The translations under genes and the position numbers were made by a program. A model generated the notes under the pieces. It saw only the letters and a program-made list of their open reading frames with translations, did no database searches and had not been told where the DNA came from. From contig CP009479.1 of NCBI GenBank assembly GCA_000965745.1, positions 320,001 through 384,000 of the forward strand: a stretch of DNA of 64,000 nt. Direction: 5' to 3'. Positions within the stretch are counted from its first letter, which is position 1. Every line of letters begins with the position of its first letter. Positions 1 to 64,000 of this stretch are shown piece by piece. Source of the stretch: an uncultured archaeon (GTDB lineage Archaea; Thermoplasmatota; Thermoplasmata; Thermoplasmatales; Thermoplasmataceae).

Positions 1-839
1 AAAAACATGTACTTGACCAGTCTCTTTGCCATGTCCAGATGACCTTCCATCTTTGCATCGGCTATCCTGTGCGCAAGATCCTTCTCAATGTGGAAGAGGC
101 ACCTCTGCCTCATTATCCGTATATTGAGGCTTGAAGATACCTTTTCCAGTGCGGATTCGTAATGGTACCCGTCTGTTGTGATGAATATATGATCCGGGAT
201 GGCGAACCTCGAGAGCGACCTGATTAAGAATCCTGCCAGTGTATCCTCCTTCAGGTCGTCAAGTATCTCTTCCACAAAGTTTCCGTTCTTTGAATCCTTC
301 AGGAGTGCCCTGTATTTCTCCATTCCGTCAATGTGTGCGTACTGCTCGTCATACACGAAATATCCGGAAGAATCCATCACCATGTCTGGTAGGGAAGGAA
401 CATATTTCCTGATGGTTTCATGGGATATGATCACGTTTCCTATGATGCGGAAGAGGTCTGCTGCCTTCCTCAGGGATGTCTTCACCCTGGTCTTGACGCC
501 CTTCTCCCTGACATCCTCAGGGTAATGCTTTCCGTAACCGTAATTTGGAGGCCTTGCAACGAATGAATATCTGCAGTCCCTGCAGATATATCTCTGCACC
601 CTGAATACAGTACCATTCTCCAGGGTCCTGAGGCATGTTCCGTTTCGAACCACGTTCTTTGAGCGGCACTGCGGGCACATGGGATTCATGAAGCTGATCA
701 GATCGTTTTCCTTCAGTTCAATGTCCATCATGGGAATGTTGTTGACCAGGAAGAGAGGAGAAGAATCAACTGAGGCATAATCGTCAAGGGATGTGGAAAC
801 CCTCTTGAATTCAGTGTAGGGCGCCTTCCTCAGTCGCAT
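1..839 (-). mobile_element. DDE transposase with N-terminal Zn-ribbon (IS256/Mutator-like superfamily), runs off the left edge
   Basis: Manual minus-strand translation from ATG at 839: MRLRKAPY...CPQCRSKNVVRNG...QRYICRDC...YDEQY...ITTDGYHY...RQRCLFHIEK. Not in the ORF track because its stop codon lies outside the window. Confidence 0.85.
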
Positions 840-899
840 GTGATGGAATACTACAATCATATTTCATGATTTCGGTTACGTGATGAGGGCTGAGTGGAG

Positions 900-921
900 T
901 CAACTAAATTTTGACAATGTC
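900..921 (-). repeat. Probable terminal inverted repeat of the left-edge IS
   Basis: GACATTGTCAAAATTTAGTTGA on the minus strand matches GAGATTGTCAAATCCCCGTTGA at the end of the homologous transposase fragment (16128-16149). Confidence 0.6.
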
Positions 922-1627
922 CTTATTTTGGAGATGGGGAAATACGGACGATAAATTTGCTCTGTATCTTGTAATAATCAATTGGTTTTTTGAATTAACC
1001 CGTAATACACGGAAAACGTGACATAATTGGCATCTGCAAGGAAGAAGAGTTGAACTACCTTTTTTATGACTTCACAACGGCTTTTCGATGGTAGGAATCA
1101 AGTTAAGAGGAAGGGTATCAAAGCATATTCTCTGACTTGATTCTCCTTGGGGTAATAGATCGTGATAGACGACACCTGCAGATTTTTGATGAGTTAGCAC
1201 CACTTGTTCAAGAAGTGATAGGTGAATCATGACATCAGTTCAGTCAAGACAATCACTTATACTTGAGTGCCTTCTGGAGATAACCAGAGCCTCGACATTG
1301 ACAATTGAGGTTAGTAGTTAATAAATAATATTTCCAAGATATTTGAAATAAATCTGACATGTGGTAGTCTCTTTTACAACTTCCAACATAAACCTAATAC
1401 CTTAATTTTGAGACTCTTAAGTATTTAATAATATTATGAATTTGGGTTAAATTCATCCTCAACGTGACTCATCAAAATACCATTGCTATTACTAGCGGAA
1501 TTAAAAAAGCCAACCATCTAGAAGTGGGAATAAAAATGAGATTGCATTCTGTTATTGTATAGTAAGGAGATAATTAAAAATGCGAAAATAGTAATTGCGA
1601 AATCCCTAAAACAAAGGGTTTCCAAGC

Positions 1628-1674
1628 ACTCAAAAATTCAGTAAATATTTAAATATGTGTAGTAAATTTTAATC
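1628..1674 (+). promoter_or_regulatory. Leaderless archaeal promoter with upstream ACTCAAAAATT motif
   Basis: TTTAAATA at 1648-1655, 27 nt before ATG 1675. The same architecture occurs at 6409-6455 on the minus strand. Confidence 0.6.
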
Positions 1675-1857
1675 ATGAAATACCGCAAAAATAGGTATGA
1701 TGAAGGAGAGACTTGTCGGTCCACAATACTGACAGTCTCCCTCCCAAAGGAGATGCTGGCCACAATAGATGAAGCGGTACGAGTCCTTAAGACCGACCGC
1801 TCGAAGGCTGTGAGATACGCCATAGAACAGGTGTACGGGCTCATGAAAAAGGAGTGA
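1675..1857 (+). CDS. Ribbon-helix-helix (CopG-like) regulator
   Basis: ILTVSLPKEMLATIDEAV...DRSKAVRYAIE RHH pattern, directly upstream of a replication-like gene. Confidence 0.8.
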   Translation: MKYRKNRYDEGETCRSTILTVSLPKEMLATIDEAVRVLKTDRSKAVRYAIEQVYGLMKKE

Positions 1858-1864
1858 AAAAAAG

Positions 1865-3387
1865 ATGGTAGAAGGTCAAGTTAATATACCAACCACGAAT
1901 ATAAATTTTTCCGATAAGAGGCTCTGCTACCGGCTGGACAGCAAAGTAAGTCTTGCATTCGAAAAGGGATCATTCTTCAAGGTTACGGAAAGGAATGGCC
2001 AGCAGAAGATGGAGACACTTTGCTCTTATCCACTCTCGATTATAGGTCTAGTCAAGCAAGGAAATCAGTGGAGAATCAAATACAAGTTTTCGGGAGAGGA
2101 GAGAACAGACACGATTCTTACAATGGGCGAGCTTATCAGACAGCAGATGAGCCCAACATCGAACATCATGTCTTACTTCAAACAGTTCATTCATAAATTC
2201 AGAGATGACTGTGAGCGCAATGGTTTATTCGAAGTCTGGCACGACTCTGTATCGGTACAAGATGGGTTAATGTAATCGCAGTAGAGAACTTACCAGAGCA
2301 GAATGCGAAGAATATCCTACTGATTCTCAAGAAGCTTGCAGAGTTGTCAACGAACAAAGACGCATTCCTTACGAGCATGTATTACAACCTGATGGCACCT
2401 CTTAGCTTCGAGATAAGGAACAAAGGCCAGAAGTTCCCATACAGGCTTAGTTCTGGAAGGACTCATGGAGGAAAGACGACCATAGAATCTCTTTTCACGC
2501 TACAAGGGTTCAACCAAGAATTGTCGCAGAGAAAGGAGACAATCAACACAGTGAAGACAATCTTTACCTTTGGACAGCAAGTTGAGAAGTCAAGTCTTCC
2601 CTTTGTCATTGACGACATAAAGAATGAATGGCTCGAAAAATACGCTGAAGAGTTGAAGGGAGCAACTGATGGGGTCAAATTCATGGCCAGAGGGACTAAG
2701 GCACAGACGCAGAATGAGTGGCGTATGCTTGGTATGCCAGTATTTACCATGAATGCTGAGCCAGACATACCCCTTGCCCTGATGGACAGGATAATCATTA
2801 GTCGGTACACGGAGGAGCACTCGAAGAGACAGGACAAGGCAAAGTTCGAATCCTTAAAGAGGGCATTGAAACCTGGGTTCATGCTTAAGCTCATAATGGG
2901 GACCTTAGCAGGTAAGAATCTGGAGGAGATCCTCAACAATGTGCACTACAGGGCCAACAACGACAACGAGGTCAATGGACTTCTTATCAAGTACTCTGAA
3001 GGGCTCACAGTCGAACTCTGTAAAAAGTACGGGATAGAACCACTCAGCACTGGGCTTGTTCTTGAGTCAGTGGAGCAATCACTCATAGAGAGATTTTGCA
3101 CATATGTCTACACAAAAGTGAGTACCTTATCTAATTGGGACAATGCTCGTTCTCTGAAGTACTGCGAAGTTAATAAGGGCAAAGATAAGAAAGAACAATT
3201 CATCTATATCTCCTCTGAAGGGTTCAACGATTTCGTTAAGGACCACAGACTGAAGAAGATGACCATGACTGACTTCGTAAATGAGGTGAACAGTCCTGAT
3301 ATAAGGGTCAAGACAGTCTACAACCGTTCTTGGGTCTTTCTCCTTTTAAGTTGTTGTCATAGTATATCCTACAGGGATTGGTTTTAA
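1865..3387 (+). pseudogene. Plasmid/virus-type P-loop replication helicase-like protein, frameshifted near 2265
   Basis: ORFs 1865-2275 and 2344-3387 are in different frames, and the second frame is open back to at least 2260 (VIAVENLPEQNAKN...). Walker A GRTHGGKTT and Walker B FVIDD. Confidence 0.65.
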
Positions 3388-3535
3388 GACCACAATTTAC
3401 ACGCCTAACAACATTTTGTTTTATGATGTCTGTGGTGCAGATTCCTTTAAAACCTACGAATCTCTCAGGATTTCCGTCATTATAAGTAACCTTGAGTGCA
3501 ATATCCATTTTTATCGCCTCTCCTGAAGCAAAGGA

Positions 3536-4627
3536 TTATCTGAAGATGCTCGAAGTGTCCTTAGCCTTAAGCATTTCTTCAAGCGTTTCCACAAATCTAA
3601 TTCCGGGCATAAAGAAATCTGGCCCCCTCTTAATTGGCTTAAAATCTTTAATCTCTTCCCCCAGGGAAAAAAAGACAGTTTTTCCACTCGAGTAATCATC
3701 ATTATCTTCGAGTGCATCAAAACAATTCTTCCAGCTTTTGGCTATTGACATATCACCTCGTTTTATTTCTTTAATAGCGTATAAATGGGTTATTGCACTT
3801 TGTTCTGGTTCGTAGGTCGCGAGATACTTTGGTTGCCTGTTTCTCCTCAATTGGAAAAATCCATAGCCTCCCGTTTCTTCAATGAAGTTTATCCCAGTGC
3901 AGGGACTATAGGTATTAGCAGAACAAACAACTACTTCCGGAGAATTAGCAGCCTTACTGTTATTATTATCGTAGTTATATGTACCGTTTTGCTCTGCTTG
4001 TGGGCCCTGTGGGGCCAAAGTAACTTCTATGTCCAGATTATCAACTATAAAATCGGGTGAAACTTTCAATTTATCCGAAATATAATCTAATACTTGGCTT
4101 CTTATTTGTGAAAAATCTTCCTTTATAAAACTAGATAATTTGTCTCTTAGACCCTCTTGCTTTTGAATGGAATCCAGGAAGTTTGGATATGAATCTTTTG
4201 ACAGGCCAAAAAATATCTCTATGCTCTGCCCACTTACCCACCGATAAATTGGGGTACTTTTGTCTATATGGTATACTAACAACTCCCTTCCGTTATAGAG
4301 ACAACCATATTGGGCCCTGACAACCCCAATATATGAGTTTACTTGGTCAGAATAGGCTTCCAAATCATACTCCTCTGGACCTTTAGCTTCAATTACTAAG
4401 CGAGAGTTTCCATTTTCAAGAACATAATCTGGGGTGATCCAATTGCCAGAGCCCACAGGATAGGATTCCTCAATTTTTACGTCTTCAACAAGATCCCAGC
4501 CCAGTTCCTCTATCAATTTAGTGAGCACCAACTGTCTTAAGCGACTTTCTTTTCCCAATATTTCTTCACCTAGTTTTACAAGTCTTGCTACTTCCATTCT
4601 ACGTTCCATGTATTTATCCTCCCGCAC
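3536..4627 (-). CDS. HsdR_N-like PD-(D/E)xK nuclease fused to a C-terminal domain (possibly PUA/EVE-like)
   Basis: IEE...PDYVL...LVIEAK...QVNSYI...YGCLYNGRELLVY is the HsdR N-terminal signature. No helicase motor is present. Confidence 0.75.
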   Translation of the reverse strand: MREDKYMERRMEVARLVKLGEEILGKESRLRQLVLTKLIEELGWDLVEDVKIEESYPVGSGNWITPDYVLENGNSRLVIEAKGPEEYDLEAYSDQVNSYIGVVRAQYGCLYNGRELLVYHIDKSTPIYRWVSGQSIEIFFGLSKDSYPNFLDSIQKQEGLRDKLSSFIKEDFSQIRSQVLDYISDKLKVSPDFIVDNLDIEVTLAPQGPQAEQNGTYNYDNNNSKAANSPEVVVCSANTYSPCTGINFIEETGGYGFFQLRRNRQPKYLATYEPEQSAITHLYAIKEIKRGDMSIAKSWKNCFDALEDNDDYSSGKTVFFSLGEEIKDFKPIKRGPDFFMPGIRFVETLEEMLKAKDTSSIFR

Positions 4628-4820
4628 TCATTTTAGCTATGTTTTCTAGACTCATAATATCCAGCACCCACTTGTCGAAATACAAGGTATTTTTTCCGTC
4701 AGCAAATTTGCCACGAGTGTAAAGTGAGAGAAATATTGCAAGTCATTCTCATTACTCAAAAAAATAATATAAAATTTCCTATGTTTTACAAGACTTAATG
4801 AATTCAAAAACCAAATTAAA

Positions 4821-6077
4821 GATCGTGTGCATAAAGTGATGTAATTTTAAAGAGGTCCCGCAAAATTTGGAATTAGGAGGACCAAAAGATGCAGGACCAG
4901 TTGAACATGGTAGAGGAATTAATAAGCACTTTCCTGAATGACAATCAGGAAGGGAAGAAACAGCTGATCGAGTGGTTTCTGAACGAAGTCATGGACAGGG
5001 AAGCGATGGATCAGATCAGGGCGGAGTGGTATGAAAGATCTGAGCAGAGGAAAGCACACAGGAATGGCAAGAGGAAGAGATCACTGAAGACATCGGACGG
5101 CGATCTGATGCTGGAGAAGCCCCAGATACCTGAGTTTCCATTCGAAACACAGGTATTTGACCGGTACAGCAGAGTCGAGAGAGCAGTTGAATCAGCAATC
5201 CTGGAATCGTACATACAGGGTGTCTCAACAAGGAGAGTGAAGAGCATTGTTGAGACCCTTGGGATACGAAAAGTATCCCCGTCCTATGTCTCATCACTCT
5301 CCTCCGATCTGGATCAAAAGGTGAAGGAATTCCTTGAGCGTCCCATAGAAAAGGAGATCAGGTACATGTATGTGGATGCCACATACATCAAGGTACGCCA
5401 GGATTCAAGGTACAAAAGCATGGCGCTGTACATTGCTGCTGGCGTGAGAGAGGATGGATACAGGGAAATCCTGGGAGCAAGGCTTTATGACTCTGAGACA
5501 GAAATCGACTACGAATCATTCTTCGATGATCTTAAGGATCGCGGTCTGAGAGGCTTAGAGCTGGTGATATCAGATGGCCATAAGGGAATCAGGGAGGCTG
5601 TACTCCGATCTTTTCCGGGTGCATCATGGCAGTTCTGCCATGTGCATTTCATCAGGAACCTGATGAAGAAGATTCCAAAGAAAAGATGGGGGTCAGTATC
5701 ACTCATAGTGAAGGAATCACTTGAGAATCCTTCACTCATGCCTCTGGCACAGCAGGCATTGATGGATCATGGAATGGACAGGGCTGCTGAGATGTACGAG
5801 CGATGGTCGGATTCACTGTACAACTATCAGTCCTGTCCACAGCAGCACTGGCGCAGGATAAGAACAACAAACATGATGGAGCGTCTCAATTACGAGATCA
5901 AGCGTCGTACAAAGAAAGTGGGTGCGTTTCCATCTGAGAAAGCGTTGATCAGGTTGGCAGGAGCGGTGTTGATGGACGTGAATGAGGAGTGGATCACTGG
6001 GCGAAAGTATTTGAGAATGGAGGAGTTGCACGGTGGGGGAGTCCCTCTTTAATTTACAGCACTTGGTGCACATGACC
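4821..6077 (+). mobile_element. IS256-family insertion sequence
   Basis: Imperfect TIRs: GATCGTGTGCATAAAGTGATGTAA at 4821 versus GGTCATGTGCACCAAGTGCTGTAA (reverse complement ending 6077). No target-site duplication. Confidence 0.9.
4889..6052 (+). CDS. IS256 transposase
   Basis: YVDATY, VISDGHKG, WQFCHVHF and RTTNMMERLN motifs. Confidence 0.95.
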   Translation: MQDQLNMVEELISTFLNDNQEGKKQLIEWFLNEVMDREAMDQIRAEWYERSEQRKAHRNGKRKRSLKTSDGDLMLEKPQIPEFPFETQVFDRYSRVERAVESAILESYIQGVSTRRVKSIVETLGIRKVSPSYVSSLSSDLDQKVKEFLERPIEKEIRYMYVDATYIKVRQDSRYKSMALYIAAGVREDGYREILGARLYDSETEIDYESFFDDLKDRGLRGLELVISDGHKGIREAVLRSFPGASWQFCHVHFIRNLMKKIPKKRWGSVSLIVKESLENPSLMPLAQQALMDHGMDRAAEMYERWSDSLYNYQSCPQQHWRRIRTTNMMERLNYEIKRRTKKVGAFPSEKALIRLAGAVLMDVNEEWITGRKYLRMEELHGGGVPL

Positions 6078-6408
6078 TGCGAGATAGGTATTCCACTATG
6101 TTTTGTGGTGAACTCAATATCAAGCCCTTAAAGTATTTATTGAGGTAGTTTTCAAGGCTCTTTTGGTAGTTTTTCTCGTATCTATTGGCCTTCATCCAGG
6201 TCATAAAACCTTCAGACATATTCACAACTAATTGGACTTGTGGTTTCACTTCATTTGAAGAGGGTTGACCAAATGGTGTAAAGCCACCATTGAAAAACTC
6301 ATTCAATCTTGCGTTCACCCATTGGTATAAGTTGATGCCAAAATCCTGTGCTTTTTCAACTAAATCCCCTCTTAGATTTAGTGTGGTAATTTTATTGCCT
6401 CTTTCCAT
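6078..6408 (-). pseudogene. N-terminal fragment of an archaeal tyrosine integrase with RHH/CcdA-like N-terminus, truncated by IS256
   Basis: TTLNLRGDLVEKAQDFGINL (RHH-like) followed by FMTWMK...YQKSLENYLNKYF...SPQNIVEYL, which resembles a core-binding domain. The frame runs into the IS256 end. Confidence 0.55.
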
Positions 6409-6642
6409 ATTACTTATTATCTCGCAGTATTTAAAACGTTACAAAATTTTTGAGTTCCTTTATTGTGGGAAAATGCCTATTTGATGGGGTGAGAGAAAGA
6501 ATATAAGAAAAATTATATTTGCAATAAAGCAAGTTTGACAGATACAGAGCACCAAACAAGTTTGGATAACGAACTTATTTTACCGCAATAATAAATAAAT
6601 ACCACTAAATTGTATTCTTTTGGCTACAAAGGGAATGCGGAA

Positions 6643-8394
6643 ATGACTTTATCTGAAGACATCGAGGAATTATATTTATCAGAAATACTCAAAATGACTG
6701 GAAGGGAGGAACGTTTAACTAGAAATCCTTTACTAACTGAATACCAAAAACAGGGTTTTAAAAATGTACTAGCTTCATTGATAGATAAGAATGCTCAAAA
6801 TAGGGATTATCTAGCTAAATGTGATTTATTTAATAGAAGTCTTTTAATTTTAGGGATAAAACCTGTAAGAAACTCTTTTTTTGAAATAGTATTTGAAAAT
6901 ACAGATTTTTCTAACATTGACCAAGTAAAATTAGCAGTAAAAAGGTTCAGAGTCATTGCCATGTTAGAGTATGGTAGTTTTAGATTCGCTTACAAGATTC
7001 TAAAATTTGGTGAAGACAAACTTAGAGATATCACTCTGAAGGAAATATATGAAACATATTTTCCCAAAGGTGAGAAGTTAAAGGAGAGGAACAAGAAATA
7101 TAATGATAAAGTGGAACCAATTGGATTGAGGAACATTCCTCCAAGCACATTATTCGTATTGGGGTACTTGGCAGGTGAGCAGTCGAAGAGAGTCAATGAT
7201 GCAAGAGTCAAGCTCAAAGAAATACTAGAAGATGCTCTCACCAAGCAGAACATGAAGAATTTTGCCGATTTGAAAAAACTTGCAGAGAAGCACAATGAGA
7301 AAAATTTGAACCTTCTGGCAACTAATGCGGAAATTTCTGGTATGGAACGGTTATTGCTCCCTTCTTTCTATGCACCAAACGAAACTTATTCTGATGTGAT
7401 AAGGGGCATTCTAAAGGACTGCATCTCAATAGGTCAAGATGAATTTGATCAAGCGAGGAGGAACGGAAGTTTGAATACCACTACATATCTTGGATTGCAG
7501 GAAATTGATGCTTATCTAGCAACTTCTATGAGAGACCCGCTTCACTTTACCACAAATCATGCGTTCATCAAATCTTTGTTCTCAAATCCTCAATTAAAAG
7601 ATTGGAAAATTCATTATTTCGACCCTACCCAATCATACATGGAGAATAGAATAGAGAAAGGTTTAGTAGAGTCCTTAATGATTAAACGGTCTAAAGTAAC
7701 GATTTACAATGCTCAAGAATCTGATACCTTCGGGAAAGATTCAGAAGCTGCAGTAGCACTAGCTCAAGGTAAAGAAGTGATCGTATATGTTAGCAGGCTA
7801 TTCTCCAAATCACCTGAATTTAAGGAATTATATGAGATAATAGATAAAGCTACTGAATTCGATACACCTGATGAACTTGTAAATATCTTCGTTGAAAGGA
7901 AATTTTTGACCTCGGAAGAGGCTAAACAACTTTTAGTTCCTGGGAAATCTAAGGGAGATGCAATAGAACGGGTGTCTAGTGAGTATTCAAACAAGATCTT
8001 ATCAAAATTTGATGAACTCCAAATTGCAACTGAACTTATGTATTATGGTTATGATCCAGAATGGGAAAAGGGCTATCCTGCAAGTAATGCTTCTAAACAT
8101 ATTTCAAAGTTAGAGAGGAGGGCACTAACATTTAAAGATGTTCACCCATTATCATTTCAGGTATCGGCACTAGATGGTGTCGCTAGGGGCGTTATCGTCA
8201 CACGTTCTGTTGATGATACTGCCCATGTACTCAAAGGACTCCTTGTGGGAAATCTAAGTTATGATATTATAGATAATGATTCAAATGCTATTCTTTTGGA
8301 GCAAAAAACTCGTTCTCCTATGAGGGTGGTCACAAAAGAGCCAACCTTAACAACTTCATTCTGGAGTGAGTTTTCGCGTGAAACCCGAAATTGA
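6643..8394 (+). CDS. Large uncharacterised protein with a nucleoside 2-deoxyribosyltransferase (NDT/TIR-like) domain
   Basis: YLATSMR...YFDPTQ...MIKRSKVTIY...DTFGKDSEAAVALAQGKEVIVY. AT-rich; ATG 6643 preferred over TTG 6610. Confidence 0.7.
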   Translation: MTLSEDIEELYLSEILKMTGREERLTRNPLLTEYQKQGFKNVLASLIDKNAQNRDYLAKCDLFNRSLLILGIKPVRNSFFEIVFENTDFSNIDQVKLAVKRFRVIAMLEYGSFRFAYKILKFGEDKLRDITLKEIYETYFPKGEKLKERNKKYNDKVEPIGLRNIPPSTLFVLGYLAGEQSKRVNDARVKLKEILEDALTKQNMKNFADLKKLAEKHNEKNLNLLATNAEISGMERLLLPSFYAPNETYSDVIRGILKDCISIGQDEFDQARRNGSLNTTTYLGLQEIDAYLATSMRDPLHFTTNHAFIKSLFSNPQLKDWKIHYFDPTQSYMENRIEKGLVESLMIKRSKVTIYNAQESDTFGKDSEAAVALAQGKEVIVYVSRLFSKSPEFKELYEIIDKATEFDTPDELVNIFVERKFLTSEEAKQLLVPGKSKGDAIERVSSEYSNKILSKFDELQIATELMYYGYDPEWEKGYPASNASKHISKLERRALTFKDVHPLSFQVSALDGVARGVIVTRSVDDTAHVLKGLLVGNLSYDIIDNDSNAILLEQKTRSPMRVVTKEPTLTTSFWSEFSRETRN

Positions 8395-8613
8395 AGCACA
8401 ACTATATGAATTCACAATCACCTAAATTATAGAAACTCTCAAAGGGTATTTAGGGGTCCAAAACACTGAATGTTATTTACACGCAAAGAGAAGGATACCT
8501 TTCCAAATTATCAAAGTAAATTTTTCAATCATTTCCTCTATCAGTTTGATAACTCATTGCCATGTAATACTCATTGGACAAAACAGTCAGAAATGCTTCC
8601 AGAAGTAAGTCGG

Positions 8614-8800
8614 ACTCTTAATCCATAGGTCGGGGGTTCGAACCCCTCCGGACCCGCTAAATACCTGTTTGCTTCTGTGAGCATTTTCATTAGTAGAATT
8701 TTTTAAGACGGCAGAAAGGTATCCATCTTTCAGTTTTGAATGTGGGGGAACTTAGGATTATGCCAGCTTGAAAGTAATTCTTGTATTACGGGTAATACAG
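8614..8800 (+). repeat. att-like repeat copy 1: 3' half of tRNA-Lys(CTT) (8614-8658) plus 142-bp conserved arm
   Basis: ACTCTTAATCCATAGGTCGGGGGTTCGAACCCC...GGACCCGCT contains the anticodon loop, T-arm and acceptor 3' strand but no D-arm. Ungapped match to 11269-11455. Confidence 0.9.
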
Positions 8801-8941
8801 ATTGGAAGGCAAATATTTATGAGAACTTCTCACTAATTTATTCAACCATAGAAAATAACGGTTCAAATATCGACTGAGGCCCTACAACCGACGTCTTACA
8901 GTCACTTATTCCACTGACTTGGAAAGACCTAATATTATACA

Positions 8942-8957
8942 CACACATATATGTGTG
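8942..8957. promoter_or_regulatory. Perfect 16-bp palindrome, probable VapBC operator
   Basis: CACACATATATGTGTG immediately upstream of ATG 8963. Confidence 0.65.
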
Positions 8958-8962
8958 ATATC

Positions 8963-9202
8963 ATGGGAAGCAAAAACATTTCTATCTCCGACGAAGCTTA
9001 TTCCAGACTGAAAAAGTTCAAGGGAAAGAATGAGAGTTTCACAGACGTGATAAACAGGTTGACAAACAAAGCCACTCTGCTGGACCTCAGGGGAACACTA
9101 ACACAAGATGAGGCAGAATCTATGCTGAAAAATATAAACGAAGCGAGGAAGTTGAGCGGGAAAAGATACCAGAACATTAGCGAGATGCTGGAGCATCAAT
9201 GA
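8963..9202 (+). CDS. vapB: VapB-type antitoxin
   Basis: MGSKNISISDEAYSRLKKFKGKNESFTDVINRL; overlaps the PIN gene (ATGA). Confidence 0.9.
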   Translation: MGSKNISISDEAYSRLKKFKGKNESFTDVINRLTNKATLLDLRGTLTQDEAESMLKNINEARKLSGKRYQNISEMLEHQ

Positions 9203-9591
9203 TTGCTGATACCACATTCCTCATAGACATAATGAGGGGAGACCGTTCAGCCATAGAAAAGGGAGAGGAACTGGAAAGAGATGGGGTGCAGGTCAACATA
9301 ACTACAGTTTCCGTATTTGAACTATACGTGGGGCTTAACTCAAGTATCAGGCCAATAGAGGAGAAGAACAAAATCGACAAGGTTCTTGGAAATATTGTCG
9401 TTCACCACTTCGATTTTGATGCTGCAAGAGAGGCCGGAGAAATATTCGCAGACAAAAAACGCAGGGAGCTAACCATTGATCCAGAAGACGCTATGATAGC
9501 AGGGATATGCATCTCCAATGAAGAACCCATTCTGACTAGAAATGTCAACCATTTCTCAAACATTGGCAGACTAACAGTTGAGTCTTATTGA
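9199..9591 (+). CDS. vapC: VapC PIN-domain toxin
   Basis: IADTTFLID...SVFELYVG...EDAMIAG...ILTRNVNHF. Confidence 0.95.
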   Translation: MIADTTFLIDIMRGDRSAIEKGEELERDGVQVNITTVSVFELYVGLNSSIRPIEEKNKIDKVLGNIVVHHFDFDAAREAGEIFADKKRRELTIDPEDAMIAGICISNEEPILTRNVNHFSNIGRLTVESY

Positions 9592-9771
9592 ATTATGGTG
9601 ATATCAGTTTGACTCTGTTTCTTCAAACTTTGGTACCCTACTGCAAGGGGCTTTAATCACATGGACTGAATATCAGACAAAGGGCCTGACGGGAACTGAA
9701 TACAATTACCCCAGTTACGTATATCCTACAAGCAATCAGTACGACAGTTTCCATATAGCATATGAGTTGTC

Positions 9772-10314
9772 ATGACCTCTAATAAACCTAAATTCCTTCA
9801 CCTTCTATTTTTCTTTTTTGCTCTAGCATCAGTTGCCTTTATTCTCTATTATCAGGGTTATGTACTACGCCCCGTTTATTCCTCAGATTACTTCATCTTT
9901 TCGACACCCCGTATACTCAAGCTGTCGTTCCTATTGCCCTCAATACTGACTTTGTCGTTTTATCTTGAAATCTACTTGGGACTGTATGCATCTTTATTGA
10001 TTCTCTTGAAACATCATAGAGTAACATTCTTTTCGTTCTTCGTATCATTAATTTTGATTGATGTGATTACGTACCATCAATTTGAATATTTCTGGGGAAC
10101 TGCCTCGGGATATCAGGGTTTCCCACAAGGAGCGGGGTCTTGGCTAGTCCAGTATTATCATATATCTGGATACTATGCAGCCATTTTCAACGCTTCGTTT
10201 ATGATATCCATAGGAACTGCACTGGCCGGACTTGCTATTGGAATTAAATTGTTAATAGATAAATATAGAAAGGCACACACTGAGAAAGTCCCTGAAAAAT
10301 CTGGAAAAACATAA
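9772..10314 (+). CDS. Hypothetical membrane protein
   Basis: About four hydrophobic segments, 180 aa. Confidence 0.7.
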   Translation: MTSNKPKFLHLLFFFFALASVAFILYYQGYVLRPVYSSDYFIFSTPRILKLSFLLPSILTLSFYLEIYLGLYASLLILLKHHRVTFFSFFVSLILIDVITYHQFEYFWGTASGYQGFPQGAGSWLVQYYHISGYYAAIFNASFMISIGTALAGLAIGIKLLIDKYRKAHTEKVPEKSGKT

Positions 10315-10457
10315 GAAAACGACAACAATCGGAGAATACGGAGAGTTGAGACACTCTATTCTGTTAAGACAGATTGATTACGGCAAGGACCTTCTGTTGA
10401 AATTTTCGTTTTACTACATGAAAAATGCTTAATACGGCTAACCGTATATACGCCTGT

Positions 10458-10742
10458 ATGGTTAAGAAGAAAATAACCGTATCAATAGACAAACCTGTTG
10501 TTGACAGCGCTAAGTTGGCACTGTTGAAAAAAGGGAAAACAATGAGCGATTACATCGAAAGAACACTGAGATCACTCTCTACTTCAAGTATACTTAATGA
10601 TATTTGTGAAGAGCTCAACTTAAATTGCAGATATGTGACCGGAGAAGAAGTGGAGAGGCAAAGGCCCGATCTTACCGGGAAGGTACTGTCTGAAATGGAG
10701 GTCAGGGAGATGCGGGATGAGCGTAGCTCGCGTTTATCTTGA
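10458..10742 (+). CDS. RHH antitoxin
   Basis: MVKKKITVSIDKPVVDSAK...TMSDYIE. Inverted repeat ATACGG-CTAA-CCGTAT at 10432-10447 upstream. Confidence 0.8.
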   Translation: MVKKKITVSIDKPVVDSAKLALLKKGKTMSDYIERTLRSLSTSSILNDICEELNLNCRYVTGEEVERQRPDLTGKVLSEMEVREMRDERSSRLS

Positions 10743-11157
10743 TACCAGTATATTGGTTAAGAGATACATAAAAGAGGCTGACAGCGAAATAGCTGATGCT
10801 GTTTTCCATCAGGCACAGCGTGGAGAAGCAGTTATCTGTTCCTCAGAAATCAATCTTGGAGAAGCGGCAGTTGTTTTCGATAAATACTCAAGAAAAGTCG
10901 GGATTGATGCACGAGACCGCTTACAGACCATGTTGAGTGAGTTGAATTCTCTGGAAAGATCTTCTGCTTTTGAAATCTATCCGGTTAGTAGCCATATAAT
11001 CAGGAAATCAATTAGTACTTTACTGGAGCATCATATTTACATTGTGGATGCGGTTCAACTTGAAACGTGTGTTGAGGCAGAAGGAACAGTTTTCTTCACC
11101 GCAGACAGGGAATTAAAAGCAGTGGCTGAAAGAATTGGTTTAAAAACACAATTGTGA
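10717..11157 (+). CDS. vapC: VapC PIN-domain toxin
   Basis: VYLDTSILVKRY...E...DAVQLET...FFTADREL. Confidence 0.9.
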   Translation: MSVARVYLDTSILVKRYIKEADSEIADAVFHQAQRGEAVICSSEINLGEAAVVFDKYSRKVGIDARDRLQTMLSELNSLERSSAFEIYPVSSHIIRKSISTLLEHHIYIVDAVQLETCVEAEGTVFFTADRELKAVAERIGLKTQL

Positions 11158-11268
11158 TCTCCCGGAATAGTACATTGCAAGCGTTTTCAAAAGACCACCA
11201 TTTCTTGGAAATTAGTAAGTTTCACAGAGCACTTGTAATAATGAGGCCACAGACTTAGGTGCTGAGGT

Positions 11269-11455
11269 ACTCTTAATCCATAGGTCGGGGGTTCGAACCC
11301 CCTCGGACCCGCTTAATCCCAGTTTACTTGTGGGAGGACTTTCATTATGGGATTTTTGTGAGCTGGCAGAAAGGTATCCGTCTTTCACTTTGTATTGCGG
11401 GAGAATTTAGGATTAGGCTGGTTTGAATGTAATTTTTGTATTACAGGTAATACAG
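11269..11455 (+). repeat. att-like repeat copy 2: 3' half of tRNA-Lys(CTT) (11269-11313) plus conserved arm
   Basis: Constant 2655-bp offset to copy 1 at both ends; 2 mismatches in the 45-bp tRNA part. Confidence 0.9.
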
Positions 11456-11538
11456 GCAATATAATTTCGATGTGAAATTTTCGCGGAGTAATGGAAGTAG
11501 TTTGCCCATAATCTTTAATCCTATCAGAATAAACAAAT

Positions 11539-12039
11539 CTAAAGCGATTTCAGCATTGTTATTGCTGACTCACGAAATCCGGCTTTAGAGTAAAGGTTTC
11601 TAGCCACTGTATTAAGCGAATATACGTTTAGGAAAATTCTTGTTGCACCTTTGTTCTTGGCAAATGCCTCAATCTCAACTGTTGAATTCTTTACATAACC
11701 CTTTCCCCTTCGGTCTTCACCAATAAAAATATCCCAAAGGTATGCCTCTGTTGATCTCCTTTTCATTAGTTGCAACCAAAAAGAACCGATGCTATTGCTT
11801 TCCTTTACAGTGTGCATAAAATAGTGTCCTGGGGCCTTTATTCCATTAGTGACAAACTTTGTCAATTGCTGTTCCGCTTCTTGAAATGTAATGTCTGTGT
11901 CCATCATGCCTGCTTCCTGCATATGACCCATGCCTAAATTTACTATACGCTTCCAGTATTGAGGAAATTCATTCTCTCGAATCGGACTAAAATGAGCTAT
12001 GCAGGAATTATATTCGGAATATTCATAAATTTTGTCCAT
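11539..12039 (-). CDS. GNAT acetyltransferase
   Basis: YLWDIFIGEDRRGKGY...LNVYSLNTVARNLYSKAGF. Confidence 0.85.
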   Translation of the reverse strand: MDKIYEYSEYNSCIAHFSPIRENEFPQYWKRIVNLGMGHMQEAGMMDTDITFQEAEQQLTKFVTNGIKAPGHYFMHTVKESNSIGSFWLQLMKRRSTEAYLWDIFIGEDRRGKGYVKNSTVEIEAFAKNKGATRIFLNVYSLNTVARNLYSKAGFRESAITMLKSL

Positions 12040-12221
12040 TGTTCTGACTATAGTCTGTTAAAACCTGTCCAACCCCAGAGAATAACGGGTTAAATATAGA
12101 CTGTGCATTAATCTACTTGGTAAAAAGCAGCCTAAGAGAGGACCTATGAATAAAAGAGTCACATTTTTCTAGAATTTTATTACCCGAGCAAATTGTTACA
12201 TTTATGATTTTATACAGTGAT

Positions 12222-12536
12222 TTATGAGTTAAGGCTCTCTAACTTTTCCATGAGTTCTTCCAAAACAATGTCTTTCTTCTCTTTGCTCAAATGAAAAACC
12301 GTCTTGATTATAGTGTCACTCGTTATTGTGAAGATATAGTTCAGTTTGATTACACTATCTTGGGCAGCCCCTTCTCCCTTTGTGATTAGAACTCCTTTCA
12401 TTCGTAAATTTGTAGATATGCCCGCTATCACTATATTACCAAGTTCTTCAAACAACACCAGGGCTGGTCGAATTTTTGAGCCTTCGTTATCTGCGAAACG
12501 AACCCTGGTGATGATTACGTCTCCAGCTTTAGGCAT
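12222..12536 (-). CDS. mazF: MazF/PemK-family toxin
   Basis: GDVIITRVRFADNEGSKIRPALVL. Confidence 0.85.
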   Translation of the reverse strand: MPKAGDVIITRVRFADNEGSKIRPALVLFEELGNIVIAGISTNLRMKGVLITKGEGAAQDSVIKLNYIFTITSDTIIKTVFHLSKEKKDIVLEELMEKLESLNS

Positions 12537-12750
12537 TTTCCCAACCGCTGTAGTCTCCCTCGCTCCAGAGCTCTTTCATTTTAGTCTCCTGGGCCTTCTG
12601 TACAAAAATACCCAACTCTTGAGTTTCCTTTGCTTCAGTAATCAGCCTCAGTATAATCTCATTGTATGTTTCTCTAGGGTATCTTTTAACATTTTTGAGT
12701 GCCTGCACAACAGACTTCTTAAGCTGTATGGTTGTTATCTCTTCCTTCAC
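12529..12750 (-). CDS. Antitoxin partner of MazF
   Basis: TTIQLKKSVVQALK...RETYNEIILRL with acidic C-terminus LWSEGDYSGW; overlaps the toxin start. Confidence 0.8.
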   Translation of the reverse strand: MKEEITTIQLKKSVVQALKNVKRYPRETYNEIILRLITEAKETQELGIFVQKAQETKMKELWSEGDYSGWENA

Positions 12751-12963
12751 TATATATCACCTATATGCAAACTATAGTATCTTATGTATTAGTAGTTTTT
12801 GTTTCTAATTCAACCGAGAACTAGCCCGATGTGATGAGTCAATAGCCTGGGTCGGAATGCATCTTTAAAAGAGTTTATCAACCTTTGGAGCCGCGGCACA
12901 AACCATTTATTCTTCCTGTAAACACAACTTTTATAAATTTACGTCAGTGGGTACGGTATTACT

Positions 12964-13233
12964 ATGAGCTATAGGGCGCATATGTCAGATGGGGAAGCCA
13001 GTTTAAGGAGAGAATGGCACTAAAGGGCATATCTGAAAATGGAAAACCAGAAAACCATTCGCAGACAGTACCTCGGGAGAAAATTGGTGGTTCCAAAAGA
13101 AGTCATGCCCCCGGCTTGGATGAGCAAACTTCTAGGCAAGACCATTCTGGAGGAAGTGAAGGAGAATGATCGGGTCCTTGACATGGGTACTGGAAGTGGC
13201 ATCAATGCCATACTGGCTGGCTTCAATAATTAA
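12964..13233 (+). pseudogene. Class I SAM methyltransferase fragment
   Basis: ATG 12964, in-frame TAA at 13021, motif I VLDMGTGSG, then truncated. Confidence 0.7.
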
Positions 13234-13384
13234 GTTTGCTGTTACTAAGCCTGCCAACGGACTCCTTGAGGTATTGCATGTTGCATGCATTGAATTTCCT
13301 GCAGTGCTCTTCACATTTCTGCGCTATTGCAAGGGTTTCGTATACTGCCCCACATTCCTCGCACTTGAATAGAGATTGAACCAT
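13223..13384 (-). CDS. Small Zn-finger protein
   Basis: FKCEECG..Y...AQKCEEHC....C. Confidence 0.7.
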   Translation of the reverse strand: MVQSLFKCEECGAVYETLAIAQKCEEHCRKFNACNMQYLKESVGRLSNSKLNY

Positions 13385-13638
13385 ATTTTCCAAATGATAG
13401 ATCAATAGATATTTTTAACCATGCACGATAGAAATCAATCTGATCGCAGACAGATCGGCAGAGTGGAAAAAAGCTTCAAGGTGGGTTGGCCCGAGCAGGC
13501 GCAGGGTAAGGGCATCTTGTCTCAACAGGGTTTTTGGCAGAGGGCAATTTTTTTGCTTTGCATAGATGGTGTTCCATCAATTCAACTTACATATGATAGA
13601 GGAAGTGATGTTAACAGGTGTAATTTGGATTGCACTTT

Positions 13639-14394
13639 TCATTTCTCTGATGCAGTTTTCAAATAAGCCTTGAGGATCGAAAGTGTGGCAACGCAACCCC
13701 CGAAGAGGGAGAGAGTTTCGGATGAATCCGGGAATATGTCAAGTCGATTTGAAAGATAGTCCATTGCCTTCCTGTTAGCCTCAATCACTGCATCCTTTGC
13801 GCCGCTCATGTCATTTTTCAAAGCGCCATTTTCTGCGAGTTTTTCTATCCTTTCTTCTATCGATTTTCCTTCGACCTGATTCAATGCGTAATCAATAATC
13901 TTCCCAAGTACCAGGGCGCCTCCCAGGAACTGTCCGTTTTCAATTGCTTCTTTTGCCACCTCAATGTTCCTTCCATAACTGCTGTCGAGACCCTCACAGA
14001 TCTCTCTTGCTTCAGAGGCGAATTTGGCCAGACTGTTGTTCTCCTCTGTGGATAAGTTTGAGTTTGGTGCCCCCAGATAACCTAGGATCTTGTCACAGTC
14101 GACCATTATTTCCCTGAGGTAGCCCCTCACGGGGAGAGATTGGGGAACCTGATCAATCAGCAGATGCTCATCTGAAAGCTGCCCAATAGCAGAGTTGAAG
14201 TGGGCCAGCAGGGTTTTTGCCTGGGACAGGTAGTCCCTGAGGACCTCCAGATACCGGCTCCTGAGAGCCAGACTGCCACCCGAATTCTTGATCAGCCCAT
14301 GATCAACCCACGATATCCCGTCTCTTATGCTGGCAGCGTGCTCTTTGATGCTGCTGAACTCGTTGATTAGAGACCTTGTTTTTGCTTTATCCAC
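13639..14394 (-). CDS. Hypothetical protein with HEPN-like C-terminal helical domain
   Basis: AKEAIENGQFLGGALVLGKIIDY...EERIEKL pattern; the canonical RxxxxH is absent. Confidence 0.55.
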   Translation of the reverse strand: MDKAKTRSLINEFSSIKEHAASIRDGISWVDHGLIKNSGGSLALRSRYLEVLRDYLSQAKTLLAHFNSAIGQLSDEHLLIDQVPQSLPVRGYLREIMVDCDKILGYLGAPNSNLSTEENNSLAKFASEAREICEGLDSSYGRNIEVAKEAIENGQFLGGALVLGKIIDYALNQVEGKSIEERIEKLAENGALKNDMSGAKDAVIEANRKAMDYLSNRLDIFPDSSETLSLFGGCVATLSILKAYLKTASEK

Positions 14395-14764
14395 AGATCA
14401 ACCTGTTGGTATCAGCCAAATGGTATATCAAGAGTGGCACGTTGTTTTGATATTTCGCGAGTTCCTTCCCAACCGGTGCTTCGTGAATTTTATAATGCAA
14501 AGTGGTTTAGGTTGCAGCAAGGCAACACCCCATTATTGCACAGAAAGAGCGTTTCAATTGGCCGGCAGATCTGAATTCCGTCCATACGCCTGTGCATGGC
14601 GAGTATTCCTACAGAGAGCAATATGTGTGTAATTACGACTCCCTAATATATACAGCCACTCAATAAAAGTGATCCAATAAAGATAATCTGGGGAGGCAGG
14701 GGGTGAGGAGGTAAGGGATTAATTCTTGTGCGCGCATTTTTTCCATTTTTTGTAAGTTCCGTGG

Positions 14765-15356
14765 TTATTTCACTATCTTCATTTGCTTATTCTCTAAGAC
14801 CTCATCCGATTTTCTCACTTTTCCAAGAGCGTAAAACAGCCCCAAGAACACAATAGTCCATACCGAAAAGTCAATTAAGAATAACCTGAGAGACAGGATC
14901 AACACTGCGGAAAAAGTGTCTCCATACTCTAGAAAGTGAAACGGAAATCCTAATGAGTAAAATGCATTCAAGTTGATATAGCCTGGATAGCGTATAGGAG
15001 CTTCTGGGCTCAAAAGGGTAACAATTGCACCAAAAATTATTCCCTTAACTAACTATCACTTTTACATTTTTTATGTCCCGATTCTCAATGACAGTTAAGC
15101 AGCCTATCAGATATATGGTGGACCAGAAAAATATAGATAGGAACAGGCTTAATATTTTGACGTACGGGTTGAGGACCTGATAAGGGGGAAGGTCGAAGAA
15201 ATATGTAAGGTAAATCTTCGGGTATCCCGAGGTAAGATTGACTGGAGAATGTATTATTAAAGTGCTAATGACATACGAACTAATAGAAGCGAAGAACAGG
15301 AAAGAAAAAACTTCAAATTTTGAGGAGAATAGGCTATTTAAGCACATGTCGATCAT
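14765..15356 (-). CDS. Two small membrane ORFs (15045-15356, 14765-15013), possibly one frameshifted gene
   Basis: Both are hydrophobic with similar GYP/GFP loops; the second ORF lacks a good start. Confidence 0.45.
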
Positions 15357-15405
15357 CTAGCTGTTCTGAAACGTTATAGTGAAACTCTGATCGTCAGTTA
15401 ACACT

Positions 15406-15720
15406 CTAACTCCCCAAGATTTTGGGGAATAACTTCATCCCAATGACTTCTTCGATATCAGCGGCTTTCTTTGTCACCTCTGAGAGAATTCTCCTGGCTC
15501 CCATTGTTATCATATAGACCTTTGAAAGCTCCATCAGGACCCCGTTCACTGAATACTTTCCATTCATGGCTCTGTCCTTCAGGATGTTCAGGATCCTGTA
15601 CCTGATATACAGGGCAACCAGGATGGTGGGGAAATACCCCCGCACCGCATCGTCGTCCTGCAGGTATGTCTTGTCCTCCTCAAGGTCGTTCTTCATGATG
15701 TCGAATGCCTCCTCCACTTC
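15406..15720 (-). mobile_element. IS1634-like transposase C-terminal fragment
   Basis: EEAFDIMKNDLEEDKTYLQDDDAVRGYFPTILVAL...YSVNGVLMELSKV. Confidence 0.75.
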
Positions 15721-16149
15721 CTCAAGGATCTCAGGAGGAAGGTGCGAGATTCAGGAAGGAAGGATGAACTCGCTTCAGCACTGGATCTCATGAACTTCGC
15801 GTTCTTACAGACACCAGAGAATCTGGAAAAGCTGGGAAAGAATTCCAAGCCTGTAAAGAGGAAGGTCTCCGGAAAATCCGAGAAGGAGGCTACATTCATC
15901 CTCCTTGACCTTGTAAGGGGTCTCTATTCCGGCGATCCTCTCATAGGCAAATTCCTGAGGCAGGTGAGGAAGAACAGGGGGAGGTATTCCGGTACCTTGA
16001 AGATCCAATGGTCAACAGGACAAACAATGTTGCAGAGCACCATTTCTCTGTGAGATCTGAACTCCTGAAGATGAGGTTCAAGACCGATGATGGCCTGCTC
16101 ATGACATCATACTGGTACCACAGACTATCAACGGGGATTTGACAATCTC
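15721..16149 (+). mobile_element. C-terminal fragment of a Mutator/IS256-like transposase with terminal IR
   Basis: ASALDLMNFAFLQ resembles DMAKRLVKYMF of the left-edge transposase. Frameshifted RTNNVAEHHFSVRSELLKMRFKT. IR at 16128-16149. Confidence 0.65.
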
Positions 16150-16319
16150 GATTCCAGGCAAAGATTTTGACAATAATCCTGTTGCGCACATTTACGGTAT
16201 ACAAAAGAGGTGAACATTCTGAGGAAATCTCAGCAGCTCGCAGTTAGCGGAGGAATATTTGTGTTCTGCTATAGAGCCGTAGGGTGAGCATTTCGCTGGC
16301 AATGCATGTCATTAATCTT

Positions 16320-16760
16320 GTAATTGGATTAATGAGAAGCCCGGCCTCGTCGTGAAGAGAAAGAACAATGCAATCTCGAAGAGGCTGCACAGGATGGGTC
16401 GCATGATCCTCATGGGCAATTCGGAGATGCAGTGGAACGACATGCTTGACCTGTACCGCTCACGGGAGAGGGTGGAGAAAGGATTCCGAGACATGAAATC
16501 AGATCTTGAGGCACTTCCAATGGGCACGCACACAGATGAGACAATGCATGGATATCTCCTGGTGCAGTTTGTTGCACTCATCCTGGATCTGAGATGAGGA
16601 GGAGGATGCACGAGATGCTCATGGAGCTGAGAAAGCTCAGGGCGGTAAAGCAGGACGGCTCAAGGTTCCTCACATATATCTCAAAGAAACAGAGGGAAAT
16701 ATTTCAGGGCATGGGAATCAAGGAAGAATCCATTGTTATTAGCTGAGGCGGGAATTCAGG
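16320..16760 (+). mobile_element. IS1634-like transposase 3' fragment
   Basis: YRSRERVEKGFRDMKSDL...HTDETMHGYLLVQFVALIL, internal stop, ends ...GCGGGAATTCAGG. Confidence 0.75.
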
Positions 16761-16852
16761 ATAGTGATTATTTACGCCAGTGTTGTCAACTATTAACTCC
16801 TGATACTCTTCTATCTCAGACAGTTAGCGAGGAAAAAGTGAGAACTATTGCC

Positions 16853-17233
16853 TCACATTCCTCTTTCCTCTAAAAGCTCTTCTAATGCTTCTTTTCCAAA
16901 GAGTTCCTGGTATATTGATAGAAAACCAAGCAGTTTATCGGCAAGAGTTCTTTTGGTTTTTTCTTTATCGTTTACAAATTTTTTGTGTGCATTTTTGCCC
17001 TTTGGTGTAAGTTCATAATATACTCGGCCTGAGGCCCCATCTCTTGTAGATACGACAAGCCCACTATTTTCCATCCGTCTCAGAATTGGATAAACCGTTC
17101 CAAAGCTTATCTTGATGTGCCCCCTAGCCATTTTTTCTATTTGACCAGACAGTTCGTACCCATAGACCGGGCCATCTTTCATTAGCCACAGAAAGAGTGG
17201 CTGGTATATCTTAGAGGAGAATCCCTTAATCAA
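16853..17233 (-). CDS. PadR-family transcriptional regulator
   Basis: GPVYGYEL...ISFGTVYPILRRME..G...YYELTPKG. Confidence 0.9.
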   Translation of the reverse strand: MIKGFSSKIYQPLFLWLMKDGPVYGYELSGQIEKMARGHIKISFGTVYPILRRMENSGLVVSTRDGASGRVYYELTPKGKNAHKKFVNDKEKTKRTLADKLLGFLSIYQELFGKEALEELLEERGM

Positions 17234-17255
17234 GTTGATGACACCTCATTTCTGT

Positions 17256-17318
17256 TATATCGAATAGATATATTCATATATCGCGTAAGAATTGTTTCAG
17301 ATAGTATCGTATCGATAC
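17256..17318. promoter_or_regulatory. Candidate PadR operators (TATCG-N3-CGATA)
   Basis: TATATCG-AAT-AGATATA (17256-17272) and GTATCG-TAT-CGATAC (17304-17318) in the divergent promoter. Confidence 0.5.
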
Positions 17319-17344
17319 AATCAAAAGAAAGTGGATGAGATAGG

Positions 17345-18322
17345 ATGCGAATCATAACGCTTGAAGAACACTATGCCACTGGCGCACTGATGGCGAGCCA
17401 GCGACGAAACATGCAACAAGGTTCGAGCATGCCCATAGGATGGGACCCATCCAAGTTCATGAACAGGCTTTTAGACATCGGAGATTCGCGAATCACTGAA
17501 ATGGACGATGCTGGCATCGATGTGCAGGTTCTTTCCTCGGTTGGTGTAGAAGATATTGAGAATGAAGAGAAGGCATTGGAACTTGCGTGCTCGTCAAATG
17601 ATTATCTCGCGCTTGCAATCAAAAAACATCCTGCCCGTTTTGGAGGTTTCGCCATCCTACCAATGTCGACGCCACAAAAAGCAGCAGATGAGCTCGAACG
17701 AACTGTTAAGGAATATGGATTCAAGGGAGCCATGATTCTTGGCCACAGTCGTGGGCGCTATCTTGACGATAGATTCTTCTGGCCAGTACTTGAACGCGCC
17801 CAAGACCTTGATGTCCCACTCTACCTCCACCCCGCGGTTCCCCCGGACGCTGTAGTCAAAGCTAGCTATGTGGGCAATTATTCAGGAGAAGTGGCGAACA
17901 TACTTGCTGGCCCGGGATGGGGGTGGCACATCGATACTGCAACTCACATTCTTCGAATAATTCTGAGCGGAGCGTTTGATACTTATCCAAGACTTCAGCT
18001 AATCATTGGGCATCTAGGTGAAGCGCTTCCCTTTATGATGCCGAGAACTGATCATATGCTACCGGCCAAAATAACCAAGTTGAAACGCCCTGTTGGAGCA
18101 TACCTGCGCGAGAACGTTAACTATACTGTCAGCGGATTCAACTACACTGCCTCATTTCTGGACCTGTTTCTCCAGGTAGGATCTGATAGAATCATGTTTT
18201 CTACAGATTACCCTATTTGGTCCATGAAAGAAGCGCACGACTTTCTGGATCGATTACCCATAAGTCCGGGTGACAAAGAGCGAATCGCGCATAGTAACGC
18301 AGAGCGTCTACTGCAAATTTAG
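17345..18322 (+). CDS. Amidohydrolase_2 family (ACMSD/LigW-like non-oxidative decarboxylase)
   Basis: ITLEEH, LYLHP, GHLGEALPF and FSTDYP motifs. Confidence 0.9.
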   Translation: MRIITLEEHYATGALMASQRRNMQQGSSMPIGWDPSKFMNRLLDIGDSRITEMDDAGIDVQVLSSVGVEDIENEEKALELACSSNDYLALAIKKHPARFGGFAILPMSTPQKAADELERTVKEYGFKGAMILGHSRGRYLDDRFFWPVLERAQDLDVPLYLHPAVPPDAVVKASYVGNYSGEVANILAGPGWGWHIDTATHILRIILSGAFDTYPRLQLIIGHLGEALPFMMPRTDHMLPAKITKLKRPVGAYLRENVNYTVSGFNYTASFLDLFLQVGSDRIMFSTDYPIWSMKEAHDFLDRLPISPGDKERIAHSNAERLLQI

Positions 18323-18416
18323 GACTGTGATTTTATATGTGGAAAATAACTGAATTAAAGACAAGCCTTGTGGGAAAAGAGCCCGATAGGATGATCAACA
18401 GCCATGGGAGGTCTCT

Positions 18417-19307
18417 TTGATGATCCCCAAAAGATTTGATTATTACTCGCCCACCTCACTTCAGGAGGCTATCCAGCTACTTCATGAGAATACCGAGGCC
18501 AAGGTCCTGGCTGGAGGCCAAAGTCTCCTGCCAATGATGAAGCTTAGGATGTTTGAACCAAGCGCTCTCATCGATATATCCAGGCTTACAGACCTTTCCT
18601 ACATTCGAGATGAAGGTGAGTATCTAGCGATTGGCTCTCTGACAACTCACGATGTCGTCGAGCATGATGAAACAATCAAAGATAGGCTTACACTCCTCTA
18701 CGAAGCGGTCTACCGACTTGGCGACAAGCAGGTTCGGAACCTTGGGACGATTGGAGGGTCAGTCTGTCATGCAGATCCCGCAGCAGACCTCCCAACCGCA
18801 CTGCTTGTAGCGGACGTGAGTTTTGTAATGGAAGGAAAGAGCGGGAAACGGGTGGTGCCTGCGCGAGATTTCTTCCTAGACTTCTATACCACCGCTCTTG
18901 CGCATGACGAGATACTGACAGAGATACAAGTTCCATACCTCCCCCGGCGGTCGGGATCAGCTTACATAAAGCACAGCCTCCGAGAGGCTGATTTTGCAAT
19001 TGCAAACGTAGGCACAATTGTTACAATTGAAGAAGACGGAAAGACGTGCAGAGAAGCAAGAATAGGGCTGGGAACTGTCGGGACGACACCTCTGAGGTCT
19101 TCTCCGGCAGAGCAGTACCTGAAGGGGAGAGAATTTGACGAGACGAGTATTGCCGAGGCCGCGGAGAGATCGATCGAAGGTGTTGACCCACCGTCTGATG
19201 TACATGGAAGTGGAGAATACAGGTTGAAAATGATAAAGGTCATTACTAAGAGGGCACTTCGGCTGGCCTCGAGGAGGGCGGGAGCCAGGGGTGAGATTGC
19301 AAGATGA
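18417..19307 (+). CDS. Xanthine dehydrogenase family FAD subunit (CoxM/CutM-like)
   Basis: AGGQSLLPMMKLR, RNLGTIGGS..HADPAAD. Confidence 0.93.
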   Translation: MMIPKRFDYYSPTSLQEAIQLLHENTEAKVLAGGQSLLPMMKLRMFEPSALIDISRLTDLSYIRDEGEYLAIGSLTTHDVVEHDETIKDRLTLLYEAVYRLGDKQVRNLGTIGGSVCHADPAADLPTALLVADVSFVMEGKSGKRVVPARDFFLDFYTTALAHDEILTEIQVPYLPRRSGSAYIKHSLREADFAIANVGTIVTIEEDGKTCREARIGLGTVGTTPLRSSPAEQYLKGREFDETSIAEAAERSIEGVDPPSDVHGSGEYRLKMIKVITKRALRLASRRAGARGEIAR

Positions 19308-19834
19308 AAGGAAAAAATGTGAAAGTTGCGAGGGCAGATGAGTTGACAGAGGTGTCCATGAGGATAAACGGAAATGAGTACAGCGGTAATGTTGAGCCGA
19401 GGACTCTGCTGGTCTATTTCCTCCGGGACGAGCTGAATCTTACAGGAACCCACGTGGGGTGCGATACAGGCCACTGCGGTGCTTGCACCGTCATCATGAA
19501 CAGTAAAGCCGTAAAATCCTGCATGGTCCTTGCTGTTCGGGCAGACGGTTCTGATATACTGTCGGTCGAGGGGCTGGCCGAAGATGATAAGCTACACCCA
19601 ATCCAGGAGGCCTTCACGGAAAACCACGGTCTTCAGTGTGGTTACTGCACTCCCGGCCTTCTGATGTCTAGCCTTGCCCTATTGCAGGAAAATCCTGACC
19701 CGACTGAAGCGGACATTCGCAGAGGAATCGAGGGCAACCTCTGCAGGTGCACGGGCTATGTGAACATAGTAAAATCCATAAGGGCTGCTGCTAAAACATC
19801 AAAGAAAGGGGGGATGGAGGTAGAACTTCGATGA
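19304..19834 (+). CDS. Xanthine dehydrogenase family 2Fe-2S subunit (CoxS-like)
   Basis: GCDTGHCGAC, QCGYCTPG, GNLCRCTGY. Confidence 0.95.
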   Translation: MKGKNVKVARADELTEVSMRINGNEYSGNVEPRTLLVYFLRDELNLTGTHVGCDTGHCGACTVIMNSKAVKSCMVLAVRADGSDILSVEGLAEDDKLHPIQEAFTENHGLQCGYCTPGLLMSSLALLQENPDPTEADIRRGIEGNLCRCTGYVNIVKSIRAAAKTSKKGGMEVELR

Positions 19835-22248
19835 TCCCCGAAGCTGTGCAACAGGAAGTGGGCGAATCCCAGGAGGAGAAAGTGAGCGTCGACCAGGGAG
19901 CGAAAGTCGGGGAATTAAAGAGGAGGTTGGAGGATCCACGGCTCCTGACAGGCAAGGGGAAATATTTGGACGATCTTAAGATGGAAGGGCAGGCTTTCAT
20001 GGGGATCGTAAGAAGTCCTTATCCCCATGCTAGGATAAAAAGCATTGACCTCTCCAAGCTGAAATCTTCGCCTGACTTCATAGCTGCGCTAACTGGAGAG
20101 GACTTAGTCAGAGAGGGAGTGGGAAAGGTTGCTGATGCACCGTTTCTACCACACAAGCCTGCAAATCGGTACCAGCTTGCGGTAGGCAAGACCAGATTCG
20201 TTGGAGAGGCAGTGGCAGCAATACTGGTAAAACGCAAGAACGCAGTAGAGGACTTGATTGAGGAGATAGAGGTAGATTACGAAGTGCTGCCCGCCGTGCC
20301 ATCGATAGAAGAATCGAAGAGGGGAGGTACGCTGATTTACGAGGACTGGGGTGATAACATCCCTAGTTCTCAAACGAAGAGGCGAGGGGATGCTGAAAGT
20401 GCAATTGCAGCTGCACCTCACCTGATCAGTGCACGGGAAGGAATTGCAAGGCAGGAGGCTGTGCCGATGGAGCCCCGCTCGGTGCTAGTTAAATACGATG
20501 AGGAGCCTGATATATACGAGGTTTACGCAACCACGCAATCAGTGCATTTTCTCCGCCAGAATCTCTCTACCGAACTCAAGATTCCACAGTCCAAATTTCA
20601 TGTGAAAGTAATGGACATGGGGGGCGGGTTTGGAAGCAAGGGGGGGCATTCGTATCCTGAGCCCGTGCTCGCCTGCTTGCTTTCCAGGCAGACAGGAATT
20701 CCTGTGAAATGGACAGCCACGAGATCGGAGGAATTCATGGAGTCGGCAGGGGGAAGGGATGAGTATTGCGACGTTACCCTGGCTTGCGACAAGAATGGGA
20801 GAATTGTTGCGCTGAAGGGGAGAATGGAATGTGATGTCGGTGTTTCCGACGGTATGTCCTTTATGTCTTTTGCAACCGTAGGATACATGCTTGGAACATA
20901 CGAGATACCAAATCTCGATATGAGTGTCCAGAACTATGCGACCAACAAGATGCCTGTCGGTCCTTTAAGGGGAGCCGGGAGACCTGAGGGTGTCTACTTC
21001 ATTGAGCGTGCCCTGGACATAATGGCAAAGAAGATAGGAATTGATCCAATCGAGTTCAGGCGCCTCAATATTGCCAACCCGGAATCGACCGATTCTGTAG
21101 GCTACCTAAGTCTTCTGGACACGCTTATGGAATCAGGACATTATAAATATGCCCTGCGCTGGAGGGATGAATTCAACTCAGGAAACATGAAAGAGAATGA
21201 TGCGGGAAACCTAATCGCGGGGGTCGGAATATCACTTCTAGGAGGATCGGCAGAGATTTTCTCGATGCGAACCATTCTGCGGGGGATGACATTGCGAGGG
21301 TTTGTCGGGTTAGTCAGGATGTTGCCGAGATTCAGGTCCTTCATGAGTGAGTATGGCAGAGCTGCTGTAAACAAGAATGGGGAAGTGTACATCTATACAG
21401 GCTCTTCATCCCACGGACAGGGTCACGAGACAGCATTTGCCCAACTGGCGTCCGAAGAGCTCGGAGTCCCAATTGACAAAGTGAAAGTGGTGTGGGGAGA
21501 CACCGATCAAGTTCCCCGAGGAGTGGGAACGTTTGGAAGCAGATCAGGTGCAGCGGGAGGAAGTGCTGTAGTTGACGCATCACGCAGGCTCAAGTCTGAA
21601 ATCCTGAAACGTGCCTCGAAGATACTCAGGAAGGATAAAAGTTCTCTTGACTTTTGCAATGGCAATATTGTGGAAGCGAATCATCAGCAGAACGTTCTGA
21701 TTAAGATAGGGGATATCCTGGAAAAACTGGGAGTTAAGGAAATATCAGCCATTTCAAAATACTCTTCACGCTCGGCACGCGACGCAAGCGCTGCACATCT
21801 CTGTTCCGTGACACTTGATCCCGAACTTGGCACAGTCAAGATTGTGAAATATCTCGTTGTCCAGGATAGCGGGAGAATCATAAACAAGACCATTGTCGAG
21901 GGGCAGTTGCATGGTGGCGTGGTACATGCAGTAAGTGGGTCGTTGTTCGAAAAGGTTGCTTACGATGACCAGGGGAACCTCCTGACAGGTACCATGATGG
22001 ACTACAACATCGCAACGGCACTTGATAGCCCTGATATAGAAATTATTCACAGGGGAACCCCCTTTGCTGGTGCACTAAATGGCGTCAAGGGAGTGGGGGA
22101 AAGCGGCACGATGGCGGGCTATGCGGCAGTGATGAATGCCATAAACGATGCTCTTGACCATGTGCGACCTGGAGCCCGCATAGACCTGGCTCCTGCGACC
22201 CCGGATGCAATCATTGCAGCGATTGAAAGACACAACATCCAATCTTGA
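19831..22248 (+). CDS. Xanthine dehydrogenase family molybdopterin subunit (CoxL-like, not form I CODH)
   Basis: GGGFGSK, GPLRGAGRPE, HGQGHET, GTFGSRS, KGVGE. Confidence 0.92.
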   Translation: MIPEAVQQEVGESQEEKVSVDQGAKVGELKRRLEDPRLLTGKGKYLDDLKMEGQAFMGIVRSPYPHARIKSIDLSKLKSSPDFIAALTGEDLVREGVGKVADAPFLPHKPANRYQLAVGKTRFVGEAVAAILVKRKNAVEDLIEEIEVDYEVLPAVPSIEESKRGGTLIYEDWGDNIPSSQTKRRGDAESAIAAAPHLISAREGIARQEAVPMEPRSVLVKYDEEPDIYEVYATTQSVHFLRQNLSTELKIPQSKFHVKVMDMGGGFGSKGGHSYPEPVLACLLSRQTGIPVKWTATRSEEFMESAGGRDEYCDVTLACDKNGRIVALKGRMECDVGVSDGMSFMSFATVGYMLGTYEIPNLDMSVQNYATNKMPVGPLRGAGRPEGVYFIERALDIMAKKIGIDPIEFRRLNIANPESTDSVGYLSLLDTLMESGHYKYALRWRDEFNSGNMKENDAGNLIAGVGISLLGGSAEIFSMRTILRGMTLRGFVGLVRMLPRFRSFMSEYGRAAVNKNGEVYIYTGSSSHGQGHETAFAQLASEELGVPIDKVKVVWGDTDQVPRGVGTFGSRSGAAGGSAVVDASRRLKSEILKRASKILRKDKSSLDFCNGNIVEANHQQNVLIKIGDILEKLGVKEISAISKYSSRSARDASAAHLCSVTLDPELGTVKIVKYLVVQDSGRIINKTIVEGQLHGGVVHAVSGSLFEKVAYDDQGNLLTGTMMDYNIATALDSPDIEIIHRGTPFAGALNGVKGVGESGTMAGYAAVMNAINDALDHVRPGARIDLAPATPDAIIAAIERHNIQS

Positions 22249-22421
22249 CCATCCTTCCATCTTAATTTCCGCATAAATGAAAAAGGAGATCAAACCCGCT
22301 GTTCCAGGGATTGGCAGAAAACACAGGTTAGGATTGAACACGACATCATTTCCTGGTTATCAACGAGGATTTGACACCCTCATGTCAGTATAAGCTTTAT
22401 CTGGACTTAGATATTAACTAC

Positions 22422-23663
22422 ATGAAAATGCACCCAATCATCCTCGAGGTCTTCATCGGCCTGGGCATTCTTACACTGACAACCTTCATTTACTACGTCA
22501 TAAACATACATGGTTCCCAGCGTTTTTCCCGGGAAAACACACGGAATGATCTCACTCCTGAAGATGTGACAATATGTATTCCGGTCTACAATGAGGACCC
22601 GGATATCTTCAGGGAGTGCATAGAGGCTGCTTCCTCCCAGGGAAGTAAGCTGGTTGTGGTAGGCGACTCAAGCTATGAGCCATACAAGACCATTGTTGAG
22701 GCCCATGGCGGGCTCTTCGTCCACAAGAAAAAGAGGGAAGGGCAGAAGCGGGCAATAGCAAGGTCAATGGACTTTGTAGAAACTCCATACGCACTAATTA
22801 TGGACAGCGACACGATCCTGCCTGAAAGTGGTGTCTCCAGCATGGTTTCCCACTTCGTTGGGGGAGTGGGTGGAGTTGGCCCGAACATAGGGATAAAGAA
22901 CACTGGAACACCAGTTGCCTATGGTGCTGAATTTGTTGAGAGGGCCAGGGAGATAGTGTACCGTTCCATGTCGGCACATGGAAGCGTGATGCATCTCGAC
23001 GGGCCCTGCGTGATGTACCGGACAGACCTGATAAAACCGTTCATACAATCCGATGCCTTCCTTGACTTCAGGATATTCGGAAATAAAACGCAGTTGGGCG
23101 AGGATTGGCTGATGGCACTCCATGCCCTCACTTCCAATTACAAGCTTGTGAAGGATTACGATGTCAGGGTGCAAACCTATCCCCAGAAGACTTTCAAGAA
23201 ATTCTACAAGCAGAGTCTGCGCTGGTCAAGATCGGAATGGGTTCGTTTCGGAATGGAATTCAAGACTGGAAACGCCTTCAAGAAGGGGAAATTCTATGCA
23301 TTTGAACTTGTCTATACCTACATGCTGCCCTTCATCGGGATTATTGCATTCTGCCTGAGATACCTTCCAATTCTCTATTTTCGTCTGCATCAACCGGATC
23401 CTGGTCTGGTCGACTTTATTCGCTCTGTCATATTCTTGAACTTTGACCACCACAGCTTCGGTTTTGGGGCACTATACAACTCTTTGCTTCTGGCCATAAA
23501 CGGCATAGGCTCCGCCGGTTTCGTCCTGACTGTGGCAGGAAAAATCAACAAGGAGAGAATAAGGACAATCGCATACGGCGCCCTTGCCATGGGGATTCTC
23601 TTCGTTACAACTGTGTACGGGGCATTCACTTTCTGGAAAGAGCCAAAATGGGGCACCAGGTGA
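22422..23663 (+). CDS. Processive GT2 glycosyltransferase (hyaluronan synthase/NodC/IcaA-like)
   Basis: IPVYNE, DSD, GED and QSLRW motifs plus TM helices. Confidence 0.88.
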   Translation: MKMHPIILEVFIGLGILTLTTFIYYVINIHGSQRFSRENTRNDLTPEDVTICIPVYNEDPDIFRECIEAASSQGSKLVVVGDSSYEPYKTIVEAHGGLFVHKKKREGQKRAIARSMDFVETPYALIMDSDTILPESGVSSMVSHFVGGVGGVGPNIGIKNTGTPVAYGAEFVERAREIVYRSMSAHGSVMHLDGPCVMYRTDLIKPFIQSDAFLDFRIFGNKTQLGEDWLMALHALTSNYKLVKDYDVRVQTYPQKTFKKFYKQSLRWSRSEWVRFGMEFKTGNAFKKGKFYAFELVYTYMLPFIGIIAFCLRYLPILYFRLHQPDPGLVDFIRSVIFLNFDHHSFGFGALYNSLLLAINGIGSAGFVLTVAGKINKERIRTIAYGALAMGILFVTTVYGAFTFWKEPKWGTR

Positions 23664-23720
23664 GGAGATTTTATTTCCTTACACCTTGAAGAAGCATATT
23701 ATGGGAGTTTCTCCCGGAAG

Positions 23721-23734
23721 ATGCCGTGAGCCGG
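23721..23734 (-). repeat. att duplication of the tRNA-Phe 3' end
   Basis: ATGCCGTGAGCCGG identical to 27239-27252. Confidence 0.7.
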
Positions 23735-23758
23735 CATTAGTAGTTAGGTTTAATACCC

Positions 23759-24759
23759 TTACAAAGACTCGAAAAATCTGGAATCAATAAAGCTGCAAAG
23801 GACAAGATCATAAAATTTTGTCATACTTGGAAACCAGAGAGGAACGGTCAGTTTCCAGGCTTTATTACTATGCCATCAGACTCAGGCTGATTGCTGAGAA
23901 CATGGGTGAGTCATTCGTGTATCCCACAGACAAGGACATCGAAAAAGCACTGTCTTATCAGAAAAAGAGAGGCCTTTCTGAGTGGTCAATCAAGGATAAA
24001 TAGACAGTCTTCAAGAAATTTTACCACTGGCCTGGGAAGAGTGAAGAAGTAGCTTGGATCAAACGAAACAGGAGGCCGAATTACAAAGTAAAACCTGATT
24101 TTAATATCTCACAAACTGAAATTGATCTGTTAGTGAATACTTGTGATAATGCAAGAGACAAAGCAATCATAACTGTCCTTTATGACACAGGAATAAGAAT
24201 CGGTGAGCTTCTGACACTTAAGCTGAAAGATATTGTGTTTGACTACGCTGGGATAAAGCTGTTGGTCACAGGCAAGACGGGTACGAGACAGGTCCGGGCT
24301 CTGGGAGAAAGTGTGGCATTCACCAGAGTTTGGAAAGATTCCCATCCCGATCAATTCAACGAGGAGGCATGGCTATTTTGTGGTATTGGTCATGATATGA
24401 GAGCGAAATCTACCATTGGTGAGCCAATGAATCACTATCTGATTTACAACATGCTTTCGAAAGTGAAGAACAGAGCAGTTAAGTCTGGATTCCCGGAATC
24501 GAAGAGGATATGTCCATACAAGTTCAGGCATAACAAAACCTCTCAACTGGCTAGCAAGGTCAGGGAACCAATTCTTGAAAAGACAATGGGATGGGTTCCA
24601 TCTTCCAGAATGACAAGCGTATATTTGCATCTCAATGACGAAGATATGGATTCGGCCATTCAGATAAGCTCCCATACCGAAATGATTCTTTCGCAGAGAT
24701 GGATTAGGTGCTCTGTGCAAGCAGCGATTGTAAATCGCAGAACACATTTATCAAGATAG
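23759..24759 (+). pseudogene. Tyrosine recombinase/integrase pseudogene
   Basis: Frameshift near 23818 and in-frame TAG at 24001. RDKAII..LYDTGIRIGELL, K.FRH, GW...S.MTSVYLHL. Confidence 0.85.
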
Positions 24760-24899
24760 AACACAAGCTTGCTTAAATGGGATATCTTAACTTTTTCGCC
24801 GCCAATGATTCCCCAAGAGAATACGGGAATGGCATCAAATAATTTTGAGACAAAATTTTGGGGGTTTTATCACGGAATATAATTCCGGATATGCACTAA

Positions 24900-25340
24900 T
24901 TAACTTCTATAGAATTCAATAAATTCTTCTGAAGTCAATACCTCAAGTTCATCTTGATCTTTCAATTCATTTTTCATTGAAATCAAATCCTTGTCATACG
25001 TAATGATGAAGTCAGCGGAAATGCTTCTTCCTATTGCTATCAGGTACCAGTCATTTCCAATTCGGTTTAACATCTTCTGGTCATGTTCCAGGTTTTTCAT
25101 AGGAACATAACTGAACCAATTGTCGAGATCATCCATGAATTGGCGGAAATAGACTGGATCAATTTTTCTTAGCTTCGGATCGCTTTTGACAATTCTTCCA
25201 ATTTCACCCATCAAGACGTCGCATGTGTATGGCTGAACCCTCCCATCTCTGATTAGACTTATCACGTACTTGCTTGCCGTACCTGCTTTCCTGCCTAGAA
25301 TTGCGCGAAAAAAGACATTTGAATCAGTGACTACTTTCAT
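24900..25340 (-). CDS. PIN-domain putative toxin
   Basis: MKVVTDSNVFFRAIL...E...DWYLIAIG..ADFIITYDKDL. Confidence 0.9.
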   Translation of the reverse strand: MKVVTDSNVFFRAILGRKAGTASKYVISLIRDGRVQPYTCDVLMGEIGRIVKSDPKLRKIDPVYFRQFMDDLDNWFSYVPMKNLEHDQKMLNRIGNDWYLIAIGRSISADFIITYDKDLISMKNELKDQDELEVLTSEEFIEFYRS

Positions 25341-25860
25341 TTAATGGATGCCTAACCCTGTCAAATGCGTTATCAATGTCTTCTATTGTAATCTCGTTCT
25401 CCTCAGCGAATGATTCAAAGTAGTCGTACAGGTTCTCAAGGATCACTGCAGATTTTACAGTGTATTTCTTAAATTTGCCATACACGTAATCTATGAGCAA
25501 TTCCGAGCCCATTCTGTTGTAATTTTCCTTAATTCTTATCAGAGCAGATTTATGTGTTTGGTCTAGCTTGTTCCAAAGCTCGTTCGCTTCACTGAATCCA
25601 ACCGGGGTGAGTGTGTACCCTTCAGTATCATCAACTTTGCCAGATACTGTCAATTCAACAAGATCGCTGTCAAGTTCTCTTGAAAATGGGCCATAGTAGT
25701 GTGGAACAAAACCGTATCCGTCTATCTTGGAGAAAACAGTTTCCTTGAGAAGAAGAAACATTTCCTTCTGAAAGTGGGTCTTGGATGGTATGCTCTCATT
25801 GTCCCTCATAGTGGACCCTCTTGCGTAGATGAGTAATTTGAGTAGGTCCTGGTTACCCAT
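25324..25860 (-). CDS. SocA/Panacea (DUF4065)-like antitoxin
   Basis: KTHFQKEMFLL...FVPHYYGPFSREL..DL..L; overlaps the PIN gene. Confidence 0.75.
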   Translation of the reverse strand: MGNQDLLKLLIYARGSTMRDNESIPSKTHFQKEMFLLLKETVFSKIDGYGFVPHYYGPFSRELDSDLVELTVSGKVDDTEGYTLTPVGFSEANELWNKLDQTHKSALIRIKENYNRMGSELLIDYVYGKFKKYTVKSAVILENLYDYFESFAEENEITIEDIDNAFDRVRHPLNESSH

Positions 25861-26083
25861 AAGTATCATTATCGTCCACGTTTATAATAACTTCCTCTAT
25901 TCACCTGTTGCACGTTACAGTCTAATCTGAATTCAAAAAAGAAACTACTTTATCACCGCTTGATCCAAGCTTACAGAACAGTCTACTAGAACCATAATCC
26001 GAATTCCCAAAACGGTCCTGTTGTGAATCCGCCTGATGATTTGAAGGAAAACCATTGAAAAGTTCTAAAATATTTATTGTGAG

Positions 26084-26540
26084 TCAGAATAAACATAATT
26101 CATCAAACGTGTTACGAAGTTCCGCGAGTTTATCTGATGAAATTTCAGAATCTTTAAGCCTTTTAAGTACATTTAATGGCTTTAAATCATTACGGGATAC
26201 TTTTTTAATTTGTAAAAATTTCTCAAAATCTGAATCGAAAGTGTAAATTTTCTTTGTATTATCATTTCTATTAGAAGTGATAAAATCGTTAACTATCTTA
26301 TGTATGTCTTCGTCAACATCTTCATCATACAAGACTGAGTGAGTGATTCCGAGCTTTCCTGTAATATCCCGAGAAAAGTTTCTATATATACCCAGGTTTG
26401 ATTTATCATAGAATCCAATATGTATATATGCTTCCCTATGAGCAGAAGCGTCTACGATTATTTCAACAGAGTCGAAGGTTTTCGTCAGAGTTTCTTCAAC
26501 TGCCAGTATGTTAGAAAGCCTAGCTTTTTTGTCATTGATA
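26084..26540 (-). pseudogene. C-terminal remnant resembling an OLD-family TOPRIM nuclease
   Basis: LGITHSVLYDED...FDSDFEKFL...KPLNVL; no ATPase part and no clear start. Confidence 0.45.
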
Positions 26541-27197
26541 TTAAAGGGCAAACCCGGGGAGTCTGAAAAGGATAAGAGTGAGGATGAAGCAATTGAAGAA
26601 TCCATAAGGGCACTCATGGGATATTCAGATAAGGTTGGTGTAACTGTCACTTCTATTGTTGTGAATGAAGACAGTGTTGATAATATACGGGACGCGGTCC
26701 TAGAGCGTCAAAGGGTTCATCCACTATCAGAGTGTTTTTTCAACATAACTGGTGGGAAAAAAGTACTTTCTCTCAACTTGTTCACGATGGCAGTTTGGAT
26801 GGATGCGACTCCGTATTATGTTGACATAAGTGGACATATCTCTGAGTTTTCAATTCCACGTATACATCCTGACAATCTTGATCCAGAAGGACCATATTTC
26901 TCTATACTGTCGATAATGTACTCTTTGAGTAATGAAGGAAATGATTCAGTACTTTACTCAGATGTTTTCCTTAAACTTGGTGAATCATACCGCCCAACGG
27001 TACAAAGAACCAAAGGACGGTATCCCAACCTCAGGAGAGGCACTTTTTCTAAACTGATTCGATACCTTATAGAGCGCGGCCTCCTTGAGGAAGATTTTGT
27101 CGGGGCAGGTCATAGGAGCAAGGAATTGAAGATCACGCGGGATGGAGTGTTCACTTTCAACTTCATTAATGGCCACAATAGTAAAGATAGTCAATAA
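26508..27197 (+). CDS. CARF-like (Csa3/DUF6293-type) Rossmann plus winged-HTH protein, probably N-terminally truncated
   Basis: FFNITGGKKVLSL...YYVD and C-terminal TFSKLIRYLIERGLL...KELKITRDG. Confidence 0.7.
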   Translation: MLESLAFLSLILKGKPGESEKDKSEDEAIEESIRALMGYSDKVGVTVTSIVVNEDSVDNIRDAVLERQRVHPLSECFFNITGGKKVLSLNLFTMAVWMDATPYYVDISGHISEFSIPRIHPDNLDPEGPYFSILSIMYSLSNEGNDSVLYSDVFLKLGESYRPTVQRTKGRYPNLRRGTFSKLIRYLIERGLLEEDFVGAGHRSKELKITRDGVFTFNFINGHNSKDSQ

Positions 27198-27239
27198 GAC
27201 GCCCCATGCAGAAATGTAGGCACTGCAGCAAATTAGATA

Positions 27240-27312
27240 TGCCGTGAGCCGGGATCGAACCAGCGACCTCCAGATCTTCAGTCTGGCGCTCTCCCTACTG
27301 AGCTATCACGGC
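27240..27312 (-). tRNA. tRNA-Phe(GAA)
   Basis: GCCGTGATAGCTCAGTAGGGAGAGCGCCAGACTGAAGATCTGGAGGTCGCTGGTTCGATCCCGGCTCACGGCA cloverleaf. Confidence 0.97.
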
Positions 27313-27492
27313 CTGCTTGTTGATTAGGTGCGTTTATTTAATCCTTCGCAGGGTCCACTGACACAGCGCTCCGATAACCATGAAAGGAGTGTGCATCTGC
27401 CATGTCGGAGAATAGCGAAATACAAGTACAGTTATCGTCGTGAAGTATAAAAACATAAGAATTATACCTTAAAGAAAAGAAAGTGGTACTGG

Positions 27493-28725
27493 TTGTATTC
27501 AAACGTGAATTATCAGCGGTTTGAGAAGAGAGTTTTCATAATCCTCTCAGGTTCAGCGCTAATCAATGCCACTCTAGTTGTAGTGATGGTATCGCTTCCT
27601 TTCCTTCTTGTCACCATGGGACTATCCCTCGCCTTCATGGGTGTTATCGAGGCGGTGGGCCTTCTCACAAACTATGCGGCAAGGATCCCCGCAAAGATAT
27701 ATGTGGAACGCAACGGGTCGGAAGCAGGCATTGCCTCCGGTCTTATAGCCATGGGAGTATCCATGAGCTTCCTTTTCCTTACAAAGAACCTTTCCCTGAT
27801 AATTGCTGCGGTATTCCTCATCAATGTCTCATACACACTTTTCCGGTACGGAATCAGGCCCAAGCTTACCAGAAAGCTCCAGGGGTCCGAAGATGACAGA
27901 ATCCCGTCCTCATACCAGCTCTTCAATGCCATAGGGCCATTCGCCGCCCTTGTGGTTGCAGGCCTTTACACGGGATCGGATGTAAGGCCGATATACGGTG
28001 GAATTTCACTCATCCTCCTCTTCGCGGGCGTTCTGAGCCTCTTTCTCCTGATTTTCAACAAGCCTCCCAGGAACACGAAGCCTCTCAGTTCAAGGTTCAA
28101 CGAACTCATCAGGAAACCAATGATGACCCTGAATGAGATAGGGAAAATAAAGGAAAAAGAATTTCTCCTGGCACTCACGGTAATACAGCTTGTAACCACA
28201 CTGTCCATCGGCGCAGTGCTTGTATTCTTCCCTGCCATGGCAATCAAGGACGGGCTTGGCAGAACAGAGATCTTCTTCCTCTTCGCCATAGTTGGAATTG
28301 CATCGTTCCTGCTCAGTTACGTTGGCAGGCTATTCAGGAGCGAGTTCATCGGAAGGATGTTCTTCCTCACCAGGCCCTTGTTCCTGCTGATCAGCCTGAT
28401 AATAATATCGCTGGGCTACGACCAGATGCTCTTCCTCACAGGATACGCAATAACTGCAGTCTGGTACATGCTGGAGCCGGGGTCAAGATATTTCGCCATG
28501 AGGCAGTTCGAGTACGGGGACCCTGACAAGATAGAGTACCTTTCAGCCATATTCTCAAGGCCAGTGGCCGTCATAGCACCGCTCATGGGGGCACTCCTCT
28601 GGCTTGCATCACCAAGGCTTGTGTTTGCTGTTGCAATATTCCCTACTCTTGTGGCGCTCCTTCTTGCCCACCTTATTGTCAACAGGCCGGAAATCTTCCA
28701 GGGCATCAACCCGGGCAAAAACTGA
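27493..28725 (+). CDS. MFS transporter
   Basis: About 12 TM segments, 410 aa. Confidence 0.8.
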   Translation: MYSNVNYQRFEKRVFIILSGSALINATLVVVMVSLPFLLVTMGLSLAFMGVIEAVGLLTNYAARIPAKIYVERNGSEAGIASGLIAMGVSMSFLFLTKNLSLIIAAVFLINVSYTLFRYGIRPKLTRKLQGSEDDRIPSSYQLFNAIGPFAALVVAGLYTGSDVRPIYGGISLILLFAGVLSLFLLIFNKPPRNTKPLSSRFNELIRKPMMTLNEIGKIKEKEFLLALTVIQLVTTLSIGAVLVFFPAMAIKDGLGRTEIFFLFAIVGIASFLLSYVGRLFRSEFIGRMFFLTRPLFLLISLIIISLGYDQMLFLTGYAITAVWYMLEPGSRYFAMRQFEYGDPDKIEYLSAIFSRPVAVIAPLMGALLWLASPRLVFAVAIFPTLVALLLAHLIVNRPEIFQGINPGKN

Positions 28726-28764
28726 TCACATTTATTTATCTATACTGGATTAACAGGTTGTATT

Positions 28765-29133
28765 ATGATACCCGGAAGAATGAATAACAGAGAAATGAAG
28801 AGAATGATGGCGCAGATGGGCATCAAATCCTCGGAGATGCCGGACGTTAAGACCGTGATTTTCCAGGGGGAGACAAAGGACTACATGATCACCGATGCCC
28901 AGGTCACAATGGTAGAGGCGCAGGGCCAGAAGACTTTCCAGGTAGTGGGAACCTTCAAGGAAATCCCCAAATCCGCAAAGCCGGGCCAGCAGGCAGAAGC
29001 GCCGAAGTACAGCGATGATGACATATCGCTTGTCATGGAAGGGGCGCATGTGGACAGGAATAAGGCCATAGAAGCGCTGGACAAGGCCCAGGGTGAGCCG
29101 GCACAGGCCATAATAGATCTGACCGGCCAATGA
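28765..29133 (+). CDS. nac: Nascent polypeptide-associated complex protein
   Basis: MKRMMAQMGI...DDISLVME...AIIDL. Confidence 0.95.
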   Translation: MIPGRMNNREMKRMMAQMGIKSSEMPDVKTVIFQGETKDYMITDAQVTMVEAQGQKTFQVVGTFKEIPKSAKPGQQAEAPKYSDDDISLVMEGAHVDRNKAIEALDKAQGEPAQAIIDLTGQ

Positions 29134-30428
29134 TAACCGACTATTCCAGTGCCATAGAGAAGTACACCCCCTCTTCGGAAGAGAGAAAGAAGCTCAGCTC
29201 CATTTCGGATAAAGCAAGGGACTTCATTGATTCGTACTGCTCCAGCGAGGGCATAGATGCAGACGCAGTGCTCGTCGGATCAGTGGCCAAAGGGACAAAC
29301 CTGAAGGGTGCGGACCTTGATCTGTTCATACGGTTTGACAGGAAGTATTCCAGGAAGGAGATGGAAACGTTGGGCCTGGATATAGGCCACAAAGTGCTTT
29401 CCAACGGCATCGAGAGGTATGCGGAGCATCCCTATGTTACAGGGTTCATGGAAGGCGTCAAGCTTGATTTGGTGCCCTGCTACAGGATACTGCCCGGGCA
29501 GAAGAAGGTGAGCTCGGTTGACCGGACTCCCCTGCATACCGAATACGTGAAAACAAACCTTGACAGGTCCCAGCTCTCTGATGTCCTCCTCCTGAAAGTG
29601 TTTGCAAAGAGCATAGGAGTCTATGGTTCAGAGGTTACGACGTCAGGCTTCTCAGGATATATCTGCGAAATTCTAGTGATAGAATACGGATCCTTTGTGA
29701 ATGTCCTCAAGACCTTCGCGGGATGGAAGGGCAGCTTCAAACTGGGAAAGAATGAATATGTCGGGAAATTCAGGGACCCTGTAATCATCATCGACCCGGT
29801 TGACGATGACAGGAATGCCGCAGCTGCAATAAGCCGCGAGAACCTTTCAAGGATGATACTCGCTTCAAAGCTGTTCCTAAAGGGGAAGGAAAAGGATTTC
29901 TTCAATCTGGAGCGGCCCATGGGGCCCTTCAAGAGAGATGACAGGGGTACAGCTATCAGAATATTCTCAGTCCCCAGGCCCGACCTCATTGATGACGTGA
30001 TCTACCCGCAGGCCCTCAGGATGAAGAACTCAATTTGCAGCATACTTGAGAGGGAGGGTTTTGAGCCAATGGACAGCGAGGTGGAAGTCTCTGACAGAGT
30101 GAGGATACTCATAGAATGCAGGAGGGACAGGCCACCTGCTTTTGTCCTGCACAGGGGACCTCCCGTGGACTCGGACAACGTTCTTGACTTCATAGAGACC
30201 TGGAGACACAGGGATGTCCTTCGCGGGCCCTACATAAAAGAGGATAGGCTTTACATAGACCTCAAGGGGGGCAGGAAAAGCATTGAGGAGGCTGTTCTCG
30301 GGGATATCGGCCCGCTCAATATCGGGAAGAGCCTGAACAGATACAAGAGGGAGATCGGGATAGAATCGCCGGACCTCAGTGCCGAAGACCCGCTTCTCCA
30401 GAGATTCCTCGCGAGAGGGCTCTTCTGA
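29130..30428 (+). CDS. cca: CCA-adding enzyme
   Basis: VGSVAKGT..DLDLF, YAEHPY, DRTPLH, GFSGY. Confidence 0.95.
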   Translation: MITDYSSAIEKYTPSSEERKKLSSISDKARDFIDSYCSSEGIDADAVLVGSVAKGTNLKGADLDLFIRFDRKYSRKEMETLGLDIGHKVLSNGIERYAEHPYVTGFMEGVKLDLVPCYRILPGQKKVSSVDRTPLHTEYVKTNLDRSQLSDVLLLKVFAKSIGVYGSEVTTSGFSGYICEILVIEYGSFVNVLKTFAGWKGSFKLGKNEYVGKFRDPVIIIDPVDDDRNAAAAISRENLSRMILASKLFLKGKEKDFFNLERPMGPFKRDDRGTAIRIFSVPRPDLIDDVIYPQALRMKNSICSILEREGFEPMDSEVEVSDRVRILIECRRDRPPAFVLHRGPPVDSDNVLDFIETWRHRDVLRGPYIKEDRLYIDLKGGRKSIEEAVLGDIGPLNIGKSLNRYKREIGIESPDLSAEDPLLQRFLARGLF

Positions 30429-30430
30429 CC

Positions 30431-30628
30431 CTATCCTCCCGAGAATACTTCCAGGAAGACCACCTCATCACTTTCAGAAACCGTCTCTTCATCAGTGGCC
30501 GGAGAGCCATTGACCAGCGATATGTACTGGTCTTCACGCAGCTTCATGGATTCCCGGAGAGCGCCGACTTTAACGTTCCCGTCTATGTTTTTGCGAACCT
30601 GTTCCCTTCCTACAACTTTTACCGGCAT
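30431..30628 (-). CDS. Ubiquitin-like sulfur carrier (SAMP/MoaD/ThiS)
   Basis: 65 aa with LVNG and C-terminal VFSGG. Confidence 0.88.
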   Translation of the reverse strand: MPVKVVGREQVRKNIDGNVKVGALRESMKLREDQYISLVNGSPATDEETVSESDEVVFLEVFSGG

Positions 30629-30642
30629 GAAAGTCTCCCTGA

Positions 30643-30715
30643 CAGCCCCGGACAGATTCGAACTGTCGTCGTCGGATTCAAAGTCCGATATGCTTGGCCT
30701 CTACACCACGGGGCT
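30643..30715 (-). tRNA. tRNA-Gln(TTG)
   Basis: AGCCCCGTGGTGTAGAGGCCAAGCATATCGGACTTTGAATCCGACGACGACAGTTCGAATCTGTCCGGGGCTG; A1-U72 is typical of archaeal tRNA-Gln. Confidence 0.95.
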
Positions 30716-30781
30716 ACTACCTGCGTTAATTTGTGTCACATATATATTTTCATCGGGTGACGGTTTTCCTGCATCACACGT

Positions 30782-31957
30782 TCAGACTCTTTCAACAATT
30801 GCACCGTTTGCCATCCCTCCCCCTTCGCAGATAGCGATCAGGGCCCGGTCCTTTTTGTCCCTCATCATGGTGTTCAGGGTGGTGGCAAGGATCCTCGTTC
30901 CTGTTGCCCCCAGCGGGTGGCCCAGAGCAATCGCTCCCCCATGCGGATTCAGTTTGCCCATGGGAACATCGAAGTGTTTCTGCCATGCAAGGACTACCGG
31001 CGCAAATGCCTCATTCACCTCGAATACATCAATATCATCAATTTCAAGCCCCGCTTTCATGAGCACTTTCTCAGTAACCGGAATCGGCCCCTTGAGCATC
31101 GTAACTGGATCAACCCCGACTGCTCCCAGTGAGATTATTTTCGCCTTGGGTTCCAGGCCATGCCCGCTCAGTGCATTTTCAGACGCAATGACAGAAATGC
31201 TGGCCCCGTCAGAGATCTGGCTTGAGTTTCCCGCTGTTATCAGGTCCAGCCCTTCAAAGGCGGGCTTCAATGAGGCGAGTTTTTCAAGGCTTGTATTCCT
31301 CCTGACACCCTCGTCCGTGTCCATGACCTTCATTTCACCCGGCCCGGATGGATCTTCCACTTCCACCGGAACAATCTCGTGCTTGAAATGCCCTGATGAA
31401 TCCCCTGCATTAACGTGGCTCCTCAGGCTTAACCTGTCAAGCTCTTCCCGGGATATTTCAAACTCCCTGGCAATCATTTCAGCACCCGCTGCCTGGCTGA
31501 ACCATTTTCCCCCCAAGCTGTACCTGTTTTCCAGTGAATCGGTAATTGGGGAACCCCTGGTTTCGATATTTGAGAACATGGGCACCCTTGTCATGGATTC
31601 CACGCCGCCCGCAACGACGAGGTTCTGCATCCCGGACATTATTCCGGATGATGCGAACTGGACGGCCTGAAGGCTTGAACCGCACTGCCTGTCCACGGTT
31701 ACTCCGGGTGTTGTCTCGGGATAACCTGAAGAGAGCCATGCATTCCTCGCGATGTTCGCACCCTGCTCTCCTATCTGGTCTACACAACCGATTATGACAT
31801 CCTCCACCTGTTCCGGCGCAACACCATTTCTTGTGAGCGTCTCCTTCATGAGTCCTGAAAGGAGATCCACAGGGTTTATGCCCCTGAGTGCACCGTTCCT
31901 CCTGCCGAGCGGCGTCCTCAGAGCATCCACAACGTAAGCAGTTTTTATCTCAGCCAT
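30782..31957 (-). CDS. Acetyl-CoA C-acyltransferase (thiolase)
   Basis: Intact QCGSS, NEAF, GHP and CEGGG motifs. Confidence 0.95.
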   Translation of the reverse strand: MAEIKTAYVVDALRTPLGRRNGALRGINPVDLLSGLMKETLTRNGVAPEQVEDVIIGCVDQIGEQGANIARNAWLSSGYPETTPGVTVDRQCGSSLQAVQFASSGIMSGMQNLVVAGGVESMTRVPMFSNIETRGSPITDSLENRYSLGGKWFSQAAGAEMIAREFEISREELDRLSLRSHVNAGDSSGHFKHEIVPVEVEDPSGPGEMKVMDTDEGVRRNTSLEKLASLKPAFEGLDLITAGNSSQISDGASISVIASENALSGHGLEPKAKIISLGAVGVDPVTMLKGPIPVTEKVLMKAGLEIDDIDVFEVNEAFAPVVLAWQKHFDVPMGKLNPHGGAIALGHPLGATGTRILATTLNTMMRDKKDRALIAICEGGGMANGAIVERV

Positions 31958-32025
31958 TTAAATGCCCCTATTATTGACTGGATTACTACAAAACCTTATA
32001 ACTCTTTAACGGGCTGAGTGAGACC

Positions 32026-32484
32026 ATGGCACTTAGCATGGGCACCAGGGCCCCTGATTTTGAGGGAAAGACGGATGAAGGCAGCCAGATAAGGCTTTAC
32101 GAGGTTCTGAACAGCGGACCGGTAGTGCTCTATTTCTATCCAAAGGACGAGACTCCCGGCTGCACAAAAGAGGCCTGCACCTTCAGGGACAATTGGGATG
32201 AGATAAGGGAGCTGGGAGGCACAGTTCTTGGCGTGAGCTCGGATTCCGTCGAGTCGCACAAATCATTCAAGGAGCACAGGAAGCTTCAATTCACCCTCGT
32301 ATCGGATCCGGACGGGAAGATCAGGTCGATGTATCAGGCAAAGGGGGCTCTTCTCCCCGACAGAATAACCTATGTGATAGACACCGACGGAACGATAAAG
32401 CACGTGTACAAATCACAACTGAATGCATCAAGGCACGCAGACGAGGCAATAAATGCCCTTAAGGTACTGAAGCCCGAAAAGTGA
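32026..32484 (+). CDS. bcp: Peroxiredoxin BCP
   Basis: YFYPKDETPGCTKEAC. Confidence 0.92.
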   Translation: MALSMGTRAPDFEGKTDEGSQIRLYEVLNSGPVVLYFYPKDETPGCTKEACTFRDNWDEIRELGGTVLGVSSDSVESHKSFKEHRKLQFTLVSDPDGKIRSMYQAKGALLPDRITYVIDTDGTIKHVYKSQLNASRHADEAINALKVLKPEK

Positions 32485-32522
32485 ATAATTGTAAAAGCTG
32501 AATAATAAAAAATGGTGTTTGT

Positions 32523-32954
32523 TTATGGTGTTATCTTAATAGCTCTGGTAGGACAAACACTTTCACAAGCCATGCAGAAAATGCACTCGCTCTCTCTGAT
32601 AGGGTCGCACTTGTCAGTTCTGTATTTGTCATAGAGTTCTTTATCGCTGGAAATGTCCTTGTCGTTTCCGGTGCCCATCTCGCCTGAGTTGAGCTCCCAT
32701 TCGAAGAGACTGACCGGGCAGACATCCATGCATGCTCCGTCAGCTATGCATGCTTCCCAATCTACAGCAACGTGACTTCCATGTATACCGAACTTTGTGG
32801 GGTTAGGGTTTCCCTCTGCATCGGTTCTCTGAACTCCCTCTGCCCTGACCTCGTGCTCGTGATGGTTTCCTGTTACCGGATAGTTGTCCTGATCATCAAG
32901 GAAATTCTCATCTATGGGTTTGGGCTTATAGTCCAAGGACTCTAATTTGACCAA
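32523..32954 (-). CDS. zfx: Zinc-containing ferredoxin
   Basis: CIADGACMDVCP and CIFCMACESVCP with Thermoplasma-type His-rich N-terminal extension. Confidence 0.93.
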   Translation of the reverse strand: MVKLESLDYKPKPIDENFLDDQDNYPVTGNHHEHEVRAEGVQRTDAEGNPNPTKFGIHGSHVAVDWEACIADGACMDVCPVSLFEWELNSGEMGTGNDKDISSDKELYDKYRTDKCDPIRESECIFCMACESVCPTRAIKITP

Positions 32955-33207
32955 ATAATCACCATTACCTTATCGTCAGGAAGTTATTTAAATTCTACGT
33001 TGTGGAATCCGTGAAAATAAGTCTATTACACAGTGCAAGCGCAAAAACACGTTACAGTATAGCCAGAGAGACTTGCCCGGAATTCGGATTGCCCTGTGTC
33101 CTGGAAATCTGCTCCCTTAAGGGTTTAAGCGAATTTTTGCCGAATCCTGGCGGACCGGTCCCGGCATTCTCTGATAAAATTTTATTTGATGGTTTGATAC
33201 GGATAGT

Positions 33208-34224
33208 ATGCCGAGTGCCAATCAGAGATCAGTAGATCGAAAAGCGCAGGGGGAATTCATAAGCACATTCATAAGGCAGCTGAAATTTAAGAGGGAGGAC
33301 TTCAGAACCATAGGCAGTTTTGGAGGGTTTACGTCTCTTGTTGACCTTGGTAATTTTGCTGTATCAATAAACACCGACGGTGTGGGGACCAAGACCATGA
33401 TAGCTGAAGAAGCCAACAGGTGGGACACCGTGGGAATAGACTGCATTGCCATGAACGTGAATGATGCCATTACAGCCGGATCTGAGCCAATAGCCATGGT
33501 TGATTACCTGTCCACAAAGGAGCCGAACCAGGAGGTGGCAAGGCAGCTTGGAACAGGTTTCAATGTCGGGGCACAGATGTCCAACCTGACAATTGTTGGC
33601 GGCGAGACTGCAATAGTTCCCGATCTGGTGAAATACCTCGATGTTTCCGGAACTGTATTCGGGATAGTGCAGAAGAGCCAGATAGTCAATGGGGAGGGCA
33701 TAAGTGACGGTGACCTGATATTCGGGCTCCAGAGCAGCGGTTTGCATTCAAACGGCTTTACCACTGTGAGGGACATTCTCAAGAAGAACGAAATTGACAT
33801 ATTTGACACCTTCCCGGGCGACAACAAGAAGGGTGTGGACGTTCTTCTCGAACCGACCCGGATCTATGTCAGGGAGATACTTGACGTAATGAATATAGTC
33901 AGGATCAAAGGGATGGCCAACATAACGGGAGGCGGCATAAGGAACCTTTCAAGGATGAAGGACATGCTTTATGTCCTTGATGACCCGATTGAGCCCCAGA
34001 ACGTTTTCAGCAAGCTCATGGAGATGGGCGATCTCACTTACGGGCAGATGTTTGAGATTTTCAACATGGGAACAGGATTCACCGTTGTAGTGGACCAGGA
34101 CAGCAGGCTTGATTTCATAAACACACTGAGAAACAGGGTACCGTTCAAGGAGATAGGCCACGTTGAGAACGGCACCGGAATTCAGATACCGAAGTATTCA
34201 GTGGAGTTTTCTGGATACTACTGA
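33208..34224 (+). CDS. purM: AIR synthetase
   Basis: TDGVGTK, GGETA, SSGLHSNGF, NITGGG, FNMGTG. Confidence 0.97.
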   Translation: MPSANQRSVDRKAQGEFISTFIRQLKFKREDFRTIGSFGGFTSLVDLGNFAVSINTDGVGTKTMIAEEANRWDTVGIDCIAMNVNDAITAGSEPIAMVDYLSTKEPNQEVARQLGTGFNVGAQMSNLTIVGGETAIVPDLVKYLDVSGTVFGIVQKSQIVNGEGISDGDLIFGLQSSGLHSNGFTTVRDILKKNEIDIFDTFPGDNKKGVDVLLEPTRIYVREILDVMNIVRIKGMANITGGGIRNLSRMKDMLYVLDDPIEPQNVFSKLMEMGDLTYGQMFEIFNMGTGFTVVVDQDSRLDFINTLRNRVPFKEIGHVENGTGIQIPKYSVEFSGYY

Positions 34225-34288
34225 ATTCAATTTTTTGTCATTGTTTATAAAACGAACAGCTTAAATGTTAGAATGATCTGTAGAAATC

Positions 34289-34639
34289 ATGAAAGTCATA
34301 GCTGTTGTAGATGAAGAAAACTACATAACTCCTCTGGAGTACGGAAACTCAATCATGGAAATTGATTCTGAGAGCAAAGAGATCAGGGAATATGAGAATC
34401 CTGGATTCGGCGCTCCCTTCGGAGGCAAGGAAAGAGCAATGCAGGGGATCCTTGGCCTTAATGCGGATGCGATGATTGTCAAGGAAGGTGTTCTCTGCCC
34501 TGGATCATACCATATGTCACTTGGCAAGATGAAGTACATCCCCGTCGAGGAGGAGAAACTCGACGATGTATTGAAAAACCTGAACGAACTCGAAGGCAAA
34601 ACGCAGCCTGAGCTCGATATAACAATGTGGAGAGAGTAA
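34289..34639 (+). CDS. NifX/NifB-like small protein
   Basis: YENPG...GGK...LCPGS. Confidence 0.55.
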   Translation: MKVIAVVDEENYITPLEYGNSIMEIDSESKEIREYENPGFGAPFGGKERAMQGILGLNADAMIVKEGVLCPGSYHMSLGKMKYIPVEEEKLDDVLKNLNELEGKTQPELDITMWRE

Positions 34640-34640
34640 T

Positions 34641-35216
34641 TCAACTTCTCCCTTTATTTTCCCCTTTTTTCATAGCGCCTGCGATCATGTGTGCGAGCCT
34701 CACCGGTTCCGGTATGTTGCCCCTTATTATCGTCCTGTTGACAAGTTCTGTTGCTTCACCCTCTGAGATTCCGGCCAGATTGGCATAGACTGATTTCTTT
34801 GACTTGAGTTCAATAGGTACAGTTTCTGTTTTTTCAAGTATGTGGATCCTGGCCTCATAATCCGAAAAGTGTTTTTTCAGTGCGGCCTTCATTTCTTCCA
34901 GGCTGGGTTCCTTCCTTGTGACCGAAACCACGGGCCTTCCTGTCCTGGCATAGACCTCCGTTATATCACAGATATTGAAGCCGGCAAAAGTTATCCCATT
35001 CAGCATAATGTAATCTATCTGGCTGGAAAAGTGGGTTTCAAACATGGACAGTATCTGTTCAGTGGAGTCAAGGCCATCGATTGATACCCTGCGGGTGGCC
35101 ACCCCCTCGACATAACCATCCAGCCTTGCCATGACCCCGGCAAGATAGGTGTGCGTATCTACATCCCTGTCAAACGGGCCGTCATCCACTCCCAGAACGC
35201 GCTTAAACTCTTTCAT
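34641..35216 (-). CDS. DUF99/UPF0215 endonuclease V-like protein
   Basis: GVDDGPF, DGLDST, GITFAGFN, PEPVRLAH. Confidence 0.9.
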   Translation of the reverse strand: MKEFKRVLGVDDGPFDRDVDTHTYLAGVMARLDGYVEGVATRRVSIDGLDSTEQILSMFETHFSSQIDYIMLNGITFAGFNICDITEVYARTGRPVVSVTRKEPSLEEMKAALKKHFSDYEARIHILEKTETVPIELKSKKSVYANLAGISEGEATELVNRTIIRGNIPEPVRLAHMIAGAMKKGENKGRS

Positions 35217-35499
35217 GGATAGGTCATGATCCCGTTAATGTGGTATAACTTTGACTTTTTTGCGCACTTATGAAAAATTCCGGCCTTTTGGAAATCATGA
35301 TCGTCTTATTCGCAGGAACCTTCCAAAAGTCTATTATACCCTCTATGTTCGTTACCAAAACGCTTATATCAGCGCAAGATATACCAAGTTTACACGCGCC
35401 AGATGCACCTTCTAAAGACGCTTTAGAAGGGAAGGGTAAGAGGTTTAACGACCAATGACGCCAGCCTAATTAAAGTCACAACAAAATGGATTGTGTAAA

Positions 35500-38397
<2,898 letters not shown>

Positions 38398-38649
38398 CAC
38401 AATCCATGTTAAAGGATCATAAATAGGCTGGCGTTTTAAATCTTACCAAGCGTCGTGTATTTTTATTTTTTTATTATTTTTACTGCATGTGCTGTACTCG
38501 AGTCAAAAAACAGATATTGGAATGTTATATGTGTGCTGCTTCACATCCGGGAATGAAAATTTCAGTGTAGTGCAAATTTATTTGCTTTTTATATTAATGT
38601 GCTGGTGTAACCGCAACGATCGGGCGAACCTGCAAAAGGAAATGTTCTT

Positions 38650-38843
38650 AAAATCCCGTATTCATCGCGCTTTTTTCTGGCTCAGTCCTGTCAGCGACAG
38701 GAGCTTCAGCGGCTGGAATAGCCATATTATGGCTGGCTTATTCCTCCCCAGGATCTGCAATAGATATTGTATATGCAGGAATAGCTCTGATCGTCCCGAC
38801 GATCATATTCGGCCTCTTATCCGGAGGGCTGAACAAAGATTGA
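38650..38843 (+). pseudogene. MFS transporter N-terminal fragment
   Basis: Alternative frame reads NPVFIALFSGSVLSATG...ILWLAY..PGSAIDI...VPTIIFGLLSGGL then stops, next to the IS remnant. Confidence 0.55.
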
Positions 38844-38854
38844 TCGGCCATCAT

Positions 38855-39129
38855 TCAACAAAATTGAGCTGGAAACCCACTTCCGAAAGGGAGGGGATGA
38901 AAGCGAAATCTTTCCCTATTTTCCAGAAATAATACATTGCTCACCAGCAGACAGAATTGAAGAAGGGTCGGATAACGTGTAGCTCCATGCGTTCCTGTGT
39001 CCGTAAAGTCAGGTGGCTGAGCATGGAGGACATAGTACCTTCGGGCCGAGGGGAATTCAAGCCTGTGGAGATTCCGCTGGTAACCGTGGAAGCAGGAAGC
39101 CCCTTTCGAAGGATAGGGGAGCAGGTCAC
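38855..39129 (+). mobile_element. Non-autonomous IS200/IS605 derivative retaining both ends and an omega-RNA-like region
   Basis: Left hairpin CCCACTTCCGAAAGGGAGGGG. tnpB 3'-type sequence GAATTCAAGCCTGTGGAG...GAAGCAGGAAGCCCCT...AGGGGAGCAGG ending in TCAC. Confidence 0.7.
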
Positions 39130-39177
39130 TCGACAAGAAATCCTAATTGCTTATATTAGAGACCTGTCTGTTTAAAT

Positions 39178-39585
39178 GTGAATCCTGTTGGAAAACCGCG
39201 CGGTAGAGGCTTTTTAGCAGTCACAGCCATTTGGCGCGCCTTGTCGCTGGCCTCAGTTATCATGACAATAGTGGGTCTAGCTTACGCAACATGGTTCAAC
39301 CAGGTAATGGCTGGAGCCAATCCCGTTAATTTCATTCTGAGGTATGATCTTATTGTAGCTTGTCTGCTTTTGTTACCGCCTGTGATGTTACTGCTGAAGG
39401 TGAGTGTTGGCCTCTGTTCAATACCAGTTATGTTAGTTGCCATTGCCTTAACCTGGACTTCATTTGTTGCTGGAACTCAACTCCTTGTTATTGCATCAGT
39501 CTTCAACTTCATCCTGTTGAAGCCCATAGTAGACCTGCGCGACCAACGCCTTGTACAGAAAAAGATTCGAGAAATGCGTCAATGA
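39178..39585 (+). CDS. Hypothetical membrane protein
   Basis: Hydrophobic 135-aa ORF. Confidence 0.6.
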   Translation: MNPVGKPRGRGFLAVTAIWRALSLASVIMTIVGLAYATWFNQVMAGANPVNFILRYDLIVACLLLLPPVMLLLKVSVGLCSIPVMLVAIALTWTSFVAGTQLLVIASVFNFILLKPIVDLRDQRLVQKKIREMRQ

Positions 39586-39670
39586 GGGATCTCCATTATT
39601 CTCCCTCAATTTTGGTCCTTTTCCATTTAATGCCTCTTCAGCCAATATTAATATATTCCACGAAGTTGAG

Positions 39671-40171
39671 ATGATCGTGGAAGGTGGACAAACCATTAAT
39701 TGCCCCAACTGCGAGGCCCCGGTGCCCGAAGACGCAGCTTACTGTCCCTCATGTGGCGCACCTCTTGCTGTTCTCACAGAGAGAGTTTCCCTTCCTGCAG
39801 GCGTGCTTCTTATTGCTTTCTTCCAGATAATCGGGTCTTTCCTCTTCCTTCTGTCAAGTTATTCAGCAGGTTCAATAATCTTTATGCTGCTCGATTTCCT
39901 TCTAATCCTCCTGGGTTTCGCCTTCTTCATGGGATACGCCGTGGCGAGATGGGTGATGGTTTTTGTATTCCCTGTGGTCATCTTTTCGCTGGTAATCTAT
40001 GCAGTGAACTTTCTTTCCCTCTACAGATCCCCTCCTGTTTCTGGTGCTGACATTGCAGCACTTGTTATCTCAGCCATATCGTTTATCTACCTTCTGACAC
40101 CTGGTGTCGGGATGTATTTCGAGCTGGCTGCAAAAAGAAGGGTAGACAGGATGGAAAACACAATGGGTTAG
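39671..40171 (+). CDS. Zinc-ribbon domain membrane protein
   Basis: CPNCEAPVPEDAAYCPSCG followed by about four TM segments; ATG 39671 preferred. Confidence 0.75.
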   Translation: MIVEGGQTINCPNCEAPVPEDAAYCPSCGAPLAVLTERVSLPAGVLLIAFFQIIGSFLFLLSSYSAGSIIFMLLDFLLILLGFAFFMGYAVARWVMVFVFPVVIFSLVIYAVNFLSLYRSPPVSGADIAALVISAISFIYLLTPGVGMYFELAAKRRVDRMENTMG

Positions 40172-40183
40172 TGTTCCCTGATA

Positions 40184-40636
40184 TCAAGCCTGACCGTTTT
40201 CTGACGATTTTGGCCCATTGTCATTGGAACTTATCGAGCTATTCATGGCTTTCATCAACTCGCTTGCATTTTCACCAACTGCAGTAAGATTAACGGTGTA
40301 CGTTCCCCGGCCATTCCGGACGATATCCAGGTAGATCCTGTTCCAGGGGGAAGAGAAGTAGGCGATCAAGATCATGATTGCAAAAACGATGTCGAGAATG
40401 AATGCAACGACAAACCAGGGAGAGTTCATGTCTGAAAATGTGTAAAGAAGAGAGCCAAACTGCCCCAGAATAAGTATGGCGAAAAGAATTCCATTCAGGT
40501 TCCTCAGGCCGGTCGCCTCAATGTGTGAATCTTTGATCCTGTGAACGATCCTGTACTTTTTTCCGAGAACAAGTTCCTCGGCTTTCAGGAAAGCCCTGGA
40601 CGGTTCCGATCCGATCTCAAAATCAGCCGAAGGCAC
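40184..40636 (-). CDS. Hypothetical membrane protein
   Basis: Two TM segments. Confidence 0.6.
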   Translation of the reverse strand: MPSADFEIGSEPSRAFLKAEELVLGKKYRIVHRIKDSHIEATGLRNLNGILFAILILGQFGSLLYTFSDMNSPWFVVAFILDIVFAIMILIAYFSSPWNRIYLDIVRNGRGTYTVNLTAVGENASELMKAMNSSISSNDNGPKSSENGQA

Positions 40637-40690
40637 ACAAAAGTACTCATATTTTCATATATAATAATTTGCCGGATAAAAATAAGGGGA

Positions 40691-41551
40691 TCAGGAAGCC
40701 TCCTTTGACTTCCTTTTGTTGAGGCTCTCGTTCAGTTCGGACGTTATTCCGTCGAAGATCTGCTTAAGAGTGTCGTTGATCTCCACTGCAGGGATTCCCT
40801 CGTCGGCTTTCTCGACAACCTCCGTCACGAGCGGGATCCTTCCAAGAAATGTGACGTTGTTCTCCTTTGCGGACTTCTCCCCGCCGCCTCTCTTGAATAT
40901 GTCAATGGTCTCGCCGCAGTGTGGGCAAACAAATCCGCTCATGTTCTCAACTATCCCAAGAACAGGCAGCTTCAGCTGGGACGCGAAGTTCATCGCCTTC
41001 TTAGCATCGAGAAGTGCAACGTCCTGGGGCGTAACTACAACTACAATTCCATCCGCGTCCGGAACAAGCTGGGACACGGTAAGGGCCTCATCGCCGGTTC
41101 CAGGTGGCATATCCAGGATGACATAATCCATGTCTTCCCATACTACATCCTCGAGGAACTGCTGGACGGCCTTGTGCCTGAGCGCCCCTCTCCATATGAC
41201 TGCCGTCTCTTCCGAAGGCAGGAGGAAAGCCATCGAGATGACCTTCACGCCATATTTTGTCTCGAGGGGGAGTATCTCCCCCTTCTCGGTGGCGTAGACT
41301 TTCTCCTTGTCCACGCCGAGCATTTTGGGGTCATCAGGCCCGTTGATATCGGCGTCGAGAAGGCCAACCTTGAAACCCTGCTTCGCAAGCGTAACCGCAA
41401 GATTGACTGCAATCGTTGATTTTCCGACTCCGCCTTTTCCGCTCATCACCATGATGGTGTGCTTGACTCCCCTGTACTTCTCCGATTTTCCCGGAGGCTG
41501 AACCATGGGAGTCGGGGGCGGTTTATTCATTTTGATTGTACCTGTAGGCAT
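40691..41551 (-). CDS. apbC: Mrp/NBP35 Fe-S carrier ATPase
   Basis: SGKGGVGKS, DMPPGTGD, ENMS..CPHC. Confidence 0.93.
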   Translation of the reverse strand: MPTGTIKMNKPPPTPMVQPPGKSEKYRGVKHTIMVMSGKGGVGKSTIAVNLAVTLAKQGFKVGLLDADINGPDDPKMLGVDKEKVYATEKGEILPLETKYGVKVISMAFLLPSEETAVIWRGALRHKAVQQFLEDVVWEDMDYVILDMPPGTGDEALTVSQLVPDADGIVVVVTPQDVALLDAKKAMNFASQLKLPVLGIVENMSGFVCPHCGETIDIFKRGGGEKSAKENNVTFLGRIPLVTEVVEKADEGIPAVEINDTLKQIFDGITSELNESLNKRKSKEAS

Positions 41552-41651
41552 GGTTGAAAATAACAACTTACTATTTTATCTTAAGCGATTGATTTCCGCG
41601 ATTCTGCGGATTCTTCAACGCCTGTGCAGGCCTCCTGCACAAATTTAAAAC

Positions 41652-42116
41652 GTGAGCGGCGATTCTGCATCCAACATGTTCAAGAACGGCTGTGTTTTCT
41701 GCGACGATGTTGTGAGGCATCACAGGGCTTCCATCGTGTACGAGGACGATTACACCATGGCATTCATGGACATAGCCCCTGTCGAGAGCGGGCATGTGCT
41801 TGTGATTCCCAAAGACCATTTTGTGAACATTTTCGATATCGATTCCTCAAGGTTCGCAAAGGTCCACGAGCTCTCAAGGGTCCTTTCAAAGGCCGTCATG
41901 AAGGCAGTCGGTGCGGACGCCATAAACATCGGCCAGAACAATGGCCCCTGCGCAAACCAGAGAGTGATGCATTACCATCTCCACATCATACCGAGATGGT
42001 GCGACAGGCACCTGAACTGGGAAAGGGGAGAGGCCGACGGGGATGAACTCGATTCGGTCGCCGGAATGATAAGGGACGTATTTCAGGAATTTGAGGAAGA
42101 ACTGAATTTTCAGTGA
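41652..42116 (+). CDS. HIT family hydrolase
   Basis: CVFC, GHVLVIPK, HYHLHIIPR. Confidence 0.93.
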   Translation: MSGDSASNMFKNGCVFCDDVVRHHRASIVYEDDYTMAFMDIAPVESGHVLVIPKDHFVNIFDIDSSRFAKVHELSRVLSKAVMKAVGADAINIGQNNGPCANQRVMHYHLHIIPRWCDRHLNWERGEADGDELDSVAGMIRDVFQEFEEELNFQ

Positions 42117-42194
42117 TAAGTTAGCCAAAATTCTAATATTTAAAGAAGATAGGCTCAATGATCATAATCCATCGAAGTGAACAGAGTGATTAAA

Positions 42195-42791
42195 ATGAAG
42201 AGCGTGGAAGACCTCTACAAGAGGGCCCTGGAGCTTAAGAACAAGGGCATGTCGGATAAGGAGATATCAACGGAGCTTCACCTTTCCGTTAACACCGTTA
42301 CATGGCTCCTCAGTAAGGATTTCCTCAAGGAATCCTCCGTGCAGGATGTCAAGATCGGGTGGAGAAGTGCCGGCGTATTCGGCAACAGGATATACAACCT
42401 TTCAGAAGTTATAGCTGACATCATACAGGAAGAATCAATAATAGGCGACTATGAAGTCGACTCGATCCTCGGCGTTTCGATAAACGGCATTCCCTTCGCA
42501 ACAATGGTATCATTCATAATGGAGAGGGAAATCACCGTGTACAGGCCCCACCCCTCAAGGGAAGAGGGCTTTTTCAGCAGCAATTTTGCCGGAGTAAAGG
42601 GGAAGAACGTGGTCGTGCTGGACGATGTTGCCAGCACAGGCGAGACCCTCAAGAGGGCGATATTGGATGTCCAGAAAGCCGGAGGAAAAGTTGTCCTTGC
42701 CGTCGTCCTTGCATCCAAGATGGCAGGCGAGGAAATAAGCGGCGTCAGGGTAAGATCAATATTGAGGACAAGGCTGGTCGGAACTCAGTAG
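42195..42791 (+). CDS. gfcR: Transcriptional regulator GfcR (PyrE-like PRTase with HTH)
   Basis: [39 protein letters not shown]. Confidence 0.85.
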
Positions 42792-42800
42792 GTTTTTGAA

Positions 42801-44315
42801 ATGCACTGGGCAGACGCGTTCGTCAGGAATCTTAGCGGAGATCAGATCTTCTCCACCGGAATATCGCCTTCGGGCCCCATTCACGTGGGCAACATGAGGG
42901 AAATACTCACTGGAGACATACTTTACAAGGCTGCAGTTGACAGGGGACTCATGAGCAGGTTCATGTACCTCTGCGACGACCTCGATCCACTCAGGAAGGT
43001 ATACCCGTTCCTCCCCGATACCTATGAGGAACATGTGGGAAAGCCGCTGAGCAGGATACCTGCTCCACAGGGGGAAGGAACGTACTCCGAGTATTTTCTC
43101 AGGCCTTTCCTCGAGACCCTTGATGTGATAAACGTCAGCGTGGAGGTCGTCAGGACAACTGACCTGTACGACCGGGGAGTTTTCGCGGAAGCCATTGACG
43201 TGGTCATGAGGAGGAAGAATGATGTGGCGCGCATTCTGGAAGAGATATCAGGCAGGGCAGTAGGAAAGGACTGGTACCCATACAACCCGTTGTGCAGCAA
43301 TTGCGGGAGAATAACAAAGGCGAAGGTTGAGTGGTACAGGTTCCCTGAAGTCGGCTACAGGTGCCAGTGCGGCCATGAAGGCGTCTCAGATATAAGGAAG
43401 GCAGAGGGGAAGATGCCCTGGAGAGTGGAATGGCCTGCCAAGTGGTATGCACTCGGAGTCACGGTGGAGCCTTTTGGCAAGGACCACGGCGTCAAGGGAG
43501 GGTCATACGACACAGGCAAGGGCATTATGGAAGAAATATTTGGGGCAAAGGCCCCCGAACCACTCATCTACGAGCACATCTTCCTCAAGGGAAAGGGTGC
43601 AATGCATTCATCGACCGGAGTGGTGATAGATGCCGCAGACATGGTGAAATTTGCCCCACCGCAGATACTCAGGTTCCTGGTGGCAAGGTCACAGCCTTCC
43701 AGGCACATAATGTTTGATCCAGGGGCGGGCCTTCTCAACCTCATAGACGAGTATGAAAAATACGAGAACCTGTATGCCTCAGGAGGAGAGCTGGACGAGG
43801 ATGCGAGAAGGGCGTACGAGCTTTCGAGGCTTGAGCAGAGCACGGAGAAACTGAGCAGCATAGGTTTCAGGCACCTTGTAACTCTTGTACAGATATACCC
43901 GCGTGAAGGGGATCTCCTCGAGGCCCTCCGCAGAACAGGGGAGGGTCTGGATGAAATAACCCCTGTCGTCCGCTCAAACATCGATGCAATAAGGAGATGG
44001 CTGGACAGGTACGCACCAGACAACGTGAAATTCAGCCTGCTTGAACCACATGAGAAAGTGGTCATCAATGATCAGGAAAGAAAGCTGATCGCCGGATTCC
44101 TTGAATCCGCAGGCAGCATCCAGTGGACGCCTGAGGCAATACACGACATGATACACGAGCTTATCAGGAACTCAGGAATGCAGCCAAAGTCCGGTTTCGC
44201 CGCTTTCTACAGGGTGCTTGTCGGAAAGGAGAGGGGGCCGAGGCTTGGGTACTTCCTTTCAACCCTTGGCAGGGAATTCACAATGAACAGGCTCTCTTCT
44301 GCAATCAACATGTAA
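42801..44315 (+). CDS. lysS: Class I lysyl-tRNA synthetase
   Basis: MHWAD, GISPSGPIHVGN, GKDH, MHSS, GPRLG. Confidence 0.97.
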   Translation: MHWADAFVRNLSGDQIFSTGISPSGPIHVGNMREILTGDILYKAAVDRGLMSRFMYLCDDLDPLRKVYPFLPDTYEEHVGKPLSRIPAPQGEGTYSEYFLRPFLETLDVINVSVEVVRTTDLYDRGVFAEAIDVVMRRKNDVARILEEISGRAVGKDWYPYNPLCSNCGRITKAKVEWYRFPEVGYRCQCGHEGVSDIRKAEGKMPWRVEWPAKWYALGVTVEPFGKDHGVKGGSYDTGKGIMEEIFGAKAPEPLIYEHIFLKGKGAMHSSTGVVIDAADMVKFAPPQILRFLVARSQPSRHIMFDPGAGLLNLIDEYEKYENLYASGGELDEDARRAYELSRLEQSTEKLSSIGFRHLVTLVQIYPREGDLLEALRRTGEGLDEITPVVRSNIDAIRRWLDRYAPDNVKFSLLEPHEKVVINDQERKLIAGFLESAGSIQWTPEAIHDMIHELIRNSGMQPKSGFAAFYRVLVGKERGPRLGYFLSTLGREFTMNRLSSAINM

Positions 44316-44385
44316 AAGGTATATAATTGTGCCCCATTCCAGACTGTAATACAAGCCAATAACTGTCACGGAGGGAATATAAGAC

Positions 44386-46509
44386 TTGAAAATACTGGTG
44401 AACTGCGCACTCCCCTATGCAAACGGACCCCTGCACCTGGGCCACATCGCAGGTGCATACCTTGGGGCGGACATATTTGTAAGATTTCAGAGAATGAGAG
44501 GAAATGAGGTCCTGTTCGTTTCGGGCAGCGACGAGCACGGCACCCCGATAACCATGAGGGCGGACAGGGAGAATACCACTCCCGCAAGCATAGCTGACCG
44601 TTATTACAGGGAGCATTCCGAGACCTTCAGGAACCTCGGGATCGATTTCAGCATCTTCTCCAGGACAACCACCAAAGTGCACGCTGAAACTGTGAGGGAA
44701 ATTTTCCTGGAGCTAATGGACGGTGGCCTCCTTACCGAGAAGACGATGATATCCCCGTTCTGCCCGGGCTGCAACAGGTTCATGCCCGACAGGTACATCA
44801 CAGGAACCTGCCCCAACTGCGGCTTTGAAGAGGCAAAGGGCGACCAGTGCGACGAGTGCGGCAAGATCCTTGATCCCCAGGACCTGATAAGCCCGAAATG
44901 CGCAGTTTGCGGGACAGTCCCGGAATTCAGGGAGACAAAGCACATGTTCCTGAGGCTGGACCTCCTGCAGGACGGGATCCTGAAGTGGCTTGACACCAGG
45001 ACATTCTGGAAGCAGAACGTCCTCACATTCACGAAGAACTTCGTAAAAGGCGGCCTGAAAGAGAGGGCCATAACCAGGGATATCGAGTGGGGCGTGCCTG
45101 TTCCGCTTGAGGGCTATGAGAACAAGAGAATATATGTCTGGTTCGAGGCCCTTATCGGATACATATCGGCAGCAAAGATCTATTCAGAGAAGATCGGAGA
45201 CCCTGGCTACTGGAAATCCTTCTACATGGACCCGGAAGTGAGGAACTACTATTTCATCGGGAAGGACAACATACCGTTCCACAGCATAGTCTGGCCGGGC
45301 ATGATAATGGGCCTGAAGGGCATAAACCTCCCCTATGAGGTGGTGGCCAACGAATTCCTCAGGTTCAAGGGGAAACAGTTCTCCAAGAGCAGAGGCATAG
45401 GATTCACGGCCAATGAGATGCTGAACCTTGCTGGCAGGGATTACCTGAGATACTACCTTTCATCAATACTGCCGGAGAGCAGCGATGCTGATTTCTCGCC
45501 TGAGGATATGGCGGAAAAGGTCAATTCAGAGTACATCGACAAGTACGGGAATTTCATACACAGGGTCACGAGCTTTGCTTTCAACAATTCCCTGAAACTG
45601 GGCAAAGGGGAACTGGACGGGGACGACAGCATGATCCTGGAATACGCTGAAAAGAAGTTCACGCAATACTCCGGGAGGCTGGAGCGTGCAGAGGTCAAGA
45701 GGGCACTGCTGGAGTGGCTCGAGCTGGTGAAGGAGTCAAACGTATACTTCAACAGCTCAAAACCATGGGACCTGGTGAAGACAGACCTGAACAGGTGCAG
45801 CTCAAAGCTCTGGGTAGCATACAAGCTTGCACAGTACATGACGGTGATGGTATACCCCTTCACGCCGGATTCTGCAGTAAAGATGCTCTCCCGGCTTGGA
45901 GTCTCCCGGGAGGTTGAGAAAGCGGGATTCGATCTGCTGAAGAACGATGAGTTCACCATACCGGTTGAAAAACCTGCAAAACCCTTCAACAAGATGGAGT
46001 TTGAAGACGTGAACCCCAATCCGCTTGACCTCAGGGTTGCGAAGATAGTGGAGGCGAAGGATCATCCCAACGCGGATGCCCTGTATGTGATGAAACTGTC
46101 CGTTGGAGGCGAGGAGAGGCAGCTTGTTGCAGGCCTCAAGAAGCACTACAGCACCGAGGAGCTCATGGGCAGGAAGATCATCATAGTTGCAAACCTGAAA
46201 AAGGCAAAGTTAAGGGGAGAGGTATCCGAAGGGATGATGCTTGCAGCCGATGACGGCGATAGCGTCAAGTACCTCACTGTCCCGGATGAGATTCCGGAGG
46301 GGTCGAAGGTCAGCATAGGGGACTACGGCTACAACGGCACGGGGCAGATAGAGCTCAAGACGCTACAGGCGCTCGGGCTGAAGGTAAAAAAAGTAGACGG
46401 CCAGTTCAGGGCATCTGCTACACTCATGGACCATAACTATTTCCTGAACACAGGCGGGAAATTCGTTGAAGTGTCTGGGGAAAGCAGGGATGGGGCGACG
46501 ATCAAATAA
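44386..46509 (+). CDS. metG: Methionyl-tRNA synthetase
   Basis: ALPYANGPLHLGH, QFSKS, C-terminal tRNA-binding OB domain. Confidence 0.97.
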   Translation: MKILVNCALPYANGPLHLGHIAGAYLGADIFVRFQRMRGNEVLFVSGSDEHGTPITMRADRENTTPASIADRYYREHSETFRNLGIDFSIFSRTTTKVHAETVREIFLELMDGGLLTEKTMISPFCPGCNRFMPDRYITGTCPNCGFEEAKGDQCDECGKILDPQDLISPKCAVCGTVPEFRETKHMFLRLDLLQDGILKWLDTRTFWKQNVLTFTKNFVKGGLKERAITRDIEWGVPVPLEGYENKRIYVWFEALIGYISAAKIYSEKIGDPGYWKSFYMDPEVRNYYFIGKDNIPFHSIVWPGMIMGLKGINLPYEVVANEFLRFKGKQFSKSRGIGFTANEMLNLAGRDYLRYYLSSILPESSDADFSPEDMAEKVNSEYIDKYGNFIHRVTSFAFNNSLKLGKGELDGDDSMILEYAEKKFTQYSGRLERAEVKRALLEWLELVKESNVYFNSSKPWDLVKTDLNRCSSKLWVAYKLAQYMTVMVYPFTPDSAVKMLSRLGVSREVEKAGFDLLKNDEFTIPVEKPAKPFNKMEFEDVNPNPLDLRVAKIVEAKDHPNADALYVMKLSVGGEERQLVAGLKKHYSTEELMGRKIIIVANLKKAKLRGEVSEGMMLAADDGDSVKYLTVPDEIPEGSKVSIGDYGYNGTGQIELKTLQALGLKVKKVDGQFRASATLMDHNYFLNTGGKFVEVSGESRDGATIK

Positions 46510-46662
46510 AGGTAATATTTAATCGTCTTGTTCACAATACGATTTCATTACCGGGATCATACTGATTTCGTCAATCAGGCAACATGTATCATCGATGTGG
46601 CGATGTCCCTCAACATTTAGGTCAAAAAATTTAATATCGAGATTTTAATATCACATCTCCCA

Positions 46663-46851
46663 ATGATTTTTATGACATTCACTAAATTTGAAAAAGCAAG
46701 GATTATCGGAGCGCGAGCTTTGCAGATTGCCATGGGTGCCCCGGTTATAATAGATGTCCCCAGCAACCTTATAGATCCTGTTGATATCGCCATGCTTGAA
46801 TTCGAGAACAATGTCATACCAATTACCATAAAGAGGGCAGAATCCTCATAA
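46663..46851 (+). CDS. rpoK: RNA polymerase subunit Rpo6
   Basis: [21 protein letters not shown]. Confidence 0.95.
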
Positions 46852-47219
46852 CACCATTGAGGGCACATTTTCCTAAAGCATTGTAATTTTCCATAAGTTT
46901 TCTTCAATTTTGACCGTGGGTTTGCATTATCATGGGTGTTGTATATTAAAACCCAGAATTATCCAATAATTAGCAGGCTCGCGAAACAGTTAAATAGATT
47001 TTAGTTATAAGGGACATTACGCACTAAAAGTGTAGGAATATAACACTAATAGCCAGCCAACAAGGCGGGTAAGGGACAATGCTAAGTGCATATGTGTGAA
47101 CTATACCATTCCAAGGCTGGTAAATATGAGGTTGTGAGTTTATGCTCACTTCTGAGAGGGAAAGGTGCAAACTATGGCTCGCCAATTTCTCAATAATATT
47201 GTGCAAATGACAGGAATTA

Positions 47220-48689
<1,470 letters not shown>

Positions 48690-48818
48690 AAGACACGGCG
48701 AGCCATAGGCACACTCAATCCCTTTATATTCCAACCACTAGTGCACATTTATTCATAATCCATACTTTGCTCGAAAGAGTTTTATTTATTATTCTACTTA
48801 AGTGAGGTAAGGTTTAAT

Positions 48819-49040
48819 ATGTCCTTTGACGAAAAGGCAATGGAAATCCAGGATAAAGTTGAGAGAAGATTCTCAAATCTTGGGAAAGGCAAATATTCGA
48901 GGCTGCTCAGAATGGCCAAAAAACCGGACAGAGACGAGTATATCAAAGTCCTGCTCATTACAGGCGCCGGTATAATACTGCTCGGGCTTCTTGGGTTTTT
49001 TATATATCTTATGATGGGATATTATTTCAAAATACCATAG
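48819..49040 (+). CDS. secE: Protein translocase SecE/Sec61-gamma
   Basis: YSRLLRMAKKPDRDEY...GLLGFFIY. Confidence 0.93.
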   Translation: MSFDEKAMEIQDKVERRFSNLGKGKYSRLLRMAKKPDRDEYIKVLLITGAGIILLGLLGFFIYLMMGYYFKIP

Positions 49041-49051
49041 GTGAATCTTAA

Positions 49052-49933
49052 ATGCAGAATGCTAATGAAAACCAGTTTGAATGGATAAACTTCGAAGTTT
49101 CTGATGTGAAGAAGGGCAGTGGCAGAAAAGAAGATGTGCCTATACTGCTCAGGAACATTCAGAGCAAGAAGAGAAAATTTTCAATAAATATTCAGGTTGA
49201 ATTCGAGGAGAGAGATCCCCTGATAGAGTGGTTTTTTACTGTCGATGCCGGCAAGGCCAAGGATTACACACTCTCACCCAATGACAATTCCCCGATTACT
49301 GAAGAAGTGGAGCTCGATGCCCATCAGACGAAGAAAATAACACTTAACGTCACTACTCCGAAAGGTGGGTACATGGGAGATAAGGCTATCCTGACGGTCA
49401 AGATTGATTCCGAGGATGGTGTCCACTCGCTTACAAAGACTTTCAGCGTTACGATATCCCCTATAATTGTCGCCCTCAAGACAACCGTGGGGAACGAGAT
49501 ACCGGTTTCCCGCGACCTTGTCAATAGGGCTCAGAGAGACAAGGAGGAAAGGATGGAGACCAACCCGAATGCCATAAGCGAAATACTAGCAGTAATGTCT
49601 CCCTTCGAAGTCAAGGGGTACGTGTTCGTTGAGGCCATGCACTCCGATAGGATAGCATACATAGCCAGGGGGATAAGGGGCTTCAAGGGAATCGTCCAGG
49701 GAGATATTGATCTAGAGGAAATAGTGCACTACCTCACACCGAAACCAGCAGTCACCGGTCTTGAAATTGGGGCGTTTGTCGAGCTGATTGATGGGCCGTT
49801 CAAGGGGGAGAAAGCCAAGATTACATTCATAGACGCCGGAAAGGAGGAAGTTACAGTCCAGCTTATAGAATCAATGGTCCCAATACCTGTAACAGTCAAG
49901 GCAGAAGCAATCAGGATGCTTGACAAGAAATAG
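49052..49933 (+). CDS. spt5: Transcription elongation factor Spt5 with N-terminal extension
   Basis: NGN (KTTVGNE, KGYVFVEA) and KOW (VELIDGPFKGEKA) domains. Confidence 0.92.
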   Translation: MQNANENQFEWINFEVSDVKKGSGRKEDVPILLRNIQSKKRKFSINIQVEFEERDPLIEWFFTVDAGKAKDYTLSPNDNSPITEEVELDAHQTKKITLNVTTPKGGYMGDKAILTVKIDSEDGVHSLTKTFSVTISPIIVALKTTVGNEIPVSRDLVNRAQRDKEERMETNPNAISEILAVMSPFEVKGYVFVEAMHSDRIAYIARGIRGFKGIVQGDIDLEEIVHYLTPKPAVTGLEIGAFVELIDGPFKGEKAKITFIDAGKEEVTVQLIESMVPIPVTVKAEAIRMLDKK

Positions 49934-49941
49934 GACATCTG

Positions 49942-51345
49942 ATGAAGCTTAAAGTTGGTTCCAAGGAGAAAGAGAGGAAGTTTCTGCAACATCTCAACAA
50001 ATACTTCGAGGATCCTGCTTCAATTCTGCCGGACTGCATGGACAAAGGTTTCCTTTGCCCCTTCGAGTCCTACCGGAAAAAGATTGATGCCACAGGCAAT
50101 TATGAAAAATACTCCAGATCGGCTGACCAGTTTCTCAGCGCCCTTGGTGAGACTAAGAAGATCATAGAGTCCGACTCCGCCCCAATTCTAGGGTTCATAA
50201 CAACACCATACGGGAATGTGGAGTATGCCAAGAGAGGCAATGCAGATCCCGCTGTCCTTGCCGGGCTCCAGCACTATGACAATGAGATATGGAGGATGCT
50301 TGCATTTTCATCACTGGCGAAGTCGAAAAAGGCGAGGGTCTACTCTTCCAGGAACTTCTATCTGGCCTCGTGCAAAAACAGCGGACCCGGAATAGAGTTT
50401 TTCCAGGATGTATTTGAGGAGCATGGAATCCAGCATTCTGTTTCTGATGGCATCATAGAGATAGGCGACTCCGGGAAGAGCATGGTCGTGACGCACTTCT
50501 CGGGACAGGCAGTAAGGATCTATGAAAACAGCCAGGGAAGCACCCTGCATATACTGATCAGGCACTTCCTCACGAAGGATTACTATTCTGATTTCTCAAT
50601 ATCAAGCGACTATCTTGAAGATTTTGTGAAGACCGTCCCTGAGGATGCGACTGCTTCATATTTCAACGGGAAGATTGATGACAGGCAGATGATCAAGAAG
50701 ATAGCCAGGCACAGAATTGACGAGGCTGTGGGCCAGGGAATGTACGTCATTGGGGACATGTGCTATACCGATTCCGATGAGTTCATTTCACAATTTACTG
50801 ATGATGCGATCTCTCCTGAGCTCCTCAGGGACCCGGTGGAGGAGTACGGCAAAGGCATATATCTGGAGACAGGAAGCACAAGAAAGCTCCTCGAGATACT
50901 GTGGCAGAAAAGTGGAGACAGGATAATCAAGAAGATGTTCCCTGATATGGATGACGGGAAGATAAAATCGCTTAAGGGCAGTCCAATGGACAGGATCGAG
51001 AGTGCTAGGAAGCTGTATAATTCAGATGAGATAGAGTCCTCTTTCGATGTTGAGCCTTGGTCAAAAAATGCGCAGTACCTGGTGGATCTCCTGAAGAAAT
51101 ACCACAAGGAAGGTAAAGACAATGCCATCAGAGAAGGGGAGAGAATGCTCACAAATTCCCCCATAGTGAAGGCCATATATTACGGGTTCCTGGAATCGGT
51201 TGGCGAGACCGAAAATAAGGAGTGGATGTTCACTCCGAACGAGATTGATCTTGGAACGAAGATGAAAGACCTGATAAGAGAGCTACTTACAAACGTCAGT
51301 GAAGTGAATGAGAAAATTGTTAACCTGAAGTCGTACATACCGTGA
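49942..51345 (+). CDS. Hypothetical protein
   Basis: 467-aa ORF tightly packed in the operon. Confidence 0.8.
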   Translation: MKLKVGSKEKERKFLQHLNKYFEDPASILPDCMDKGFLCPFESYRKKIDATGNYEKYSRSADQFLSALGETKKIIESDSAPILGFITTPYGNVEYAKRGNADPAVLAGLQHYDNEIWRMLAFSSLAKSKKARVYSSRNFYLASCKNSGPGIEFFQDVFEEHGIQHSVSDGIIEIGDSGKSMVVTHFSGQAVRIYENSQGSTLHILIRHFLTKDYYSDFSISSDYLEDFVKTVPEDATASYFNGKIDDRQMIKKIARHRIDEAVGQGMYVIGDMCYTDSDEFISQFTDDAISPELLRDPVEEYGKGIYLETGSTRKLLEILWQKSGDRIIKKMFPDMDDGKIKSLKGSPMDRIESARKLYNSDEIESSFDVEPWSKNAQYLVDLLKKYHKEGKDNAIREGERMLTNSPIVKAIYYGFLESVGETENKEWMFTPNEIDLGTKMKDLIRELLTNVSEVNEKIVNLKSYIP

Positions 51346-51353
51346 GGGACCAG

Positions 51354-51824
51354 ATGCCTAAACACTTTATATCAAAAAAAGAGCTTAAAAGCCTGAAGGA
51401 CAGGGTGGATCAGCTTGGGCTGGATCCTGAGACCCTGGCTAATGTTGAAGTGGAAGAGATTAAGGACGAAAAGTGCTATTTTGTTGACAAGAAGCCATTC
51501 ATCTATGAAAAGGGGAAGGAAGCATTCGTTCCAACCCTGTTCTTGCTGAATGAAGCCAGGCCCTCCGCCGCTTATGTCAGCGTTGATGATGGTGCAGTGC
51601 CGCACGTCATGAACGGGGCAAACGTTTTTGCCCAGGGGATCACCGAGATTGACATGAAAGTCAAGACTGGCGACATGGTGTTCGTAAGGAACAAGGACGG
51701 CATATTCCTTGCAGTGGGAATAGCAGAAAGAGATGCCCGGGAAATCATGGAAAACAGGAAAGGGGAAGCTGTCAAGCTGATACATTACCCGGACGACAGA
51801 ATCTTCAAGACCTTTTACAAGTAG
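51354..51824 (+). CDS. PUA-domain RNA-binding protein (MCT-1-like)
   Basis: VDDGAVPHVMNGANVFAQGI...KGEAVKLIHYPDD. Confidence 0.88.
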   Translation: MPKHFISKKELKSLKDRVDQLGLDPETLANVEVEEIKDEKCYFVDKKPFIYEKGKEAFVPTLFLLNEARPSAAYVSVDDGAVPHVMNGANVFAQGITEIDMKVKTGDMVFVRNKDGIFLAVGIAERDAREIMENRKGEAVKLIHYPDDRIFKTFYK

Positions 51825-51870
51825 GCAGGCATACCATAACACTTATCATCGGAAAGCTTATAATATCCCC

Positions 51871-52329
51871 ATGGTAGATTTACTGAGCATAGGGACAAAA
51901 GCTCCTGATTTTCATTCCGTGGATCAGGAAGGCAAAGAGATTAGCCTCAGCCATTTCAAGGGAAGGCCCGTCATACTTTATTTCTATCCCAAAGATGATA
52001 CTCCCGGCTGCACCAAGGAAGCATGCAACTTCAGGGACAACTACTCGCAGTATGAGGCCAGGGGAGTGAAGGTCCTCGGCGTCAGTGTTGACGATCAGGA
52101 ATCGCACAGGAAATTTGCAGAAAAATACAACCTGAATTTCACACTCGTTGCGGACGATTCAAAGGATATCTCGCGGAAATACGGAGCCCTTGGAGACAAC
52201 GTTGCAAAGAGAGTCACCTATATCATTGACAAGGAAGGTTCGATAGCTCACGTTTACCCAAATGTGAATCCGGACCAGCACTCAGATGAAGTTATGGCCA
52301 AGCTGCAGGACCTTAGGCTTGTCAGTTAG
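51871..52329 (+). CDS. bcp: Peroxiredoxin BCP
   Basis: YFYPKDDTPGCTKEAC. Confidence 0.92.
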   Translation: MVDLLSIGTKAPDFHSVDQEGKEISLSHFKGRPVILYFYPKDDTPGCTKEACNFRDNYSQYEARGVKVLGVSVDDQESHRKFAEKYNLNFTLVADDSKDISRKYGALGDNVAKRVTYIIDKEGSIAHVYPNVNPDQHSDEVMAKLQDLRLVS

Positions 52330-52371
52330 CTAGAGAAAAAATCAATAAATATTGAGAAGGCTTTGATGGTT

Positions 52372-52824
52372 ATGGCAGAACAACTTGAAACTGGAACCAA
52401 GGCTCCGGATTTTGAATCTGTTGATCAGAACGGAAACCCCGTCAAACTGAGCGACTACGACGGAAAAGTGCGTGTTGTTTACTTCTATCCCAGGGATAAT
52501 ACCCCTGGCTGCACCAAGGAAGCATGCAACTTCAGGGATAATTATGAAGAGTACGAGAAGAATGGCATAAAGGTATTCGGAATTAGTGTCGACTCAGAAA
52601 AATCACACAAGAATTTCGCGGACAAGTACGAGCTAAACTTCACGCTGGTAGCCGACAAGTCAAAGGAAATATCTGAGAAGTACGGTGTTCTTGGGGTTTC
52701 TTCAGCAAGAAGAGTCACGTACCTCATAGACAGAGAAGGTACAATAGCTCATGTTTACCCCAAGGTAAGCCCAAAGGAGCACGCTACTGAGGTCCTTAAG
52801 AAAATTGAAGAACTCGGTCTCTGA
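52372..52824 (+). CDS. bcp: Peroxiredoxin BCP (tandem paralog)
   Basis: YFYPRDNTPGCTKEAC. Confidence 0.92.
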   Translation: MAEQLETGTKAPDFESVDQNGNPVKLSDYDGKVRVVYFYPRDNTPGCTKEACNFRDNYEEYEKNGIKVFGISVDSEKSHKNFADKYELNFTLVADKSKEISEKYGVLGVSSARRVTYLIDREGTIAHVYPKVSPKEHATEVLKKIEELGL

Positions 52825-52924
52825 CCATTTTATTTTCATTGTTGCCTGAAAGTACTGGCAGAGGCAACACAGCATCCCTTCCACTAAAGTGAGGCGGAAT
52901 TGCTTTGCCGTTTAAAGAAATATA

Positions 52925-53101
52925 TTATGTAGTTTTATTGCCAGTCTGCATCGAAAGAACAGACAGGATTATAGAAGACATAATCCAGACTATGGATACT
53001 ATTAGCAATAGCGGATTTGGATCTACCCAGGCCGCAACGATGAATAATGCTGCGGGGAGAAGATACTTTATCACTCCCCAAAAAAAAGGATAAAAATCCA
53101 T
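52925..53101 (-). CDS. 58-aa two-TM membrane protein (below the ORF-track cutoff)
   Basis: MDFYPFFWGVIKYLLPAALFIVAAWVDPNPLLLIVSIVWIMSSIILSVLSMQTGNKTT; ATG 3 nt after the rpl12 stop. Confidence 0.65.
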   Translation of the reverse strand: MDFYPFFWGVIKYLLPAALFIVAAWVDPNPLLLIVSIVWIMSSIILSVLSMQTGNKTT

Positions 53102-53104
53102 GGA

Positions 53105-53419
53105 TCATCCGAAAAGTGAGCTCAGACCTTCCATGGCCTCTTCTTCAGAGACTTCTTCCTTCTTCTCTTCTTTCTTTTCCTCTTTCTTCTTTTCCTTCTT
53201 CTCAGCCGGTGCAGCCTGTGGGGCAGCTGGTGCTACCGCAGCTGCTGCAGCGTTTTTAAGGACTTCTTCAATCTTGACCCCTTTCAGGCTTGAAACAAGT
53301 GTTTTGAGTCTTGCTTCATCTGATGAGACGCCAGCTTCTGCCAGAACCTTCTTCAAGTTCTCCTCGTCTATTTCCTTTCCGGCTGAATGAAGCAGCAAAG
53401 CTCCGTATATATATTCCAT
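53105..53419 (-). CDS. rpl12: 50S ribosomal protein P1/L12
   Basis: [11 protein letters not shown]...GLSSLFG. Confidence 0.97.
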
Positions 53420-53438
53420 ATTTTCTTACCTCCTTACG

Positions 53439-54401
53439 TTATCCAAACAAGGAACCTAATCCTTCCGAAATGTTCTCGTCAACATTCCCTTCTTCTTTCT
53501 TTTCCTCTTGCTCTGGTTCTTCTTCTGCTTCCTCAGAAGCTTCTTCCTCGCCGCCAAGAGTGCCACTTAGGGCAGTGGCTTCCCTAATAGCTTTGAGTAT
53601 AAATAGTTCTATGTTGCTCTCATCCATGTATCCGCTCTCGAGAGCGAGCTGTTCAGCCTGGATCTTTGCCTTGAAAAGCAGATCGGGCAGAACCTCTGGG
53701 ACAATGAACATGGTTTCGAGTGCTACGCCTTTTGCTTCAGAGAATGCTTTTCCTATATCCCCAAGAATATCTTCCAGTTTGACTGAAAGGACATTCTTTG
53801 TGAATATAATGCCATCACTGTAAGCCCCTATTATATCGAGTCCAACGTTGATGGGCTTTATATCCAGTTTCTCCAGTATTTTCGCTTTGTCTCTGGGGAT
53901 TGGCTCTCCTTCCTTTACCAGAACGGTTTCCCCTTTGATCACTATCTTTCCCTTTTCAATTGCAGTCTTAAGACCCACTTTCTGGAATTCACTTATCATT
54001 GGGCCGGGCGGGAAACCGGTAACAGCCTCTTCAACAACTATATCCATTGGGGCAAGTTCTCCCCCTTTGGCCGGAGAATCCTGCCTTGTGTTGAATAGCA
54101 TATCGTAAATTGTCTTAGGATCCTTCTCCGACGTGAGAAGTGCTATCTGGCCATCACTATAATCCTTGAGAGACTGTATATTTTCCCTCTTTACCTTTTC
54201 AAGGGCGTTAAGAAACAGCCTCCTCCTAACAACTCTGAGGTTAACCTTGCCTTTCAGATCCCTCCTAATATTCTGGAGCTGCTGATTCCCGATACCCGTT
54301 ATATCAACTATTGCGACCACAGGGTGGGACTCAATTTCCTTCTTGAGTTCCTCAACGGCATCAACTTTCCACTGGGCAACTTTTGCCTGGTATTCGGTCA
54401 T
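53439..54401 (-). CDS. rpl10: 50S ribosomal protein L10 (P0)
   Basis: VAQWKVD, TGFPPGP, GLGSLFG. Confidence 0.97.
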   Translation of the reverse strand: MTEYQAKVAQWKVDAVEELKKEIESHPVVAIVDITGIGNQQLQNIRRDLKGKVNLRVVRRRLFLNALEKVKRENIQSLKDYSDGQIALLTSEKDPKTIYDMLFNTRQDSPAKGGELAPMDIVVEEAVTGFPPGPMISEFQKVGLKTAIEKGKIVIKGETVLVKEGEPIPRDKAKILEKLDIKPINVGLDIIGAYSDGIIFTKNVLSVKLEDILGDIGKAFSEAKGVALETMFIVPEVLPDLLFKAKIQAEQLALESGYMDESNIELFILKAIREATALSGTLGGEEEASEEAEEEPEQEEKKEEGNVDENISEGLGSLFG

Positions 54402-55063
54402 TTGTATTCCTCCATTTTAAGTCTTACAGCCTTGCCCATTGTCGTCTTAACATAAACTGAATCAATGTTGTTGTAGCCTTTTTCAAGCTTTCCTGCAAGC
54501 CTGGTTATAACTGCATCGACATTTTCAGCCAGATCTTCATCACTCATGTCTTTTGTGCCAACAGGAACATGAAGGGTTTTCTTATCTTTACTCCTGGCCC
54601 TTACCGTCTGTTTCAGATTAGCAATAAGGGGTGATGGGTCCTGCCCGGGAGGCAATGGCCTTGGCATCTTTCCCCTTGGGCCTAGAACCTGTCCCAGGGA
54701 CTTACCTATTGTTGCCATAAGTGTTGCCTCCGCAACAAAGAAATCGACGTCATTTGCCAGTTTCTTGAAGTCTTTCTTGTCATCTGCAAATTTTGTAACG
54801 TCTTCGGGACCGTACATGTAGTCTGCCAAATCCTTTCCCTTGTCCCTCATTTCCTCTGTTCCGATAACAGCGACTTTGTATTTCCTGCCTCTACCTTTTG
54901 GAAGCATAATCTCTTCATTCAGCCTGTTCTTTGGATCGCTGAGGTCAACCTCTTTCAGGTTTACCGCCATCTCAATGCTTTCCTGGAACTTCCTGTCTTT
55001 TGAAGATTGTTTTGCTTCTTTAACAGCTTCTATTGAAACACTGTTTGCCAAATAAATCACCAA
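54398..55063 (-). CDS. rpl1: 50S ribosomal protein L1 (start probably TTG 55051)
   Basis: RKFQESIEMAVNL, LGPRGKMP, YVKTTMG. Confidence 0.97.
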   Translation of the reverse strand: MVIYLANSVSIEAVKEAKQSSKDRKFQESIEMAVNLKEVDLSDPKNRLNEEIMLPKGRGRKYKVAVIGTEEMRDKGKDLADYMYGPEDVTKFADDKKDFKKLANDVDFFVAEATLMATIGKSLGQVLGPRGKMPRPLPPGQDPSPLIANLKQTVRARSKDKKTLHVPVGTKDMSDEDLAENVDAVITRLAGKLEKGYNNIDSVYVKTTMGKAVRLKMEEYK

Positions 55064-55064
55064 C

Positions 55065-55096
55065 CTGTAGTATAGCGAGCATTTGCTCTCCTACAG
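55065..55096 (-). promoter_or_regulatory. Candidate L1 autogenous-control mRNA element
   Basis: CUGUAG-GAG-AGC-AAAU-GCU-CGCUAUA-CUACAG hairpin with an asymmetric loop upstream of rpl1. Confidence 0.55.
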
Positions 55097-55097
55097 C

Positions 55098-55568
55098 TTA
55101 AATCTCAATTTTTCCGTTCTTAATAAGTGTTTGTATCTCCATTGGATCTTTTCCCTCGACGTTCAAGCCCAGGGAAACGCACGTGCCAATGACCTCCAGG
55201 ACTGCGCCCTTGAGATCGTATGCCATCATGCTGTCCATTTTAGCCTCTGCCACTTTCTTTATCTGTTCAATTGTCGCGTTGCCTGCAACCGTCTCCTTCC
55301 TGTTTGAGGCCCCCTTGGCAACGCCTACTTCTTTCTTGAGGAGTGCAGATGTCGGAGGTATTCCCACCTTGATCTCGTATTCCTTAGTATCAGGATTTGT
55401 AACAGTAACTGTAACTGGAACCTGCATTCCATCGAATGCTTTCGTTTTCTCGTTTATTTCCTTTATTATCTGACCAAGATTCAGCCCAAGGGGACCAAGA
55501 GCCGGGCCTATTGGGGGACCCGATGTTGCTTTTCCGCCTTCGACCATGGTTTCGACTGATTGTGCCAT
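55098..55568 (-). CDS. rpl11: 50S ribosomal protein L11
   Basis: VEGGKATSGPPIGPALGPLG. Confidence 0.97.
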   Translation of the reverse strand: MAQSVETMVEGGKATSGPPIGPALGPLGLNLGQIIKEINEKTKAFDGMQVPVTVTVTNPDTKEYEIKVGIPPTSALLKKEVGVAKGASNRKETVAGNATIEQIKKVAEAKMDSMMAYDLKGAVLEVIGTCVSLGLNVEGKDPMEIQTLIKNGKIEI

Positions 55569-55713
55569 TTATTTACACCTGCTTGCGCCGTCGTTAATGG
55601 TAAATACATTTTTTAACCTTTTGATTCTAACCCGAATTAATCTGAAAACTGGGTGAACCTATTTATTACTTGTATGATAACCCCGGGTCTATAGAATTCA
55701 TCGCGGGATTTCA

Positions 55714-56367
55714 ATGAATGTTGTGATTGAGGACGGAAGGCGTCTCGATAAATTCAGCCATCGGACAAGAGTCCTGGTAGACATATACAGGGCTACATCG
55801 ACAATACCAATCCTACTCAGAAACGGAGCAAGGGAAATCATCCCCACTGAGACCCTAGCAGAGGCCAGATTGATTAAAAGGGACAGACCCGACTGCGTCA
55901 TTGTCGGGGAGCGTTTTGGTTTCAAGGTCCCTGGATTCGATTACGGCAATTCTCCTTCACAGCTCCTTAACCTTGACTTCACCGGCAAGGTTGTAATTTT
56001 TACTTCCACAAACGGCACCAAGGTGCTCAAGAAGATAGTGGAAGGCGGGGAGGTGTTTATAGGGTCATTCATCAATGCCGACGCAACGTATGAAGCTCTC
56101 AAAGGAAAAGAGAGCGTTTCGATTGTAACTTCCAATAGGCCCGACGGGCGGGCAGAGGAAGACTACCTTTTTGCCGAATACCTGATGAAAAGGCTGAGAG
56201 GCGATGAAGTGTCCCTTACTGAATATGTGCGTCTCGTGAAGAAGAGTTCCGGTTCAAGATGGCTGAAAGTCATGGGTTTCTGGGGAGACATTTCTGCTTC
56301 CCTGACTCCCAACCTGGTTGATTTTCCTGTCATATACAGGGATGGAAAGATTATCAGATTTCAATGA
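55714..56367 (+). CDS. comB: 2-phosphosulfolactate phosphatase family
   Basis: VDIYRATST, GERFG..GFDYGNSP, TSTNGT, ED. Confidence 0.88.
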   Translation: MNVVIEDGRRLDKFSHRTRVLVDIYRATSTIPILLRNGAREIIPTETLAEARLIKRDRPDCVIVGERFGFKVPGFDYGNSPSQLLNLDFTGKVVIFTSTNGTKVLKKIVEGGEVFIGSFINADATYEALKGKESVSIVTSNRPDGRAEEDYLFAEYLMKRLRGDEVSLTEYVRLVKKSSGSRWLKVMGFWGDISASLTPNLVDFPVIYRDGKIIRFQ

Positions 56368-57028
56368 AATCCCCCTCTTTAAAACCCGACCCTCTGTGAC
56401 CTGCAAGATGTTCAAGGAGCAATCGTGCCCATTTGAGCTTTTTTTTCTTCACAGCAGGGTCTGATAGCTTTTCGGGATTTGGCCTGTCGAAATGAAAACC
56501 TGCCAGGATTATACCATCAGCACCGAAATGGTCAGCCAGAAATGCAGCCCTGTCCCCGTCGGTAAAACCGCCAAAATTGAATATGTTCCAGAGCGGTATG
56601 TTCTGGGTCGTTCCCACGAAAGTTCCTCCCGCAACTAGATCGAGGTTTTCCACTTCGCGCATATTGTCTCCGTGTGAGTGTATCACAACAGTGCTGCCCT
56701 GCGAAGCACAGGACATTATTTTGCCAATGTTTCCGTCCAGGTCGGTGACTATTATGTCAGGGCAGGGTTCAGCCTCGAGGAATGCCCCCAGAGCTGAGTC
56801 AGCCACAATTCTCAATCCAACTGGAATGCTGCCTAGTATGCTTCTGAGATTTTCACCATTTCCTATAACAACTGCCTTTTTGCCCTTTATTCGAACAAGA
56901 GGGGCCACAGTCGATTTATCACTTAGAATGGAAGAAAGTTTCAATGAGGAAAGATAATCCAGGCGCGGATCAAAAGAAAAATCGCTGATTATTCCCGAAT
57001 AGAAGCTCCACCAGTCTTTCAGGTTCAT
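56354..57028 (-). CDS. mptE: 6-hydroxymethyl-7,8-dihydropterin pyrophosphokinase (DUF115)
   Basis: VTDLDG, HSHGDN, NFGGFTDGDRA. Confidence 0.88.
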   Translation of the reverse strand: MNLKDWWSFYSGIISDFSFDPRLDYLSSLKLSSILSDKSTVAPLVRIKGKKAVVIGNGENLRSILGSIPVGLRIVADSALGAFLEAEPCPDIIVTDLDGNIGKIMSCASQGSTVVIHSHGDNMREVENLDLVAGGTFVGTTQNIPLWNIFNFGGFTDGDRAAFLADHFGADGIILAGFHFDRPNPEKLSDPAVKKKKLKWARLLLEHLAGHRGSGFKEGDFIEI

Positions 57029-58176
57029 TTCTCGTCAAAGAAGCTGGAGTTTCCGGACGATCCTACAGACCTTGACTCCCCTGACTGGCCATAATACTTG
57101 TGGACCATAGAGGAAAGCATTGCTATGACAAGTCCCATAACAAGGAAGAAAACGCTCACAATGGCATACGAGAACGTGATGAATCCCAGTATGAACCTTA
57201 TGTAGTTGATCATGCCGTACACAATGAACGCTATTGACAGTGAGAACATTAGGCCATACCAGATGCGCTGTATTCCTGCTTTCTTGGATGATGCCATATC
57301 TACTGCTGTTCCCACCTCTCTCGCGAATACAGCGGCGTATATCCACCACGTAAAAAGCGACAGAAATATCAGGAGCCCGTCAAGTGCGGAGTGGTCAGTC
57401 CTTCTTGCAATTGCGAAGCTGGATGCCAGTCCTGCGAATATGAGCATTGAGGAAATTACGTAGGAAAGGAAAAGGATCCTGGTTTCCTGGGCATACTCAC
57501 GCACTGACCCAAGAAGCTTCTTCGCGAATTTTCCAAGCTCAAAGCCTCTTTCAACGAAGTACGCGCCAAGGACAATCGTGACAAATGTCACTGCACCTAA
57601 GCTGGGGTCAACAAACTGGACCTTCGCAGCAAATATTGAGTAAAGTATGAAACCGAGTGATACCACACCATAAGTCAGGAAAACAAGACCTAGCGGGATT
57701 ATGAACTTGTTGACAAGCTTCTTGTCCTTCAATCCACGAACTATGTAGTAATACAGCGACTCTATGTTCTGGTTGTGCCTGACCATTATGTGCTTTACAT
57801 ACCTGATCTTGATCCTTGATACTATCACAGGAACTATGTAATCATCTTCTGCACCATCGGTTACAAGAATAAGATCATCAAAAGTTCCTTGCTGAAGCAT
57901 TTCCTCCAGCTGGGCGCTTAGTATTTCATCCGAATGCGTTCCAACGTCAACATCTCCGGTTATCAGGCCGATGTCAACGTCCTTGCCCTGCCTCTGCAGT
58001 TCCTCGTAATGCCTTATTGCACCGAAAAGCGCGTTTGCATCGGAATCCTCAGGGTCGCTGGTAATAAGTTTGATTGCAGCGTTATAGCACTCAGCGTAGC
58101 CAAGGATGGGACCTGTTATTCCCACCTTCTCCCCGTAGTCGTTATCCCGGTCCACGTTAAGTATGAGTGTTCTCAT
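57025..58176 (-). CDS. DUF373 family membrane protein
   Basis: LNVDRDNDYG, DPEDSDAN, VTDGAEDD. Confidence 0.9.
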   Translation of the reverse strand: MRTLILNVDRDNDYGEKVGITGPILGYAECYNAAIKLITSDPEDSDANALFGAIRHYEELQRQGKDVDIGLITGDVDVGTHSDEILSAQLEEMLQQGTFDDLILVTDGAEDDYIVPVIVSRIKIRYVKHIMVRHNQNIESLYYYIVRGLKDKKLVNKFIIPLGLVFLTYGVVSLGFILYSIFAAKVQFVDPSLGAVTFVTIVLGAYFVERGFELGKFAKKLLGSVREYAQETRILFLSYVISSMLIFAGLASSFAIARRTDHSALDGLLIFLSLFTWWIYAAVFAREVGTAVDMASSKKAGIQRIWYGLMFSLSIAFIVYGMINYIRFILGFITFSYAIVSVFFLVMGLVIAMLSSMVHKYYGQSGESRSVGSSGNSSFFDEK

Positions 58177-58423
58177 ATAGATCTGCTGTTCAGCGCCTGC
58201 TTTCACTGTATCAGTGTTAATAGGTATTTAGGCTTTATTGATTGCATTATGTCATACAATCCTACCTACACACTGCAGGATGACAGGCGGTAAATTTAAC
58301 ATATAATTTCAGAATATAAAGATATTGAAGTTTTGAATAATTCAAAGATCGTGCTTCTCAAAGCTTGAAATGCAACGAAATGACGAGTTTATCTGATTTT
58401 ACAGCGAAACACTGGCGCGACCC

Positions 58424-58639
58424 TTATTTTATCACATAGTAGCCTGCGCTTTTCTGCCTTGCTACCCTTTTTATGTAACCGTTTTTCTGCAGCTCCTGGA
58501 GAGATGAGGACACTATCCCCTTTCCAAGAGAAGCTGATTTCATAATATCGTCTGCTGTCTTCAGTTTGTCTTCTGAGACAGCGCCTATCTTCTTCATTGC
58601 CTCATATATCTTCTTAGTGTTTGCTGACATTTCCCCCAT
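58424..58639 (-). CDS. Small winged-helix DNA-binding protein
   Basis: KIYEAMKK...TADDIMK..SLGKGIVSSSLQELQKNGYIKR. Confidence 0.75.
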   Translation of the reverse strand: MGEMSANTKKIYEAMKKIGAVSEDKLKTADDIMKSASLGKGIVSSSLQELQKNGYIKRVARQKSAGYYVIK

Positions 58640-58947
58640 TTATTTACCTTTTTTAATATCACAATGTGTTATTTATTTGTTTATTGATGAAACTTCCCAG
58701 TTAAGCCCGCAGGCTCAGCAATCGACAAAAAACTGTTGCCGGAACTCAGTTCAGGGTTAAAAAACACATATATTTTTAAGGCAATTCGGTTCATGATGGT
58801 TGGATGCACACTGTCTCCCTGGCAGAATGAGTGCTAGAGCCCCAATAGCTTATCCTTATCATCATTTCTGCTTCATTTCGTCAATTGTTGAAATGAACAT
58901 CGTTAATTTTTATATAGTACCTGAATCTTCCACAATTAGGTGCATTA

Positions 58948-60003
58948 ATGTCAGGCATAGTATCGTACGGCTCCTACATCCCAAAGTACAGAATAAGGCC
59001 CGAGGAAATTGCGAGGGTCTGGGGAGAGGACGCCGAGAAGATAAAGAACGGAATATACGTTATAAGCAAATCAGTCCCATCCCCGGACGAGGATGTGGCC
59101 ACCATCTCAGTGGAAGCTGCAAGAAATGCGCTTAAAAGGAGGCCGATTAACCCGAAGCACATAGGGGCCATATACATAGGTTCCGAGTCCCATCCTTATG
59201 CTGTCAAGCCAACCGCGACGATCGTTGCTTCCGCATTGGGCGCGGATTTCAACCTGTTTTCAGCTGATTATGAGTTTGCCTGCAAGGCAGGGACCGCAGG
59301 AATGCAGAATGTAAAGGCTATGGTTGATGCGGGAAATATCAGTTATGGAATCGCCATAGGTTCAGATACTTCACAAGGTGCCCCTGGAGACGTTCTAGAA
59401 TATACTGCTTCTGCTGGAGGCACTGCTTTTCTAATAGGAGGCGAAGACGTAATTGCTGAGATAAACCATACCGCATCTGTTACTTCAGATACTCCAGATT
59501 TCTGGAGAAGGGAGGGGCAGCCGTACCCTACCCATGGCGAAAGGTTTACAGGCGAGCCGGCTTACTTCAAGCATACAAGGGCTGCTGCAGCCAGAATAAT
59601 GGAGATGGCAGGCACCAAGCCCGAAGATTATGATTATGCCGTTTTCCACCAGCCAAATGGGAAATTCCCGACAAGAGTGGCCAAGATTCTTGGCTTCAGG
59701 GAGGAACAGTATAAGGATGGCCTTCTCACACCGGTTATTGGGAACACGTATTCGGGTGCTATGATGACCGGCCTTTCAGCAATACTGGACAAGGCAAAGT
59801 CAGGAGACAGGATACTTGCTGTTTCATTCGGCTCAGGTGCCGGATCAGACGGCTTTGACATTACCGTAACCGATGCCATTGGAAAAATGGACCGCCACGC
59901 TGCTCCAACAATACAGGATATGCTGGACAATGTGAAATGGGTCGACTACTCGATCTATGCGAAGTTCAAGAAGAAGATAGTAGTGGGTGAGAATATTGCG
60001 TGA
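58948..60003 (+). CDS. Hydroxymethylglutaryl-CoA synthase
   Basis: [32 protein letters not shown]. Confidence 0.95.
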
Positions 60004-61159
60004 TGTTTATATCATAGGTGCCGGAGAGACTAGGTACGGAGAGCTATGGGAGAGGTCACTGAGAGAGCTCGCCGTGGAGGCAGGCTTGAGAGCTATAGAG
60101 AATGCCGGCGTTTACAGCAGGGATGTTGAGATACTCTACGGGAGCAACAGCCTTGCGGGCATAATCAACGGGCAGGAGAATATCGGCTCGCTCATATCCG
60201 ATTTTGCCGGAATAGCGCATAACAACATTCCCGCTGTGAGAGTTGAAGCATCTTCTGCGTCCGGAGGGGCTGCATTAAGGGAAGCTTATCTAGCGATCAA
60301 GTCAGGGGAATACGACCTGATCATGGTAGGTGGGGTCGAGAAGATGACCGACATCTACGGCAATGAGCTCCTCAACATGATGGGTTCAATCCTTGACAGA
60401 GAGTGGGAATCCTTCTTTGGCGCAACCCCTGCCGCCATGGCTGCAATAGTGGCAAGGAAGTACATGAAGGACTTCAACGTGGAGAAGGAAGCGCTTTCGA
60501 TGATGTCCATCAATGACCATGAAAACGCATCAAAGAATCCAATGGCCCAGTACAAGAACAAGCTCACCCTCAAACAGGCCATGGGCGCAACAAACGTGGC
60601 AGAGCCGCTTACACTGATGGACTGCAGCCCGATAACGGACGGGGCATCCGCCATTCTGCTTGCCTCTGACAGATATATGAAAAAGAATAAGCTGGAAGGT
60701 GCAATGGTATTGGGGTCAGGCATCTCCCAGGATTACTTCGCCGTTCACAACCGGGAGTCGATATACACTCTCAATTCCGCGAAAATCGCAGCCAGGGAAG
60801 CTCTCAAGAAGGCGGGAAAAAAGCTTGACGACATATCACTCGTTGAGCTCCACGATTCCTACAGCATTTATGGGCTACTAGAGCTGGAGGATCTGGGATT
60901 CGCGGAAAAAGGGAAGGCCAAGCACCTTGTATATGAGGATATCAAGGCCGGAGGAAGAATCCCGGTAAACACTTCAGGGGGGCTTAAGGCCAAAGGATAT
61001 CCGCTCGGGGCGGTCGGTATATCCCAGGCAGTTGAGGCCTATGAACAGGTAATGGGAAAGGCTGGCCAGAGACAGTTGAAGAGTGTGGACTCCGTTCTTC
61101 TTCATAACATGGCAGGAACCGGCTCAACTTCCGTTGTCCATGTAATAGGAGGTGAATAA
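59987..61159 (+). CDS. Archaeal thiolase homolog with substituted catalytic motifs
   Basis: [22 protein letters not shown] are present, but the active-site motifs read EASSASG, HDSY and GYP. Confidence 0.9.
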
Positions 61160-61160
61160 T

Positions 61161-61562
61161 ATGGGTGAGCTTTCAAGATTCTGGAGAGAGAGCGACCACC
61201 GGTACAGGCTGGTGGCCCACAAGTGCGGCAACTGCGACAGGGTTTACTTCCCGCCCAGGGATGTCTGCCCGACATGCCACAGGGAGTCCGTAGGCAAGAT
61301 GGAGCCCATAGACCTTTCAGGAAAAGGGGAAGTTGTCTCGTATACCGTTGTGCATGAAGCTCCAACCCCATTCACGAGACAGAAACCATACATCCTCGCC
61401 ATAATTAAACTGGATGAGGGCCCCTCTCTGACAGGACAGATAGTCGATTCCGATCCGGAGGAAGTGGATATGGGTAAGCGTGTCCACTCAGTTTTCAGGA
61501 AAGTCGCAGAAGACGGAAAGAGCGGAATAATACAGTATGGATACAAGTTTGTTCTTGACTGA
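61161..61562 (+). CDS. DUF35 Zn-ribbon/OB-fold scaffold protein
   Basis: CGNC..YFPPR..CPTC, IQYGYKF. Confidence 0.93.
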   Translation: MGELSRFWRESDHRYRLVAHKCGNCDRVYFPPRDVCPTCHRESVGKMEPIDLSGKGEVVSYTVVHEAPTPFTRQKPYILAIIKLDEGPSLTGQIVDSDPEEVDMGKRVHSVFRKVAEDGKSGIIQYGYKFVLD

Positions 61563-61616
61563 TTTTTCTCAGTTCTTGAACAAACAAATTATATCCATCA
61601 ACCTTTTACTATATTT

Positions 61617-62099
61617 ATGACCAATAGGGCTTCAAAATACAGCAATGCCCTTGGCCTCTATGTCAATTGTGAGATCGACAACGGGTCAGTAAGCAGAGTG
61701 TTCGTCACCATGTCACCCCGGTTCGCGGAAGAAGGGAATGAAATTCTGGACAGGATATGCGAATACCTCTCTGGAGAAGCAGTTGACCTGTCTGATATCC
61801 CAATAGAGCCCCGGGGGACAGATTTCCAGAAGAAGGTGTGGTCAGCGCTCATGGATATCCCGAGAGGTGAGGTCCGGACATATTCTGAGATAGCAAGGGT
61901 TATTGGAAAACCAAAGGGTGCAAGGGCAGTTGGAAATGCCGTCGGATCAAACCACCTGTTGATTCTTGTCCCATGCCACAGGGTGGTCGCAAAACACGGG
62001 CTTGGGGGATTCTCTGCAGAAGGAGGCATTGAGACCAAGATGAAAATACTCGCCCTGGAAAAGGTACCTGCATCAGAAGTTGCAAAGATTGCCAGATAG
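61617..62099 (+). CDS. ogt: Methylated-DNA-protein-cysteine methyltransferase
   Basis: GTDFQKKVW, RAVGNA, VPCHRVV. Confidence 0.95.
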   Translation: MTNRASKYSNALGLYVNCEIDNGSVSRVFVTMSPRFAEEGNEILDRICEYLSGEAVDLSDIPIEPRGTDFQKKVWSALMDIPRGEVRTYSEIARVIGKPKGARAVGNAVGSNHLLILVPCHRVVAKHGLGGFSAEGGIETKMKILALEKVPASEVAKIAR

Positions 62100-62206
62100 G
62101 ATACTTTGGCTTTTTTCCTTGCTGGGCGTAATTCTGAAACCATCCCGCCATCTTATGATAGACTATCATTGGTAATGTTTTTGTACCGCTCGGTGATGTT
62201 TGGGCA

Positions 62207-63217
62207 ATGGATGATCAGGGCCGGGACGATGGTTTCATTTTCGATGCTTATCCTGAAATGGTGCCCTCAGGGCCATCGACATGGGAGAAGTTTTTCACTT
62301 TCCTTGTCTACATTACCTTTGCAACCGCCTTCATTTTCCTGGTAATGAGCATTTTCTTTACACTGGACCCTTCCTGGGGATCAAGCCTTACACAGCCAGT
62401 CAACCCGTTCATATTCATTCTCCTTATCGTTTTGTCGTTCCCTCAGGTTTCACTTTTATCAATTTTTGTGGTGATGTTCATACTCTACCTGATTTTCTTC
62501 TCATCGATGGTGTATGAGAACAGAAGAGAAAGAAAGAAGAAACTGCTTGACACGCCAATAGGATATTTCATCGCCGCAGCTACCGCGGTTGAAGTAGTAG
62601 TCGTGATTATCACCCTTCTTGAGCATTACTTCGGAACTCCAATCGGAGGAGGCGGGATAGATACTGAACTGAAGAACAACCCTCTTCTTGGCTACATGAG
62701 CCTCATATATGCACCGTTTGTTGAAGAGCTTGGGTTCAGGATCCTTCCGCTTGGAATATTTAGCGCCCTGCTCGTCTTATTTTCCATAAGGACCAGAGGG
62801 GAACATGCACCTGAAAGCATGAGAGACACCCTTCTGGCGATCATCCTGCCCGGGCACATAAGGAGAAAGTATGATCTCCCGCTCAGAGGTGCGGACTGGG
62901 TCCTCATTATCATTACAAGCATAATCTTTGGATATGCGCACATATTCTTTGGCGGATGGGATTGGGGCAAATTCATTCCGGTTTTCATAACGGGAATCGC
63001 ACTCGCAATTGGTTTCCTGAAATTCGGTGCCTATGTGGATATACCTTTCCACTGGTTCTTCAACGGTTTCCTCACCCTTTATAATATTGAGCCTTCACTT
63101 TACGGGGCAACAAACCTGCTTGTCATCTGGCTCCTTTTTGTTGGTGTTGTCAGCATCATTTCAATACTCATGTATGCGAGGGAAAGGCTCCGAAGGGGCG
63201 GGACCGCACCTGCTTAA
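62207..63217 (+). CDS. CPBP (CAAX/Abi) intramembrane metalloprotease
   Basis: APFVEELGFR, FGYAH, HWFFN. Confidence 0.88.
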   Translation: MDDQGRDDGFIFDAYPEMVPSGPSTWEKFFTFLVYITFATAFIFLVMSIFFTLDPSWGSSLTQPVNPFIFILLIVLSFPQVSLLSIFVVMFILYLIFFSSMVYENRRERKKKLLDTPIGYFIAAATAVEVVVVIITLLEHYFGTPIGGGGIDTELKNNPLLGYMSLIYAPFVEELGFRILPLGIFSALLVLFSIRTRGEHAPESMRDTLLAIILPGHIRRKYDLPLRGADWVLIIITSIIFGYAHIFFGGWDWGKFIPVFITGIALAIGFLKFGAYVDIPFHWFFNGFLTLYNIEPSLYGATNLLVIWLLFVGVVSIISILMYARERLRRGGTAPA

Positions 63218-63831
63218 CTCTTTCTGATTACCCTTTTTCCCTTTATTTCATAATTTCCATCCAGCACGAGTCCTACAGAATATACAAGGGCTTCATGCTC
63301 AACTGGATGTATCCGGTCTGCAAGTGATTCGGGCGTGTCATCATCCGCTACCTGAACAGTTCTCTGTTCGAGTATAGGGCCCCCGTCGACTTCTGCCGAG
63401 GTAAAATGAACTGTGCATCCTGAGATCCGTGCACCACTTTCCAGCACCGCTTCGTGCACCTTTGACCCGTAGAAGCCTTTCCCGCCAAAGCATGGGAGCA
63501 GGGATGGGTGGATATTGATTATCATGTTCTCGAACTTCCTGATGAATTCATCCGGAAGAATTTTCATGAATCCGCCTAGAACTATGAGGTCAGCGGACGA
63601 GTCTTCAATGAGCTTAGCTATAGTGTCGAAGTAAGTACCCCTGTTTTTGGCTGTTCTCGGGAACTCGACCGCGTTGATCCCATGATTTCTTGCCCTCGTA
63701 AGTGCGTATGCGTTTACGCGATCTGAAATTACAATGCTGATTTCAGCTTGCAGAATACCGGACTCGACAGCATCAATGACCGCCTGGAGATTTGTTCCGT
63801 TTCCCGAAGCCAGGAAAGCCAGTTTTTTCAT
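63214..63831 (-). CDS. purN: Phosphoribosylglycinamide formyltransferase
   Basis: ASGNGTNLQA, NIHPSLLP, GCTVH, DGGPI; ATG 63831. Confidence 0.96.
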   Translation of the reverse strand: MKKLAFLASGNGTNLQAVIDAVESGILQAEISIVISDRVNAYALTRARNHGINAVEFPRTAKNRGTYFDTIAKLIEDSSADLIVLGGFMKILPDEFIRKFENMIINIHPSLLPCFGGKGFYGSKVHEAVLESGARISGCTVHFTSAEVDGGPILEQRTVQVADDDTPESLADRIHPVEHEALVYSVGLVLDGNYEIKGKRVIRKS

Positions 63832-63936
63832 TACAGTTAGCTTATATGCGGATAAAGATAATAGTTTGTAATTCCAAGGAATGGTTAATATAAAAGAAGC
63901 AATGCTCATATTGACTTTCAAACAGAGTGTCTTCAA

Positions 63937-64000
63937 ATGCTAGATATATGGATTGAAAAATACAGGCCAAAGAATCTCTCTGAAATCCATGGCCAGAAAG
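63937..64000 (+). CDS. rfcS: Replication factor C small subunit, 5' end
   Basis: MLDIWIEKYRPKNLSEIHGQ, runs off the window. Confidence 0.85.
   Translation, partial: MLDIWIEKYRPKNLSEIHGQK

Follow-up and report, generated by a model that had tools for sequence, protein, structure and literature searches.

What left two copies of half a tRNA gene around a small group of toxin-antitoxin (TA) genes in this genome of the archaeal family Thermoplasmataceae? In the 64-kb stretch of DNA that was analyzed (the window, to which coordinates refer unless genome positions are specified), a repeat search identified one two-member family of 187-nt direct repeats. The two copies, at 8614-8800 (copy 1) and 11269-11455 (copy 2), are spaced 2655 nt apart and align gap-free with 154 identities in 187 positions (82%), and the next-best ungapped match to copy 1 elsewhere in the window has 73 of 187. 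Thus, the two ungapped repeats 2655 bp apart reported in the preliminary description were confirmed. So was the claim that each begins at the anticodon loop of tRNA-Lys(CTT) and runs far past the tRNA end: both copies start at the anticodon stem-loop and continue for about 140 nt beyond the tRNA. Copy 2 is identical to the resident tRNA-Lys(CTT) over positions 32-75 (44/44), and copy 1 is 95.7% identical to it over positions 30-75. However, the genome contains five units of this type rather than the two originally counted. Furthermore, 187 nt is too short for the conserved module, which includes a 132-nt arm before copy 1 and downstream arms extending to 8880 and 11522.

The near-perfect tRNA part, with all 44 positions retained in copy 2, might suggest that the repeats are functional RNA genes, either 3' halves of split tRNAs or tRNA-derived small RNAs. 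However, an intact tRNA-Lys(CTT) gene is present (genome 78610-78684), the search for an orphan 5' half of tRNA-Lys was negative, no Rfam family matched the junctions even at an E value of 1, and the sequence upstream of the halves is either an element arm or unrelated DNA. The arrangement also differs from the split tRNAs of the Nanoarchaeum type, in which a separate 5' half has a complementary leader. We consider a function as RNA genes extremely improbable. Neither ARAGORN nor Rfam detected an intact tRNA-Lys adjoining copy 1 or copy 2.

The full junction module consists of a P arm of about 130 nt, a core, a tRNA half with its trailer, and a P' arm of about 180 nt. In the window, the P arm occurs at copy 1 only, as 132 nt of noncoding sequence (8482-8613, plus strand) ending in ...CTTCCAGAAGTAAGTC immediately before the core. 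The core of this junction, GGACTCTTAATCC (8612-8624, plus strand), corresponds to the tRNA-Lys(CTT) anticodon stem-loop and is the putative crossover region. It is followed, on the same strand, by the tRNA-Lys(CTT) 3' half (8614-8660), which has no accompanying 5' half, a tRNA trailer with T-runs (8661 to about 8706), and the P' arm (8707-8880), which matches the extended P' profile with an E value of 5e-40. This P' arm contains GAAAGG/CTTTCA blocks and the palindrome GTATTAC-GGG-TAATAC, and it ends in the BRE/TATA-like sequence AAAATAACGGTTCAAATA. At copy 2, the core GTACTCTTAATCC (11267-11279) has one mismatch and together with the tRNA-Lys 3' half spans 11267-11312 on the plus strand. The trailer and P' arm that follow (11313-11522, plus strand) match P' profile positions 1-168 (E value of 8e-32). 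The promoter-like end is missing from this P' arm, and a profile search found no P arm upstream of the junction. A 24-kb search also placed a weak remnant of the P' end on the plus strand, at 12064-12105 (E value of 0.016).

The two arms are not confined to tRNA-Lys. There are three copies of the P arm in this genome (nhmmer), and BLAST found it in 15 of the 169 genomes of the order, all belonging to one family and to at least eight genera. The P arm invariably abuts an anticodon stem, where its partner is the Lys 3' half, the reverse complement of the 5' half of tRNA-Leu(TAG) or tRNA-Leu(TAA), or, once, a Glu-like half. A coding function for the arm, considered because of a 52-aa ORF at 8470-8628, was ruled out by the absence of 3-nt periodicity in 16 copies. 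The P' arm has nine copies in this genome, at both Lys-type and Leu-type junctions, and is present in 17 of the 169 genomes. In the alignment of P' arms (29 nonidentical copies), well-kept copies place the BRE/TATA-like motif about 23 nt upstream of the first ATG. Because P' ends in this promoter-like motif, it may have been conserved for gene expression and not for recombination. Several junctions in relatives also lack the P arm. The core pattern is matched by only 5 of the 44 tRNAs, including Lys(CTT) in sense and Leu(TAG) in antisense. At genome position 1186583, a Lys half is attached to a P arm that clusters (support, 0.90) with those of the Leu(TAA) type. The core of this hybrid junction is GAATTCTTAATCC, and the two tRNA types agree at only about 9 of 13 bases.

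It is conceivable that such repeats arose without site-specific recombination, through segmental duplication or through homologous recombination of tRNA-like repeats with one another. The units (190-400 nt) are long enough, and module exchange between tandem archaeal elements has been discussed (PMC8371274). However, the repeat search indicated that the stretch between the two copies is not itself duplicated, and the hybrid core joins tRNA types that match at only about 9 of 13 bases. The homology also always breaks at one position, beside unrelated upstream DNA. These observations make a purely homologous origin very improbable. Every junction examined begins at the same anticodon-stem base, whatever DNA lies upstream. 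Therefore, the repeats are best described as junctions of the att type that were formed at the anticodon stem.

The genes reported between and beyond the repeats were correctly described, according to Pfam. Between the copies, all on the plus strand, are a first VapBC pair (VapB, 8951-9202, PF02697; VapC/PIN, 9199-9591, PF01850), an ORF for a 180-aa hydrophobic, multipass membrane protein (9772-10314), and a second VapBC pair (antitoxin-like ORF, 10425-10742; PIN toxin, 10717-11157). In both VapBC loci the PIN toxin gene (PF01850) follows a small, overlapping antitoxin gene, as is characteristic of type II TA systems. After copy 2, the minus strand encodes a GNAT acetyltransferase (11539-12039), MazF (12222-12536), and a VapB-like antitoxin (12529-12750), the last two corresponding to the MazEF pair of the preliminary description.

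An ordered stack of small cassettes, often with TA genes, that differs between relatives resembles the arrays of integrons and superintegrons, to which the locus had been likened. However, the likeness does not extend to the parts, and the locus is not an integron. There was no PF00589 match in genome 311-334 kb, and thus no IntI with an attI beside the array. Instead of attC sites, which are imperfect inverted repeats that form hairpins as single strands, the junctions have tRNA-Lys halves and direct-repeat arms and are located at a tRNA anticodon stem-loop. Integron cassettes have no promoters and are transcribed from a shared Pc promoter; the motif at the end of P' suggests that each cassette here may bring its own.

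The stack had been thought to sit at tRNA-Lys. Instead, the repeats lie within a 22.4-kb low-GC insertion (genome 311249-333638), recognized from GC content and from synteny with the congener G002, which lacks it. This genome-specific site is 233-250 kb from the tRNA-Lys gene. The right limit of the insertion is set by the first gene in common with G002 (13639-14394, minus strand). A clean empty site was not found in G002, in which the corresponding place holds 1.3 kb of unrelated DNA. The stack comprises three junctions: J1, outside the window; J2 at 8482-8880; and J3 at 11267-11522. J1 is 15.7 kb upstream, and its core is interrupted by one of the two IS elements in the island. A 15.3-kb cargo block that starts outside the window, at genome 313139, has its right part at 1-8481. 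This part includes SIR2-like, HSDR_N-like, and HTH genes (Pfam, PADLOC, and NCBIfam), an IS256-family transposase gene (4889-6052), and a 594-aa ORF of unknown function (6610-8394); PF00589 scans found no integrase in the block. The 594-aa ORF was considered as an unusual recombinase and rejected, with no Pfam, NCBIfam, PADLOC, or PDB match and no integrase signal; Atlas gave only weak leads, to nucleoside deoxyribosyltransferase-like proteins. A search for further decayed junctions inside the 2.65-kb interval gave nothing above noise at about 10.4 kb.

PF00589 scans bore out the description of the intervals between junctions as integrase-less. Neither an intact tyrosine integrase nor one split into intN and intC was found in the island, and the nearest match, at 24106-24642, adjoins tRNA-Phe. 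No PF00589 integrase was found near any array in this genome or in the 10 relatives that were scanned with this profile. Integrases whose 3' ends overlap tRNA-Lys were found in the relatives G018 and G014 (341 aa in both), with a relic in G010, and no close homologue of these tRNA-Lys-type integrases was found in the present genome. Neither the P arm nor the P' arm was found in the tRNA-Lys integrase elements of G018 and G014, and the searches linked no integrase to either arm. The G018 integrase gave a tblastn match on the minus strand of copy 1, in frames with stop codons. The score derives from the tRNA-encoded tail, and the idea that the arm is an integrase relic is not supported. With a profile of the integrase C-terminal tail from which the tRNA-coded part had been removed, no repeat arm was among the six-frame matches at E values below 30. 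A search for a master element yielded only tRNA matches among plasmids (BLAST), one probable chance match among viruses, and only known Thermoplasmata MAGs and about 30 chance bacterial matches among genome contigs. Given its ectopic location within the low-GC insertion, and a genome in which close homologues of the tRNA-Lys-type integrases are lacking, the stack is probably immobile at present.

Elements that do not encode a recombinase might depend on the host for one. IMEX are integrative elements that enter dif by means of the Xer recombinase of their host, and integrase-less bacterial elements using host Xer are known. The cassettes resemble IMEX in being integrative and having no recombinase of their own, and host XerA or another chromosomal recombinase could take the place of an element-borne integrase. 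In two junction-bearing genomes, G166 and G093 (the latter 89% complete), only an Xer-like recombinase of about 285 aa plus fragments was seen. However, the sites here are tRNA-derived rather than dif, and no 11-6-11 dif-like symmetry is apparent by eye at the core. Element-encoded integrases classically target tRNA anticodon loops (PMC8371274), which is where the junctions lie. Dependence on a chromosomal recombinase is thus decidedly improbable.

The relatives provide a broader view of what the arms delimit. In them and elsewhere in this genome, 5' halves of tRNA-Leu(TAG) and tRNA-Leu(TAA), in reverse complement, lie between P and P' arms that bound integrase-less cassettes of 1-4.6 kb. For example, an integrase-less 1.05-kb interval at tRNA-Leu(TAG) (genome 1599457-1600504) contains one TA pair, a 1.39-kb interval in G129 contains one ORF, and G018 has intervals of about 1.15 and 1.9 kb. 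Relatives differ in the number and order of their cassettes, as had been predicted. At tRNA-Leu(TAA), cassettes A and B are in reverse order in two congeners, between which these cassettes are 76-78% identical, compared with 66% for the backbone. At tRNA-Leu(TAG), a TA cassette is first in G000 and G003 and second in G018. Metagenome scans returned a single contig, of 6.8 kb, in which Lys-type and Leu-type junctions are mixed and no integrase is present.

In the window, the 2.65-kb interval itself, previously proposed to be a mobile cassette, is a mosaic. Two other genera have the first VapBC pair with its P' end (8818-9598) at 87-88% identity, above the 66-76% identity of congener backbones. 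About 45 family genomes have the second VapBC pair alone, with about 71% identity (84% in G124), and the 180-aa membrane ORF had no DNA-level match in the family genomes searched. With two VapBC modules that turn up apart from each other in other genomes, and a middle gene that none of the other family genomes searched contains, the interval is not one conserved mobile unit.

A mosaic interval is what might be expected if the locus were a decay remnant, in which tandem integrase-encoding elements lost their integrases and most of their cargo, and the cassettes were debris rather than units of mobility. The island without an integrase, its two IS elements, one of them inside a core, and a third junction without a P arm or a P' end are consistent with this explanation. 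Integrase decay does occur, as exemplified by the truncated integrase beside tRNA-Lys in G010. However, the same small intervals are found with both arms intact in several genera, and cassette order is swapped between congeners. Hybrid Lys/Leu junctions exist, cross-genus identity exceeds backbone identity within a genus, and no integrase was found near junction-bearing contigs in the 10 relatives scanned. If homologous units always belonged to large integrase-encoding elements, then integrase-less intervals of 1.05-4.6 kb with the same arms would not be expected, yet they are present in several genera. We consider decay an unlikely explanation for the repeats.

The explanation that we favor, at somewhat better than even probability, is accretion, in the manner of CIMEs, of integrase-less cassettes by a tyrosine integrase acting in trans. 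The repeats would be junctions left by site-specific recombination of small, recombinase-less integrative cassettes. A cassette in its circular form is predicted to consist of the core GGAYYYTNARTCC, a tRNA half that acts as a replacement and has a trailer or promoter of its own, the P' arm, cargo, and often a P arm. The cargo would be one to three genes, usually a TA pair, with the putative BRE/TATA-like promoter of P' facing it. Strand exchange by the integrase is proposed to take place in an anticodon loop, which may belong either to a tRNA gene or to a junction already present. The tRNA would be rebuilt by the half borne on the cassette, and the displaced half would remain as the next junction, so that cassettes pile up. 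Followed from the P arm, the cores have a similar sequence, and the same arms could therefore serve tRNA-Lys(CTT) in sense, with a 3' half carried, and tRNA-Leu(TAG) and tRNA-Leu(TAA) in antisense, with a 5' half carried.

CIMEs and tandem accretion at att sites have been described for streptococcal elements of the ICESt1/ICESt3 type (reviews PMC5704250 and PMC7563491). CIMEs are att-bounded blocks without integrase or transfer genes that are stacked at one site and presumed to be mobilized by the integrase of a related element. The present cassettes are likewise bounded by junctions that all break at one base, and no integrase or mobility genes were found inside them (Pfam, PF00589 scans, PADLOC, and NCBIfam). 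Unlike those CIMEs, they are archaeal, much smaller (1-3 kb), and composed mostly of TA pairs; each brings a tRNA half and about 300 nt of conserved arms; and a single family of arms is used with several tRNAs, in either orientation. Archaeal elements with tyrosine integrases that integrate into tRNA genes include the SSV type, the pNOB8 type, and pTN3-like elements, which use the tRNA 5' half (PMC8371274). The orders listed there for tRNA targeting do not include the Thermoplasmatales, and integrase-less cassettes are absent from that account. Those elements and the cassettes have in common that recombination takes place at the anticodon loop, that half of a tRNA is duplicated as direct repeats at the element ends, and that 5' halves may be used, as in pTN3-like elements. 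However, SSV, pNOB8, and pTN3 elements carry an integrase, whereas none is found inside or adjoining the cassettes.

More tentatively, and with somewhat less than even confidence, the cassettes may represent a family-wide system of gene capture in the Thermoplasmataceae. Integrase-less, promoter-bearing TA and defense cassettes would be swapped between GGAYYYTNARTCC anticodon-loop sites in either orientation by one trans-acting clade of recombinases, and the junctions could seed stacks away from tRNA genes. Such a system would be a functional analogue of the integron built from different parts.

The repeats look like worn docking sites of small mobile cassettes, mostly TA pairs, in a family of acid-mine archaea, and the stack here looks frozen, an ectopic and probably inactive example. 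A route of gene exchange without a recombinase on the cassette is known in outline from bacterial CIMEs; no description of such a route in archaea was found in the review PMC8371274 or in the titles and abstracts that literature searches returned. The pairing of one arm family with the 3' half of one tRNA and the 5' halves of others suggests a testable rule for target choice, in which the core, followed from the P arm, is decisive. Assembly breaks at tRNA halves in these genomes, and orphan halves far from their tRNA genes, would be accounted for as well. If the cassettes move as proposed, these acidophilic archaea would swap TA and defense genes as 1-3-kb units via tRNA-derived sites.

The preliminary description reported paired 187-nt repeats beginning at the anticodon loop of tRNA-Lys(CTT), and a repeat search of the window confirmed them. 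The direct repeats at 8614-8800 (copy 1) and 11269-11455 (copy 2) align without gaps at a spacing of 2655 nt and are identical at 154/187 positions; the next-best ungapped match of copy 1 within the window is 73/187. (Coordinates are window positions unless marked as genome positions.) The repeats start with the anticodon stem-loop (GGACTCTTAATCC at 8612-8624 in copy 1; GTACTCTTAATCC at 11267-11279 in copy 2), and, compared with the resident tRNA-Lys(CTT), copy 2 is a perfect match over tRNA positions 32-75 and copy 1 has two mismatches. The gene content described between and after the repeats also proved correct: VapB and PIN genes (VapBC#1, 8951-9591), a hydrophobic 180-aa open reading frame (ORF; 9772-10314), and an antitoxin-like ORF with a PIN gene (VapBC#2, 10425-11157) lie between them, and GNAT, MazF, and antitoxin genes follow copy 2 on the minus strand.

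The proposed location of the stack at tRNA-Lys was not borne out. Neither copy is within a tRNA gene: the only tRNAs that ARAGORN and Rfam detected in the window are tRNA-Phe and tRNA-Gln, and the sole tRNA-Lys(CTT) gene (genome 78610-78684) is 250 kb from copy 1. The genome, a single 2.23-Mb contig of a Thermoplasmataceae-type archaeon whose relatives found are acid-mine MAGs, has five tRNA-Lys units, each in plus-strand orientation: the intact gene, whose extension has diverged, and units at genome positions 312926, 328614, 331269, and 1186719. The 23S (35487-38406) and 16S (47220-48689) rRNA genes are unlinked, with ~9 kb between them and 23S first, as is usual in Thermoplasmatales.

The congener G002 is collinear with this genome up to genome position 311248, again from 333842 (a 251-aa gene at 13639-14394), and then at tRNA-Phe. 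Therefore, the repeats are inside a genome-specific 22.4-kb insertion; its GC content is 39.9%, compared with a genome average of 46.4% and 49-51% in the flanking DNA. At the leftmost junction (genome 311391), the core GGACTCTTAATCC is split by a 1.5-kb insertion sequence, and the remainder of the tRNA half is at genome position 312926. This insertion sequence (genome 311402-312925, 7-8.6 kb before the window start) has terminal inverted repeats CCTTAACTCTT, a 458-aa DDE transposase, and a duplicated CTTAAT; joining its flanks restores the tRNA-Lys sequence. The split junction and the two window repeats thus make three junctions with three cargo segments. The largest, segment 1 (15.3 kb), carries SIR2-like, HSDR_N-like, and HTH genes, an IS256-family element, and a 594-aa ORF; segments 2 and 3 are ~2.4 kb and ~2.1 kb. 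As the preliminary description had it, the interval is integrase-less, and no integrase was found in any of the three segments with Pfam (including PF00589), NCBIfam, or PADLOC. The three-junction stack, one core of which holds an insertion sequence, is ectopic and probably inactive. The 594-aa ORF (6610-8394) matched no family. In the Atlas it is closest to clusters of unnamed bacterial proteins; its structural leads, toward nucleoside 2-deoxyribosyltransferase-like domains, are weak, and it may be defense cargo.

Directly before copy 1, at 8482-8613, is a non-coding arm of ~130 nt, the P arm, without codon periodicity across 16 copies. Further P arms are at genome positions 1186583 and 1599588 (minus strand). 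The P arm end was constant at all examined junctions (...CAGAAGTAAGTC), with the anticodon stem following immediately. At genome position 1599.5 kb, the P arm is joined to the reverse-complement 5' half of tRNA-Leu(TAG) and the promoter flank of that tRNA, and the 1.05 kb from this junction to the intact tRNA-Leu(TAG) encloses only a 74-aa and 113-aa gene pair. In relatives, the P arm is joined to a Lys 3' half, to the 5' half of Leu(TAG) or Leu(TAA) in reverse complement, or, in a single case, to a Glu-like half. The flank after the tRNA part is short and tRNA-specific, a T-rich trailer for Lys and a promoter for Leu. The arm beyond it, the P' arm, is ~180 nt, contains GTAATAC heptads, and is common to Lys-type and Leu-type junctions. 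Well-kept P' copies end ~23 nt ahead of the first start codon in AAAATAACGGTTTAAATA, which from its sequence reads as an archaeal BRE/TATA element. Junction 3 (that of copy 2) lacks a P arm, and its P', without the promoter end, points at a minus-strand gene. In BLAST searches of 169 genomes of the order, the P arm was found in 15 and P' in 17, all from a single family and patchy over 7-8 genera. A profile test gave no support for reading the repeat arm as what is left of an integrase 3' end, and that possibility was rejected. The stack had also been likened to an integron array, but it is not an integron, because IntI, attI, and attC, which are integron features, are all absent and the cassettes seem to carry promoters of their own.

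In the direction leading from the P arm, the Lys core is GGACTCTTAATCC, the antisense Leu-TAG and Leu-TAA cores are GGACCCTAAATCC and GGATCTTAAGTCC, and the Glu-like core is GGACTTTCAATCC. Their likeness in this direction, which gives a rule for how targets are chosen, explains why a single arm family can be joined to a 3' half in the case of one tRNA and to 5' halves in the case of the rest. Only five of this genome's 44 tRNAs match GGAYYYTNARTCC in either orientation. The pTN3-like integrases of Thermococcales also use 5' tRNA halves (PMC8371274), as seen at the Leu junctions here.

Several comparisons support the movement of small units. Cassette number and order vary among relatives, as anticipated. 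At tRNA-Leu(TAA), cassettes A (VapBC) and B (ArsR/ACR3) are ordered A-B in this genome and B-A in the congener G001, and they are 76-78% identical between the congeners, versus 66% for the adjacent backbone. At tRNA-Leu(TAG), the toxin-antitoxin cassette occupies the first place in two genomes (G000 and G003) and the second in another (G018), after an additional 1.15-kb cassette. Two Lys junctions in genome G129 enclose 1.39 kb with one ORF, and contig C59 of G018 has three Lys halves in 4.6 kb, behind tRNA-Val instead of tRNA-Lys. The P arm at genome position 1186583 falls in the Leu(TAA)-type group (support, 0.90), yet a Lys half is attached via the hybrid core GAATTCTTAATCC, the outcome predicted for recombination of a Lys-type cassette into a stack of the Leu(TAA) type. 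A metagenome contig from an independent sample (OFHJ01001491.1) has a Lys-type junction and a Leu-type terminal junction in one stack: within 2027-3950, a reverse-complement tRNA-Leu(CAG/TAG) 5' half that borders GC-rich DNA comes 1.7 kb after a complete P arm-Lys half-P' junction. Two other genera have VapBC#1 with the P' end at 87-88% identity, above the within-genus backbone identity. The suggestion that the ~2.65-kb interval is itself the mobile unit was not supported, as it is not conserved as a unit: VapBC#1 (8818-9598) and VapBC#2 (10423-11157) are found apart from each other elsewhere, and the 180-aa gene (9772-10314) was absent from all family genomes searched.

No PF00589 integrase was found on or near junction-bearing stretches in this genome or in 10 relatives scanned for the family. 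The main rival explanation, which we consider unlikely, is that tandem integrase-bearing elements decayed and left the junctions. Some integrase genes do end within tRNA-Lys, their last codons lying antisense on its 3' half; they are present in G018 (contig C33) and G014 (contig C7; 75% identical), with a relic in G010, but neither the P arm nor the P' arm was seen in their elements. The closest homologue of this integrase type in this genome is only 40% identical and located at tRNA-Pro, and a partner integrase for the P/P' arms was not found among the genomes searched.

Other recombinases and tRNA fragments were also observed. Three paralogous tyrosine recombinases (437-441 aa, with long C-terminal extensions; genome 897118, 1109174, and 1502849) do not adjoin tRNA genes, and similarly sized proteins are present in G001, G018, G124, and G129. 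Short tyrosine recombinases (~205-230 aa) are multicopy on many contigs (at least 8 in G123, 4 in G018) and look like a multicopy element of their own. A 13-nt copy of the tRNA-Phe 3' end (TGCCGTGAGCCGG, 23722-23734) is 3.5 kb from tRNA-Phe (27240-27312, minus strand); because a 251-aa tyrosine integrase (~24004-24756) lies between them, 23722-27312 probably represents a small element with an integrase of its own. The region 14459-27239 is wholly missing in G002. Two tRNA-Thr(CGT) 3' halves, 57 nt apart, are 2.5 kb behind their gene (genome 1091350-1093996), with a third at genome 269147-269189, and a tRNA-Leu(CAG) 3' half is 2.4 kb behind its gene (genome 2068864-2071346); the sequence upstream of these orphan halves is unlike the P arm.

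A 2025 survey of genomic islands of acidophilic archaea recorded tRNA-flanked islands with toxin-antitoxin genes but not the arm-bounded cassette structure, and integrase-less tRNA cassettes in archaea are not described in a review of archaeal tyrosine recombinases (PMC8371274) or in the titles and abstracts searched. In sum, the repeats represent att-type junctions of cassettes that lack an integrase. The model that fits best, which we favor with modest confidence, is accretion like that of cis-mobilizable elements, known from streptococcal ICESt1/ICESt3-type elements, in which a tyrosine integrase acting in trans would allow cassettes without an integrase to accumulate.
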